Origin: Haliotis rufescens
Lineage: Eukaryota
DNA: 64,000 bases
Reading direction: 5' to 3'
Assembly: GCF_023055435.1 (NCBI RefSeq)
Contig: NW_025964361.1
Coordinates: 32,860,001-32,924,000, forward strand
Part shown: positions 1 through 64,000 of the stretch, one piece after another
How the letters are laid out: the number at the start of each line of letters is the position of its first letter
Position numbering within the stretch: position 1 is the stretch's first letter
Made by a program: the position numbers and the translations under genes
The notes under the pieces: model-generated
Told to the model about the DNA's origin: nothing
The model's database searches: none
Seen by the model: only the letters and a program-made list of their open reading frames with translations

Positions 1-3000
1 CCACATGGAGGTTCTTGGGTGCAATAGATCCCAGACACCACATGGAGGTTCTTGGATGCAATAGATCCCAGACACCACATGGAGGTTCTTGGGTGCAATA
101 GATCCCAGACACCACATGGAGGTTCTTGGATGCAATAGATCCCAGACACCACATGGAGGTTCTTGGATGCAACAGATTCCAGACACCACATGGAGGTTCT
201 TGGATGCAATAGATCCCAGACACCACATGGAGGTTCTTGGATGCAATAGATCCCAGACACCACATGGAGGTTCTTGGGTGCAATAGATCCCAGACACCAC
301 ATGGAGGTTCTTGGATGCAATAGATCCCAGACACCACATGGAGGTTCTTGGGTGCAATAGATCCCAGACACCACATGGAGGTTCTTGGGTGCAATAGATC
401 CCAGACACCACATGGAGGTTCTTGGATTCAATGGATTCCAGACACCACATGGAGGTTCTTGGATGCAATAGATTCAAGACACCACATGGAGGTTCTTGGG
501 TGCAATAGATCCCAGACACCACATGGAGGTTCTTGGGTGCAATAGATCCCAGACACCACATGGAGGTTCTTGGATGCAATAGATTCCAGACACCCCATGG
601 AGGTTCATGGATGCAATAGGTCCCAGCCACCACATGGAGGTCCAAGGATGCAATAGATTCCAGACACCCCATTGAGGTTCTTGGATGCAATAGGTCCCAG
701 CCACCACATGGAGGTCCTAGGATGCAATAGATTCCAGACACCCCATGGAGGTTCTTGGATGCAATATGTCCCAGACACCCCATAGGGATTCCTGGATGCA
801 ATATGTCCTAGACACCCCATGGGGATTCCTGGATGCAATATGTCCCATACACCCCATGGGGATTCCTGGATGCAATATGTCCTAGACACCCCACAGGGAT
901 TCCTGGATGCAATATGTCCCAGACACCCCATGGGGATTCTTGGATGCAATATGTCCTAGACACCCCATGGGGATTCTTGGATGCAATATGTCCTAGACAC
1001 CCAATGGGGATTCCTGGATGCAATATGTCCCAGACACCCCATGGGGATTATTGGATGCAATATGTCGCAGACACCCCATGGGGATTCTTGGATGCAATAT
1101 GTCCTAGACACCCCACAGGGATTCTTGGATGCAATATGTCCTAGACTACCCATGGGGATTCCTGGATGCAATATGTCCTAGACACCCCACAGGGATTCTT
1201 GGATGCAATATGTCCTAGACACCCCACAGGGATTCTTGGATGCAATATGTCCTAGACACCCCACAGGGATTCTTGGATGCAATATGTCCCAGACACCCCA
1301 TGGGGATTCTTGGATGCAATATGTCCCAGACACCCCATGGGGATTCTTGGATGCAATACGTCCCAGATACTGAGTGGGAATTCTTGGAAGCAATATGTCC
1401 TAGACGCCCCATGGGGATTGTTGGATGCAATATGTCCTAGACTACCCACAGGGATTCTTGGATGCAATATGTCCCAGACACCCCACAGGGATTCTTGGAT
1501 GCAATATGTCTCAGACACCCCACAGGGATTCTTGGATGCAATATGTCCTAGACTACCCGTGGGGATTCCTGGATGCAATATGTCCTAGACACCACACAGG
1601 GATTCTTGGATGCAATATGTCCTAGACATCCCACAGGGATTCTTGGATGCAATATGTCCTAGACATCCCACAGGGATTCTTGGATGCAATATGTCCTAGC
1701 ACCCCACAAGGATTCTTGGATGCAATATGTTCTAGACACCCCATGGGGATTCCTGGATGCAATATGTCCCAGATACTGAGTGGGAATTCTTGGATGCAAT
1801 ATGTCCTAGACGCCCCATGGGGATTGTTGGATGCAATATGTCCTAGACTACCCACAGGGATTCTTGGATGCAATATGTCCCAGACACCCCATGGGGATTC
1901 TTGGATGCAATATGTCTCAGACACCCCATGGGGATTATTGGATGCAATATGTCCCAGACACCCCATGGGGATTCTTGGATGCAATATGTCCTAGACACCC
2001 CACAGGGATTCTTGGATGCAATATGTCCTAGACTACCCGTGGGGATTCCTGGATGCAATATGTCCTAGACACCCCACAGGGATTCTTGGATGCAATATGT
2101 CCTAGACATCCCACAGGGATTCTTGGATGCAATATGTCCTAGACATCCCACAGGGATTCTTGGATGCAATATGTCCTAGACTACCCGTGGGGATTCCTGG
2201 ATGCAATATGTCCTAGACACCACACAGGGATTCTTGGATGGAATATGTCCTAGACATCCCACAGGGATTCTTGGATGCAATATGTCCTAGACATCCCACA
2301 GGGATTCTTGGATGTAATATGTCCTAGACATCCCACAGGGATTCTTGGATGCAATATGTCCTAGACACCCCACAAGGATTCTTGGATGCAATATGTTCTA
2401 GACACCCCATGGGGATTCCTGGATGCAATATGTCCCAGATACTGAGTGGGAATTCTTGGATGCAATATGTCCTAGACGCCCCATGGGGATTGTTGGATGC
2501 AATATGTCCTAGACTACCCACAGGGATTCTTGGATGCAATATGTCCCAGACACCCCATGGGGATTCTTGGATGCAATATGTCTCAGACACCCCATGGGGA
2601 TTATTGGATGCAATATGTCCCAGACACCCCATGGGGATTCTTGGATGCAATATGTCCTAGACACCCCACAGGGATTCTTGGATGCAATATGTCCTAGACT
2701 ACCCGTGGGGATTCCTGGATGCAATATGTCCTAGACACCCCACAGGGATTCTTGGATGCAATATGTCCTAGACATCCCACAGGGATTCTTGGATGCAATA
2801 TGTCCTAGACATCCCACAGGGATTCTTGGATGCAATATGTCCTAGACACCCCACAAGGATTCTTGGATGCAATATGTTCTAGACACCCCATGGGGATTCC
2901 TGGATGCAATATGTCCCAGACACCCCATGGGGATTCTTGGATGCAATATGTCCCAGATACTGAGTGGGAATTCTTGGATGCAATATGTCCTAGACGCCCC

Positions 3001-6000
3001 ATGGGGATTGTTGGATGCAATATGTCCCAGACACCACAAGGGGCTTCTTGGATGCAATATGTCCCAGACACCCCATGGGGATTCTTGGATGCAATATGTC
3101 CCAGATACTTAGTGGGAATTCTTGGATGCAATATGTCCCAGACAACCCATGGAGATTCCTAGAGGCAATATGTCTTAGACACCACAAGGGGATACCTTGA
3201 TGCAATATGTCCTAGACACCCCAAGGGGATTCCTGGATGCAATATGTCCCAGACACCACAAGGGGCTTCTTGGATGCAATATGTTCGAGACACCCCATGG
3301 GGATTCCTGGATGCAATACGTCCTAGACACCCCATGGGGATTCCTGGATGCAATATGTCCCAGGCACTGAGTGGGAATTCTTGGATGCAATATGTGCCAG
3401 ACAACCCATGGAGATTCCTAGAGGCAATATGTCTTAGACACCACAAGGGGATACCTTGATGCAATATGTCCTAGACACCCCAAGGGGATTCCTGGATGCA
3501 ATATGTCCCAGACACCACAAGGGGCTTCTTGGATGCAATATGTCCTAGACACCTCCTGGGGATTCTTGGATGCAATATGTCCCAGACACTGAGTGGGAAT
3601 TCTTGGATGCAATATGTCCCAGACAACCCATGGAGATTCCTAGAGGCAATATGTCTTAGACACCACAAGGGGATACCTTGATGCAATATGTCCTAGACAC
3701 CCCAAGGGGATTCCTGGATGCAATATGTCCCAGACACCACAAGGGGCTTCTTGGATGCAATATGTTCGAGACACCCCATGGGGATTCCTGGATGCAATAT
3801 GTCCCAGACACCCCATGGGGATTCCTGGATGCAATACGTCCTAGACACCCCATGGGGATTCCTGGATGCAATACGTCCTAGACACCCCATGGGGATTCCT
3901 GGATGCTATACGTCCTAGACACCCCAAGGGGATTCCTGGATGCAATATGTCCCAGACACCACAAGGGGCTTCTTGGATGCAATATGTCCTAGACACCTCC
4001 TGGGGATTCTTGGATGCAATATGTCCCAGACACTGAGTGGGAATTCTTGGATGCAATATGTCCCAGACAACCCATGGAGATTCCTAGAGGCAATATGTCT
4101 TAGACACCACAAGGGGATACCTTGATGCAATATGTCCTAGACACCCCAAGGGGATTCCTGGATGCAATACGTCCCAGACACCCCATTGGGATTCCTGGAT
4201 GCAATACGTCCTAGACACCCCATTGGGATTCCTGGATGCAATACGTCCCAGACACCCCATTGGGATTCCTGGATGCAATACGTCCTAGACACCCCATGGG
4301 GATTCCTGGATGCAATACGTCCCAGACACCCCAAGGGGATTCCTGGATGCAATACGTCCTAGACACCCCATTGGGATTCCTGGATGCAATACGTCCCAGA
4401 CACCCCATGGGGATTCCTGGATGCAATACGTCCCAGACACCCCATGGGGATTCCTGGATGCAATACGTCCCAGAAACCCCATGGGGATTCCTGGATGCAA
4501 TACGTCCTAGACACCCCATGGGGATTCCTGGATGCAATACGTCCCAGACACCCCATGGGGATTCCTGGATGCAATACGTCCCAGACACCCCATGGGGATT
4601 CCTGGATGCAATACGTCCTAGACACCCCATGGGGATTCCTGGATGCAATACATCCCAGACACCCCATGGGGATTCCTGGATGCAATACGTCCCAGACACC
4701 CCATGGGGATTCCTGGATGCAATACGTCCTAGACACCCCATGGGGATTCCTGGATGCAATACGTCCCAGACACCCCATGGGGATTCCTGGATGCAATACG
4801 TCCTAGACACCCCATGGGGATTCCTGGATGCAATACGTCCTAGACACCCCATGGGGATTCCTGGATGCAATACGTCCCAGACACCCCATGGGGATTCCTG
4901 GATGCAATACGTCCTAGACACCCCATGGGGATTCCTGGATGCAATACGTCCCAGACACCCCATGGGGATTCCTGGATGCAATACGTCCTAGACACCCCAT
5001 GGGGATTCCTGGATGCAATACGTCCTAGACACCCCATGGGGATTCCTGGATGCAATATGTCCCAGACACCACAAGGGGCTTCTTGGATGCAATATGTCCT
5101 AGACACCTCCTGGGAATTCTTGGATGCAATATGTCCCAGACAACCCATGGAGATTCCTAGAGGCAATATGTCTTAGACACCACAAGGGGATACCTTGATG
5201 CAATATGTCCTAGACACCCCAAGGGGATTCCTGGATGCAATATGTCCCAGACACCACAAGGGGCTTCTTGGATGCAATATGTTCGAGACACCCCATGGGG
5301 ATTCCTGGATGCAATACGTCCTAGACACCCCATGGGGATTCCTGGATGCAATACGTCCTAGACACCCCATGGGGATTCCTGGATGCAATACGTCCTAGAC
5401 ACCCCATGGGGATTCCTGGATGCTATACGTCCTAGACACCCCAAGGGGATTCCTGGATGCAATATGTCCCAGACACCACAAGGGGCTTCTTGGATGCAAT
5501 ATGTCCTAGACACCTCCTGGGGATTCTTGGATGCAATATGTCCCAGACACTGAGTGGGAATTCTTGGATGCAATATGTCCCAGACAACCCATGGAGATTC
5601 CTAGAGGCAATATGTCTTAGACACCACAAGGGGATACCTTGATGCAATATGTCCTAGACACCCCAAGGGGATTCCTGGATGCAATACGTCCCAGACACCC
5701 CATTGGGATTCCTGGATGCAATACGTCCTAGACACCCCATTGGGATTCCTGGATGCAATACGTCCCAGACACCCCATTGGGATTCCTGGATGCAATACGT
5801 CCTAGACACCCCATGGGGATTCCTGGATGCAATACGTCCCAGACACCCCAAGGGGATTCCTGGATGCAATACGTCCTAGACACCCCATGGGGATTCCTGG
5901 ATGCAATACGTCCCAGACACCCCATGGGGATTCCTGGATGCAATACGTCCTAGACACCCCATGGGGATTCCTGGATGCAATACGTCCCAGACACCCCATG

Positions 6001-8770
6001 GGGATTCCTGGATGCAATACGTCCTAGACACCCCATGGGGATTCCTGGATGCAATACGTCCTAGACACCCCATGGGGATTCCTGGATGCAATACGTCCCA
6101 GACAGCCCATGGGGATTCCTGGATGCAATACGTCCTAGACACCCCATGGGGATTCCTGGATGCAATACGTCCTAGACACCCCATGGGGATTCCTGGATGC
6201 AATACGTCCTAGACACCCCATGGGGATTCCTGGATGCAATACGTCCTAGACACCCCATGGGGATTCCTGGATGCAATACGTCCTAGACACCCCATGGGGA
6301 TTCCTGGATGCAATACGTCCTAGACACCCCATGGGGATTCCTGGATGCAATACGTCCTAGACACCCCATGGGGATTCCTGGATGCAATATGTCCCAGACA
6401 CCACAAGGGGCTTCTTGGATGCAATATGTCCTAGACACCTCCTGGGGATTCTTGGATGCAATATGTCCCAGACACTGAGTGGGAATTCTTGGATGCAATA
6501 TGTCCCAGACAACCCATGGAGATTCCTAGAGGCAATATGTCTTAGACACCACAAGGGGATACCTTGATGCAATATGTCCTAGACACCCCAAGGGGATTCC
6601 TGGATGCAATATGTCCCAGACACCACAAGGGGCTTCTTGGATGCAATATGTTCGAGACACCCCATGGGGATTCCTGGATGCAATACGTCCTAGACACCCC
6701 ATGGGGATTCCTGGATGCAATACGTCCCAGACACCCCATGGGGATTCCTGGATGCAATACGTCCCAGACACCCCATGGGGATTCCTGGATGCAATACGTC
6801 CTAGACACCCCATGGGGATTCCTGGATGCAATACGTCCCAGACACCCCATGGGGATTCCTGGATGCAATACGTCCCAGACACCCCATGGGGATTCCTGGA
6901 TGCAATACGTCCTAGACACCCCATGGGGATTCCTGGATGCAATACGTCCCAGACACCCCATGGGGATTCCTGGATGCAATACGTCCTAGACACCCCATGG
7001 GGATTCCTGGATGCAATACGTCCTAGACACCCCATGGGGATTCCTGGATGCAATACGTCCCAGACACCCCATGGGGATTCCTGGATGCAATACGTCCTAG
7101 ACACCCCATGGGGATTCCTGGATGCAATACGTCCCAGACACCCCATGGGGATTCCTGGATGCAATACGTCCTAGACACCCCATGGGGATTCCTGGATGCA
7201 ATACGTCCCAGACACCCCATGGGGATTCCTGGATGCAATACGTCCCAGACACCCCATGGGGATTCCTGGATGCAATACGTCCTAGACACCCCATGGGGAT
7301 TCCTGGATGCAATACGTCCCAGACACCCCATGGGGATTCCTGGATGCAATACGTCCTAGACACCCCATGGGGATTCCTGGATGCAATACGTCCTAGACAC
7401 CCCATGGGGATTCCTGGATGCAATACGTCCCAGACACCCCATGGGGATTCCTGGATGCAATACGTCCTAGACACCCCATGGGGATTCCTGGATGCAATAC
7501 GTCCCAGACACCCCATGGGGATTCCTGGATGCAATACGTCCCAGACACCCCATGGGGATTCCTGGATGCAATACGTCCCAGACACCCCATGGGGATTCCT
7601 GGATGCAATACGTCCTAGACACCCCATGGGGATTCCTGGATGCAATACGTCCCAGACACCCCATGGGGATTCCTGGATGCAATACGTCCTAGACACCCCA
7701 TGGGGATTCCTGGATGCAATACGTCCTAGACACCCCATGGGGATTCCTGGATGCAATACGTCCTAGACACCCCATGGGGATTCCTGGATGCAATACGTCC
7801 TAGACACCCCATGGGGATTCCTGGATGCAATACGTCCCAGACACCCCATGGGGATTCCTGGATGCAATACGTCCCAGACACCCCATGGGGATTCCTGGAT
7901 GCAATACGTCCCAGACACCCCATGGGGATTCCTGGATGCAATACGTCCCAGACACCCCATGGGGATTCCTGGATGCAATACGTCCCAGACACCCCATGGG
8001 GATTCCTGGATGCAATACGTCCCAGACACCCCATGGGGATTCCTGGATGCAATACGTCCCAGACACCCCATGGGGATTCCTGGATGCAATACGTCCTAGA
8101 CACCCCATGGGGATTCCTGGATGCAATACGTCCTAGACACCCCATGGGGATTCCTGGATGCAATACGTCCTAGACACCCCATGGGGATTCCTGGATGCAA
8201 TACGTCCCAGACACCCCATGGGGATTCCTGGATGCAATACGTCCCAGACACCCCATGGGGATTCCTGGATGCAATACGTCCTAGACACCCCATGGGGATT
8301 CCTGGATGCAATACGTCCCAGACACCCCATGGGGATTCCTGGATGCAATACGTCCCAGACACCCCATGGGGATTCCTGGATGCAATACGTCCCAGACACC
8401 CCATGGGGATTCCTGGATGCAATACGTCCCAGACACCCCATGGGGATTCCTGGATGCAATACGTCCCAGACACCCCATGGGGATTCCTGGATGCAATACG
8501 TCCCAGACACCCCATTGGGATTCCTGGATGCAATACGTCCTAGACACCCCATTGGGATTCCTGGATGCAATACGTCCCAGACACCCCATGGGGATTCCTG
8601 GATGCAATACGTCCTAGACACCCCATTGGGATTCCTGGATGCAATACGTCCCAGACACCCCATGGGGATTCCTGGATGCAATACGTCCCAGACACCCCAT
8701 GGGGATTCCTGGATGCAATACGTCCTAGACACCCCATTGGGATTCCTGGATGCAATACGTCCTAGACACC
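1..8770. repeat. 37-bp satellite array (about 237 copies, runs off the left edge)
   Basis: Unit GATGCAATAYGTCCYAGACACCCCATGGGGATTCCTG repeated head-to-tail, with variant domains and higher-order blocks. Confidence 0.98.
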
Positions 8771-8825
8771 AGATTTTCATTCCCTACATCCTCATATTAT
8801 TTTACTATCTCAATGAAACTACACA

Positions 8826-8860
8826 TTGATTGATTGATTGATTGACTGATTGATTGATTG
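8826..8860. repeat. (TGAT)n microsatellite
   Basis: Seen directly. Confidence 0.9.
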
Positions 8861-9641
8861 TCCCTACATCCTCACATGATTTTATTAACTCAAGGAAACT
8901 ACACATGAAAATCACTGTGTTCCCTTCTTTCTAATCTTGATATATTCATTGTCTTACCAATCCTTAATTCTACCTGTTAATCACATCAGTCGAAGTTAAT
9001 GCTTACAGATGCATTGAACAGTTTGATAAAAAAATATATACATACATTGTATATACAAAACATGAAAAATAAAACGCCTCCCATACCACAGTTTTCAAAG
9101 CTTTGAATGAAAATCTAATAATTAATTTATTGCGGCCTATCAGAAGTACCTCATCAACTATGCAGGATTCTTGAATCTGGAAAATGCCAGCACATGTTCG
9201 CACAGATTGTTCCCTTTATCTCATGTATGAGCCATAGCATCTTGTATCGACACAAAGACAAACTGCGATTAAATTCCAAAGATTCATTACAATCTTCAGG
9301 GATTTGTCTAGGATTCCAGGCTGATTGAGAAAAACGTGTTATTTTGTGCAAAATTGGGATTTTTGTAAAATTTCAATTTTATTTTCAGTGGTATTTTAAC
9401 ATCGTGGTGTAACACTGCATTCAATACAACAGTGTAAAATGTAGCCTCACTCTTTGTTTGGTTCTGTTGTCAGTGGAATACAAGTCACCTTGACCAAGTC
9501 ATCACATTAGTTGTAAATATAGTTCCATAGTATTCATGTCCACCAGTAGCAGCACCATCTGGGATGCTTAAAGAAGTACAAATACTGGGCCCTATCACCT
9601 CAATCTCCACAGGTGAACCAACAAGGGATACTTGGAAACTA

Positions 9642-10742
9642 CTGTATTTTCTTGAGTATAGTGCGCACCCAAGTATAATGCGCAACCCCCCTCTAGCGGA
9701 GTCAGTATTTAAAAAAAATATTTTTTTCGAATATTATACCCAGAAACAAATTACACCGTACCACATCAGCTAATTCCGGTAAACGAATGGGTGATAAGAA
9801 ACTTGGTCAGTACAAATTTGTAATTTGAGATAAAAAAATCACCAGACATGTTGATTTACCGTTTAAATTTTTTTTTTTTTCTGCTCGGCATTGTTTTACA
9901 TGCAGGGATTAAGATTACCTTGTGTATTTTCTTGTAAACTAAGCTTGAAACAGCAATCAGCTGTACACACGTTTTCTTGGAATCTACCGGTGATTCGGTT
10001 AAAACCTACCCAATGATATAACTTTTGGTGCAAGGAGCGGGATTTTTTTTATCTCAAACTATTTTTTTATCAGGAATAATATATTCCAATATCATGTTAT
10101 TTTAGTTATAGCTTTTATTGAATGAATAACAAGTATAATAACCCTCAGTGTAGCACTTCGGTGCAGCTGATCGATATTGTCGGTTATTATTTTCACATGG
10201 AACAATTTGACCAGTCACCGTCGAGACTCCTGCGCATGTGATCATGAGAACTACATGTTGACAGAGAATCATCAAACTACAACAAATATGACTTTTAACG
10301 AGTCAAAGTATGTCATTTTATATTTATGTATCTATTCTCTGTCAACTAAAGTTCGTTTCAAGGCACCAATAGCAGTAATCTGACCGTGGGTTCTGTTTTA
10401 ACGGTGAGTTGTGAGATCTCCCGATCGCTTCACACACGATTTCGCAAAAATTAATTAAAACAATATTAAAAGGAATTTTGAATAAAATTTATCAAATATT
10501 AAGTTACTAACATAAATCCAGATATACAATGAACACTTTTTGTAAGCAGTGTAAGATTACATTGTGTACTTCAGTACAGATTTGTTGACATGGTATTTCC
10601 GGTGTTACGTGCTCATGGTAATGTCTTTGGATTGGGGAAAAAACCCATCAAAACGTATTATTGCGTGTATAATGTGCACCCCTTCTACCCAGCTGTGTTT
10701 TTTTTGTGGAAAAAAGTGTGCACTATACTCAAGAAAATACGG
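9642..10742. mobile_element. Non-autonomous Tc1/mariner-pogo type DNA element (about 1.1 kb)
   Basis: TIR CYGTATTTTCTTGAGTATAGTGCRCAC at both ends, TA on each side. Confidence 0.85.
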
Positions 10743-10789
10743 TATTAAGCCCTGGAAGACCTGATGAGTAGACATTAGCAAGGGTACTG

Positions 10790-11630
10790 GGGGAATCCCT
10801 ATTCTGACACTGAATTCCCCATGGGTAGACAAGCAAGGAGGTGGGGACCTATTCTGATGCTGAATTTCCCATGAGTAGACAAGCAAGGGGGTGGGGACCT
10901 ACTCTGACACTGAATGCCCCATGGGTAGACAAGCAAGGGGGTGGGGACCTACTCTGACACTGAATGCCCCATGGGTAGACAAGCAAGGGGGTGGGGACCT
11001 ATTCTGACACTGAATTTCCCATGAGTAGACAAGCAAGGGGGTGGGGACCTACTCTGACACTGAATGCCCCATGGGTAGACAAGCAAGGGGGTGGGGACCT
11101 ACTCTGACACTGAATGCCCCATGGGTAGACAAGCAAGGGGGTGGAGACCTACTCTGACACTGAATGCCCCATGGGTAGACAAGCACTGTGGGGTGGGGAC
11201 CTACTCTGACACTGAATTTCCCATGAGTAGACAAGCAAGGGGGTGGGGACCTATTCTGACACTGAATGCCCCATGGGTAGACAAGCACTGTGGGGTGGGG
11301 ACCTACTCTGACACTGAATGCCCCATGAGTAGACAAGCAAGGGGGTGGGGACCTACTCTGACACTGAATGCCCCATGGGTAGACAAGCAAGGGGGTGGGG
11401 ACCTATTCTGACACTGAATGCCCCATGGGTAGACAAGCAAGGGGGTGGAGACCTACTCTGACACTGAATGCCCCATGGGTAGACAAGCACTGTGGGGTGG
11501 GGACCTACTCTGACACTGAATGCCCCATGGGTAGACAAGCAAGGGGGTGGAGACCTACTCTGACACTGAATGCCCCATGGGTAGACAAGCACTGTGGGGT
11601 GGGTGTGTGGACCTGCTCTGACCCTGAATC
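10790..11630. repeat. 50/52-bp G-rich minisatellite (about 17 copies)
   Basis: Unit CTCTGACACTGAATGCCCCATGGGTAGACAAGCAAGGGGGTGGGGACCTA. Confidence 0.95.
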
Positions 11631-14023
11631 CCTGCACACATGCACTACATCTAATACTGTAATACTGTGTCCGTGACACATTTCAAGCACTGCCCCTGTT
11701 CTGCCTCCCAGTAAAGTAAATAAATCCACATGCAACCTGCATCTACAAGACATCTTGTGCTGCTTAAATGTTTGATTTATCATTTATAACAAGCCATGAC
11801 CTTGTCTGACATCTTTCATTCTTTTTTCATCTTTCTAATCTCATTCCATACAAAGCAACGACTCTCAAGTATTTGAACTATTTGCTTAACCATGGTTAAA
11901 AATGATTTCAGTGGGAGACATACCCCAATATTTTATTATCTGGGCAAGTTCACCTCCTTTTAATGGGAGGGGTTAGTTTGAACAAGCAGCTTTTACCGTG
12001 CACAATTTGTACATTGTATTTACCGTACTTGCCACTTTTCAGGTTTTGATGAGAAAACCTTGGATGTTATGCCACAACACAGAGAGCATTCATCAATGAC
12101 CCCTAAACATTTGTACTGATCACTGGGAGGGAGAGACATACACCGTTGTACACAGTTGTACACAGTTGTACAAAGTTGTTCAACAGACAGACAAAGAGGT
12201 AGACACCATCTGGAAGACACTACCAGCCACAAGGCAACTCTGATAGTCGGGTTTCAATGACCAGGGAGAGTGTGGGGGAACACAAGTACACAAGTAATGT
12301 TCATACTGATAGAAGTGACTTCAAATTGGAAATGTTAGAAACATTTAAACAGTTATTAGATCAACCTGCAGTGTTTTCAACTTTAAGCAATCCCATCTGA
12401 GGATTGTAATGGCTTTACTGAATGTGTACATGAAATTTCATCTATCAAAGTGCTCTTGTCCCAATGATCAAACTATTGTTTGTTTTATTTGTTTGTTTAA
12501 TGCTGCACCAAGCAATGTTCCAACTTTTTGACAACGGATTGTAAAGGATCGAGTCTGGACCAGGCAATCCAGTGACAGATATGGTGATCAACGATCCATG
12601 ACACACTAGCAACAGGTATTGGTACCGCCATTACCAACTTAACATTTCCGGGTTCAGGAACATGCTTGACCAGTCTGTAAACATACAAATATCAAAGATT
12701 TCTTCTATATAAAGTGCCAGAAAAAGATTTTTAAAATTTTAGGCAAATTGATGAAAATGATTTATTCTTATACATTTTAGCAAATAATGACTACAAGACT
12801 AAAATAATATCTGCCACCATGTTTACAATTTCAGACAATAATGTCTTGTAAATATAATAAAAAAGTATGTATCTGACAAGTGATATATATGTATATATGT
12901 TTCTCCATATCTTATATTATGCTTCTTTAACTTCTTCTGTAAATACTCTCTAAATGTTACATTTGTTTATGTCAATTGATTGTGTGTATGTTTACAAAAA
13001 TGCCTCTGGTTTGTAATTGAATGTTTCTTGCAAGAAACACATCTTATATCTTATGCTATCTTAGTGTAAATGTGATATAGAAATATACAAATCTGTTTTA
13101 TTTCATCAGTAAATCGTGTAATTTCTAAGCAACCTTATCCTGCTGCTCTACATCCTGGCTCCATTGGTGAGTGTCTGAAGTGGCTGTTTTTACATAGAGT
13201 ATATTACTGTATATATACACTCTGTGCGCTAAGATAATGGACAAAGGAGGGACATTTCTTAAAACCAGACTCATTTGTTTTCAGAGATCAAATGCTAGTG
13301 ATCAAACTTGGTTAAACATCAATGAAACAAAAACCTTTTCGATAATTTACGAGGCAAATATATACCCCTTCTTCGCTGCTATAAAACAGTGTGTAATATA
13401 CATTATTTTCAGTCTTATTCTAAGTTACTCATAAAGATTACTTACAGATTGGTCTGGATTGGTCAGGGGGCAATTATTACAGTAAATATGGTAGGTGGAT
13501 CAAGAATTTTGAAAGGGATTAGGTGACACAGGAACATTTTCCCCTGTGAATTTCATCTTAATGTTACTTGTGATACATTTGCCATGCCCAAATATCCCCT
13601 TATCATGCCAGTATGTCTGTGTAATGTGTCTATATCAGGTGATAGCAACACATTGTTCTCCAAGTGCTCCGCAGGCACCTCGTGTTGTAATATCAGATAG
13701 TGAGCATCGTGCCATGCTATGACGTTGAAGATAATGAATCTAATACAACACACGGCAGTTAGTGCACGTAGATGTGTATATTTAATCTCTATCGCCTTAT
13801 GATGAATCTTGGCTGAGTAGTCTAGTATACTAGTCATAAAGCCAAGTGCCCACTAGACACAACAAGTCTTACACATCACTAGTCCTCTACATACCAGTAT
13901 TGCCTACTGCTTTAAAACAATTACCTCTTAGGGCAAGTATGTCTCAAAGACTTCTTTGAATTGTTTTTTTTTAAGGAAAGAATGAATACTGGTCTGTGAA
14001 TACGATTCATGAAAACAGTTAAG

Positions 14024-14168
14024 TAGACTAACATTTAGTCTCTGAAATCTTATATTACACAATATCCTTCTTGACTCTAAAAATAAAAAAAATTTCCCTA
14101 TGTGGAATAGAACTAGCTTGAGCTGGCTAGACTGGCTAAATATATTCCACGGTCATGGTGCAGGACTA
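14024..14168. mobile_element. Short non-autonomous element with TAG..CTA termini and 9-bp TSD (copy 1)
   Basis: TSD ACAGTTAAG at 14015-14023 and 14169-14177; homologous to 63350-63536. Confidence 0.85.
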
Positions 14169-14927
14169 ACAGTTAAGTTGTTTGAACAAATAAATAAAAT
14201 AAGTTGTATTTAATTCTAACACTTTCTCCTACACAATTAGCATAGTGAATTGTAACTAGCCTCAGGCTAACATGTTTGCATAAGTCCCGCCAACTGAATC
14301 AAAGCATGTCAAACCAGTCTTCAAATTAGAGCCAGATTGCCAGAAACCAGTGACATTGTGGGTTTATTTTGTAAATTTAGCTATTTCTTATTTAAGAAAT
14401 ACTTCTTCCTAATGATCATAATGATTATATCTTAGAAGTGGTTGTCAAACGTCCAGATTGGTTTAAACTTGAATACAGTACATATAAAGCAGCTTCCCTA
14501 CCATGAACTTTCCACTACATAAACAAAGCACTACCTGGATCTATGAAGAGGCATTAAATTTCTTACATGAGACTTTGCTTGCTAAATTAGTCTAAAGGAG
14601 GCAAACTTGTATCATATTCCTGCTTGCCGTTATTAAAATAGCTCATCCTATGTAAAGTGAAAATAGGTATGAAGACTACCAAGTGTGTTTTTACATTTCC
14701 TCTGCGGCTGTGATGGCAGCTTACATCAGCTGACTTTAGTTGGCTTGATTGGTTTGTTTAATGATTGACCTGGAGCCTAAAGCCCAAATCAGAACTAAAT
14801 ACACAAGATATTGCCCAAAGAGCACAGGAATTTTATTTTCAGTAATTCTCATCGAGCATTATAATTTTTGCCTCATGCTGATTGTCTAGTTCATGCCATT
14901 TTTCCATTGTTTTCACTGTTTAAGAGG

Positions 14928-15079
14928 GGCGGTGGTGTAGCCTAGTGGTTAAAGTGGCCGCTTGTCACGGCGAAGGCCTGGGTTTGATTCCCCAGATGGC
15001 TACAATGTACGAAGTCCATTTCTGGTGATATTGCTGGAATATTGCTTAAAGTGACACAAAACCATACTCACTCACTCAT
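14928..15079 (+). mobile_element. tRNA(Asp-like)-headed SINE
   Basis: A box TAGCCTAGTGG, B box GGTTTGATTCC, (ACTC)n tail, TSD TGTTTAAGAGG at 14917-14927 and 15080-15090. Confidence 0.85.
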
Positions 15080-16158
15080 TGTTTAAGAGGCCCATGGGAA
15101 GGAACTTACAAGATATAATCACTTGGGACAGACAGCCCATAAATCCCCTCAGCTCAGGAATCAAACTCTAACAATCTTGAATGTATTCTGTATTTCACAG
15201 TCACTCTGTTTTTGTTGGATAATAATAAAAAATTGAAAGAATTAACTACAAATAAAAGAGAACAAAGAGAAAGCTGTCTCTGACAGATGTTATGTCTGTA
15301 CTTGTTTGTTGTTTAACACTGCACTTGGCAATATTCCAGCAATATGACGGCGGTCAGTAAATAATCGAGTCCGGACCTAATAATCCAGTGATTGACGTCA
15401 TCAGAGTTACACTGTACACACATAGCTCAGGTCTCAAAATGTGGGAACTATTGCTTGGAGGGGAGATTTTACAACACTTCATTAACCCTTTACATACTGA
15501 GTGTTTTGTTTGTTGTTTACAACTGACATCAGAAATATTCCAGCTTTATGTAAATAAATAGGCCTATAAATAATCGCGTAAAACAAACTAGTGTTTGATA
15601 TAATGAGCAACAATGACACACAATCAACCAAGACATTGAGCCTGACTATCTGATCCTTCTCTATGATGACCAGCACAGGTTGTTGGGAACCAGTTCTCAC
15701 CCAGAATCTCCACGTGGTACTGTACCCACCTTCTGATGAGTCATGCTGGATAGATTGTATGTGACAATGAACACTGATATTGTTGAGACAAATATTAACC
15801 TCTAAATCAAATGCAAATGCTGCTTCTATTAGACTACATATTAATGAATAACTCACCATTCCTATATTACTGAAAGACAGGGCAGACCTTGTTTGGCTGC
15901 TGCCAAATATGTAAATGCACAATGATGTAACTCCACATGCATGAACTTTCAGTTCATCTCGGCTAAAAATAATTGGATATCATTAACAAAAATATTAACT
16001 GTCTCAAACAAATTCGGTCTGAAATGCCAATTGGCAACATTTTCAGCAGATTTAACAGTTAATGTAGAGACTTATTAGACATGCTTATTAGAATATTTGT
16101 ACTATATTCAAGTTTCCGACTAGAGTCCAACACTGTTTAATGTTCTTTCCTTCAAATG

Positions 16159-16425
16159 TTTGTTTTTATGTTGTTCAACGCCACACTCAGCAATATTCCA
16201 GCTGTATGACGTCCGTCTGTTAATAATTGAATCTGGACCAGACAATCCAGTGGAATGACACCATGAGCATCAATCTACGCAATTCGGATATTTTGACATG
16301 CATCAATCATGTCAAGCGAGTCTGACCACCTGATCCCGTAAGTTGCCTCTTATGACAAGCATAGTTGCCTTTTACAGCAAGTATGGGTTGCTGAAGACCT
16401 ATTCTACTCCGGATCTTCACGGGTC
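16159..16425 (-). mobile_element. SINE-like retroposon family B (non-tRNA structured head), near full length
   Basis: Homologous to copies at about 21603, 29140, 34180, 37352, 39448 and 50845, and partials at about 12484, 15300, 28985, 34590 and 59615; short TSD TCAAATG. Confidence 0.85.
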
Positions 16426-17469
16426 AAATGATGTAACCTAGATGATGCTGTTGACATTCATGTTTGAAGTTAAAGGGTGCTACAACAACAGTGGCAGGAA
16501 TTAAGGAAACTACTTAAGAAAGTCATGTATGGCATTGGATACAGGGCTACAAAGATGTCTGCGATCTTGACAACCTTATGTTTTCTGAACCCTGCTCTCA
16601 GCAACAAATATTGGAGGCGGAGAGGCCAAGCGGTCAAAAGTGCTAGGCTAGCAAGCACCAGGTGCTGAGATCGTATCCCGCTAGTGACCGGGTTGTTATT
16701 CAGCTTTGAGACCAACAATGTTTACAGGTCTTTACAGGGTTGTGACTACCCCTAGTGTACAATACATACACCCTGTGCATTCAAAAGAACCCACTTGTCT
16801 GATGGTAGATGACCATGAATACATTCATACACCCGAAACACAAGTGTAAAAAAACTTGTGGTGTCACCCTGGGCACGTAGATGTAAAAACCTTCTTGCAT
16901 CCCTGGACAGCTTGGGTTGTATACTTTCCAGGGAGTTGAGAATGATAACTGGAATGCAAATGGAACCACTGGTCGGGGAACAAATAAAACCGCATTTGAG
17001 CAGATACTAGTACCTGGATACCTGCGGTATATAATAACAACAACAATAATAATAATAATAATAATAATACTTCACGGGACCAGGGAACAAACAAAACAAT
17101 GATATCCATTTTATGTTATACTGACTGGATGTCTACAGTAATAAGTCCAGGAAATATGAACCGTGAACCAATTATTGCTTCAACAAGTGGAAGGGTGAGC
17201 TAAATACCCATCATTACCTTTAGATATCTGGTGTTAATGAGAGGTGGTGACGTAAGGATCAGCTCACAGGTCCAGTTCCAGAGCCGATATTCCTCGATTC
17301 TTGGTTTAGGTATTTCTGATCCTGTGGCAAGGATAGACAGACTAAAATTATATGTCATGTTGGAATGACATAATGGTATCTGAATGTAATGGCCGATAGA
17401 TCTACAGTAGAAGACATATAACAAGAGCATGACATTAGCAGTGCTCAACATTAGTGGAGTGAGTGTGTG

Positions 17470-17692
17470 NNNNNNNNNNNNNNNNNNNNNNNNNNNNNNN
17501 NNNNNNNNNNNNNNNNNNNNNNNNNNNNNNNNNNNNNNNNNNNNNNNNNNNNNNNNNNNNNNNNNNNNNNNNNNNNNNNNNNNNNNNNNNNNNNNNNNNN
17601 NNNNNNNNNNNNNNNNNNNNNNNNNNNNNNNNNNNNNNNNNNNNNNNNNNNNNNNNNNNNNNNNNNNNNNNNNNNNNNNNNNNNNNNNNNNN
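17470..17692. other. Assembly gap (N run)
   Basis: 223 Ns. Confidence 1.
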
Positions 17693-17827
17693 TTAGCAAT
17701 ATTCCAGCAATATCACGGCGGGGGACACCAGAAATGGGCTTCACACATTGTACCCATGTCAGGAATCGAACCCGGGTCTTCGGCGTGACGAGCGAACGCT
17801 TTAACCACCAGGCTACCCGACCGCCCC
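17693..17827 (-). mobile_element. tRNA(Asp-like)-headed SINE, well preserved, tail lost in gap
   Basis: Reverse complement reads TAGCCTGGTGG...CGCTCGTCACGCCGAAGACCCGGGTTCGATTCC, resembling tRNA-Asp(GTC) arms but continuing into a non-tRNA body. Confidence 0.85.
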
Positions 17828-18016
17828 TTGTTGAGTGAGTGAAGGGTGAGTGAGGAGTGGTATCGGAGTAGGGAGTGACCTGCTTCTCATCAATGTTGCA
17901 GCCCTATCACTGCTGTACTCATAAACATTGAGAATCGAAAACTGTGTTTGGCAAAGCTACCAGACCAGTGCCTTGGTCATCTCTTGTCTGGGGTTCATGT
18001 TCAGTTTCGTCAGTTG

Positions 18017-18262
18017 GAGTGAGTGAGTGAGTGAGTGAGTGAGTGAGTGAGTGAGTGAGTGAGAGAGAGTATTGTTGAACGCTGTTTTAGACTGTATTCC
18101 AGTATCGCTGCACAGCTTAATGTGGGAGCTTAATGGTGCTGAGAAACCTAGAAACATAACTGGGGTGAAGGTGGATTTGCACCCATGATCATAGGTTCCT
18201 GATGTGCCCAAGGGATGCAACAATGCAAATTCTGGCATCAAGATGACTGGGCCACCCATGCC
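18017..18262 (-). mobile_element. tRNA(Leu/Ser-like)-headed SINE with expanded (GAGT)n tail
   Basis: Homologous to 41434-41641, 58069-58347 and 63126-63340. Confidence 0.75.
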
Positions 18263-20653
18263 TCCCGAGCTGGGTTAAGTGCCAGTTAGAACAGGGTATC
18301 AGCATTGTCACGGACTGTCAAATAAATGTGGGCGGAAAGTCTGAAGTGATACAGGTCCTAGACGTTTGCCACTGTAATGACACCTACAAGCAGAGGTACA
18401 GTGCTAAACCAAAGCCATTATCAGAGCAAATCAAACCCACAACCACAGGATCCTGACACACCCAAGGGAGTTAACTCTTCAAAGCAGATTGCTCGCCTAA
18501 GATACCTGGGCCACCCATGCAGTAGTATAGGTAAGGGGGCTGGAAGCTTGAAACCGGTACGCCCACGATGGGGCTACTCATGCCCCTTTCCTCAGTTTAA
18601 CCATTCAGGTCAGCCACACCTCAGGGTAAGGCAGCATGTAATACTGAAAAGGATGTCTCATTCATACATTACAACTCCCAGATACAGTGCTCTGTCATGA
18701 ACATTTGTAATGCTGTCGACTTTTAATTGCCCCCTATGTCCTATCAGTACATCAAATATAGCTTGTTATGGAAAAATTAAAATTTACCTTGGGCAGCTCA
18801 TGTTTCACAGATTACAAAAAAGTTCCTTCAAAGTTCCAATTTCATTAAAATCAGATCTTTGTGCTCAGTACTGCCACTATTGAACATCAATATGACGTCA
18901 CTTATAACAACAGGCCTGATAATGGCCCGTCGTCGAGCAATATGAGGGCATTATCAAGTTACAGTGGCCGGCTCATTTCTGGTAACATGTGGGCGGTCTA
19001 ATGATAATTCTATCCATTTAATGAAATTAAATACTTTCAAGCATGCTCTTGGTCAACATGTCAAAAAGGCAGTAACAAAACTTAAATACAAATATGATGA
19101 TGTCACAGTAGATTTAAGGTTATTTTCTTAAAATGCTCTTGCAATAAATGTTTAAACCAAACAGATGTTGAGAGAATATTTGCAATCAGAGCTGGCCTGG
19201 TGAGTCAGTACATCACTTTCTCATTCATTTAAATTACTACCTTGAAGTAAAAACATCATTAAGTGGCAAAGATGTGCAGACATTTACTTTTCTGTACTGT
19301 TGATATTTTTCTTAGTTTCTCATCAAGGACACTTAAAAAGTGTAACTAGGTAACAAACTCAGCTACAAGATTAGAAGGATTATGTGCTATTACCTGAATC
19401 TTCTTGTATTACCCTCCTATGTGGTAACAGGTCTTCTACAGAAGCCACTTCCATCTCTACAAAAAACAAACATGGAATATTATGTTTGAAAGTGAAAGAG
19501 TTCAGCCTCACAGAAAAGATTTAGTTTCCAGAAATTTGATGCAAGGATGAGCTAGCTACCTTTAAATAGACAGCAGATGCTACTCAAGGTACACTTAATC
19601 CAGGAATAGCTGGATCTGTGTGTTATGTCTATTCACAATTCTACTGTATGCACACAGCTTGTGTCTTGGGAACCATCAATGTTTTTTGTTGCCCAAGTTT
19701 TACCGAAGTAAACCAGTGATGTAGAAACAACATGTCCCTAGGGAAGCAGTGTTATTGTTGAAGGAAAACACACACAAGAAATGATGTACAGCTTAGGTCA
19801 CGCTTTTTTTTCACTTGCTCAACAGATTTTTTACAAGAAAATACCTGCCGGAAAGTGGGGAAAAAAAAGGCAATTCAGATTTTTTTAAATAGTTTTTTCA
19901 TCCACTCCAAGTAGGCTTGTACAAAAAAAGGAGAGCTTCTAATTGTTTATACATGAAAAACTTGTTTGTTTATTGAACATTGATGCAAAATTATTAATAA
20001 TGTTTTTTTCTTTAGAAAATGTTTGTTGGTGCAATATGCTATTAGATATTGGGGAAATTAAAAAAATGGTACAAATACAAGGTGATAAAATGGGGTTTGA
20101 TGTTGCATTCAAATTTATTTCACTCAAATGTTGCGACGTGCATGTACGTGTAGCTGATTTACTCGTCAGGACTAATGCTGTAATATAGTGCCAGGCCAAT
20201 GAGGTACTGTGCCGTAGTTTAAGATGGACTCCCCACTCAGACATAAGATACTTATGCTGAGCTAACAAGTTCTTGATTTATCCCATAAATGCCGAGGCAG
20301 GGTAACAAGAAACATGTTTTAACGTCTTTTGGCCAGAGGGTTGAACCACCACACCGACCTCCTGCTCTATCCACTAGCCCATGGAGGCAGTCTTCTGTTA
20401 CGGAGTTGTGTGCAGTGTTTTTCACTGACCAAGTATCATGTAACCATCATAGCAGGTCTGTATTTCCAGTCCCATTTCTCTTCCCATGCATGGGATTTTC
20501 TCAATATAACAAAAACGTCTGAGAATGAGAATTGCGAAATAAACCAAAAATCTCATTATCCATAGAATACTCAATGTTCTTGATAAACTAGGCATGTAAA
20601 TTACACATGTAGAAAATACAGAGTTAGGGGTTTTATTTTTTATTCTTGGCTTA

Positions 20654-20995
20654 CCGTATTCGACGTAATAAGCGCCCAGGGCGCTCTCAAAATTAGAAAT
20701 AGGGGGCTCTTATTAGAATATTACTTTGGTGGAAAAAAACAGAGTTGATAGATAAATTTTGTGGTTTATGGTGACAGCCTGAAATGTTTATGTTTGACAG
20801 ATATATTTTTCCAGAATTTAATTGCCCATAATTAAGGGTGCCTATAACACACGAGTGCATATACGCGATGAAATAAGTCTTGTGTACATTGATCAATCGG
20901 AAGGGGTGCTAATTAGGATTGTTTACTAGCCAATATATCAGCAAATATCGCCATGGGCACTTATTAGAGCGGGGCGCTTATTACGTCGAATACGG
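20654..20995. mobile_element. MITE, Tc1/mariner-pogo type
   Basis: 24-bp TIR CCGTATTCGACGTAATAAGCGCCC, TA TSD. Confidence 0.9.
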
Positions 20996-21602
20996 TATCC
21001 CCTGACCCTAAGAATCTGGATTATTGGGGAAAAATGGTTAAATATTTTCTTAGTACTGCCCAGCCTGATAATCACACTTGAAAAACTAGAGTCATCAGAA
21101 GATGACAAAATCCCCCAGGCCCCCACAATAGTAAAATGCCCCACTTTGGTCCCCGGTTAATACATGTACCAAGTTTGCATGAAAAAACCTTCACCAAACA
21201 GTTGATGTATGCTCCATGTTCACTCAAATGCTATTTATAGCTTGTTGTTGCGTGAACCCCATACAATGTTTAACATTCTGCAACCTTGAAAGTCTGCAAC
21301 CCAAGATGGATTTTTTACAAATCCTTGTAATGTGTTTATGTACATCTATAGTAATCAGCTAAGGTCAAAGACTTGCTTAAGTTCAATTGTTTAAACTCGT
21401 CATGACAACCTCTACAATCAACCTTTTTCACGCATTTTATCCTTTCGCTGTTGTCAGAAGTCCCCAAAACATTCAGTTGTTGAAATAAACAGTTTAGTTC
21501 TCTTTCATATGAATATGCCTGATCATAAACATTCATAACAATTTCTTAAAGGTTTGCTCAATTCCTAAATTTTTTAAGCCTTATCCTACCTTGTCCTTTA
21601 TG

Positions 21603-21873
21603 TTTTGTTTGTTTGTTGTTTAACGCCCCACTCAGCAATATTCCAGCTAAATGACAGCGGTCTGTAAATAATCAGGTCTGGACCAGACAATCTAGTGATT
21701 GACATCATGAGCATCGATCCACACAATCGGGATACGATGACATGCATCAACCAAGACAGCGAGCCTGACCACCAGATCCCGTTAGTCACCTAGCCTCTTA
21801 CGACAAGCATAGTCGCCTTTTATGGCAAGAATGGGTTGCTGGAGACCTATTCCACCCCGGATCTTCAAGGGTC
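21603..21873 (-). mobile_element. SINE-like retroposon family B, full length
   Basis: (TTTG)n tail; TSD CTTGTSCTTTATG at 21590-21602 and 21873-21885. Confidence 0.85.
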
Positions 21874-23275
21874 TTGTGCTTTATGAATGCTTGGCCATAG
21901 TCTCGGCCCGAGACAATGTTACAACGCGTACACTTGAGCAGACTCATGAATATAACTCATGAATATTAATTAGACCGTTCACTACGTTAACAGATCGTTA
22001 TTATAACAGAAACAAACATATGTTTTCCATGTATATCTAAAATGATATTATTTGTTATTAATTGTCTGGTGAATTAAACAATTTAAATTGAAACAATTCA
22101 TAATTCATCATATTATGAATACGTAAACTTGTAATGTGTGTGAAAAGTCGTACTAAAATACGCTATTTGAAGGGGGCGTGGCCTAAATGCAAATGTCCGA
22201 TTGGGATTTTAAATTTTCTGGACCCTTGGTCTCGGGGTATGACCAACTGAAATGAACATATCACTGTACAAATTGTGAACATATCCTTAGTATATAACAA
22301 TTCTTCTTGGAATTGACACAAATTTGTGACTCTTCTTAAGATATCCGACAAGGAAATTCTAGCATTACAGGTAATCATGCTAAACACATTCTAGAGAAAT
22401 AATTCCTTTCTCTAAATGTTACGTTATATTCAGCATGATTACCTGTAGATATCTTTGTAGATATTCTTTATCTTGAAAATTACATTCGTGAAACCAGTTG
22501 AATAAATTTTACATGGTTCTCTTTTAGCAATAAGTTTCAATAATTTTGCAAGATTTTAAGGACGACTTGGCCAACAGTAACTGATAGTAAGGCATCAAGA
22601 GTTATGTCCCTTCGATAAACCTGTCCGTGCTGATGAGACATTAGCTATTATAAAATCATAAACCACACGAGAGCGGCTTTATGAAGTAATTAATTTAACT
22701 CGTAAATTTATAGCCGAAATATCAGTGTTTTATATGATTGTAATTACCTTTAAATATACTTCATGGTTGATATAAAATTATCCACGTGTTCGTCCCAACA
22801 CAACATGACTTACTTCAGTGTTTGCTTGAACACTATGTCGATAACTTTCCTTGCTGTAATTCACTACGACAGGCTCGAAGAGACTTCAAAGGAACAACTT
22901 TGAGATCCTGCTGTGAAATCAATTACACCGTTATCAACAGTCTCCAAGTTGAAATGGACATGTTATGCAAGCCATGAACGTGTCGCTCGTGCAGCACGTG
23001 CAACCCCAGCGTCACCGCCTCAATGAATAAAATGCGGAGAAAACTTGTAATAGTGATATACTCAAAATCAAAAGTTGCTGGGTCATATTATTAATTGTTA
23101 TTTTGTGACTTTGTGAAAACAAATAACTTAAAACAGCTCTTTTTTCCCTTGTTGATTAATAGTATACTAGCTTTATATTTGGATGAAGATGCTCCAGATT
23201 CCAGAATGGCTCATGGGTGCAGATATTATGTTCTGCTCACAGGTTATTAAGAAATTTGGATTACCCCCCTTCCAC

Positions 23276-23429
23276 NNNNNNNNNNNNNNNNNNNNNNNNN
23301 NNNNNNNNNNNNNNNNNNNNNNNNNNNNNNNNNNNNNNNNNNNNNNNNNNNNNNNNNNNNNNNNNNNNNNNNNNNNNNNNNNNNNNNNNNNNNNNNNNNN
23401 NNNNNNNNNNNNNNNNNNNNNNNNNNNNN
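23276..23429. other. Assembly gap (N run)
   Basis: 154 Ns. Confidence 1.
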
Positions 23430-24699
23430 TCCCCTTTTGAAAACCAAAGGTAGTATGTTGTAGGCTGTAATTTTTTCTGAGGGACGATTTTGATATTATT
23501 GACCCCCTCCCCTTTGAAAATGTTGGATGCGCCCTTGCACGATGGCAGACTTTCAACTCTTACCCCTCCACATTTCACAGCTTGCCACATGTTTCGTCTA
23601 ATTTAGATTCACTTGGAATTTGGCAAAATAGTGTGTTTCGTTTGGCTTTAAAAAGTTAAAACTTCCTTCACTGATTAGTAGCAGCTAGCTATTTCTTTTT
23701 CCTAATTCTATTTTCGCTTTTGTACAGCACCGAGACTTCTCACTCATTGTTAAATAAGATAAGAAATATTTTGAGACGGAGACCATGTGATCATGTGACA
23801 TTCAGTGAAGAGCAGCTTCTCAACAACAAAATACACTAAATCACTACAGATTTGGATTATGTATGTTTCTCCAAAACTTTGGGCTATTTTCTCCAAAGTT
23901 TTGTGACAACATCACTAAAATTTGGGGCCATTTTACTCTGCACCCCTTTATTATGCAAACTAGCTAAAAGGTATTTTCTATGATTAAGAAATACGCACCA
24001 AATATAGAATTGCGCACGTTTAGTTGTTTTCGTTAATTAACTCTCTCAAAGATAATTTCAATGTGAGACATACACCTTTTTACTATTTATGTTCTTTCTT
24101 TATAGCAATGATTTGTTAAAAAATGAGAATACATCCGCAAATAACCAGGTCTGATTCGGACTTATTGGTCCGGGCGATAATAAATAGCCTCCGTGGTATT
24201 TCCCTAACAGCACATAACATATGTTTTCACCCCGTCAGAGTACATCATTATAGAAACGGAAATATAAGAACATATAGACACTATTACTTTATTTTTATGA
24301 GGAGTATTCATTAGTTTTGTGTACAAAATATAATTTTGCAAATACAAATTGTGTTTATGGAAGAAAAAGTATTGTTCAAATTATCAAATTAGCGTGTTTT
24401 TCTTTGATTATTATTATAATTATTATAATCGACTCTTTTATGACATTAAAGATCCATGTTAGTAAGGTTCATTAATGTTATATGTCCGTGTGCGTGGGAA
24501 GATAATACTGTTATTTGGTTTACAACCTCCTTCTTAGAACGAGTTCAAAGAAGAAATAACGACCAGATATTCCAGCCGAGTAAATGGAAAACACATGACA
24601 TTTAAGAAATGTAAATGTAGTTTATAAATACAGCTCTCAGAATTAAATGTATATGCCATTTGAGATAGAGAGCAGACGCGTGTCTGAATGAAGCTTGTC

Positions 24700-24765
24700 G
24701 TTGCTAGGATTGTATAATGACGTCATCCATCTCTGCGCACTTGTTTTGTCGCGTCATATAGCAAC
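24700..24765 (+). promoter_or_regulatory. Probable ARMC3 proximal promoter: two RFX X-box-like sites flanking a CRE
   Basis: GTTGCTAGGAT at 24700; palindromic ATGACGTCAT at 24717-24726; GTCATATAGCAAC at 24753-24765; locally CpG-rich; just upstream of a perfect donor. Confidence 0.65.
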
Positions 24766-24830
24766 AGCATCACCTAACTTCCGCCAAAGGTGAAAACATC
24801 TCTTTGGGGGATTGTTTTCTGTTTGGCTCG
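24766..24830 (+). other. ARMC3: Probable non-coding first exon of ARMC3 (5' end approximate)
   Basis: CG|GTAAGT donor at 24831; the ATG exon has an acceptor 7 nt before the ATG, so an upstream UTR exon is expected. Confidence 0.6.
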
Positions 24831-26086
24831 GTAAGTCATGTTGCATAGCATGTGTTTGTTGTGCTCGATTTTTTAACATTGTATTCATATATCGCAGCTG
24901 ATGTAACGGACCCATGCAGAACACCAATTGTCATTGAGTCAGAACGTAAACGCACTGTTGTCATGCTGTAGATCTTATTTAGCATTCGAGATTTTCGTCT
25001 GCTTATCACGGAGTTCCTTTGATCAAGGGCTTGGATCACACGATCCTCCTTCAAGTGTTCACGTGTACAGGTAAACTAAATGTTCTGCATGATGTAGACG
25101 AACGTGTAATTTAGTAATTAATGGAATTACAGAGAAGGAATATATCTGCTTTTATTCATGTATCGACTGGATACAGGGTAGTTTGTCAAATTCTTATTAT
25201 CATATTTAGGTTTTATCAAATCAAGTTTGTCAATGAATATGTATGTGTCAAGTTGGATGTACAGTGATAGTACATTAATTACAGCAGGGCTATCGCCAGT
25301 CGAATTTGGCATGGGGACATGTATCATTATATTATTTATTATTATGAATTTATGTTAAGATGTCAAATTTTGAATAATATTTGGTTAATATTGATCTGAC
25401 ACAGTTCTCTAATAGCATGGTACTCTATGTTATTGCAGTAGTTAATATATTATGGATCGTAATGGAGTACACTTACAAACCTATTGAATATGTAATACGC
25501 AAAACGTTTCTTGTTCTTTGTTCAACTTTATGAAACATCAATTCGGATTGATCGATGCTGATTTTCTTTACCAAGTTCGGTAAACAAAGTACCTGTCATT
25601 AGCGGCTCAAGGACGGGCAACTCTATATTATCGCGGCACTATTTTGTGTGGTGTGATACTTGTGGAATATGTGCTTTACATCACTTACCGTTAAGAATTA
25701 TGCATGATAAGTTTGCATATGACCTAGGTTGGGTCAAGGGACATCGTCCAAACAAATGAGTTCTTTTTTAACCAATTTTGAATTGAGGTAGGGTAATTCC
25801 ACATCAAAACATTCCAGAAACTGTCTTTAAAAAGTTAACACATATAGTTACGAGCAGCCGTGATATACAGCAATGAATCTTGTATTCTGTCAAGCGATGA
25901 AATATCATGCTTAGATTTGCATAAGTAAACAGTCGATGGGGTGTGGATTACGAGATTAACCAAAACGCAATAATATAGAGCTCGCGATAATATAGAGTCA
26001 TACTATAGGCTTTTGTTTCTGAGATATTCTACAATGTATGAAATCATGCCATGTTTATGACATATCTATTCTGTATTAGATTCATA

Positions 26087-26134
26087 ATGGGGAAGAAGGT
26101 GAAAGAAGACAAGAAAGCTCCTCCAGAGGATGTG
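26087..26134 (+). CDS. ARMC3: ARMC3 coding exon 1 (MGKKVKEDKKAPPEDV)
   Basis: Acceptor tattag ends 26079; ATG 26087; donor GTAAGT 26135. Confidence 0.92.
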
Positions 26135-29100
26135 GTAAGTAAAAACATATGCTTTGCTCAAACTTATGTAGTAAGGTTGTGTGGGTCTGATTGGACGAGT
26201 TTAAGAATTAGGATCAGCTTACATAATTTTCTTTCAGATTATTTGGAATTCATTTCCCTGAACATAGCATATAGAATATTAACATTACACTCACTGACAC
26301 AAGTTTTTTATTTGAACCATCTTTTGATTGAACCATATGTGCTAAAATATCAATTTGAAATATTTTACCCACCTGTGTGGTCCCAAATTATTTGCCTTTA
26401 GGGAACGGTCATTTATTATAGGTGGAGGGTTGTGGAGGGGATGAAGGGGATGAAGGGGTTGTGTCCGAGGGTATCAGGGGAGGGTCACCAAGAATATGAC
26501 AGTCTCTGGGGGTAGGGTAATAAAAAATAATACATTTTGTGGAGGGTCAGGTACAAAATGGATATCATATAATAAAATATAAAGTGCTTTTGCATTTTGT
26601 AATTTCAGGGAGGGTCATGAAAAAAAATGTACAAGGACAGGGGAGGGTCATCCAAGTATATGACAAGCATTAGGGGAGGGTCATTATTTTCGGTACATTA
26701 GAGCATCAAGAAGCTCTGACCCACCCAACCCGATAATAAATGACCGATCCCTTAGTATATTGATAATTATAAGCAACATATTATCCTAAAATGTGTACTT
26801 CCTGTTTAGTTTGACACTATTCTGGTGGAGAGCCGACAGGCGGCTACAGTTGTGTTGATGCTCAACAGTCCGGAGGAAGATGTACAGTCTAAAGCATGCG
26901 AAGCCATCTACAAGTTCGTTAATAAATGTAAGATATTTCAGCAGAACACCAGAATAGTGAACATATTCTTTTATTGATCTCTTAAAGTAGAGGAATCAAA
27001 ATATTGCTTTGAGATAACCAGTCTTGAGGAGAAGCGATGGTGAAGGTTATGTTTGGACTCTGAATCTGATAACTGGGTTTGTGATAAATGAAGCTTGCAC
27101 TAACTCACCTTGTACATCTAGAATCTGAACCTGATGATTTTTTAATGAAATAAGAAGTTTTGAGCATGGATCTTTAGACATCTGAAGGGCTTATTTGAAA
27201 ATGTGTAGACATAAATGACTGCAGGTATTGCATTATGTTTGGCAGGTATATACAGTGATGTGTTTGACAGATACAGCACTTTGTTGGGAAGGTATTACAC
27301 TATGTTTGACAGATATAACACTTTGTTCTGGAAGGTATTGCACTATGTTTGACAGATATAGCACTTTGTTCTGAAAGGTAACACACTATGCGTTACAGAT
27401 ATAGCACTTTATTCTGGAAGGTAACACACTATGTTTGACAGATGCAGCACTTTGTTCTGGAAGGTATTGCGTTATGTTTGACAGATACAGCACTTTGTCG
27501 GGAAGGTATTGCACTGTGTTTGACAGATATAGCACTTTGTCGGGAAGGTATATCACTGTGTTTGACAGATACAGCACTTTGTCGGGAAGGTATTGCACTG
27601 TGTTTGACAGATATAGCACTTTGTCGGGAAGGTATATCACTGTGTTTGACAGATACAGCACTTTGTTTGGGAAGGTAACGCACTGTGTTTGACAGATATA
27701 GCACTGTGTTCTGGAAGGTATAGCACTGTGTTTGACAGATATAGCACTGTGTTCTGGAAGGTATAGCACTGTGTTTATTTATTTAGGTGAAGAGAACAAG
27801 AAGACATTACTAGACCTTAATGCAATTGACCCGCTGCTGAGACTGGTACAAGGAGAGGACAAAACTGTCAGGCGCAATGCTTGCATGGCTCTCGGGGTCA
27901 TGTGTGCACATCGTAAGTTAGTAGCATAGATGAATATCTTAAACATGTTAAAGTAAATTTGTTAATTTATTAGCACACCTATGCAACCACAAAGGTTTTT
28001 GTCTTAGATGTATTGTTGTATCATTTAAATAGTTAAGTTGCCTTGACTAAGCACATAATTATTTAGGGTTAATCATGAGAGTAAAAACGGGAGATAAACA
28101 AACTTCAAAATAGAACTAGGTTATATGTAGATTTAACCACGCTGGATTGAATTTAGAACTGAACACAACATTGTGAAAATGAGATTGAGAAAGACAGATA
28201 ATCCATAATTCAGAGTTATAATTAGGTTATTCTATATATTACCCATGATCAACATGAAGCTTAGATTATGATGCTGTTCTAAAATTACTGAAAATAATTG
28301 CACCAATATCTTTGCTCCTTTGGCTAATATTTGTATGTCATGTCCCTCAACTCTGAAACTATTTTCCTTCAGCTGACGTGAGGAAACTATTACGAAAGAG
28401 AGATGATTCTATCGCTGCTTTTGTGAACCTCTTGCAACCTGAAGGTAAGACAGGATGTATAGAACAGATATCTGGCGATGTGAAATAGTGGTTAGGACAC
28501 ACTCTACAACTGACCCTTCAATTCTTTGTTCCTGAATTTGTTTTGGAATGGAAGTTTAGCATCTGTGCTTGAAGTGTGTAGTATTTTAGGACCGGTGTCA
28601 ATAGCTGATTTTGTTACGGCCACTGTGATAGATTGATAGCAGTCTTGAATCAGTAAGTTATACAATTTAGACTATAACTTGAAATACTAAATATTCTTGA
28701 AGCAGATACTTTGCTGTGAGTCAGCCTGTATAAGTGCTGTCCTGTCTCTCCCCAGAGGACACCGTTGTCCACGAGTTCTCCGCCCTGGCTCTGTCCTACC
28801 TGGCCACAGAGTTCTCCACAAAGGTCTCCATATTCGAGAACAACGGCATCGAACCCCTCGTCAAGTGTCTATCCTCCACAGATCCTGATGTCCAGAAAAA
28901 TGCCATTGAAGCTCTTGCCCAGATGTTACTTGTTAGTATTCTGTAATTAAAGTGTTCTGTGATGGAAGATTTTGTGATTAGTATATTGTCTTTTGTCTGG
29001 TCCAGACTAAATTATTTACCGACTGCCATCATATAGCTGGAATATTGCGGAGTGAGGCGTAAAACAACAAACCAACAACAACAACAGCCAACAATAACTT

Positions 29101-32100
29101 ATGCAGGGTTCTACACATTTGCCTTGACCTTATTACCATCTAAAAGGTGACTATGCTTGTCGTAAGAGGCGACTAACGGGATCAGGTGGTCAGGCTCGCT
29201 GACTTGGTTGATGCATGTCATCGATCCCAATTAATCACTGGATTGTCTGGTCCAGACTCGATTATTTACAGAACGCCGTCATATAGTTGGAATATTGCTG
29301 AGTGCAGTGTTAAACAACAAACCAAACCATAAATCTTTGGAGTGGAAGCATCTGATCCATACCCTGGTTAATCCAGGTCCTTTACTAGATTGCTCAGTTA
29401 TGTTTCTTCCAATTTCTACCTGTATCCTGTTTAGGCCATGTTTTATACATATTCTGACTTGTGCGTTGTGGTTTTCCCGAAAATTGAGTTGACATATCAG
29501 GGACTATAAATTTGAAGAAGACATTATAAGAATTTGACACATCCAGTATGGAACTTTCAGGTTAAAATAGTGATAGTGTTGGGGCTGGAATGTGAGTTCA
29601 ACACAACAGGATTCGATCCATCCCATCTGAGTTCAGCACAACTGGGTGCGACTAATTAAAGAATTGAATGGCCTGTTTATCACTTGTTTGACTTGTACTT
29701 ACTTTGCATATAGTTTTTATTTGCTATTATTGATATGTAGTGTTAATTATTACTGACTCTCCCTGGTGTATGTAGGACTACCAGACACGAGGTGCCTTGC
29801 GGGAGTATGATGGCCTCCAGCCCATGCTAGACCTCCTCAAGTCCGAGTACGCCATCATCCAGAAGCTGTCCCTCCTGTCTCTAGATCGGGCTTCACAGGA
29901 TGGTGGGTCCACTATGTCTGCTTCTTACAATATGTCATGAATATTGAATAATTTATCAGCCAGAGAACCTGCTGGAAAAATGAAAGCAATTTCTGTTGTA
30001 TAAGACCTAAACACTACAACCCTTACATGGGGAATGTTGACCGGTAAGGTCTTATGTGGGCTTCTATTTGTAGCGGAAAATCGAGCCTCATTGAGAGAGC
30101 TGGAGGCGATCTCCCACCTGATCAAGTTCTTGGCCCACCCGGAGTGGAACGATCTGCATGTGATGGCGGTGATGGTGTTGTCTAACCTGCTGGAGGATGT
30201 GGAGAGTCTGGAGGTAGGTCATCACTCGCCTCATCCAACCTTCCAATTTGTTACTTGGAGTGAAACACACAAGCCAAACCTATGGTGTAGCCTCAAGGTT
30301 AAAGCATTTACTTTTATGCCTAAGGCCCTGGTTTGAATCCCCAAATGGAAACAATATGTGAATCACATTTCTGGTGTCCCCACTATGATATTGCTGTAAT
30401 AATGCTGAGAGTGGTGTAAAACAATACTCACTGACTCACACAAATGAGGCCAAGTCCCCGGTTTGAATTACCCCTATTGGTTTAATGTTTGAAGCCCAAT
30501 GTTGGAGTACTTTGTAATATGTTCTGTTGCTGGAAGAAAATTAATACCTCTGTCACATACATGATGTTTTCTCTCTGTTATTTGTGTAAATTTAACATAA
30601 ATGGTCCATAAAAACAGAGCTGATTGCTTTAAAGATGAAAATCTAACTGATTAATAATTAAATGACTAGATTTATTTTGAAAGCCTTTAATATAAATTTC
30701 ATACTCTGTGGGTTGCTGTTTACTCTTCATTTTTAACCCTCACATACATTAAAAAGGATATCTGTCTAAAGGATTTGTTAGGTTTTGCAACGCGTTTTAG
30801 TGATGTACAATTGTTAATGCTATGAATGTGTCTTGGTATCCAGCAAATCAAAGAGACTGGTGGTCTGAAGAGGCTGGTGGCAATCATCACTGACCAACCC
30901 CCTGTGGAGGAGGAGACCAAGGGGGGCAAGGCGGACAAAAAGGCAGGGTCGCGCGCTGGCAAGAAGAGTGCCAAGGGAGAGGGTCAGTTTCCTTTATGTC
31001 TGTCACAATGTAATGCAAGCACACTTTGGCATCACTTGTATATCGATACAATTGTTCTCTTCCATCAATATGTGAGTACTCATGATTGATTTGAACATCA
31101 CTTAAAGAGACCATATTATTGTGATAATCCACTGTGGTGCGTTCATGAAAACATGTTATTATTGTAGAAATTTGTGGCTGAAGATTGATGGATTGGAATG
31201 TTTTAAAGAAAAACATTTTACCAAAAAAATGTTGAAAAAATGTGAAAAGTAAAATTATTGACTGTTTCAGTTTTTCCTCATCAAAACATTGTCTTCACAT
31301 TCACTTTTGCCTTCAGTAGCAAACATTTTAGAAAATTAGTGAAATATATTCATCCTAATGTTGTAAAAATTGCAGTGATGTTTTATGTATTCCATTGTCA
31401 ATCTATCCATTCTGCAATGCAGCCAAGAAGGTGATCGAAGAGAAGGATGAACAGTCCCCTGGAGGAGATTCCATCATCCCCACCCTCCCCGATGTCAAGA
31501 TGAGTGCCGCTCGAGCCATCGCTCGGTCAGCACGCAGTGGTCAGTATACATCTATATCACATTGTTTGAATGAATGTCTGTGACTGACTGTGTGTTATCA
31601 TGTCCTGTTTGTGTTGACTTATGTCATCATGCCCTGATGGTGTGGACTGTGTGTCATCATGCCCTGATGGTGTGGACTGCATGTCATCATGCCCTGATTG
31701 TGTAGACTGTGTGTCATCATGCCCTGATGGTGTGGACTGTGTGTCATCATGCCCTGATGGTGTGGACTGTGTGTCATCATGCCCTGATGGTGTGGACTGT
31801 GTGTCATCATGCCCTGATGGTGTGGACTGTGTGTCATGCCCTGATGGTGTGGACTGTGTGTCATCATGCCCTGATGGTGTGGACTGTGTGTCATCATGCC
31901 CTGATGGTGTGGACTGTGTGTCATGCCCTGATGGTGTGGACTGTGTGTCATCATGCCCTGATGGTGTGGACTGTGTGTCATGCCCTGATGGTGTGGACTG
32001 TGTGTCATCATGCCCTGATGGTGTGGACTGTGTGTCATGCCCTGATGGTGTGGACTGTGTGTCATCATGCCCTGATGGTGTAGACTGTGTGTCATCATGC

Positions 32101-35100
32101 CCTGATGGTGTGGACTGAGTGTCATCATGCCCTGATGATGTGGACTGTGTGATCATGCCCTGATGGTGTGGACTGTGTGTCATCATGCCCTGATGGTGTG
32201 GACTGTGTGTCATCATGCCCTGATGGTGTTGACCTTGTGTCATCATGCCCTGATGGTGTGGACTGTGTGTCATCATGCCCTGATGGTGGAGACTGTGTGT
32301 GATCATGCCCTGATGGTGTGGACTGCGTGTCATCATGCCCTGATGGTGTGGACTGCATGTCATCATGCCTTGATGGTGTGGACTGCGTGTGATCATGCCC
32401 TGATGGTGTGGACCTTGTGTCATCATGCCCTGATGGTGTGGACTGTGTGTCATCATGCCCTGATTGTGTGGACTGCATATCATCATGCCCTGATGGTGTG
32501 GACTGTGTGTCATCATGCCCTGATGGTGTGGACTGCATGTCATCATGCCCTGATGGTGTTGACCTTGTGTCATCATGCCCTGATGGTGTGGACTGTGTGT
32601 CATCATGCCCTGATGGTGGAGACTGTGTGTGATCATGCCCTGATGGTGTGGACTGTGTGTCATCATGCCCTGATGGTGTGGACTGCATGTCATCATGCCT
32701 TGATGGTGTGGACTGCGTGTGATCATGCCCTGATGGTGTGGACCTTGTGTCATCATGCCCTGATGGTGTGGACTGTGTGTCATCATGCCCTGATTGTGTG
32801 GACTGCATATCATCATGCCCTGATGGTGTGGACTGCATATCATCATGCCCTGATGGTGTGGACTGTGTGTCATCATGCCCTGATGGTGTGGACTGTGTGT
32901 CATCATGCCCTGATGCTGTGGACTGCATGTCATCATGCCCTGATGGTGTGGACTGCATGTCATCATGCCCTGATGGTGTGGACTGTGTGTCATCATGCCC
33001 TGATGGTGTGGACTGTGTGTCATCATGCCCTGATGGTGTGGACCTTGTGTCATCATGCCCTGATGGTGTGGACTGTGTGTCATCATGCCCTGATGGTGTG
33101 GACGTTGCTTCCAGCGTGACTGGAGTGTATGTCATCCTTTTAGCACTAAGACCACTTTGTGGAACAAGGCCAGGTCTCCTTTCACAGACTGTTGTGATGT
33201 AGTGTCACATATGCACTCTCACTTTGCTGTGGGGGAGAGATTCTCACATATATTATTCATCATATAGCTAGTTCCTACATAACGGCCTGCTTCCTCCCTT
33301 TTTCAGTGGAGAACCGTAAGATCCTACACGAGCAGGAGGCTGAGAAGATGTTGATTCATCTGCTGTCTCATGAGTCAGTGGACGTACAGAGCGCAGCAGC
33401 CCAGGCTCTCGGCATCATGTGTGAGAACCTCAGCAGCAGAGACTCCATCCGCGAGTGGGGTCAGTCACTTGTTACAGTTTATTATGACATATGGCTACTG
33501 ACACTTTAAAACATAACTTCAGTATAATTTTGTTTTAGTTCTATTACTTTACCACTTTATGTTGGTTCACATAACTGCTTAGTGCGACAAGGTTTAACTT
33601 TGGTCAGGCCATTTCAAATATTCCATCATTAAAGTTTTTTTCTGTCATTCAGATATGTGTACCGGTACATTGATCGTTACTAGATGATACTGTTAATTTT
33701 GCTGTTGTATCTGTCCATGAATAGTATTAAAGGTTTTGGGAATAGTCACTCCCAATGGTTGTTTGTATTAGTTGATGCCTGAAGGTATTTATTCTTGTTA
33801 CAGAGGGTCTAGCACCTCTGATCAGGCTGCTCAACTCGGAGAGTGGAGACGTGAAGGAATCTGTGACACTAGCCCTCACCAACCTCACCACAGCCAACTC
33901 CACAAACTGCAAGTCAGTTGTTGCACAATGTTCTTTTTACATCGTAGCAGACAGTAATAGTGATTAATTGGAATCTCAACTGTGTGTCTTTTTATATTTA
34001 ACATATCAACACAAGTCGATAAAAGTTGCCGCAGAGTTTTAAACTTTTGTTAATGAGTGTCTTCATGAGGATGGAATTCTATTTATCATCCAAATCGTTC
34101 TTCCAACTTTTTCAGTTTGTAAACAGCAATAACCAGCGTCTTTAGTCTAAAATGTACAGTGAACCAGCCTCAGTGGTAGAGACCCATGCTTGCCGTAAAA
34201 GGTGACTATGCTTGTCGTAAGAGGTGACTACAAGATCGGGTGGTCAGGCTCGCTGACTTGGTTGATGCATGTCATCACATCTCAATTGATGGAATTTTGC
34301 TAAGTGTGGCTTTAAACAACAAGCAAACAAAGAGATTACTGATTGAGATCTCATGGAGGCTGATGATGTTGCAGTGGTCTTCTAAACTTTGAGATGCAGT
34401 TCCATTATAGCCATATCTCCTAGGATATCACGCAAACGATATCGTCTGTCTAAACCAGTTTTGGACGATAACATGATGTATTGGTCCAGCATCTGGCACC
34501 TTATGCTTATCATAATAGATGACTAAATGAGGATTTGTTGGTCACAATGTGTGCTGATAGTGTGTCATCATACTCTCATGCAGTCAACCACTGGTTTGTC
34601 TGGCTCAGCTAATTATTTACACCTGCTGTGATATAGCTGGAATATTGCTGGCTGCAGAGTAAACCATTCATTGTATCTTTTCTTCAGATTTCATTGTCAT
34701 CCGCAATCTTGTTAGCCCAGTTGATGGTGTGACAGCTTGTCATGGAGCTGATCAGAGTTTGATTCACTACATGAAATGATTGTTGAAACATGATGAAAGA
34801 CATCTTCCCAAGGCAAGGGAGTTAACTGACAATAAAGGCCGGAATATCTGAGTTATATTATGGCTGAACTAACAAGTCTATACATAGTCAATTAAAAAAT
34901 TGTTTAACAAATTTGACATCTGATTCGTAAACAACATGGTGACTGCCATGCAGATTTTGGACGTTTGCAGGATTTGCAAAGCATGTGTATCGCCAATTGG
35001 GCGTTGACAGATATTTTCCAAATCATTTCATTTTTTTTATCAATGTGCTTAAGTGATTTAATGCACAATGAGGTAAGACCTGTTTTAGTACAATATAGAT

Positions 35101-38100
35101 CTTGATTACCGATCAGATCGTCTTGACTGGGTGCCGTCATTTTCTTTGAAGCAAATGCAAGTGAAAGGAGGGGTTGAATCTGATTGGTCGATAGGAGGGA
35201 CAGCCAGTGGTGGTGGTACGAACAAACCACAACATTCCAGCCTAGTTTGACATGAGTGGAAACTAGACTTCTATAGTCAGTTAAGTCCCTTGCCTTGGCA
35301 AGATGGATGACATGAGTGGGAACTGGACTTCTATAGTCAGTTAAGTCCCTTGCCTTGGCAAGATGGATGACATGAGTGGAAACTGGACTTCTATAGTCAG
35401 TTAAGTCCCTTGCCTTGGCAAGATGGATGACATGAGTGGAAACTGGACTTCTATAGTCAGTTAAGTCCCTTGCCTTGGCAAGATGGATGACATGAGTGGA
35501 AACTGGACTTCTATAGTCAGTTAAGTCCCTTGCCTTGGCAAGATGGATGACATGAGTGGAAACTAGACTTCTATAGTCAGTTAAGTCCCTTGCCTTGGCA
35601 AGATGGATGACATGAGTGGAAACTAGACTTCTATAGTCAGTTAAGTCCCTTGCCTTGGCAAGATGGATGACATGAGTGGAAACTAGACTTCTATAGTCAG
35701 TTAACTCCCTTGCATTGGCAAGATGGATGACATGAGTGGAAACTGGACTTCTATAGTCAGTTAAGTCCCTTGCCTTGGCAAGATGGATGACATGAGTGGA
35801 AACTAGACTTCTATAGTCAGTTAAGTCCCTTGCCTTGGCAAGATGGATGACATGAGTGGAAACTAGACTTCTATAGTCAGTTAAGTCCCTTGCCTTGGCA
35901 AGATGGATGACATGAGTGGAAACTGGACTTCTATAGTCAGTTAAGTCCCTTGACTTGGCAAGATGGATGACAGATCACTGAGATAAGGTTTGTGTAACAT
36001 AACCAGTTTATGATTGTCTATACCATGTATGTGATATATGTGTTCCAGTGAGATGATGAACCTGAATGGCCTTGACCCACTGATCCAGCTGTTGGCAGAC
36101 AGTCGGGAGGAGGCTGTAGCCAACACCGCCAGCGTCCTCACCAACCTGGCGCAGGAGGAGGTGCTGCGTATAGAGTGTCTCAACCGCGCTGTCGTCTCTT
36201 CCCTCATAGACCCTCTCAAGACCAGGTAGGGGATACACTCCATGAGCTTTACAGACTTCCTCCAGGGTAGACAACAACCTCCGTGGTCTTGTAGATTGAG
36301 CATCTGCCTTGAGAGTGGAAGGTTGATTTTTCGATGCCCAGCCGCATCATACCAAAAAACAGAAACAGATGGTACTTGTTGTTACCCTGCCTGACACTCA
36401 GCACTAAGTGGATAACACAAGGACTGGTCTGCTCAGCATCATTATACTGTGTCTGAGTGGTGTATTCATGTTTAACTGTGGCATGGTATCTCAATGGGCT
36501 AGCACTATAAAGCTTGCATTAGTCTGGACAGTGACAGAAACTGAAAGTTTAAGTCCACTAGTCCTTATAATGATAACATACAGCGAAGCCCTTAACAAGG
36601 GTAAATTTCTACTAGTCCTTTGTCAACGGTTGGACAGTTTGGCAAGGACTAAAGGACTAGTGCCAATTTCTAACCCTGCATGAATGTTATGTTACATCAT
36701 CTCCTTAAAATTATGAATCTTTAATATGTTGCATGGATGAACCCAACCTTGGTGTCTCTTAGAATAATGTTCAGTTATTATTTTATCAAAAAACCAATGT
36801 TTTACATTGCAAACCATTTACCCTTGTGTGAACATATTTTCAAATACAGTAAACTACGGTTATAACAAACTCAAAGGGACCATTAATTTTAGTTTGTTAT
36901 AACCGTAGTTCGTTATAAGCATATATACAGCATAACTACAGCAAATAGTCGGGACAAAAAAGCAAGTTCGCTATATCCGTCAGTTTGTTATAAGCGTGTT
37001 CGTTATAAACGTAGTTTACTGTAACTTAATATATAATGTTGCAAATATTCCCGAAAATAATGAGGTGAGCATCAGGTCTACATGACTATTTTTTCTGAAA
37101 AAAAGAAGAGAAAAAGTGAATTTTGAGAGATTGCTATTATTCATCATTTCAGCAACACCAATGTCCAGAGTAAAGCAGCTCTCGCTTTAGCAGCCTTTGT
37201 GTGTGATGCTGATGCCAGGACAGAGGTGAGACGTCCAGCCTTGTCTCACCAGCACTGCATATAAGCACTTGTCTGCTTCACTGGGGCTTCCAGGGGCACT
37301 TCTGTTGCCACTTGTCAGTATTATCTTGTCATATATTACACAGAGCCTGTGAACCCGGCGAGCATTCCGGGTTATGATTGGTCCCCAGCAATCTATGCTG
37401 GGTGTAAGAGGCGACCTAATGGATCGGGTGGTCAGGCGCGGTGACTTGGTTGATTGTGTGTCATTGTACCACAACAGCATGGATTGTTTGTTATATCAGT
37501 CACTGGATTGTCTGGTCCAGACTTTGTTTATTTACAGACAGCTGTCCCATAGCTGGAATAGAGCTGAGTGTGGATTAAACAACAAACAGCGTGTGAACGC
37601 ATTTGTGCAATGTGCAGAGTTCTGTCCCTTTATCTTAGTTGATGTGAATCCGAGATTTTACTGGTGATTCATTCATTGTATATTGCAGTGTTTACTGGTG
37701 ACTGGTAAACTTTGCTTCATCTAAATCTGTGCAGTTAGGTCCTAATACTTACAGGTGTGTTCTTTGTTTCTTCAAGCTACGTGTGTCCGGTGGAGTGGAG
37801 CCCTTGATTGTTCTGTTGCATTCTGGGAATGATGAAGTGCGGAGAAACACGTCCTGGGCCATCACAGTTTGTGGTGTGGATGAACCTACTGCGACAGAAA
37901 TATGTAAACTTGGGTGAGATATGTGAATATGATTCAATAGGTTACTGCTTTCCTTGTTAGCTGTTAAAAGATGTATATCATAATCAAGTTTCATTGAAAA
38001 AAAATATAGCCAACAGACATTGGCCAACATGCCAAAAGCAATCTTTTACTAAGAGTGTTATATCTCCATATTTGACAAGACTTACTGTAGCTGTAGCGCT

Positions 38101-41100
38101 AAGATCATTTTAGGAGTGGGATGCTGATCAAATAATCTTGTTAAGGTATTGTCAAAGATATATCTTCTTTTAAATAAAAAAGCTTTAGAGCTTCACACAA
38201 GATGGCTATGATTAGCCTAAAATATTTTATAGTTTGATGTTTTTAGAAAAAAAATAGATATTGCCATGGAGCCTTCAATTAAGAATCCTGCTGTGAAATA
38301 GCATCATTTTCATGTTTCCAATAGAAGACTTGTGTTAATCATTATATTGTTGTGTACCTTATATTGTTAACATGTTGAACAATCGTTGACCAGTCCATAT
38401 ATAATCCTCGTAATTAACTATCCTGGAAAGACTTTTTGATGTTCCCTTACAGATTCGGACAACCCCAAAATAATGAATAATGGGAAAATTATTTACTGAA
38501 AAGCAATATTTTTTCCTTTGCAATAATTGATCCACACAAAAGGTAAAACCGAAAGACCAGTGTCACAAGCTTAACTAACACCACTCGTAGACAACATTCT
38601 CAGAATATCTGCTCAAACTTCTGAAATGTCTTATCTAGATTATGCCCACCTTCTGACCAGCGCCTGTTCCACAAAACAATCCCATACTTTAACTTAGGCT
38701 TATGATAGTGCGAAAATCACTTTGTGGTATGGGGACCCTGAATTCTTAAAAAGAGACCTGTAACCTGTGTTGAACACGCCTTCTATGCCAGACAGTTGTA
38801 GATATATGTGGGTGTGTTCCAGTGGTCTGGAAGTCCTGCAGCAGATTCAGATGTCCAGCACGCGACGCAGTCCCTTCGCAGATGCCGCACTCGAGAGACT
38901 GCTCGACAGCAACCTGTCCGCGAAATACGCCCTCTCGGGACATCTAGGTACACATCCCTGTCACAGACACCTGGAAGATGTTATGTCTTACATCAACCCC
39001 ATTTTGACTAGTCATTAGTAGGTGAACTGGATGTGGGTCAGATTATATCCAGTAATGATGAGAAGTCAGTAACTCTTGTTGCTATAGATGCTCTGTTGTG
39101 TTTCTCTGTATTACAGACACTATTGCCTAATATATGATTTTGTTCTCTATCATTAGTCTTTATACTTTTATTATTATTATGATTTCAAAAAATGTTTTAA
39201 TCGACACGGAAAATATATTTACTTAGTCAGATATTATATCTTGTTGGTTCTCAATAACTATTTATCACTGTTCAAAATGTGTATGACCGAAGTGGCAAAA
39301 TTCTTCTATTTTTTTGTTGAGAATATGTAATCATACTGTCTTGTTAGGTTGTTCAGAAGAATGTTTGTGGAACTAGTTATAATCCCATTTCCACATCTAC
39401 CAGCTTAATATGTATCTGGAATTTACTGGATTCAGTTTAGAAATACACGTGTGGGGATTCTGGGTAAGTCCCATGCCACCTCTGCCTGTCATAAGAGGCG
39501 ATCCTATGGATTAAGGTAGGCGATCTGGTTGATTGGGGGTCGGCGTTCCGGTTGATTGGGGGTCATCATACCTGGACCTTGTGGATTGTTATCACAATGT
39601 CAATAACTAGATTGTCTGGTCCAGAGTTGATTATTTCCAGCTGCGGTCATATAGCTGGAATATTGCTGAGTGTGGCGTTAAACAGACAAACAAAGTCCAG
39701 AAATATCCCACTGGAGAATGATCTTTCACGACATGTCCTATGTCTGTAGGTAGTGGGAACCTGATAGAAGATGGGTTCTTTGATGCCGGTCAGCTGAAGG
39801 CAGGCACCAAGTTCCTGTCCCTGGAAGACTTCTGCAAACAGGAGATGAATGACAAGAGACCAACGCTGCTCATCAACTCTAAACAAGAGTGAGTATACAC
39901 CCTGGTGGTTGTACAAAGACACATTCTATAGAGAATGGCAGACAAGATGACTCCTTGATCTGAATGTTGTGTATTAAGCTAGGTTCATCTGAATCTTAGA
40001 TAATCAGTCACATATTTTAGGAAACACATGCATATTGAGAGAAATAGACGATACACAGACTTTATAATATTGACAGTGCCTGATGTACAACAAAACATAG
40101 AGATTCAGACTCACCAGACACCAGAATATAGTCCTACATATACATGCACATTTCAACATGCAGAGACACTCTACTTCCAATATACGAACATGTAAGGAAG
40201 CACAAATGTTATAGTTTTATAAATGTTCAATTGTAGTTGGTTTATTAATGGGATAATAGTTTCAAGGTGTTGTGTGATAATATCTTTGTTTGTTTGTCTT
40301 AGATCCTGATACTGTCGTCAAGCACATTCCTATAGTAGTATATTAAAGCAGTTGTAATTCATAAATTGTGTCTACTTTGTGATTTAATTTTGATGAGATT
40401 CTAACCCCTTCCTCCCCTACTTTGGCATTTTTAATATTTTCTGTTCACATTTTCCTATGAATGTTAGTCTTTAAGGATTTATTTAGTTGGTTCAAGGTAA
40501 GCTAAATATTTATTCATTATTTTTTCCTGGTTAAGAAGGGTACGCATTTGAAATAATCTTAAAAAGTTTGTGGCATTATACCTCATAGGATTAGACTGCC
40601 ATTAGCCTAGCAGTGACCTGGCAACAACAGACATCACCATAGCAGAAGATAAAGTCAGTGGTTATAGTCGACCACAGGTGATCTAACAAATAGTATATCT
40701 AAAGTGTGTGTTAAACTTTACATGTATACATCTCAGGAAAGTTGAGGTGAAAGAAAGTCCACCTCCACCACCTTCATCAGAACCTGATTCAGAGACAGAC
40801 TCTCAACAATCACCCGGACACGGGAATAGGCGGTTGTCATGGAAATCCATTCTAAAGAAAAAGTATTGAGAATAGACAATAGCAAGATAGATAGAAGCTT
40901 CTTTTCTGACAGAAATGTTAACCACTCTTCCCCTGATCTTCCATCTGTCTGTAAATGATACAGAGGTAATGGAGGAGAAGGGTTAAGCTGCATCCATTGC
41001 AGCATCTCTGTATAGACTAGAGTCAGGGGGATGCGCCATCAGAAAGGAGAAAAGCTTTTTGCTTTTTTCATACTGTTTCCTTTCCTGAGATCCTAGCGAG

Positions 41101-44100
41101 CTGCCTTGCAGGGTGATTTTTCCATCACCTGTGAATCTTGACATTTTCACTTTTTCTCAGAACCAGCTTGGCTTTATTAGGGTTGCTGTTTGTAAACATC
41201 CATTTAAATCGAAAAATGAAATAACAAATAAACATGTAATGTAAAAACCTTTTTAAGATTTTCCTTTCTCTGCAACATTCCTTTGTTCAATAAGGTGATC
41301 TTTTGACCTCATCCTTCCATCAGAATGAATATCATAAGCAAAGATAGTTCCTGCTGTTTGTTTACTGTATTGTAGTTAAACATATGCAAGTCAATATGAA
41401 GTCTTGTGTCAAAACCTAACTGTCATCTCTCTGAGGGCATGGGTGGCCGAGTCGTCCTAGGCGCCTAGAGTTGCGTCCCTTGGGCACATCAGGAACCTAT
41501 GATTGTGGGTTCAAATCCCACTTCGCCCTGATTATGTTTCTAGGTTTGCTTGTGTGTTTCACCAAAGTGGTAAGCATCTAATACCTGCAGATAACTGGAA
41601 CACTGTTGAGGCCGGGGATAAACCCAACTACTCACTCACTATCATCTCTCTGCAGATAATGTATAGGTCCTACTTCAGCTTTGCTCTTTGTTAGCAGCAG
41701 TATAATGGTATTGCTCAGCGATATTGTTTTTCTTCTGTAACAATCAGAGCTCCAGATAAGCTGCGTATCTGTGTAAAATACGCATCAGAAATACAGAAAT
41801 ACGCAGTAAAATAAAATCCAAGCGTATCAAATACGCAATGAACATTACAGATACGCTACAAAAATAAAACTTGTGCGTATCATCAAAATATTGTGAAGTA
41901 ACCCTGCGTATTCGATTAGCAAATCAGCAACTTATTTCGAAATTATAAACGGGCATTCCGTCAACCTTGCTAAACTCCACGATGACAGTTACATCATGAT
42001 CATTTGCCATCACACTTTCTTGTGTAAAAACTAGTGGGTAACAGAAATTTGAATACCCAGATAGAATTACTGATACCCAATGATTTTAAAATTCATGTGT
42101 AAAATACCCACAACACCAAAAGCTTATCTGGAGCTCTGAACAATGAAAGTAAAAAGTCAGGTGATTTTCAGAACAAATCCTAGATAGATGTATTTGACAT
42201 TGGTATAGTGTTAGAGTCAGTAGACGACTAATCTAGCAAGGATAGTCCGAAGAACGTAGTAAATTTATTCATAGATTAGAATTAACTTTGTATACTTGTA
42301 TTTGGTTTAGATAAATTAGAAAATCATGATACAAAGCTGTTTTTATCATATAGTTTATTAAATGATTTTTGGTAACTTCTTCACTATAATTTTCATATTA
42401 TGTAAGCAATGCTGAATTAATGTTGTTCAGAAAGTGTAATTAAAAGTAGAATGGAGTGTATCCTCATGTAACCTGTTGACTGTCCACGTTGTGTACCTAG
42501 GCCGTCCCCTCCCCCCAGGCAGGAGGATAATGAAGCCCTGAAGGCTGACAGCTCCAAGACAAGCGTCTCTGGGAAGTCATCTCGAACTGGGCGAGAAACT
42601 AAATCGTGAGTTGCTATCATTATTCTAAAAGTCATATATACAGTGTGCAAGAACTTTTTGGACTGTCAAATTACTGCTTGGATTCAGAAGATTGTTTTCT
42701 TCATCTTCTCAGTTTAATGTGTCTATTATTGTACAGTAGTTGAAAATATTGTTATATTTTACTAATTAATCAGTGCCCTGTAAGGGTCACTGTTTACTGT
42801 GTTCGAGCTCTGCCACCACTGCAATTGGTTTTCTTAACCATGCACTTATGACAGATGTTAGATACTTCATACCTGATATAACTCCTATTTTACCCTGGAG
42901 AATCTTTCTGATATATGATTGGATGGCATTAAAGGTCAAGGTCACTCAATATGAACTAGGTGTGCAAAGATTGTGTAGAAGATAACTTGAGTATTTATGA
43001 ATGGAACTTAATGTATATGATCTCTAAGGTAGGGTCTTGATTGTATTAACATTTGGTTGACCTCCATATGAGGTCAAGGTCACCAGAGGTCGAATTATGG
43101 AACATGGTTTAAATTTCATGAAATTTCAAATGAATTCATGATAAATCTAAGCATTTTCCAATCACTTATAATTGACTCTCAATAATTAACTCAAAACCTA
43201 TCATATGACATGGTTGTGTCAAATGTCAAGGTAACTTTCAAGGTCGTTCACTCATGAAATGACTTGTAAAAAGTTTCATTTAGGAAGTATGAGCAGTTTG
43301 ATATGTACACTACATATTTGTAACACCATCTAAGTTAAAAAATGTAACATTCTCACATGAGATTGGATGAACTTAAAGCTGGACTATTGCTGACTGTGGC
43401 ATAGATATGTCAAACAAAGCTCAGTATTCAGAGTGTGATGTACATATGGTTAGACAGAATATCCCCTATGTAGCCATGGTATTTTTAACAGTGTGCAGCA
43501 AGCCTAGAACAAGCTTATCAAAGAACCACTTTCAGCAATCATTTCTCTACCTCAGTGTCTATCATCATACAGCGTTATGTATTGACAAGATCGTCAGTTT
43601 ACCCGTTTATCAAAATCTGTCATCTTTCACCACTTAGGTATACAACATGTCAGCTGATATCTTAACATGAACCATAGGTAACAGACACAGCCTAGTAACA
43701 TATTTGAACATTTTGGTGTGTTGTTATTAAAAATGTGGCATTTATTGCTCTTTAAGATTGGGAACATTCCTGTCGTGATAAGATGTAATTTTCATAAGAA
43801 AAACATACAAGAAGGAAACATCTTATCCTATGGAGACATCTCTAAAGTGATCTTGTCAAATTGATGACTTTACTGTAATAATATACAGATTTCTCTCATC
43901 ACGGGGAGTCTTTACATGGGTTCTGTTATGGACCCTTTTGTTGCATCAGTAAAGATTGATAGCCATTTTATCATATACTGAAACAGAATGATGGCTTTAT
44001 CGTAATTACATCACTCTGGTGTTTAGGAATGGCTTGGCATGTTAGGTGTGTCTTATCTGTTGGAGTTGGGTGTTTTTATAATATCACCTGTATCAACACT

Positions 44101-47100
44101 GGTGGTAGGAAGAGTGTTGTCATCAATATAGAGTAGCTCGGATGGAGAAAATGTCTGCAAATTGGTTTGAATATTTAGGTGTCAGAAACTTGGTTCATCT
44201 TTTTTAACAGTTGTTACCAGGGATTTCAGCTAAAATATCATTTGGGACTGTAATTTTCTGGTATCCTTGATAGTGTGTAACAGAGTCATTCTCAAAATAC
44301 ATATATGATCTCCAGTTAGTGAGAGAGTCTGAATAATAAGGATGCCACTGATATGTGCTGCAAAGTCCTTGTCACATAAACTACCTCGTCAGTATAATAT
44401 ATCCTTGACAGCAGCTTCCCTTGATATATTTGAATGCGAGACTTTGAATGTTTCAGGTGTACAACCATCAACTTGAACTGAACCTTAGATTTACCGATGT
44501 GGCACTACCATGTCCAGGAGACAGAAAATTAACATTTTATTGTACTCGTACTTCGACAAGTCAAACTATTCTTCAATAATAGAATCAAATTTTCAAAAAT
44601 CTGTTTATTGTGAAAGTACATTTTTCACCCAGTTCATCTCACCGCCACATTGTGTGGCATTAAATGGTGGCTGACAGTTCCATTCATCCTGCACATGGTG
44701 GTGTCAAATCCTGCTCTTTGATGAGTTCTGTAGAACCTAGTACAAGCCAAGTTAAGAAAACAGTTGTGATAAGAAAGATATTGTCAAATTTGTCATACAG
44801 ACAGCAGTAGACTCTGGACAAGAAGACTGAGTCTGCACTTCAACAAGTGAAAATATATAGGCTTCCTCATTCTTGATACCAATGGTGTGTTCAAATGCTC
44901 AACTAATATATTTGCATGTGCAGGAGAGAGGAGGTCAATGAACCTATGTCTCCAACTGAACAAGAAGCAGAGCCTGAGCATGAGAATAGACATAAGAAAT
45001 CTGCCCCGCCCAAACGATTGTCATGGAAAACCATTATCAAGAAAAAGTATTGAGATAACAGAATTAGATAGACATTTATCAGCTGCAGTTAGAGACATAT
45101 TAACCCTATTTCCCTTCTTCACTTCCCATGAAGCTGTGGTGATGTAGATGGGGAAGTCATGTACTGCTTGAAGCTGTAGAAGCTGTACAGCTGGGGTAGT
45201 CCATCTGTTGCTGTAGACCAGATATCAACATAGCTTAAGTAAATATTAGGGCTTGTTTTGCTTTTTCTCTTTTTTTAAATAAGAACTTTAAACAATTTGT
45301 AGTTTTTTTTATTTTTGCTTTTTCAGAATTAAATAATTCTTGTATTTTTGCTTTTTAAGCAAATAGTATTTTGCTTTAATTGCTTTAAATTCTTTTTTTC
45401 AGAATAAGGATTTTAGAGGAAACTCATTCAATTGACAATTCTCACAGTGAAGTCTTTTATGCATGAAGACCATGTAGCTTGGGATTTTAACACAAATCTC
45501 TGATTAGGTTTGAGGTTATCGTGTCATAGTCAGAAAGGCCTAATCATTAAGAATTATGGTCTTTTAAACACTCTTGTTATTGCTGTGAGACATTGTAAAA
45601 CATCCTTACATCCTTACATTACAATGCTTACATTGATGTTGTAAACAGTCATGTTTTTATGAAGATACATGTACTTAAATAATGTATGTTAATGTGTTTA
45701 GCAATTGCAAGAAAAGGTTAATAATGAGTTTTGAAAATAAGCAAACAAGATATTATTTATGTAAACTTGTGGTTAATAACAATTTGGCAACAAAGCCATG
45801 TATTTTTTACGGCATTATAACACAGTGAAAGTGGTGAGTGAGATTTACAAATGGAAATATCACATTTATCAGCCCCTAAGGAACAATGTCAGCCAGTTTT
45901 GTTGATCTGGGCAGGGTTTTGCTGGATTCCCAGCTGAGGAACATGTTGTAAAATCTGCAGCTGGTTCTGTAGATGCTGTTTGCCAACAATGTAGTGTCTT
46001 GTGTGTATTGGTGATACTACTTCCCTGACAGCAATCCCCACATGCCGCATTAAGCCCATGCCATGTCTGAATTATTGTTTTGTCTCGACCATCATGTTTG
46101 TGAGATTTTCATGTGATGAATGTCAGAGAGACAAAGTTAGATTCATCATTTATTGATTGAATATGTTAAAGGTTAATTTTAATTGTCAAACTGATATTAC
46201 TAAAGGGGTATGGCATGGGATAATTGACAAGTTTGATTATGAAATTTGGTGATGAATATGAATCTTAGCAGATAATGATTACACACATTCACAGTGTCTT
46301 GGTTACATGCTCAGTACAATGTCTGGACCTAGGAAACAGACAGCAGCCACTGAGCATGGCTCCACTCTTAGGCCTCAGCCCTTCCTACAAGCACTGACAC
46401 ATCACTGCTTCTTTGCCAGCTATGACTGAAGCTTATATTGCTTATTTGCTTTAACACACTTTAGCCTGCATCATGTCACAGTGTTATCAACTTCAGTTGT
46501 TACCTACAGGGGGCAATGGAACAGCCATTAGGATCAAGGAGCTCTGCTACGTACGCTATAAGTCTGATAATAGTGTCTGTGTCAGAAGTTTCAAGAGTAA
46601 ATATGCCATGACCCACCTTAGGATGGTGTCTTCAGTTAGATTGATATTCTGATATTTATCAGTATGTATTTCATTCCTATGACTATGAACACAAAGTGAA
46701 TCTTGGATATGCTGAATGGTTTAAAAGATACATCCTTGTACATATACTACTTATGTTTTGCATCTAGCTGCCTTACGTTTCTAAGAACTTATACACCAGG
46801 ATACAATGCTTTTATTGATTAAGAATTTAAATATTGTTGGTAGTACGTGCAACTTGTTGCACTCTGATACCTGTAACTGATACTGAGCTCTGTGTTTATG
46901 TTATAAAATTTGAAAAGTTCTGTATTATTGGATTGATGTTGTCCTTGACTTCGCTGTCATGGTATGACAAAGACAGACCAATTTGGTTTGTTGTTTTGAT
47001 TTCTTTTTTTAATTCTTTTCCTCTTGCTACGTTTTGGCTAGGCTCACCCGTAAAATTTACATAAATTGACCTAGCCAACAAATTAAAGTTAACCTACAGG

Positions 47101-50100
47101 ACTTGTTATGATATACAAAGAGAATAATCAACTTGAATTCGATTTATCTTTTCTGTCAGAATTAATGTCATTAAGTATTAATGCATAAGCTTGCACCCAT
47201 CTTTATAACCCTATAACAATCTCCTACATAACCCTGTACCTCTCTCCTACATAACCCTGTACCCCTCCTCTACATAACCCTGTACCCCTCTCCTACATAA
47301 CCCTGTACCCCTCTTCTACATAACCCTGTACCCCTCTTCTACATAACCCTGTGCCTCTATCCTACATAAACCTGTACCCCTCTCCTACATAACCTTGTGT
47401 CCCTCTCTTACATAACCTTGTATCCCTCTCCTACAAAACCCTGTACCCCTCTTCTACATAACCATGTACTCCTCTCCTACATAACCATGTATCCCTCTCC
47501 TACATTAACATGTTCTCCTCTCCTACATAACCCTGTACCCCTCTCCTACACAACCCTGTACCCCTCTCCTACATAACCCTGTACCCCTCTCCTACATAAG
47601 CCTGTACCCCTCTCCTACACAACCCTGTACCCCTCTCCTACATAACACTGTACCCCTCTCCTACATAACATTGTATCCCTCTCCTACACAACCCTGTACC
47701 CCTAATGTACATAACACTGTACCCCTCTCCTACATAAACATGTACTCCTCTCCTACATAACCTTGTACCCATCTCCTACATAACCTTGTATCCCTCTCCT
47801 ACATAACCTTGTATCCCTCCCCTACATAACTCTGTATCCCCCCCCCCCTGCATAACCTTGTATCCCCCCCCCCCCCCCCTACATAACCCTGTATCCCTCT
47901 CATACATAACCTTGTATCCCTCCTGCATAACCTTGTATCCCTCTCCTACAAAACCCTGTACCCCTCTTCTACATAACCCTGTACTCCTCTCCTACATTAA
48001 CATGTACTCCTCTCCTACATAACCCTGTACCCATCTCCTACATAACCTTGTATCACTCCCCTACTTAACCCTGTATCCCCCCTACATAACCCTGTACCCC
48101 TCTCCTACATAACCCTGTATCCCTCTCCTACATAACCTTGTATCCCTCCTGCATAACCTTGTATCCCTCTCCTACATAACCCTGTATCCCTCTTCTACAT
48201 AACCTTGTACCCCTTTCCTACATAACCTTGTATCCCTCTCCTACATAACTCTGTACCTATCTCCTACATAACCTTGTATCCCTCCTACATAGCCTTGTAT
48301 CCCTCTCTTACATAACCCTGTATCCCTCTCCTACATAGCCTTGTATCCCTCTCTTACATAACCCTGTATCCCTCTCCTACATAGCCTTGTATCCCTCTCT
48401 TACATAACCCTGTATCCCTCTCCTACATAACCCTGTATCCCTCTCCTACATAACCTTGTATCCCTCCTACATAACCCTGTATCCCTCTTCTACATAACCT
48501 TGTACCCCTTTCCCACATAACCTTGTATCCCTCTCCTACATAACCTTGTACCCCTTTCCTACATAACCTTGTATCCCTCTCCTACATAACCCTGTACCTA
48601 TCTCCTCCACAGGCGCACCAAGGCTCAGCGTGAGCGCGAGGAGAAACAGAAGGAGGAGGAGATCCAGGCTCAGCTGGCCAAGGAGGCAGAGGCTCAGGCT
48701 GCTGAGGAGAACAAGCCCTTCACCACCCCGGCCGACCCCGCCCTCTATAAGTACATGGAGGACGTCATGGATAAGATTCAGCCACTGCCCACCACGAGGC
48801 TGCAGGTGGTGGCACTCGCAGAGTACGTAGTTGTCCTGATACACTGTGTCACGTATTCCTTGTAGAGACAAGAGGATCTGTTACAGATTGGCCTCATAGG
48901 CTGTGTGTTAGAAGAATAGTATCATGTTTTGTCTTTGTCTTTGTGAGAGCAATGATTATATGACAGATGTAATTTGTTTTCTATTTTGCTGCACATATAA
49001 ACTTATGTGTGTTAGGTGAATATGATACTGTGTTCAAAATTTCAGACAAGCCAAACAAATACATTTTGTCTATCTGATTAGGGGAAACTATAAGGATAAA
49101 CTGTGTTTTGATGTGGCTATGTAGAAATATAATAAGTACACTATATATCTTGTGAAGGGACAGTGGGTCATATTACAAGTGGCTTACATGTTGCAGAAAG
49201 TGTACTGTATTTCTTAGTCAGTCATACAGACACTGAAACAAATATATCTATTTCAGCCCAGGAAAGTCTATAATAATTTGCAAGTCTAGATTACTGCAGT
49301 TTCAAGGTCTGAAATTGAAAAGTGTCTCTGGGCTCCTTCTTATTACTTTTTATTAAGATGATTCAACAACTGTCCTTTCTGTGAAATATTTTCATTTCAG
49401 AGACTAGATGTTAATCTGTTTATTTCTTAAATGATTGTATTTCCTGCCAAACTGTCATTGTGATGAGCTATGATTGCTTGTGTGGTGGCAGGTACGTGGC
49501 GGAGAAGATGGGAGGGCCTATAGCGAAGGGGCAGGTGACAAACTTCAGCTGGGAACTACCTCTCAGTCAGATCAAGTTCGAGCTCAAGTCAAATGTTGTC
49601 CCCATCGGCAAGATCAAGGCTGGAATCCATGTGCACAGAGCACTGCTCTTCAAGGTGAGATCTCAGAGCATTAGCATATGTCTTACTTTGCCAGGTCCTG
49701 GTTCCAGGGTAGCCTGGTGGTTAGAGCATTTGCTCGCCATGACAAGGGCTTGGTTTTGATTCTCAACATGGGTACAATTTGTAAAGTATATTTCTGGAGT
49801 TCCCTGTTGTAGTATTACTGGGATATTGCTAAAAGGTGCGTAAAATCTAGGGCTGTTACGATTCACTCGCGTATTGTGATTCAAACCGTATCCCTTCATG
49901 AACTGAATTCTTTATTCGTGGGCACAAGAATCGAATATTTATCCAAAAAATAAAAAGTCTTTTTTTCTACTAAGAATATCCATAAGAACTTATTATATAC
50001 ATATGTAGATTTCTTCAAAGACAACACTCATATATATTTTATTTGACAGTAATGTGGTCACTGGTCATTGTCGCATTTGAGCAGATAATATAGAACCTTG

Positions 50101-53100
50101 ATAAATGCAGTATATAAATATATAATAATAATCATTAACACTGTCAGCTTGGTCAAACCATGTCAAATAATTTATTGTTTCACTGAATATAATAAAGAAT
50201 ACATCAACTGTTGACTCGTGAAAAAATATTTGTATTCGTTACCCTATGCTTATGATACTGTCTTATTTGCCTTATCATGTATTTATTGCACCCCTAGTAA
50301 AGTCATTCTCACTCACTTATATCACTGTGCAGAAGACTTGGAGAAGGGTAGCCCAACAGTCAAATGGTTCTCTTGCCAATCAACTGGGTTTTACTTGTAT
50401 AGCCCAATCACGGTGTCCTCCCTCTACTGCAGGTCTACAGCGTGATTTGACTGTAGGAATTCACTTGTATATCTTACTGATGAGGATTCAGAACCATGGT
50501 CTCTTCATGATTAGTTGATATTCGGGATTATTCATAGTTTCATGAGTGTCCTCCATTACAGCCTACCAGAACCACATTCAACTCTTGGGAGTAGAAAGCA
50601 TTTCTTGAAAAAGTTACGTTTAGACCAGGGAGAATGGTGACACAGTGTTTGAAGACTATAAGCTTGTGTTTTGTTGCAGACACTGGCTGACCGTATTGCT
50701 GTTGGATGTTCCCTGACAAGGGGAGAGTACAACCGAGCCTGGAACGAAGTCATGCTACCAGAAGAAGATGAAGTGGTAATGTCACATTTCTCACCAGTAA
50801 TCACTGATAATGATGAAGTTGTCAAATAGGTGTGTGTGTGTGTGTCTTGCTTGTTAAATGCCCATTCAGCACTATTCCAGCTGTATGATGGCTGCTTGTA
50901 AGTAATTGAGTCTGGACCGAACAATCCATTAATTGATATTATGGTCAACTACACTGATGTGCTGTCAACCAAGTCAACGCACCTGACCATCCCATCCATT
51001 GGGTTGCCTCTTACAACCAGTATAGGTTACTGGGAACCAACTGTAACCCAGGATTTCGACAGGTTCCTAACTTAGGCACCTCTTACGACCAGCATAGGTT
51101 ACTGGGAACCAATTGTAACCCAGGATTTCCACGGCTTCCCAACTTAGTCACCTCTTACGACCAGTATGGGTTACTGGGAACCAATTGTAACCCAGGATTT
51201 TCACGGCTTCCCAACTTAGTCACCTCTTACGACCAGTATAGGTTACTTGGAACCAATTGTAACCCAGGATTTCCACAGCTTCCTAACTTAGGCACCTCTT
51301 ACGACCAGTATAGGTTACTGGGAACCAACTGTAACCCAGGATTTCCACGGCTTCCCAACTTAGTCGCCTCTTACAACCAGTAAAGGTTACTGGGAACCAA
51401 CTGTAACCCAGGATTTTCACGGGATCCTAACTTAGGCACCTCTTACGACCAGTATAGGTTACTGGGAACCAATTGTAACCCAGGATTTCCACGGCTTCCC
51501 AACTTAGTCGCCTCTTACGACCAGTATAGGTTACTGGGAACCAACTGTAACCCAGGATTTCCAAAGGTTCCCAACTTAGTCACCTCTCACAACCAGTATA
51601 GGTTACTGGGAACCAACTGTAACCCAGGATTTCCACGGCTTCCCAACTTAGTCACCTCTTACGACCAGTATAGGTTACTGGGAACCAATTGTAACCCAGG
51701 ATTTCCATGGGTTTCCAACTTAGTCACCTCTTACGGCCAATATAGTTTACTGGGCACCAATTGTAACCCAGGATTTCCACGGCTTCCCAACTTAGTCGCC
51801 TCTTACAACCAGTATAGGTTACTGGGAACCAATTGTAACCCAGGATTTCCACGGCTTCCCAACTTAGGCACCTCTTACAACCAGTATAGGTTACTGGGAA
51901 CCAATTGTAACCCAGGATTTCTACGGCTTCCCAACTTAGTCGCCTCTTACGACCAGTATAGGTTACTGGGAACCAACTGTAACCCAGGATTTCCATGGGT
52001 TCCTAACTTAGGCACCTCTTACGACCAGTATAGGTTACTGGGAACCAATTGTAACCCAGGATTTCCACGGGTTCCCAACTTAGTCACCTCTTACAACCAG
52101 TATAGGTTACTGGGAACCAACTGTAACCCAGGATTTCCACGGGTTCCTAACTTAGTCACCTCTTACGACCAGTATAGGTTACTGGGAACCAATTGTAACC
52201 CAGGATTTCCATGGGTTTCCAACTTAGTCACCTCTTACGGCCAATATAGGTTACTGGGCACCAATTGTAACCCAGGATTTCCACGGCTTCCCAACTTAGT
52301 CGCCTCTTACAACCAGTATAGGTTACTGGGAACCAATTGTAACCCAGGATTTCCACGCTGGAGACAAATTCTACCCCATGTCCGTAAAGGTCTTTCTCTG
52401 GTAGGGGTGTGCGAGGGTCCAAAGAGAATCAGGGATGGGGTCACCTGAATGTGACAGCCTTGAGGCATGTGGCATAAAGACAGTTATGCAATTTTTAGGG
52501 AGAGTTTATAGAAATAATGGACAGGGGTTTAACATTGCGTTCTGGATTATTGCACTGATATAGCAAAGTGCATGAATGTCTCTGTGTGTGTGAGTGCATG
52601 ACTGTGCCTGTCCTAGTCCAGACTAATACCGGTTTTATAGTGCTCGCCCACTGAGATAGCATGTTGTAATCTCATTCAAATCAGATCTTAGTTCTCGCTA
52701 TGGCTAAACAAAGATCAGAAGGCAGCTTTCTTTTGTTTTACAGCACTAATTTCAAATTGGTGACTACACTTCGAAACATATTTTGACAAATTCTCAATTA
52801 CAAATTTGAAACCTGAACAAAAGAACATTTTTGAAGGGTTAATAGATGGTACAGATTGTATTGATTCAGTCGTTAAACCCGTAACTATCGTTTGGAATAC
52901 CCCGTGTTAAAGTTTTCGGGGTTGCATGATTAGAAATCACATTCCAACTCTCACTTTCATAATCTGGTAAGCGACGCTCTGATTGGTCTGATGAAAGGTC
53001 GTTCTGACGTGACCCCTTATGGGATGTCTTCAGATCTTTGTTTAGCGGTAGCGAGAACTAAGGTCTGATTTTTTATGAGATTGAGCATGTTGCAGTTTAA

Positions 53101-54290
53101 CATGAATACTCCATTCATACACGTATACTGAACCCAGCCAACCAGTCTATATTTTATCCCCTTAATGCCGAGTTCCAGGAATGGTAACACCAAAAACCAT
53201 CATATAATGACTTTTGGAATGATGTGGTTGGGGATCGATCCACCATCCCTTCCGCTCTCAGGGCAGATGCTCTGTCAACTAGACCATGCTGTCTCAAGAA
53301 AGCTGAAGTGATGCTTCATGGAATATTAGACACTTCATCAATTCCAAGGGGTTCTTGCACTGATTGCTTTACCTTTATGATATTCTGTGCGTGTTGATTC
53401 TGAAATCAAATTTGTATTTACATATTTTAAGGTTATTTTTCACAGCTTTACAGGTCTGAAAAATTAAATTTAAAAAAATTGATATAGATGAACAAAGGAT
53501 AAGGTCTGAAGTCTCTCCACATGTTCCTATGTTAATATGAACCCACAATGATTTCTTTTAACAATTCAACAAGTTTATTCCATATAAGCTGCATGTTCAT
53601 GAGTAATGTACATGACTATCAATAAACAGGAAGAAACGGTTTACAGTGTTGAAGAGAGATATTCAACAACAGAGGCATGTTTTGCCTGGATAATGTACAC
53701 AGGAAACACACATCTTAAACAACTCCCTAGCACCAGCCTAATGATGTGATGCTATTTTCCTAACTACTCACTTTATTAGCATAACTAGGGTTGTAGTTGT
53801 AGGGTTGTTTGTTTATCAATTGTCGGCTCTCATATCCTATGCTGAAAATACACTGCATATCTGACTGCAGTATATTCAATATATCTAGTTTGACAGGAAA
53901 GGAAGTGTTTAAATATAAACACTATAAAGTGCTTTAAGAACATACATTTTTTTGTGTCAGCTTTTGACAAATGAGTTTGGTTAAGCCCAGGAATTTTGTT
54001 TTTTTTGGTTTAAGTAGAATGAACATCCAGCTTCACCCAACCAGTGAAGATAATGGTCTAATCTTTGCATGGAGCATCATTCAATCACTGTTTTAACAAT
54101 AAGTGACATAGACAATTTCAAACACTTGCTCTCATCACTCACTGCCTTTTATGACACGAATGTTTTGTGTGTGTTCCAGGCCGGTGGTGCCAGGTATCCT
54201 CCGAAGCCCTACATAGTTGATCTGATCCACGAGCCAGGCAAACTCCTGCCAGTCAACACTCCCGAGGCTGTCAGCTACCAGAAGTTGTAA
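26087..54290 (+). CDS. ARMC3: Armadillo repeat-containing protein 3 (ARM repeats + C-terminal EDR1-like domain); 21 coding exons, 2661 nt, 886 aa
   Basis: Exons joined by hand, all GT-AG and phase-consistent: 26087-26134, 26810-26927, 27787-27912, 28373-28444, 28756-28931, 29776-29902, 30074-30213, 30844-30982, 31423-31539, 33307-33459, 33804-33912, 36049-36225, 37153-37225, 37777-37913, 38823-38947, 39750-39888, 42501-42605, 48613-48822, 49492-49654, 50680-50775, 54180-54290. The translation (MGKKVKEDKKAPPEDVFDTILVESRQAATVVLMLNSPEE...YVAEKMGG...FSWEL...HRALLFKTLADRIAVGCSLTRGEYNRAWNEV...YIVDLIHEPGKL) is collinear with vertebrate ARMC3 as I recall it. Confidence 0.95.
26401..26751. mobile_element. 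PIF/Harbinger (Tourist-like) MITE in ARMC3 intron
   Basis: TIR GGGAWCGGTCATTTATTAT, TTA on both sides. Confidence 0.8.
26810..26927 (+). CDS. ARMC3: ARMC3 coding exon 2 (FDTILVESRQAATVVLMLNSPEEDVQSKACEAIYKFVNK)
   Basis: tttag / GTAAGA, phase 0-1. Confidence 0.93.
27245..27775. repeat. 42/43-bp intronic minisatellite (about 12 copies)
   Basis: Unit GACAGATAYAGCACTTTGTCGGGAAGGTATTGCACTGTGTTT. Confidence 0.95.
27787..27912 (+). CDS. ARMC3: ARMC3 coding exon 3 (EENKKTLLDLNAIDPLLRL...GVMCAH)
   Basis: tttag / GTAAGT, phase 1-1. Confidence 0.93.
28373..28444 (+). CDS. ARMC3: ARMC3 coding exon 4 (DVRKLLRKRDDSIAAFVNLLQPE)
   Basis: ttccttcag / GTAAGA, phase 1-1. Confidence 0.92.
28756..28931 (+). 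CDS. ARMC3: ARMC3 coding exon 5 (DTVVHEFSALAL...DPDVQKNAIEALAQMLL)
   Basis: ccccag / GTTAGT, phase 1-0. Confidence 0.93.
29140..29326 (+). mobile_element. SINE-like family B copy
   Basis: GTCGTAAGAGGCGACTAACGGGATC...GGAATATTGCTGAG...AAACAACAAAC. Confidence 0.8.
29776..29902 (+). CDS. ARMC3: ARMC3 coding exon 6 (DYQTRGALREYDGLQPMLDLLKSEY...)
   Basis: tgtag / GTGGGT, phase 0-1. Confidence 0.92.
30074..30213 (+). CDS. ARMC3: ARMC3 coding exon 7 (ENRASLRELEAISHLIKFL...EDVESLE)
   Basis: ttgtag / GTAGGT, phase 1-0. Confidence 0.93.
30283..30440 (+). mobile_element. tRNA(Asp-like) SINE, diverged
   Basis: Homology to the 14928 copy; ACTC tail. Confidence 0.7.
30844..30982 (+). CDS. ARMC3: ARMC3 coding exon 8 (QIKETGGLKRLVAII...KKSAKGE)
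   Basis: atccag / GTCAGT, phase 0-1. Confidence 0.9.
31423..31539 (+). CDS. ARMC3: ARMC3 coding exon 9 (KKVIEEKDEQ...TLPDVKMSAARAIARSARS)
   Basis: tgcag / GTCAGT, phase 1-1. Confidence 0.9.
31620..33105. repeat. 30-bp (27-bp variant) intronic minisatellite (about 50 copies)
   Basis: Unit GTGTCATCATGCCCTGATGGTGTGGACTGT. Confidence 0.97.
33307..33459 (+). CDS. ARMC3: ARMC3 coding exon 10 (ENRKILHEQEAEKMLIHLL...DSIREW)
   Basis: ttttcag / GTCAGT, phase 1-1. Confidence 0.93.
33804..33912 (+). CDS. ARMC3: ARMC3 coding exon 11 (GLAPLIRLLNSESGDVKESVTLALTNLTTANSTNC)
   Basis: ttacag / GTCAGT, phase 1-2. Confidence 0.93.
34801..35965. mobile_element. Non-autonomous TIR element with 9-bp TSD and tandemly amplified right end
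   Basis: Left TIR CATCTTCCCAAGGCAAGGGAGTTAACTGAC; its reverse complement occurs in every 60-bp repeat unit; TSD GATGAAAGA / GATGACAGA. Confidence 0.8.
35251..35970. repeat. 60-bp tandem repeat, 12 near-identical copies
   Basis: Unit CATGAGTGGAAACTRGACTTCTATAGTCAGTTAAGTCCCTTGCCTTGGCAAGATGGATGA. Confidence 0.98.
36049..36225 (+). CDS. ARMC3: ARMC3 coding exon 12 (EMMNLNGLDPLIQLL...IDPLKT)
   Basis: ttccag / GTAGGG, phase 2-2. Confidence 0.93.
36275..36535 (+). mobile_element. Diverged tRNA-headed SINE, fourth family
   Basis: Homologous in reverse orientation to 52595-53287 and to a fragment at about 20200-20370. Confidence 0.6.
36847..37021. mobile_element. Tigger/pogo-like MITE
   Basis: TIR CAGTAAACTACGKTTATAACRAAC, TA TSD. 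Confidence 0.88.
37153..37225 (+). CDS. ARMC3: ARMC3 coding exon 13 (NTNVQSKAALALAAFVCDADARTE)
   Basis: tttcag / GTGAGA, phase 2-0. Confidence 0.93.
37777..37913 (+). CDS. ARMC3: ARMC3 coding exon 14 (LRVSGGVEPLIVLLHSGNDEVRRNTSWA...ICKL)
   Basis: ttcttcaag (AAG acceptor) / GTGAGA, phase 0-2. Confidence 0.9.
38823..38947 (+). CDS. ARMC3: ARMC3 coding exon 15 (GLEVLQQIQ...NLSAKYALSGHL)
   Basis: ttccag / GTACAC, phase 2-1. Confidence 0.92.
39750..39888 (+). CDS. ARMC3: ARMC3 coding exon 16 (SGNLIEDGFFDAGQ...LLINSKQ)
   Basis: ctgtag / GTGAGT, phase 1-2. Confidence 0.92.
40737..40862 (+). CDS. ARMC3: Putative alternative ARMC3 linker exon A (KVEVKESPPPPSSEPDSETDSQQSPGHGNRRLSWKSILKK)
   Basis: Acceptor tctcag ends 40736; open 126-nt phase 2-2 frame; weak donor GTATTG at 40863 (or read-through to TGA 40867-40869); paralogous to 44924-45046. 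Confidence 0.6.
41434..41641 (+). mobile_element. tRNA(Leu/Ser-like)-headed SINE
   Basis: TGGCCGAGTCG A box, GGTTCAAATCC B box, (ACTC)n tail, TSD TCATCTCTCTG at 41423-41433 and 41642-41652. Confidence 0.85.
41745..42138. mobile_element. MITE with perfect 18-bp TIR and 6-bp TSD
   Basis: TIR CAGAGCTCCAGATAAGCT; AACAAT on both sides. Confidence 0.88.
42501..42605 (+). CDS. ARMC3: ARMC3 coding exon 17, low-complexity linker (PSPPPRQEDNEALKADSSKTSVSGKSSRTGRETK)
   Basis: cctag / GTGAGT, phase 2-2, GC-rich against AT-rich intron. Confidence 0.85.
44924..45046 (+). CDS. ARMC3: Putative alternative ARMC3 linker exon C (REEVNEPMSPTEQEAEPEHENRHKKSAPPKRLSWKTIIKK)
   Basis: Branch-like ACTAAT 44902; acceptor tgcag ends 44923; open 123-nt phase 2-2 frame; donor GTATTG at 45047 (or TGA 45051-45053). 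Confidence 0.6.
47205..48610. repeat. 23-bp pyrimidine-rich intronic minisatellite (about 60 copies)
   Basis: Unit TACATAACCCTGTACCCCTCTCC; runs directly into the splice acceptor at 48612. Confidence 0.97.
48613..48822 (+). CDS. ARMC3: ARMC3 coding exon 18 (RTKAQREREEKQKEEE...PADPALYKYMEDV...VVALA)
   Basis: ccacag / GTACGT, phase 2-2. Confidence 0.92.
49492..49654 (+). CDS. ARMC3: ARMC3 coding exon 19, EDR1-like domain (YVAEKMGG...HRALLFK)
   Basis: ggcag / GTGAGA, phase 2-0. Confidence 0.94.
49706..49845 (+). mobile_element. tRNA(Asp-like) SINE, diverged
   Basis: GGGTAGCCTGGTGGTTAGAGC head, homologous body. Confidence 0.7.
50680..50775 (+). CDS. ARMC3: ARMC3 coding exon 20 (TLADRIAVGCSLTRGEYNRAWNEVMLPEEDEV)
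   Basis: ttgcag / GTAATG, phase 0-0. Confidence 0.94.
50845..51063 (-). mobile_element. SINE-like family B copy whose head seeds the adjacent tandem array
   Basis: ATTCCAGCTG...GAGTCTGGACC...AACCAAGTCA...CCTGACCA homology. Confidence 0.8.
51005..52356. repeat. 72-bp tandem repeat (about 19 copies) derived from the family B head
   Basis: Unit CCTCTTACGACCAGTATAGGTTACTGGGAACCAATTGTAACCCAGGATTTCCACGGCTTCCCAACTTAGTCR. Confidence 0.96.
52667..53083. mobile_element. MITE with about 58-bp TIRs and 9-bp TSD, nested inside a SINE
   Basis: TIR YAATCTCAT..TCAGAYCTTAGTTCTCGCTA..GCTAAACAAAGATC; TSD AGCATGTTG at 52658-52666 and 53084-53092. Confidence 0.9.
54180..54290 (+). CDS. ARMC3: ARMC3 last coding exon (AGGARYPPKPYIVDLIHEPGKLLPVNTPEAVSYQKL*)
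   Basis: ttccag acceptor; TAA 54288-54290. Confidence 0.93.
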   Translation, partial: AGGARYPPKPYIVDLIHEPGKLLPVNTPEAVSYQKL

Positions 54291-55134
54291 CTGTTGACAG
54301 TCACTGATTGGTTTCACACCTCCCACTTGCCAGCCAGAAGCTACTAGGGGGGCAACTGCTCATTGAATTCTCTTTGCTTTTTTTGTCTTGATAACTTAAT
54401 GTTTGTAAATCAGTTGCAGACCTCACCTGTTAGATACTATAGGAGTCTGTATCAGGTTTGAGAATAATTTGATATTTTTTTCATCCCTGTTATCTTTTGG
54501 AAAATTAGACGAAGGATCAGGAATGGGATGTTCTAAGATTTGGTGGACTGTTAAGATTAGCATCATTATATAAATCATGTTCACTCTGTAAATGATATTT
54601 ATAGCATCTTTTTATGATAAGAGTCATTATATGAAAATCATGTTCACTTTGTAAAAGATAATACAATCATCAACATAATCAAATTTCACACATTTCAATT
54701 GTGATATGTGGATAGACATTGAATCAAGGGATTGTATTGAGGCAGATATCAGGAATGGAGGTGGGGGGGGGAGCTATTGTGAATGATTTGCCAAAATTAT
54801 GTTGACATGATAATCAATTATCCGAAGATGATTCTGTTGTGATATGAGTGTGATGTAGAGGTACCACATGGTTCTTCATCTTTGCTCTGCATCGCTTCGG
54901 ACAGTTGAGGTCAATCAGCAGTCTGTGATATATGTCATGATTTAGATGTAACAATATTGTACATAAAACAAGCATTACTATAACTACACATGTCTGTGCC
55001 AGTGGGTTTTGTCAACATGTTGCTATATGTAAATACTGGAAGTATAAAGTGTTTTGTGATAACCTGTGTATAGTGAACTCCAGCTTGTTGAAAATCCGTC
55101 CAATTGTCATTGTGTACATATAGAAATTGAAATG

Positions 55135-55175
55135 ATTAAATATAAATTCTTGAAGCTTTGTTGTTGTTGTTTTCT
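55135..55175 (+). terminator. Probable ARMC3 polyadenylation signal
   Basis: ATTAAA 55135-55140 followed about 18 nt later by a (TTG)n/T-rich downstream element; about 850 nt after the stop. Confidence 0.55.
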
Positions 55176-56149
55176 CATGCAAATATTATCCAAGATCACA
55201 AAGTTGATGCAACTCTGATGACCCTAAACTGAGATGTTGACCCTCACCTTTTAGCTCACCTGACTGTCATGGCCTCTTTGTCTGTCGTCCAGGGGACTCA
55301 ATCCTAAATATCTTCTCAGGAACTACTATATTAATGAAGCTAAAATTTCCCATACTTGTTCCAACCAATGGTCACACCAAGCAAGAACCAAACTGACTTT
55401 ATAGTGCCAAGTTTTAGTCAGCGTGATAAAGTTTGAGATTGTGCTTCTGTTGACATTTTCAATTATTGAAAAAATAAAATAAGGACTTGGACTGTGCCTG
55501 AACAAATATATTAATGATCATTCCATTTATTCTGTAGAACTTTACTAATATACCATATATTTAGTGTAGTACCTCAAATAAAATCAGAGCAATGCATTTG
55601 AGAAATGTATGTTCTTGTGGCATGGAGTCTGACTGACTGACTGACCTTCAAATCAGGGCTTGTGAGCTGGTTTTGTTGTTATACCTACCAAGGAATGTGT
55701 ACACACAACAATAATACATGTTAGAGGTGTAAAATAGCAACTTTAAGGCAACTGAATTGAGATAACTGTGGAGAATATTGAATGTACTGATACTTTCCCT
55801 TGTAAGCCTGATGACATTTGAGTACTAACATCAGCATTAGGTGGAAACCAATGTTTATGATCTATATTCTGAATGTAAGGAATTCTATGTGTCTCAGTGC
55901 ACCACCTCTAGACTTGGGTATGGATACCATGGTATGTCATTGACCACTCAGGTGAGGCCGACTGTGTATTACAACGGCCACCCAGCTCGTCTGCAGTGAC
56001 AGATCTAGAGGTCTACAACAGCATCCCTTACAAAAACAGCAATTGCAGGATTGCGAAGGAGATCTGACCAGATAGTCTTCCTGAGGAATATCTCGGAGCC
56101 AGTTGGCATGTCAGATGTGTTTTTGACGCAACAACATCGTCAACTGAGA

Positions 56150-56700
56150 CATCAGCAGTGTCAATCACACAATATATTGCCTAACCAGCAATGGAGAACT
56201 GTTTAGTTCAGTGAGTCAATATTTATGGTTCTAGTTCATAGGAGAACCAGAATGTACTGACGCTATGAACTGCATACGGGAGGGACAGTTTTAACGGTGG
56301 CAGCTAATGATATGGGCAGAATTCTATCACACTGGTAGAACCCCCCCCCAAAAAAACTTGGTAAATGAGGAAGGCAATGTAAGGGCATATTGCTATTGTA
56401 ATCCTACAGCCGCACGTTGTTCCAATCATCAACCAAGTTCATATTTCAACAGGTCAATGATAGACCGCGTAAGAGCTGCATTCCCACGTAACCACAATGT
56501 ACAGGTTCTCGCGTGGCCGTCGGAATCGCCAGCTTGGAACCTGATAGAAAACTTATCGGCATGCAGTACTTGACGCTAATGGTGGCCACACAAGATGTAT
56601 ATATGCATGACCATGACATTTGTCCTGTATGTCGACACTCATCAAGTGTTTAGATGTGCATTGATTACTTCCTACAACAAACATCTGGTTGAGCGTTTCT
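56150..56700 (+). pseudogene. Degenerate Tc1-family transposase remnant
   Basis: Translation includes MIWA... and VQVLAWPSESPAWNLIENL, matching the Tc1 WPxxSPDLNPIENLW motif; no long intact ORF; boundaries approximate. Confidence 0.65.
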
Positions 56701-57718
56701 TTGAATAATTACAAGTATTGTGAAATCAGCTTTTCTGTTGGTATTATAATACGGTAAATCTCGGCCAGGTTAAAACTCCTAATACTTGTCTTTTGCCTGG
56801 CGTGTGATTTGTTCTGATTGATAAAACTGCCATTGTTCACCAGTGATGGTCGGCGGGATGGACTGATCTGAATTACAGGTGGGTATCTACAGCGCCAACT
56901 ATATATTCCGTGCGTGCGTAAGTGAGTGAGTGAGTGTGTGAGTGAGTGAGCGAGACTGTGTGTGCGTGGGTGCCTGCGTGCGTGCGGGTGTGTGTAGGAC
57001 GAATTTGGCGTATTAGCCAAAACATAAAGCACTGACGCCGCTAGCACACATGTTAAACTAATGATCGAATGATGTTAAACACCCGTCGCATATAAAAAGA
57101 CGGTAGTAATGCATGGTGTTATGATTCTTAATTGTAAACAACTAAGAAACCATCAATTTACAGCAGATACCAACAATGATGTGTATTTGAGTTCCGGTTT
57201 TCGTCCATTTCAATTTCGCCGACTCAGATGATAAAATTGATTTTTAGTTAACGTCCATATGTGAATCAACTCACAGGAAAGCCCGATGTACATCGACAGT
57301 ACATAAGCTTGATTGTTAAAAGGGTGCATACGTCTGACAGAAACCCCTGATACCATTCCTGGAGGGCATTCACACACGTCGTGAAGTGAGCTTCCTCTTT
57401 GATTCAAATAGATATTGCTTGGGAAAGGGTGTTGGGTGAAGAAGAATCGTTGAAGTAGGGAACCCTAGAGAGTGACATTGTCGCGTTGTCGCACTGTTGC
57501 CCTTACAAAAACAAGCAAATAGTGTCGAAATTAACCAAGATCTGAGAATGCGGCAACGCGACATTTGTAACAAACATTTGTCGTATTGTCGCTCTTTGAA
57601 AATTTTTTTTTTACTTATACCTTGCGACAGTGAGACAACGTGGCAATGTCCCTTGTAGGATTCCATTAAGTGGGAAACACTGACTGAAAACATACTCTGT
57701 CTCCCCTCCTTTACCCTC

Positions 57719-57805
57719 CACACACACCCACACACACACACACACACACACACCCCCCGCCCCCCCCCCCCCCGCCCCCCCACACACACACCCCACCCAC
57801 CCCTC
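57719..57805. repeat. (CA)n / poly-C microsatellite
   Basis: Seen directly. Confidence 0.9.
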
Positions 57806-58068
57806 ATACTATGGAAATTCGTCAGTAAGACAGCAGCTGAAGTTTGGAGTACCACAAGGATCTGAGTTAGGACCTATCCTTTTCACAGTATATACCCTGC
57901 CAGTCGGACACAACGCACTGAGTCATAACCTACAATACCAACTATATGCAGACGTGTGGCTCCAAGCTATATCTAACCTTCAAACCAAAGTGTGGTCTGT
58001 CCACCAGAAATACCTACACAACTGTAATGAGTTTGTGGATAGCATCAGAGAATGGATGGCAACGCAAC

Positions 58069-58347
58069 GAGTGAGTGGGTTTAACACCGCTTTTAACAGT
58101 ATTCCAGTTATATCGCAGTTATATCGCGGCGTGTCAGCTTAATGTGGGAGGAAAGCCCAAAGTGATGCAGGTCTCAGACGTTTACAACTTCGGTGAAAAC
58201 GAGCACGGGTATGGTGCTGACAAACCTAGAAATATAATCGGGGCGAACCGGGATTCTAACCCACAATCAGAGGTTTCTGGCGTAGCCAAGGGACACAACT
58301 CTGCACGGCGAATCGTGGCGCCATAGACGACTAGGCCACTCATGCCC
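58069..58347 (-). mobile_element. tRNA(Leu/Ser-like) SINE
   Basis: Homologous to the 41434 and 63126 copies. Confidence 0.8.
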
Positions 58348-58349
58348 AT

Positions 58350-58915
58350 CATGGATCCGCTCTACAGCTTGGACAAGCATATCACAGTCATATGCAAATG
58401 TGCATATTACCATATCGGACAAATCAGGAAATATGTAAACGTCGAGGCTTCAAAAATGTTGATCCAAGCTTTTGTCATCTCCAGGTTGGATTATTGTGAA
58501 TCTCTCCTCTATGGCCTCCTCCCACGGAATGATGCAGAAAAAACTACGGCGTGTTCAGAATACAGCTGCAAGAATTCTGACAAGAACACCTGAGAGAGAA
58601 CACATCACTCCAATATTGACTGAACTACACTGGTTTACAAGGCAATGTATAGTTTGGCTCCTGCATTCTTACAGGAACTGATAGTACCATACAACCATGC
58701 ACATTCTCTCCTATCAATATATCAACATCTGCTAGTGGTGCCAAAGACATGTACCAAAACAGATGGCGATAGGTCATTTCAACACTTTCTCTTTAAAAAG
58801 ACACTCAAAATCTGTCTCTTAAAGAGATCCTTTGACCAGATCAATCATGCTCTAAACGCATTTGAGCAGTTGTTAATTGGAAAATGCGCTATTCAAATTC
58901 TTTATTCTTAATTAA
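58350..58915 (+). mobile_element. 5'-truncated L2/CR1-group LINE, RT C-terminal region (frameshifted)
   Basis: LIQAFVISRLDYCESLLYGL then, after a frameshift, KLRRVQNTAARILT...HITPILTELHW; typical L2/CR1-group ORF2 C-terminal motifs. Confidence 0.88.
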
Positions 58916-59369
58916 TGGTCGTTTTTTAATATGCTTCACCCAATAACCTTCCTCGCTAAGTGCACGAATCAGTTTAAATCCTTATTGTCAATAACAGTTT
59001 CCTAGCTACTAATGACAGGTAATTCATGTTAAGGCTGCAAACATCTGACATTATTGAATTCCAATTATTTCTTCAACAATTATTTTTTAACTTACTTATT
59101 AGTTGTTCGGGATTGATAGACTGTTTGATCGGGGACAGTTGGCTACCCGAGCCCCAAGTGGTACTGTCAGACAACGTGAGCGTTCTTTAAAGTCAATAGC
59201 ATTGCATAAAAAAGTAAGCGTTTGTAAATCGGATGATAGTTGATCAGAAAAGAATACGTTTACAATGCAACCACGATGACATGCAGGGATGAAATGTAGA
59301 AGAAGGAATAAAGCAGAGGAATGGACGGAAAAGAGGGTAGAGAATGCATGAAAGTGTGTATGTGGTAGG

Positions 59370-59530
59370 AGTAAGTGAGTATGGTTTTACGCCGATTTTA
59401 TCAACATGACATCAATATCACAGCGGGGAACACCAGAAATGGGCTTCACACATGTACCCATGTGGGGAGTCGAACCAGGGTCTACGGTGTGACAAGCGAA
59501 CGCTTTGACCACTTGGCTACTCTACCGCCC
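59370..59530 (-). mobile_element. tRNA(Asp-like) SINE
   Basis: Homologous to 17693-17827. Confidence 0.8.
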
Positions 59531-59929
59531 CAGTATGGGGAAGGAATTAACGAAGAAATAACTGTGGGTTGTATCAGACACGCACTAAGTCAAACTGGTT
59601 TATATCTCGGAATATTGTTTGTTGTTCAACACATCAGTATTACAGCTGTGTGACTGTGTCCTATAGCTAATCGTGTCTGGGTCAGACAAACCAGTGATTG
59701 ATGTTATGGGGAAAGATCCACGCCGTCGGGGTAGGATGATATGCAATCAACCGAGCCGGATTCCCCGACCCGTTTCACCCCGTAAGACAAGCATGCGTAA
59801 TAGAGAAATCAGGAGAACGTGTTCATGCTACTTCAAGAATCAAAGGATTCCCGTACTTAAACCATATTATGATTGATATATAATTTTGCATAATAACATT
59901 AAGTTGCATCAGTTTTACTTGTTTACTTT

Positions 59930-60880
59930 TAGGGTTCCCTGGATTCCCTTGGATTGCTTTGAATTTCCAGCATGCTTTGGTTGCTTTGGATTCCCTCTTT
60001 GGTTGCCTTGGGTTGCTTTGGATTGCCTTCGATTGCTTTGGAATGCTTTGGAATGCTTTGGATTCCCTTCGGTTGCTTTGGGTTTAGTTGAGTTGCCTTA
60101 AGTTTCCTTGGATTCTTTTGGATTGCTTTGGATTTCCTGGGTTGCTTTGGATTCTTTTGGATTCCTTTGGATTGCCTTATTTTGGATCCCCTTGAATTGC
60201 TGTGGGCTGCTTAGGGTGGTTGCAGATTACCCTGGGTTGCTTTAACTTGACTTTTATGTCCACTTTGTATTGCTTGGAATTGATGTGGGTAGCTTAGGGT
60301 GGTTGTAGATTGCCTTGGGTTGCTTTAACTTGACTTTTATGTTCACTTTGTATTGCTTGGAATTGCTGTGGGTTGCTTAGGGTGGTTGTAGATTGCCTTG
60401 GGTTGCTTTAACTTGACTTTTATGTTCACTTTGTATTGCTTGGAATTGCTGTGGGTAGCTTAGGGTGGTTGTAGATTGCCTTGGGTTGCTTTAACTTGAC
60501 TTTTATGTTCACTTTGTATTGCTTGGAATTGCTGTGGGTAGCTTAGGGTGGTTGTAGATTGCCTTGGGTTGCTTTAACTTGACTTCAGTGTTCACTTTGT
60601 ATTGCTTGGAATTGCTGTGGATAGCTTAGGGTGGTTGTAGATTGCCTTGGGTTGCTTTAACTTGACTTTTATGTTCACTTTGTATTGCTTGGAATTGCTG
60701 TGGGTAGCTTAGGGTGGTTGTAGATTGCCTTGGGTTGCTTTAACTTGACTTTTATGTTCACTTTGTATTGCTTGGAATTGCTGTGGGTAGCTTAGGGTGG
60801 TTGTAGATTGCCTTGGGTTGCTTTAACTTGCCTTCAGTGTTCACTTTGTATTGCTTGGAATTGTTGTGGGTAGCTTTCGA
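59930..60880. repeat. Degenerate 10-bp repeat grading into an 83-bp tandem repeat (about 8 copies, 60198-60875)
   Basis: GGATTGCTTT-like decamers, then a period of 83 (starts 60198, 60281, 60364...). Confidence 0.93.
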
Positions 60881-63125
60881 AGGATTGCTTCGTATTGCCA
60901 AAATGGCGAAAATAACGTTGTTCATAGTCTCTTTAGATTAGAAAGCTTTGCCATTCTGTAAAATAACGAGTGCAAGCATATGCGACCTGTCGACCTGTTA
61001 TATCAGATAGGTTATGAGACAAATTACCTGAACACTTTAACCAGTCATATTTGACAGCTTCCTGTTTCTTCTGACAGCGTAGCACACTGCGACGAAGTAA
61101 TTGTTATTGGCTTCTGTTGGATTTTGATAAATTGCAACAAACAACTGAGTCAAACAGCAAGTTGAGGGACACCTGTTGTTGGAGTGCCGATCTGATCTAT
61201 GACTATCTCTTGTGCTTACTATATACACGCGGGGTCGGGTAATGACATACATATGTATGACTTAATTTAGTATCATGAAATACTGAAGTTTAAAATAATG
61301 TATCCCAAACGACTAGATTGCAAAACATTCTCAGTTTCTAACGTATTAGTATTTTCCCAGCTGCTGTGTATGTAAATATTGGCGTCATTGATGCTTGAGG
61401 AGGTGCGTCAAACCTGCTCGCACTTTACATAATGACATAATTAAATGTGTATATTTGTTCAACCATACCAAATATCATATGGTGTTATCAAATAATTGAG
61501 ATTTTGTTATTTACCTAGTTTTGAAGTAGCTCATATGCCGGAATAGATAAAAAATATAATATTACCGGAATGATACTTTGATTTAATTAACAGTTATTTG
61601 CTACATCTTGTTATAGTCAGTCATACGATGAGTTACTAAACGTAGATATGAAGGTTTTGAACAGGTTTTATGGAAAAAGGCTTTCAGGAGCAGGGGAAAT
61701 ATTATATATAAATCTGAATATGGATTCCTAATCGCCTAATATTTATACCAATGTTATTATATCTGACACTGTACAATGTCATAATGTAGACCTCGGAGGA
61801 ATTCCTATTGCCCGGTCAGGGTAGATGTATCACTAGTATCTGTTTCCATTAACTCTCGGTACATTGTACGAAGATTTAGAAAAATGTGACCTTAATGACG
61901 TTGTGTCGTGTCCGATAACAATAAGTGACCCGTTTTGGTTTTCTAGGAAACATCAATACGGGCCTTAAAATATTGTGGTCTTTGAGGGTTCTGGTTTGTT
62001 TTATTGTGTATCCAATAACGCGCCCCGCTGTGTATTGGTGTGGAACATCACTAAAGAGTCCGTTCTTCAGTTCCCTTTGTCCATGCTGTGATTTCAGAAA
62101 ACTTGAACCACGGGTGAGTGTCTGCTGCATGATAAACCCGTGCCTCTGAATTAATGGATGTCAAAGGCGTCCGTTCAATTAGGGCAGTATTTACCCTTTC
62201 CGTGTCAAGCATCATTTTAGTGATAGGGGCATTGAGTGGTCGACTTCCCTTTGGTAAACGATATCAGAACAATTTGATAGCTCAGAAATATGCATCAACA
62301 TTTGCATCCCCATCAATACAAATTTTGAAACTAAAATAAATCTCTAGGGACAAAAGTAACATTTGTGTGAAATAAATAAAAAATATTACGTTTCGGGTTT
62401 TTAATGCACCCAACATCTATCATTGTAGACGTAAAACAACGTGTCCATACATTCACCATAACCTGTGATAACTTAACTGAAATTTTAATTTGTAGGTGTG
62501 CAAATTGAAAGAAAAGGGCTCAAATTTGTTTGATTTGTAAAATCTTAAATCTGGAAAGTGGTAATTGGTAATGACGAGTAGTAGTGGTTATTTTTTTAAC
62601 AGCACATACAATTGGCAGTTACATGGAAGACGATGTGGCGACAACATAGTTAAAGACACTTGTATGAAAGCACTGGCGTTCTCTAAGTCTCTGGTCTGAA
62701 TTAATCCTGAAATTAAGGATAGGTGGTGTTTGAGATATCCTTAACTTGAACCTCCCTTTTATGACCCCAGTGTTACAGAATGTTCAACATTGATTCAGGT
62801 AATATTGCTAGTCTTCATGTTTGCTACGCATTATGTTGCTGTAATATTGTTGCTTGTTTGGACATGGGATCGTGAAATCCAAATTTCTAGTAACGTATTA
62901 TTAAGTTATTTGTTATATGCTTCTGTTAAATAATGTTAATAAATCAACAGAAATGTTATATGATTGTTGAACATACAGATATATCTATCAATCACATAAT
63001 CTGGAAGATGAGGCCCCGCGCCATGACCATTCGTTTGCAAAGACAATATAGATATTAAACAAATCAGACCAGGAAGTCATTGTATTTGTCATTGCATGCC
63101 TGTGCATAAGTCCGTTGAAATGTCA

Positions 63126-63340
63126 AGTGAGTGAGTTGCGTTTAACGTCCCTTTGTACAGTATCCCAGTTATATGACAGCGTGACAGCTCGATGTGGGAG
63201 GAAAGCCCGAAGTAATGCAGGTCTCAGACGTTTACCACTTTGGTGAAGCCCGCGATCATGGGTATGGTCCTGACAAACCTAGGACCTTAATGAGGGCGAA
63301 TAGAACCCCGGTAAGAGGATTCTGGCATGCCCACGGGCAG
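63126..63340 (-). mobile_element. tRNA(Leu/Ser-like) SINE, head truncated
   Basis: Homologous to 58069-58347. Confidence 0.75.
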
Positions 63341-63349
63341 TATGCGGCA

Positions 63350-63536
63350 TAGACTAACATTTAGTCTTGGAAATCTTATATTACACAATATCCTTTTTGA
63401 CTCTAAAAATATATAAAAAATTCCCTATGCTGTGGAATAGAGATAGCTTGAGCTGACTAGACTTGCTTTTGTATGTATTTCTTGATTATTATTTTTTCAT
63501 AAAATAAATATATTCCACGGTCATGGTGCAGGACTA
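63350..63536. mobile_element. Short non-autonomous element with TAG..CTA termini and 9-bp TSD (copy 2)
   Basis: TSD TATGCGGCA at 63341-63349 and 63537-63545. Confidence 0.85.
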
Positions 63537-64000
63537 TATGCGGCACTGTAGAATACTTGGCAACCGGTGCCCCGAATGTGTTAATCTTTTCATATTAATA
63601 TCGCGATATGAGCCATCATTGTGTAACAACCATATAAGTTCCAACAACATTGTACCATCTGCTGAAATGTAGAGAGTGGCTAGTTTATCAGGAGAGACAG
63701 AGAGATAGTGAATGCATTCTTTTCCCTAATGTCAAAATACTTGGTGGAGAAGATTAGCTGCAGCGGCTGTCGTTCTCTTCTATTCACTTTTCAAGAATGC
63801 ATTTGCTGTAGCAATGTTTGTTTATCAAATTAAGTCACTAAGATAATTTACTACACAATATGTCATCGAGCAGTATGTGTCAGTGCAGCGTCCTGATTTC
63901 TATTTTTCACTGACACAGTCACGTGAAACAGTGAGTTTATGGAAACTTATTGTTTTTATTATGTATGAATATTAATAATATAATCATGGACAGTTTATAT

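Follow-up and report, generated by a model that had tools for sequence, protein, structure and literature searches.

How a fixed 5' end arises in SINEs and LINEs that have neither a ribozyme nor a pol II promoter nor pol III boxes is the question raised by two minus-strand repeats in the 64-kb stretch of DNA analysed here (hereafter the window), which a previous sequence-only reading had described as retroposons headed by a structured, possibly self-cleaving RNA. As that reading stated, both copies share the same start (GACCC, minus strand, at 16425 and 21873) and lack pol III boxes: rough patterns for the A and B boxes match neither of them. ARAGORN finds zero tRNA in the window, and an assignment to the tRNA-derived SINEs (SINE2) is not supported. 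Target-site duplications (TSDs) had been proposed for both copies and are borne out for the second one, a full-length element (21604..21873, minus strand) bordered by a 12-bp 5' repeat at 21874..21885 and a 12-bp 3' repeat with 1 mismatch at 21591..21602. They are not borne out for the first one (16157..16425, minus strand), a decayed copy matching a young copy at 85%, for which the TSD finder returns none and a 5-bp repeat is seen by eye in place of a TSD. Its 3' tail (16159..16210, minus strand) resembles the 3' end of the APE/RT/RNase H LINE of this host, and a CAAA-type repeat comes after it.

Both copies belong to a family of ~270 bp with a non-tRNA head, for which a first look at the 1.33-Gb host genome gave 2616 candidates, 40 of them scored. 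We determined the 5' ends of 30 copies out of 40 scored in a separate search, which used the body rather than the head and included the query's own locus: 14 begin at the identical base, which lies 2 nt before the first stem of the head (P1, see below), 3 begin at positions 2–4 and 13 further in, an internal deletion or extra modules being visible in 3 of the latter. The flanks upstream of these copies show no relation to one another, and TSD-like repeats scoring at least 10 accompany 14 of the 30, a count made without a chance control. Duplication of the hairpin module of the head, noticed previously, proved common (15 of the 18 body-selected copies whose head could be parsed; 2 others have one module and 1 has five). 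Inside single SINE copies (L293, L272), this 22-nt module has expanded to as many as five repeats or more.

Judged by sequence likeness to the published figures, the head is that known as 'LP', for a presumed LINE promoter, in SINEs of molluscs and in LINEs of the Nimb/RTE type (PMC4758252). In the available parts of that paper, Matetovici et al. (2016) describe LP-headed SINEs in abalone, periwinkle, oysters and scallops, catalogue Haliotis LP-SINEs (one consensus being 255 bp), and report an LP head of ~70 nt common to the 5' ends of Nimb-17_LMi, I-3_DR and RTE-9_CPB, which they propose to be a promoter while noting an analogy to the dual promoter/ribozyme of L1Tc. Our assignment was made by eye against the scallop 'Nimb-17 homology' copies of their supplementary Figure S2, and not against the Hdi_LP/Hmi_LP consensus; the shared features are the TCGTAAGAGGCGACTAA block, an AGAATT linker and flanking complementary hexamers. 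Like the LP/MESC SINEs, the family has a ~70-nt non-tRNA head, here a 5' head with Nimb-17 5'-end blocks and a homologous motif in host LINE 5' UTRs, together with variable TSDs, a 3' short tandem repeat and a LINE-like tail. The element and its head are therefore already known, LP having been named a promoter without a test, as far as the accessible text goes. In contrast, no RNA fold, viral occurrence or HDV-then-LP order is described in those parts of PMC4758252, and the accessible parts of Kojima 2018 (PMC5786205) discuss RTE 5' parts within SINEs and ribozymes, the fold of the LP head being absent there. The double-knot fold, the viral occurrence and the HDV tandem presented below were not found in the literature searched, which was mainly open-access, so that absence from print is not established. 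Within the open literature, the core head sequence in several spellings retrieved no paper, xrRNA together with retrotransposons nothing relevant, and LP-SINE/Nimb-17 the 2016 paper plus passing mentions alone; the parts seen of a review (PMC6765202) and of a preprint (bioRxiv 10.1101/2024.05.16.594327) hold no description of the fold.

The first ~70 bases of the head are predicted to form two tandem H-type pseudoknots and a hairpin, in the order P1/P2 knot, P5/P3 knot, with the P4 hairpin within the last loop, and comparison across families supports this model. In the first copy, on the minus strand and placed by covariation, pseudoknot A spans 16394..16423 (covariance model R1, 51 bits) and comprises P1 (16423-16420 with 16411-16408), a TG loop of 1-2 nt, P2 (16417-16412 with 16399-16394) and an A-rich loop ending in AGAATA (16405-16400). 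Pseudoknot B, likewise placed by covariation, spans 16335..16392 and comprises P5 (AGC at 16392-16390 with the triplet preceding the hairpin) and P3 (CCCA at 16387-16384 with 16338-16335), its last loop holding a first, degenerate duplicate of the hairpin module (16363..16379) and a second one, P4 (16341..16357), which reads GTCG-TAAGAGG-CGAC in intact copies and is mutated here. In two metagenome families (L035, L033), the loop from P1 to AGAATA takes inserts of 2 to ~60 nt, including a TAAG microsatellite, with both stems intact.

Covariation was evaluated on 23 family representatives that were hand-picked and anchored by sequence rules written after seeing the data; the rows are related, their kinship is uncorrected, and one stem length was hand-set in one row. 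Within this set, paired cells amount to 86 of 92 for P1 (5' CCCG with CGGG; shuffled mean 78.5), 116 of 137 for P2 (76.2) and 66 of 69 for P5 (43.2), values reached by 0 of 5000 shuffles in each case, and the P5 triplets pair as AGC/GCT, TCC/GGA, CTC/GAG, CGT/GCG, GGT/GCC and others. P3, which joins the junction to the 3' tail, reaches z 5.7 and has at least 4 bp in 15 of the 23 rows, being missing or shorter than 4 bp in the remaining 8, among them the DNA virus and 2 RNA viruses. When 19 rows are aligned with MAFFT, blind to structure, both sides change in 6 of the 7 pairs of P2 and in 2 of the 3 pairs of P5. The inner four pairs of P4 do not vary in the 23 rows, an invariance that carries no information on pairing and is partly circular, as that sequence had served to find the rows. 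At the fifth pair, host LINE subfamilies have G-C, G-T or T-A, and most others T-T.

These results can be compared to the four stems drawn by the sequence-only reading. Its two hairpins are real, the first one (P2) by covariation and the GTCG/CGAC one as P4. Its closing stem CCCGT/ACGGG and its GGGT/ACCC pseudoknot can form in this family, but across families both reach only z 1.4 (906 and 947 of 10000 shuffles, respectively, equal them), and are better described as a non-conserved alternative; the swapped pairing, 5' CCCG with loop CGGG (z 3.5) and junction CCC with 3' GGG (z 5.7), beats shuffles, and the fifth stem, P5, had been overlooked. Free-register tests were used here because fixed-register counts are harsh on P3 (45% paired) and on the reader's stems (39-68%). 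ViennaRNA pairs the formerly proposed closing stem in the 16425 copy, which makes it a possible alternative conformer in this SINE, and the minimum free energies of single SINE copies are not unusually stable (z -1.7, 0.0 and +0.4). Rfam returns 0 matches in the whole window at gathering threshold, a check that had been called for, and at loose E-values gives chance matches alone for 14 motif loci, for a single-module copy and for positions 16100-16500. Taken together, the head motif is a real, conserved and uncharacterised RNA module absent from Rfam 15, and both the cross-family covariation and the copies in RNA-virus 3' UTRs support the earlier suggestion of a functional structured RNA common to RTE/Nimb 5' ends.

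Heads also occur in arrays. What had been taken for a single variant at 51 kb does show the compensatory changes described for its first hairpin, but is actually a tandem array in which a 72-bp unit recurs 18.8 times (51007..52357, minus strand), each unit being a whole old-type head according to tandem-repeat and head comparison, standing before a decayed SINE body (50829-51025). A 50-bp satellite of 15.8 units (10798..11591, minus strand) resembles head positions 2-50 (score 50 versus a shuffled maximum of 35 in 300), and a 37-bp satellite of 237 units (4..8770, plus strand) weakly resembles positions 1-31, the pseudoknot A half (35 versus 30 in 300). Including two arrays elsewhere (60 and 68 bp), the match of all five to the old-type head begins at positions 1-3, weakly so for the 37-bp array, and stops at differing points. 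Such a common start would fit an RNA with a discrete 5' end, jumps between templates as it is reverse-transcribed and subsequent amplification at the DNA level. Overall, ~11 kb of the window is satellite that appears to have arisen from 5' portions of the LP head, as do arrays in L253 and L254. Other minisatellites of the window lie at 31586-33103 (30 bp), 35248-35972 (60 bp), 47205-48606 (23 bp) and 60194-60876 (83 bp).

The likely partner LINE was sought in the host with a zinc-knuckle ORF1 fragment from a motif-bearing contig, which yielded 150 scored loci. This LINE has an ORF1 of ~460 aa and an ORF2 of 1230 aa with APE, RT and RNase H domains; the 3' tail of the SINE aligns to its 3' end, and the motif lies ~580-630 nt before the first ORF1 ATG. 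Immediately upstream of the motif stands a 57-nt module with HDV-type P1, P2, P3/L3 and J4/2, a predicted ribozyme that matches Rfam RF02682 weakly and below gathering threshold (E 0.085-0.15). Flanks of LINE copies diverge at the first G of this module, and 14-bp TSDs adjoin it in both full copies checked. It is kept upstream of the motif in 76 of 76 host LINE hits (three differently selected sets, one locus counted twice; divergent host families are under-sampled), and 0 of the 76 start at the motif. To judge from these alignments, the HDV-like module makes the 5' end of this host LINE family and the motif comes behind it. At the 5' end of one element (L048), tandem copies of the motif survive.

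Several further observations concern these LINEs. In one young and abundant family of APE/RT/RNase H LINEs (L193:393-449 in G000:C101, with the related L189-L218 and L295-L352), the element begins with a minimal predicted HDV-like ribozyme of 57 nt that has almost no P4. HDV-headed LINEs are dense in a few regions (G000:C445:31-32 Mb, C46:4.8-6.5 Mb and C101:8.4-9.2 Mb), some copies being nested in others. In three small-RNA runs of related label, 39 reads fall on the SINE and 77 within the 5' region of the LINE, with pile-ups on the antisense strand alone and no sense 5' peak among those few reads. In one run, antisense pile-ups at L193:460-485 and L007:1670-1702 (21 and 7-8 molecules per start) are piRNA-like.

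Outside the host, the 18-nt core of the head occurs at at least 120 metagenome loci in several repeat families, with ~3500 estimated, and in 5 viral contigs, to which looser patterns add three true viral loci. A covariance model built from 15 heads, all non-viral, scores the viral copies at 40-67 bits versus at most 24.5 for pattern-only matches, lower values being obtained for one second tandem copy (26 bits) and one truncated copy (12 bits). Dropped as chance were 13 of 18 looser-pattern viral matches in one search, 7 of 15 in another and one further match (12 bits). Seven RNA-virus-like contigs, representing six distinct genomes, carry the motif: four have RdRp domains, four have tetra-, noda- or S-domain capsids, one is without a domain match, and three of these viral hosts have tombus/noda-type RdRP_3 polymerases. 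The ORF of the 6.1-kb contig has no Pfam or PDB match, so its viral status rests on its IMG/VR listing, and a search for relatives of one viral RdRp returned itself alone. In 6 of 6 genomes the motif is in sense orientation in the 3' UTR, after the last long ORF, at 6, 11, 24, 74, 101 and 124 nt from the stop codon (24 nt or less in 3 of the 6), in tandem in 2 of the 6, and followed by 17-122 nt from its hairpin to the contig end; it makes up most of these short 3' UTRs.

In a DNA virus (212-kb contig), the motif lies between genes, near an NAD-dependent DNA ligase gene. This copy (L256:2480-2557, 63 bits) sits in an AT-rich intergenic gap, ~125 nt past a 157-aa ORF and ~140 nt ahead of the ATG of the next long ORF. 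Among prokaryote genomes, 3 of 11 pattern matches have the architecture, the other 8 being dropped as chance; the three come from host-associated assemblies (titled a clam gill symbiont and two Sedimenticola MAGs), one with a LINE ORF1 homologue following (E 2e-23), and probably represent host contamination, as these titles and the homologue suggest. Pattern searches of viral contigs and prokaryote genomes found no phage or clearly bacterial example.

Which activity could account for these three settings? At the foot of P1, something has to make the fixed 5' end of the SINE; the LINE data disfavour a promoter or a cutter at that site; and the viruses need an RNA role that spares the 3' UTR. 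A block to 5'-3' decay fits all three. We therefore favour, with a confidence that falls just short of even, a model in which the head is an Xrn1/Xrn2-resistant RNA (xrRNA) that sets and protects uncapped 5' ends. According to this model, the head would fold into two stacked H-type pseudoknots and a sequence-conserved hairpin and block the 5'-to-3' exoribonucleases Xrn1 and Xrn2, so that these enzymes would shorten read-through or intronic transcripts as far as the base of the first stem. The SINE, which has no promoter, would thereby acquire a 5' end that is both fixed and protected, and the trimmed RNA would be reverse-transcribed from its LINE-like tail by a host Nimb/I-type LINE. In the LINE itself, the module would back up the HDV-like cut as a second barrier, and viruses would use it to make or to protect a short RNA from the 3' UTR.

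The position of the motif behind a predicted HDV-like ribozyme and in the tails of unrelated RNA viruses points to a roadblock rather than a self-cutter. The retention of the HDV-like module indicates that, in this LINE family, neither cutting nor transcription start occurs at a visible rate at the edge of the motif itself, and it fits a block that acts only after upstream decay. A decay block would be silent behind the HDV product, since RNA with a 5'-OH end is a poor substrate for Xrn1, and tandem copies, as in L048 and two viruses, are what it would tolerate. Published xrRNAs offer parallels in the parts of these papers available to us: those of flaviviruses are found at the start of the 3' UTR and the stop site of the ST9a xrRNA is the 5' base of its P1 (PMC11702639). 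The same text calls a pseudoknot necessary but not sufficient, Xrn1 is not stalled by known frameshifter H-type pseudoknots (PMC10321173, in part), and secondary structure alone cannot reveal a ring around the 5' strand. Other points are awkward for xrRNA activity. Scanning ribosomes are stalled by xrRNAs (PMC10520033, as far as its accessible text states), which sits uneasily with one upstream of the LINE ORF1. The 17-122 nt behind the viral hairpin leave little to protect unless the contigs are incomplete, and with no LINE copy starting at the motif, that family holds no positive trace of trimming.

The main rival explanation, a role in translation, is distinctly less probable. The module would then be a cap-independent translation enhancer or cap substitute, its invariant hairpin and AGAATA loop binding a host initiation factor or the ribosome, so that uncapped HDV-cut LINE RNA and uncapped viral RNAs are translated and SINE RNA is brought to ribosomes, where it captures LINE protein. 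The product of HDV cleavage has no cap, and the module stands directly behind the HDV-like ribozyme. Plant tombusvirids use 3' enhancers, and the RdRP_3 polymerases of three viral hosts as well as the large share of the short viral 3' UTRs taken by the motif agree with such a role. So does the invariance of the inner P4 pairs, as expected for sequence-specific binding, bearing in mind that the rows were found with that sequence. However, an enhancer by itself leaves the fixed 5' end of non-coding SINEs without pol III boxes unexplained, and no Rfam family is matched. Enhancer and xrRNA roles could coexist.

That the head is an unclassified self-cleaver, cutting just before P1 and freeing the element from read-through transcripts, appears improbable. 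Such activity would account for the fixed 5' ends and for the start of all five head-derived arrays examined within 3 nt of the head's 5' end, as multimers of ligated RNA might have, and pseudoknot B follows the order HDV P1-P2-P4-J4/2 with a CTAA linker, but without the P3/L3 core. Small ribozymes are moreover described for the UTRs of linear RNA viruses in the available text of bioRxiv 10.1101/2024.05.16.594327. A cut at this edge would nevertheless remove the HDV-like module, which all 76 LINE hits have, would be at odds with the tandem pair persisting in L048, and would sever viral 3' UTRs 6-24 nt past the stop codon. The head also has no Rfam ribozyme match while the neighbouring HDV-like module is weakly matched, and phage or clearly bacterial examples were absent from the searches above. 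Self-cleavage at the 5' edge, as the sequence-only reading had suggested, is thus disfavoured. Least probable is that the head acts mainly as an internal pol II promoter at the DNA level, possibly with a second RNA role like that of trypanosome L1Tc: its fixed start and its 5'-end position in SINEs and three LINE families (PMC4758252, in part) would suit one, yet compensatory pairing in four stems, its presence in RNA viruses with no DNA stage and the lack of LINE copies that start at it do not.

Returning to the xrRNA model, its wider form is somewhat less secure than the activity itself: a new structural class of xrRNA, exchanged among retrotransposons, RNA viruses and a large DNA virus and present in thousands of copies in animal genomes, may let retroposons that have neither promoter nor ribozyme exploit the 5'-3' decay of the host to generate their own 5' ends, which would add a third route to the two known ones, internal promoters and self-cleavage. 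If the module is Xrn1-resistant, xrRNAs extend from viruses into cellular genomes; if it is a translation enhancer, it would explain how HDV-cut, uncapped LINE RNA is translated; and under either reading an RNA family is missing from Rfam 15. Since molluscs, other eukaryotes and RNA viruses provide natural compensatory variants of this 80-nt module, the question lends itself to a direct test in vitro.

Known RNA systems resemble the head to different degrees. Tombusvirid 3' cap-independent translation enhancers (BTE, PTE) and the tobamovirus upstream pseudoknot domain share with it the 3'-UTR site in viruses of the uncapped type, an invariant stem-loop and serial pseudoknots, but show no sequence or Rfam match to it, and the head also tops non-coding SINEs. 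HDV-like ribozymes mark the 5' ends of R2, RTE, L1Tc/ingi and other non-LTR elements, as the head does, and pseudoknot B resembles their P1/P2/P4/J4-2 skeleton. However, the head has no P3/L3 or P1.1 core, and the host LINE carries a separate HDV-like module upstream; an assignment to this class was rejected as no P3/L3 appears in the parse and the Rfam HDV match is confined to the upstream 57 nt in LINEs. Hammerhead, twister and pistol were rejected on negative Rfam results and on loose core patterns that are negative on single-module heads, the twister pattern matching the two duplicated-hairpin window copies alone. Described xrRNA classes were also rejected, given a covariation fold of two serial H-type knots and no Rfam match at viral or host loci: classes 1 and 2 of flaviviruses have a three-way junction that is missing from the head, class 3 of tombus/solemoviruses and ST9a is a single stem-loop with an apical pseudoknot, and the coremin sequence is missing as well. 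While the head, in which Xrn1 resistance is putative, differs from viral xrRNAs in being found in nuclear retroelements, it shares with them a compact, pseudoknotted build, predicted in its case, a place in the 3' UTR of positive-strand RNA viruses, sometimes in tandem, and an RNA end at the foot of P1.

Follow-up and report, generated by a model that had tools for sequence, protein, structure and literature searches.

Two related exons in the disordered loop of abalone ARMC3 and their alternative splicing

Known systems and the abalone gene

Alternative exons that lie in disordered protein regions and bear short linear motifs and phosphosites form a general class. Two exons of the cilia and sperm gene ARMC3 in the abalone Haliotis rufescens, here called A and C, are frame-keeping exons of the same kind, with the twist that a duplicate gives a second copy of the motif. 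Tandem duplicated exon substitution events, as described in the accessible part of PMC9741552, likewise involve two homologous, alternatively spliced exons in one gene; compared with the events described there, the abalone copies stand on either side of a constitutive exon, are used as additions and not as substitutes for each other, and lie wholly within a disordered loop. PP1 regulators with both SILK and RVxF motifs, such as Rif1 (available text of PMC3937515), share with exon A a conserved (S/G)IL(K/R) motif in a disordered region, diverging flanks, and nearby kinase sites. Unlike these regulators, abalone ARMC3 has no consensus RVxF, and its candidate SILK motif sits on an optional exon and is lost in exon C and in Littorina. 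Vertebrate ARMC3 has the same architecture as the abalone protein, with armadillo repeats and an inactive papain-like EDR1-type domain, and the vertebrate loops examined contain neither SILK-like nor RLSWK motifs. A Vac8-like role in ribophagy is attributed to vertebrate ARMC3 (Lei 2021, as cited in the accessible parts of PMC12859697 and PMC10318531), and the noted link of the protein to cilia is supported by the accessible text of PMC13345628, which names mouse ARMC3 as a C2a component of the central apparatus.

We analyzed a stretch of 64,000 nucleotides (the window) and consider it probable that exons A and C are independently optional, duplicated cassette exons which place a basic phospho-motif in a disordered loop, so that docking would be dosed by splicing. 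The 23 exons in the window, spliced and translated, gave the H. rufescens RefSeq ARMC3-like isoform X1 with zero mismatches, and the proposed ARMC3 identity was borne out by armadillo repeats, a C-terminal PF14381 domain, and orthology. The Pfam match to the EDR1/CTR1/ARMC3 peptidase-like domain begins at residue 817. A fold search of the PDB returned armadillo-type chains, while a sequence search of the PDB found no ARMC3 structure and a search of the ESM Atlas no usable match. No Pfam family was found in exons A and C or in exon 16 alone.

All exons discussed here are on the forward strand. Exon 16 (39750..39888; contig joint 38944>39747) is constitutive, encodes an ordered segment with an invariant G-F-x-D-x-G, and is followed by the loop. 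Exon A (exon 17, 40737..40862, 126 nt) is present in RefSeq models X1 and X2 and has contig joints. Exon B (exon 18, 42501..42605) lies between the two copies and is in every Haliotis model seen, and exon C (exon 19, 44924..45046, 123 nt) is in X1 and X3 of H. rufescens and in X1 of H. cracherodii. Exon 20 (48613..48822) is constitutive and encodes a long helix running into the peptidase-like domain. The H. rufescens isoforms X1 to X4 (XP_046372006.2, XP_046372009.2, XP_046372010.1, and XP_046372011.1) have 969, 928, 927, and 886 residues and contain A and C, A, C, or neither, respectively; the H. cracherodii models X1 and X2 have 969 and 928 residues, and the single models of H. rubra and H. 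asinina are without exon A and without exon C. These RefSeq models of H. rufescens and H. cracherodii have the same exons with the same boundaries as the window, and their isoform names say nothing about paralogy or motifs. The original prediction had called the two exons hidden and possibly mutually exclusive; by annotation they are neither, because X1 to X4 show all four combinations. Automated annotation thus already contains the two exons, and their use is mostly ordinary alternative splicing.

Relationship between exons A and C

As predicted, each exon follows an AG and is open in the phase-2/phase-2 frame of exon B. Exon A has 42 codons, with an acidic and proline-containing spacer followed by RRLSWKSILKKK; exon C has 41 codons, ends in KRLSWKTIIKKK, and was seen in Haliotis only. 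The peptides end alike, RRLSWKSILKK in exon A and KRLSWKTIIKK in exon C, and among the last 12 codons we counted 8 identical ones, 1 synonymous change, and 3 conservative changes. The 5' parts have diverged, as had been noted, yet they are probably still related, as 8 of 300 shuffles reached their score.

Several comparisons agree with the proposed duplicated origin. BLASTN of 40831-40871 against 45015-45055 gave 90% identity over 41 nt (E ~1e-9), and BLASTP of the two peptides an E value of 2e-8, with a score that none of 2000 shuffles reached. The likeness continues for ~380 to 400 nt into the downstream intron (score of 143.5 versus 104.6 ± 9.3, 0 of 300 shuffles), where 40872..41250 on the forward strand is paralogous to 45056-45430. 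Likeness of the upstream introns was not significant (20 of 300 shuffles), and within the 64-kb window BLASTN detected these two copies and no other. Exons and flanks are thus homologous and the phases are equal, as in a duplicated exon pair. Judged from these alignments, exon C is a local duplicate of exon A that includes the downstream intron stretch. Exon A and adjoining intron sequence would have been copied locally into the intron that follows, presumably in the abalone lineage. Because the conserved block contains only one synonymous change, gene conversion or constraint at the DNA level could also be a source of the likeness.

Transcript evidence for splicing

The transcript data were contigs from 4 of 24 listed runs; RNA status was a program's guess, and none of the four was a DNA run. 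For exon A, the contigs contained the predicted junctions 39888>40737 and 40862>42501 as well as the skip 39888>42501. Inclusion and skipping had depths of 13.5 and 15 in run X5 and of 66.6/57.5 and 39.4 in run X6, and run X1 had the skip joint only; according to a warning of the contig program, such depths cannot rank parts of one gene. Hence, exon A is a cassette exon, with inclusion as well as skipping in the RNA-type contigs from two studies, and, with 126 nt, keeps the frame, in line with the regulated cassette use that had been suggested. The listing, in which repeats predominated, covered 15 of 66 joints and 24 of 917 loose ends; none of the listed joints involved exon C, and exon 20 was outside the stretch compared. 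Inclusion of exon C is suggested by the RefSeq models and by an unexplained depth of ~15 in run X5.

Mutually exclusive use, in which one copy of the motif would be swapped for the other, might be read from run X6, which includes exon A with little depth on exon C, and run X1, which skips A and covers C. However, the organism codes of these two runs differ, which means that tissue may not be what sets them apart, and run X5 appears to hold both exons. The constitutive exon B also stands between A and C, and RefSeq has models with both exons in two species and with neither in others. We regard mutual exclusion as very unlikely.

The donors of exons A and C are the weakest of the gene, with 4 of 9 consensus matches compared with 5 to 7 of 9 in the other 20. 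Both exons are followed by GTATTGAGA (40863..40871 behind exon A), and reading through it gives K-Y-stop. As the two donors are equally weak, inclusion may depend on cell type. The TGCATG at 44913..44918 on the forward strand, within the acceptor of exon C, had been proposed as an Rbfox element, but it may have arisen by chance. The hexamer occurs 19 times in 28,204 nt and in 1 of 22 acceptors, with a ~40% chance of at least one such acceptor, and at the paralogous position copy A has TACATG instead.

The donor followed by a stop had also been interpreted as a special switch. The arrangement is generic, with a stop within two codons behind 4 of the 6 other phase-2 donors, which also speaks against exon C as a composite last exon. 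In that case the donor would be ignored, translation would stop after K-Y, and the product would be a short ARMC3 that keeps the armadillo repeats, ends in the basic motif, and lacks the C-terminal peptidase-like domain; 45047..45567 on the forward strand, which begins with the weak donor, would be 3' UTR only in this event. Run X1 contains a single contig of 656 nt (44945-45567) that passes through the donor at a depth of 37.4, compared with 3.5 to 8.8 for the five other listed intron-bearing contigs of the run. The donor is also among the two weakest of 22, the downstream introns of both copies are alike, and in our reading a 12-nt insertion behind 45505 in the contig allele of run X1 spells AATAAA. 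Against this, AATAAA is absent from 45047-46200 of the window, and the evidence comes from one of four runs, from contigs only and with strand unknown. Run X1 has no coverage on 44924-44944, so nothing links exon B to the exon C contig, and the contig shows no poly(A) end. None of 246 proteins ends in KKKY, a search for short or truncated proteins gave 0 of 364 candidates, and none of the RefSeq models listed stops at K-Y-stop. Use of exon C as a last exon, which is compatible with the dosed-docking reading, is a possibility that we consider less likely than not. For exon A, the contigs across the donor are at background, with a depth of 4 to 8, as have other intronic contigs.

The disordered loop and its candidate motifs

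Residues 661-772 of the ARMC3 loop have pLDDT values below 50, and in molluscs generally the disordered stretch of residues 661-780 is a hot spot for alternative splicing. Examination of 24 isoform sets from molluscs, other lophotrochozoans, and tunicates gave 49 inserts at two sites, 10 at the site of exon A and 39 at that of exon C. A [RK][RK]x[ST] site was present in 14 of the 49 inserts (5.7 expected by shuffling) and [ST]P in 28 (15.8 expected), counts that come from inserts which are not independent. An optional insert at the exon A site occurs in gastropods of three lineages, mostly with K[SG]I[LM]KK at its end, and Haliotis exon A aligned with the Littorina insert with a score of 69 versus 30 (0 of 2000 shuffles). 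From these comparisons, we infer that exon A is old among gastropods. When exon A was compared by BLASTP with the complete proteins of Littorina and Gigantopelta, the result was not significant, and alignments of most insert pairs were not above shuffles. RLSWK was found in 5 of 233 full-length homologues, all from Haliotis. A search with the loop against a 50%-cluster library gave 39 matches, in which the best stretch always began in the conserved exon-16 part, and of these matches 15 were read, none of which had the motif. Protein P0251, which ends in the loop and looks like a partial model, was left out of the counts. Bird ARMC3 loops carry RRSS too.

The disorder and variability of the loop, together with high-copy repeats in the introns around exon A, would suit a neutral origin of A and C as an exonised repeat or as splicing noise in a tolerant loop. 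However, the window holds two copies, and both exon bins have a depth of 0-36, far below the 10^3-10^5 of neighbouring true repeats. In two studies, contig depth puts the inclusion of exon A at roughly half or more, the reading frame is preserved, exon A has counterparts in distant gastropods, and all 39 loop-search matches are best in the conserved part of ARMC3. The neutral reading is very unlikely, and for exon A it is already largely refuted.

The predicted PKA-type sites are present as candidate sites, RRLS at position 690 and KRLS at 766 of protein P0007, and match the PKA consensus [RK][RK]x[ST]. Two other interpretations of the motif were discarded: an amphipathic helix, as the hydrophobic moment of 0.18-0.42 was not above that of the rest of the loop, and an LIR motif. 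LIR motifs follow a rule on flanking residues in which basic flanks are unfavourable, and the flanks of the WxxI matches are basic.

A specific version of the preferred reading names PP1 as the partner, with SILK of exon A docking PP1 on ARMC3 and adjacent PKA phosphorylation as a switch. The original prediction had invoked both a SILK and an RVxF-type motif. The first applies to exon A, which satisfies the SILK consensus (S/G)IL(K/R) given in the available part of PMC3937515 within the disordered region, but not to exon C, which has TIIK. Gigantopelta has KSILKKK, and the exchange of S for G that the consensus allows is seen in the KGILKK of Babylonia gene b and Nucella; Babylonia gene a ends similarly, in RGIMKK. 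The seven gastropod segments at the A site comprise four strict SILK motifs and one loose, with a chance per insert of 0.002-0.005 by shuffling, although the looser I[LM] pattern was picked after seeing the data. The RVxF-type motif did not hold up. An L-tolerant RVxF pattern exists and is the sole pattern that RLSW matches. With L instead of V or I, RLSW fails the three consensuses quoted in PMC3792071, [RK]x(0-1)[VI]{P}[FW] and two stricter ones, and strict RVxF had no match in P0007 or in the loops of 233 proteins. SILK always lies N-terminal to RVxF according to PMC3792071; here it is two residues behind RLSW, and the rest of the loop after it contains no RVxF of the consensus form. SILK alone gives only slight enhancement in the accessible text of bioRxiv 10.64898/2026.09.09.750541. 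PP1 binding in LAP1B or Scribble is not mediated by SILK, the Littorina exon has WKGLKNK, and by sequence comparison the loops of the bivalve and deuterostome proteins examined contain no SILK. Overall, conservation among gastropods lends some support and suggests SILK-mediated PP1 binding of exon A as a modest lead, and we consider PP1 docking with a PKA switch rather unlikely as a whole.

Each exon adds an acidic spacer and then a short motif of basic and hydrophobic residues, immediately preceded by a PKA-type serine. In the dosed-docking reading, which we prefer, a partner with an acidic surface or a groove may dock with low affinity on this motif, possibly in the central apparatus of the axoneme or in the autophagy machinery of spermatids. 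Phosphorylation of the RRxS serine would weaken docking, and splicing would set the dose of the motif to 0, 1, or 2 copies and leave the folded domains untouched. The most far-reaching version appears improbable. In it, the old optional SILK exon of gastropods would be a splice-controlled PP1 anchor on the C2a projection in some types of ciliated cells, and abalone would have duplicated it, gained a PKA site before the motif, and also used the copy as last exon of an armadillo-only ARMC3 that ends in the motif.

The end of exon A is conserved across gastropods, which makes a cheap peptide test possible. If the motif does not bind PP1, the locus would be a tidy, ordinary exon duplication in a disordered loop of one animal group, already in automated annotation. 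The Chlamydomonas central pair bears PKA anchors and PP1 (available text of PMC2174360), and if the motif binds PP1, the finding would bear on axonemal PP1 anchoring, which that 2000 review names as open, and would tie it to splicing. In the far-reaching version, ARMC3 would be a named, switchable axonemal PP1 anchor, and its truncated form could separate ciliary from autophagy roles.

A duplicated exon pair

Exon 20 (48613-48822), used as a search query, retrieved Haliotis ARMC3-like proteins, and the spliced coding sequence of the window's 23 exons translates exactly into H. rufescens RefSeq isoform X1. The H. rufescens isoforms X1-X4 (969, 928, 927, and 886 aa) form one protein cluster with H. 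cracherodii X1, and H. cracherodii X2 (928 aa) lies in a separate cluster. As originally described, exon A (40737-40862, 126 nt) and exon C (44924-45046, 123 nt) are each preceded by AG and can be read without a stop in the phase-2 frame that exon B (42501-42605) uses; their peptides end in RRLSWKSILKK and KRLSWKTIIKK, respectively, with GTATTGAGA after each. The two exons had been proposed to be hidden and possibly mutually exclusive, but both are already known from the public RefSeq annotation, whose automated models of Haliotis isoforms have loops with A and C, with A only, with C only, or with neither, and hence treat them as independent cassettes. The single models of H. rubra and H. asinina lack both.

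The 3' ends of exons A and C are 90% identical over 41 nt, and the 64-kb window contains no third copy of this end. With 300 dinucleotide shuffles as the reference, likeness beyond chance was seen for both the exon 3' parts and the downstream introns (0/300 each), while the exon 5' parts were weakly alike (8/300), and the upstream introns showed no clear likeness (20/300). Hence, the exons are a duplicated pair, and the duplicated unit comprised the exon plus at least ~400 nt of the intron behind it. The abalone ARMC3 pair belongs to the established class of duplicated alternative exons described in PMC9741552. Among the matches listed in the literature searched on ARMC3 and on SILK and PP1 at the central apparatus, mostly main texts of non-subscription papers, none dealt with the paralogy or motifs of exons A and C, and the listed papers on molluscs did not mention ARMC3.

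High-copy repeats (depth 10^3-10^5) occupy the introns flanking exon A at 39458-39743, 41460-41745, and 41744-42139, the last with 19-nt inverted ends resembling a miniature transposon. A 23-bp tandem repeat of ~60 copies (47220-48598) stops 15 nt short of exon 20, whose acceptor region it makes up. Long tandem repeats at 20-8770, 10798-11603, 31586-33103, 35248-35972, 51007-52357, and 60194-60876 (units of 37, 50, 30, 60, 72, and 83 bp, respectively) account for most long repetitive ORFs in the window, and the broken reading frames at 58327-58908 resemble the terminal part of a LINE reverse transcriptase.

Inclusion of exons A and C

We compared contigs, presumed to derive from RNA, of four of the 24 listed runs, each from a different study, over 38600-47150. 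The predicted junctions from exon 16 (39750-39888) to exon A and from exon A to exon B were present at a depth of 13.5 in run X5 and of 66.6 and 57.5 in run X6; skipping of exon A was seen in runs X1 (100.4), X5 (15), and X6 (39.4), and run X10 had no exon joint among those listed. No exon C joint is among the 15 of 66 joints listed for 38600-47150, a stretch that ends before exon 20. By bin arithmetic, the unexplained depth per exon C base was ~15 in X5 and ~4 in X6; X10 had no such excess. In run X1, a single 656-nt contig (44945 to 45567, depth 37.4) crosses the exon C donor, while the five other listed intron-bearing contigs of this run have depths of 3.5-8.8. Since 44924-44944 is not covered in run X1, this contig has no visible 5' link; it is a hint, not proof, that exon C is used as a terminal exon. 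The contig carries insertions of 21 nt at 45423 and 12 nt at 45505, the latter reading AATAAA ~60 nt ahead of the contig end and absent from the window allele.

Exons A and C share the donor AAA/GTATTG, the weakest of the gene's 22, matching 4 of 9 positions of the consensus donor (5-7 for the others), which suits regulated inclusion. Read-through at either stop would, as predicted, delete the peptidase-like domain part. The stop is not peculiar to these two exons: 4 of the 6 other phase-2 donors likewise meet a stop within two codons (6/8 including A and C, 0/14 donors of other phases). A protein ending in KKKY was not found among 246 retrieved proteins, nor did a search for shorter proteins find any. 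Of the 22 acceptors, one, that of exon C, contains TGCATG, a hexamer with 19 occurrences in 28,204 nt; given a rate of 2.3% per acceptor, the chance that at least one of the 22 would carry it is ~40%. The equivalent position of exon A reads TACATG.

Counterparts in other molluscs

RLSWK is present in 5 of 233 full-length homologues, all from Haliotis. Gigantopelta, Littorina, and two genes of Babylonia have an optional insert at the A site, the loop position of exon A; a Nucella gene without an isoform pair has a segment resembling these inserts. The Littorina insert aligns with Haliotis exon A (score 69 vs 30, 0/2000 shuffles); the two have KVEVKE, a run of prolines, and W-K in common, but the Littorina insert lacks SILK. 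The A-site segments end in KSILKKK (Gigantopelta), KGILKK (Babylonia gene b and Nucella), or RGIMKK (Babylonia gene a); a 9-residue Babylonia insert has no such end. For most insert pairs, the alignment scores did not exceed those of shuffles, and BLASTP gave no significant match to whole proteins, so A-site homology rests on position and end motif. For exon C, the homologue set compared contained no counterpart outside Haliotis, suggesting a duplication that is confined to this lineage and predates the split between H. rufescens and H. cracherodii.

Babylonia (P0052/P0066) and Nucella (P0053/P0068) apparently have two ARMC3-like genes each, and both Babylonia genes retain an optional A-site exon with a SILK-like end. 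At the C site of oysters, mussels, scallops, and clams (e.g., P0033, P0159, and P0190), recurrent four-residue microexons add [ST]P (PTSP, PSPP, or HSPT).

A disordered loop with candidate docking and phosphosites

The AlphaFold model has pLDDT values <50 across residues 661-772, a range that takes in exons A, B, and C almost entirely. Residues 611-655 (39750-39888), before the loop, are ordered with invariant G621, F622, D624, and G626, and we take this stretch to resemble the start motif of an EDR1-type domain. Exon 16 alone matched no Pfam family, and the Pfam EDR1-type match starts only at profile position 70 (residues 817-955, profile positions 70-202). The ordered, invariant stretch and the late profile start suggest that the loop may be an insertion within the peptidase-like domain, not a linker ahead of it. 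A second disordered loop comprises residues 291-332 (30844-31539); several bivalve isoforms vary in length outside the studied loop (e.g., P0021), and a second splicing hot spot may therefore sit there.

The serine after RRL or KRL in exons A and C is a candidate PKA site by the [RK]RxS consensus. Both exons had also been proposed to dock PP1. The SILK consensus (S/G)IL(K/R), as quoted in PMC3937515, is matched by exon A and not by exon C, and RLSW fails all three RVxF consensuses quoted in PMC3792071, the first of which also appears in PMC4794898. In favor of docking, the S/G exchange among gastropod A-site ends is what the SILK consensus permits, and a SILK-like end has a chance of 0.002-0.005 per insert. 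Likewise, ARMC3 is a component of C2a (PMC13345628), and the Chlamydomonas central pair carries PP1, mostly on C1 rather than C2, and an AKAP (PMC2174360). Planarian armc3 knockdown impairs cilia (PMC12859697). However, besides the missing RVxF match, SILK is placed N-terminal of RVxF in PMC3792071, and other studies report barely any PP1 targeting by SILK alone (bioRxiv 10.64898/2026.09.09.750541) and dispensable SILK motifs in LAP1B and Scribble (PMC8569552). We consider PP1 docking by exon A a doubtful candidate function.

Abalone ARMC3 has two frame-keeping duplicated exons with weak donors in a disordered loop, and exon A is variably included. In the most likely mechanism, the exon motif would form a basic-hydrophobic docking patch that phosphorylation of the adjacent serine would weaken; cell type would control inclusion of the exons, setting a patch dose of zero to two per ARMC3. 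We surveyed 49 inserts at the two sites in 24 hand-picked isoform sets, each a subset of a species' isoforms and with related species counted separately. Basophilic kinase sites were brought by 14 of the 49 (5.7 expected) and [ST]P by 28 (15.8 expected). By these sequence motifs, alternative splicing makes the ARMC3 loop a hot spot of predicted phosphosites, and the abalone exons are an instance of this pattern.
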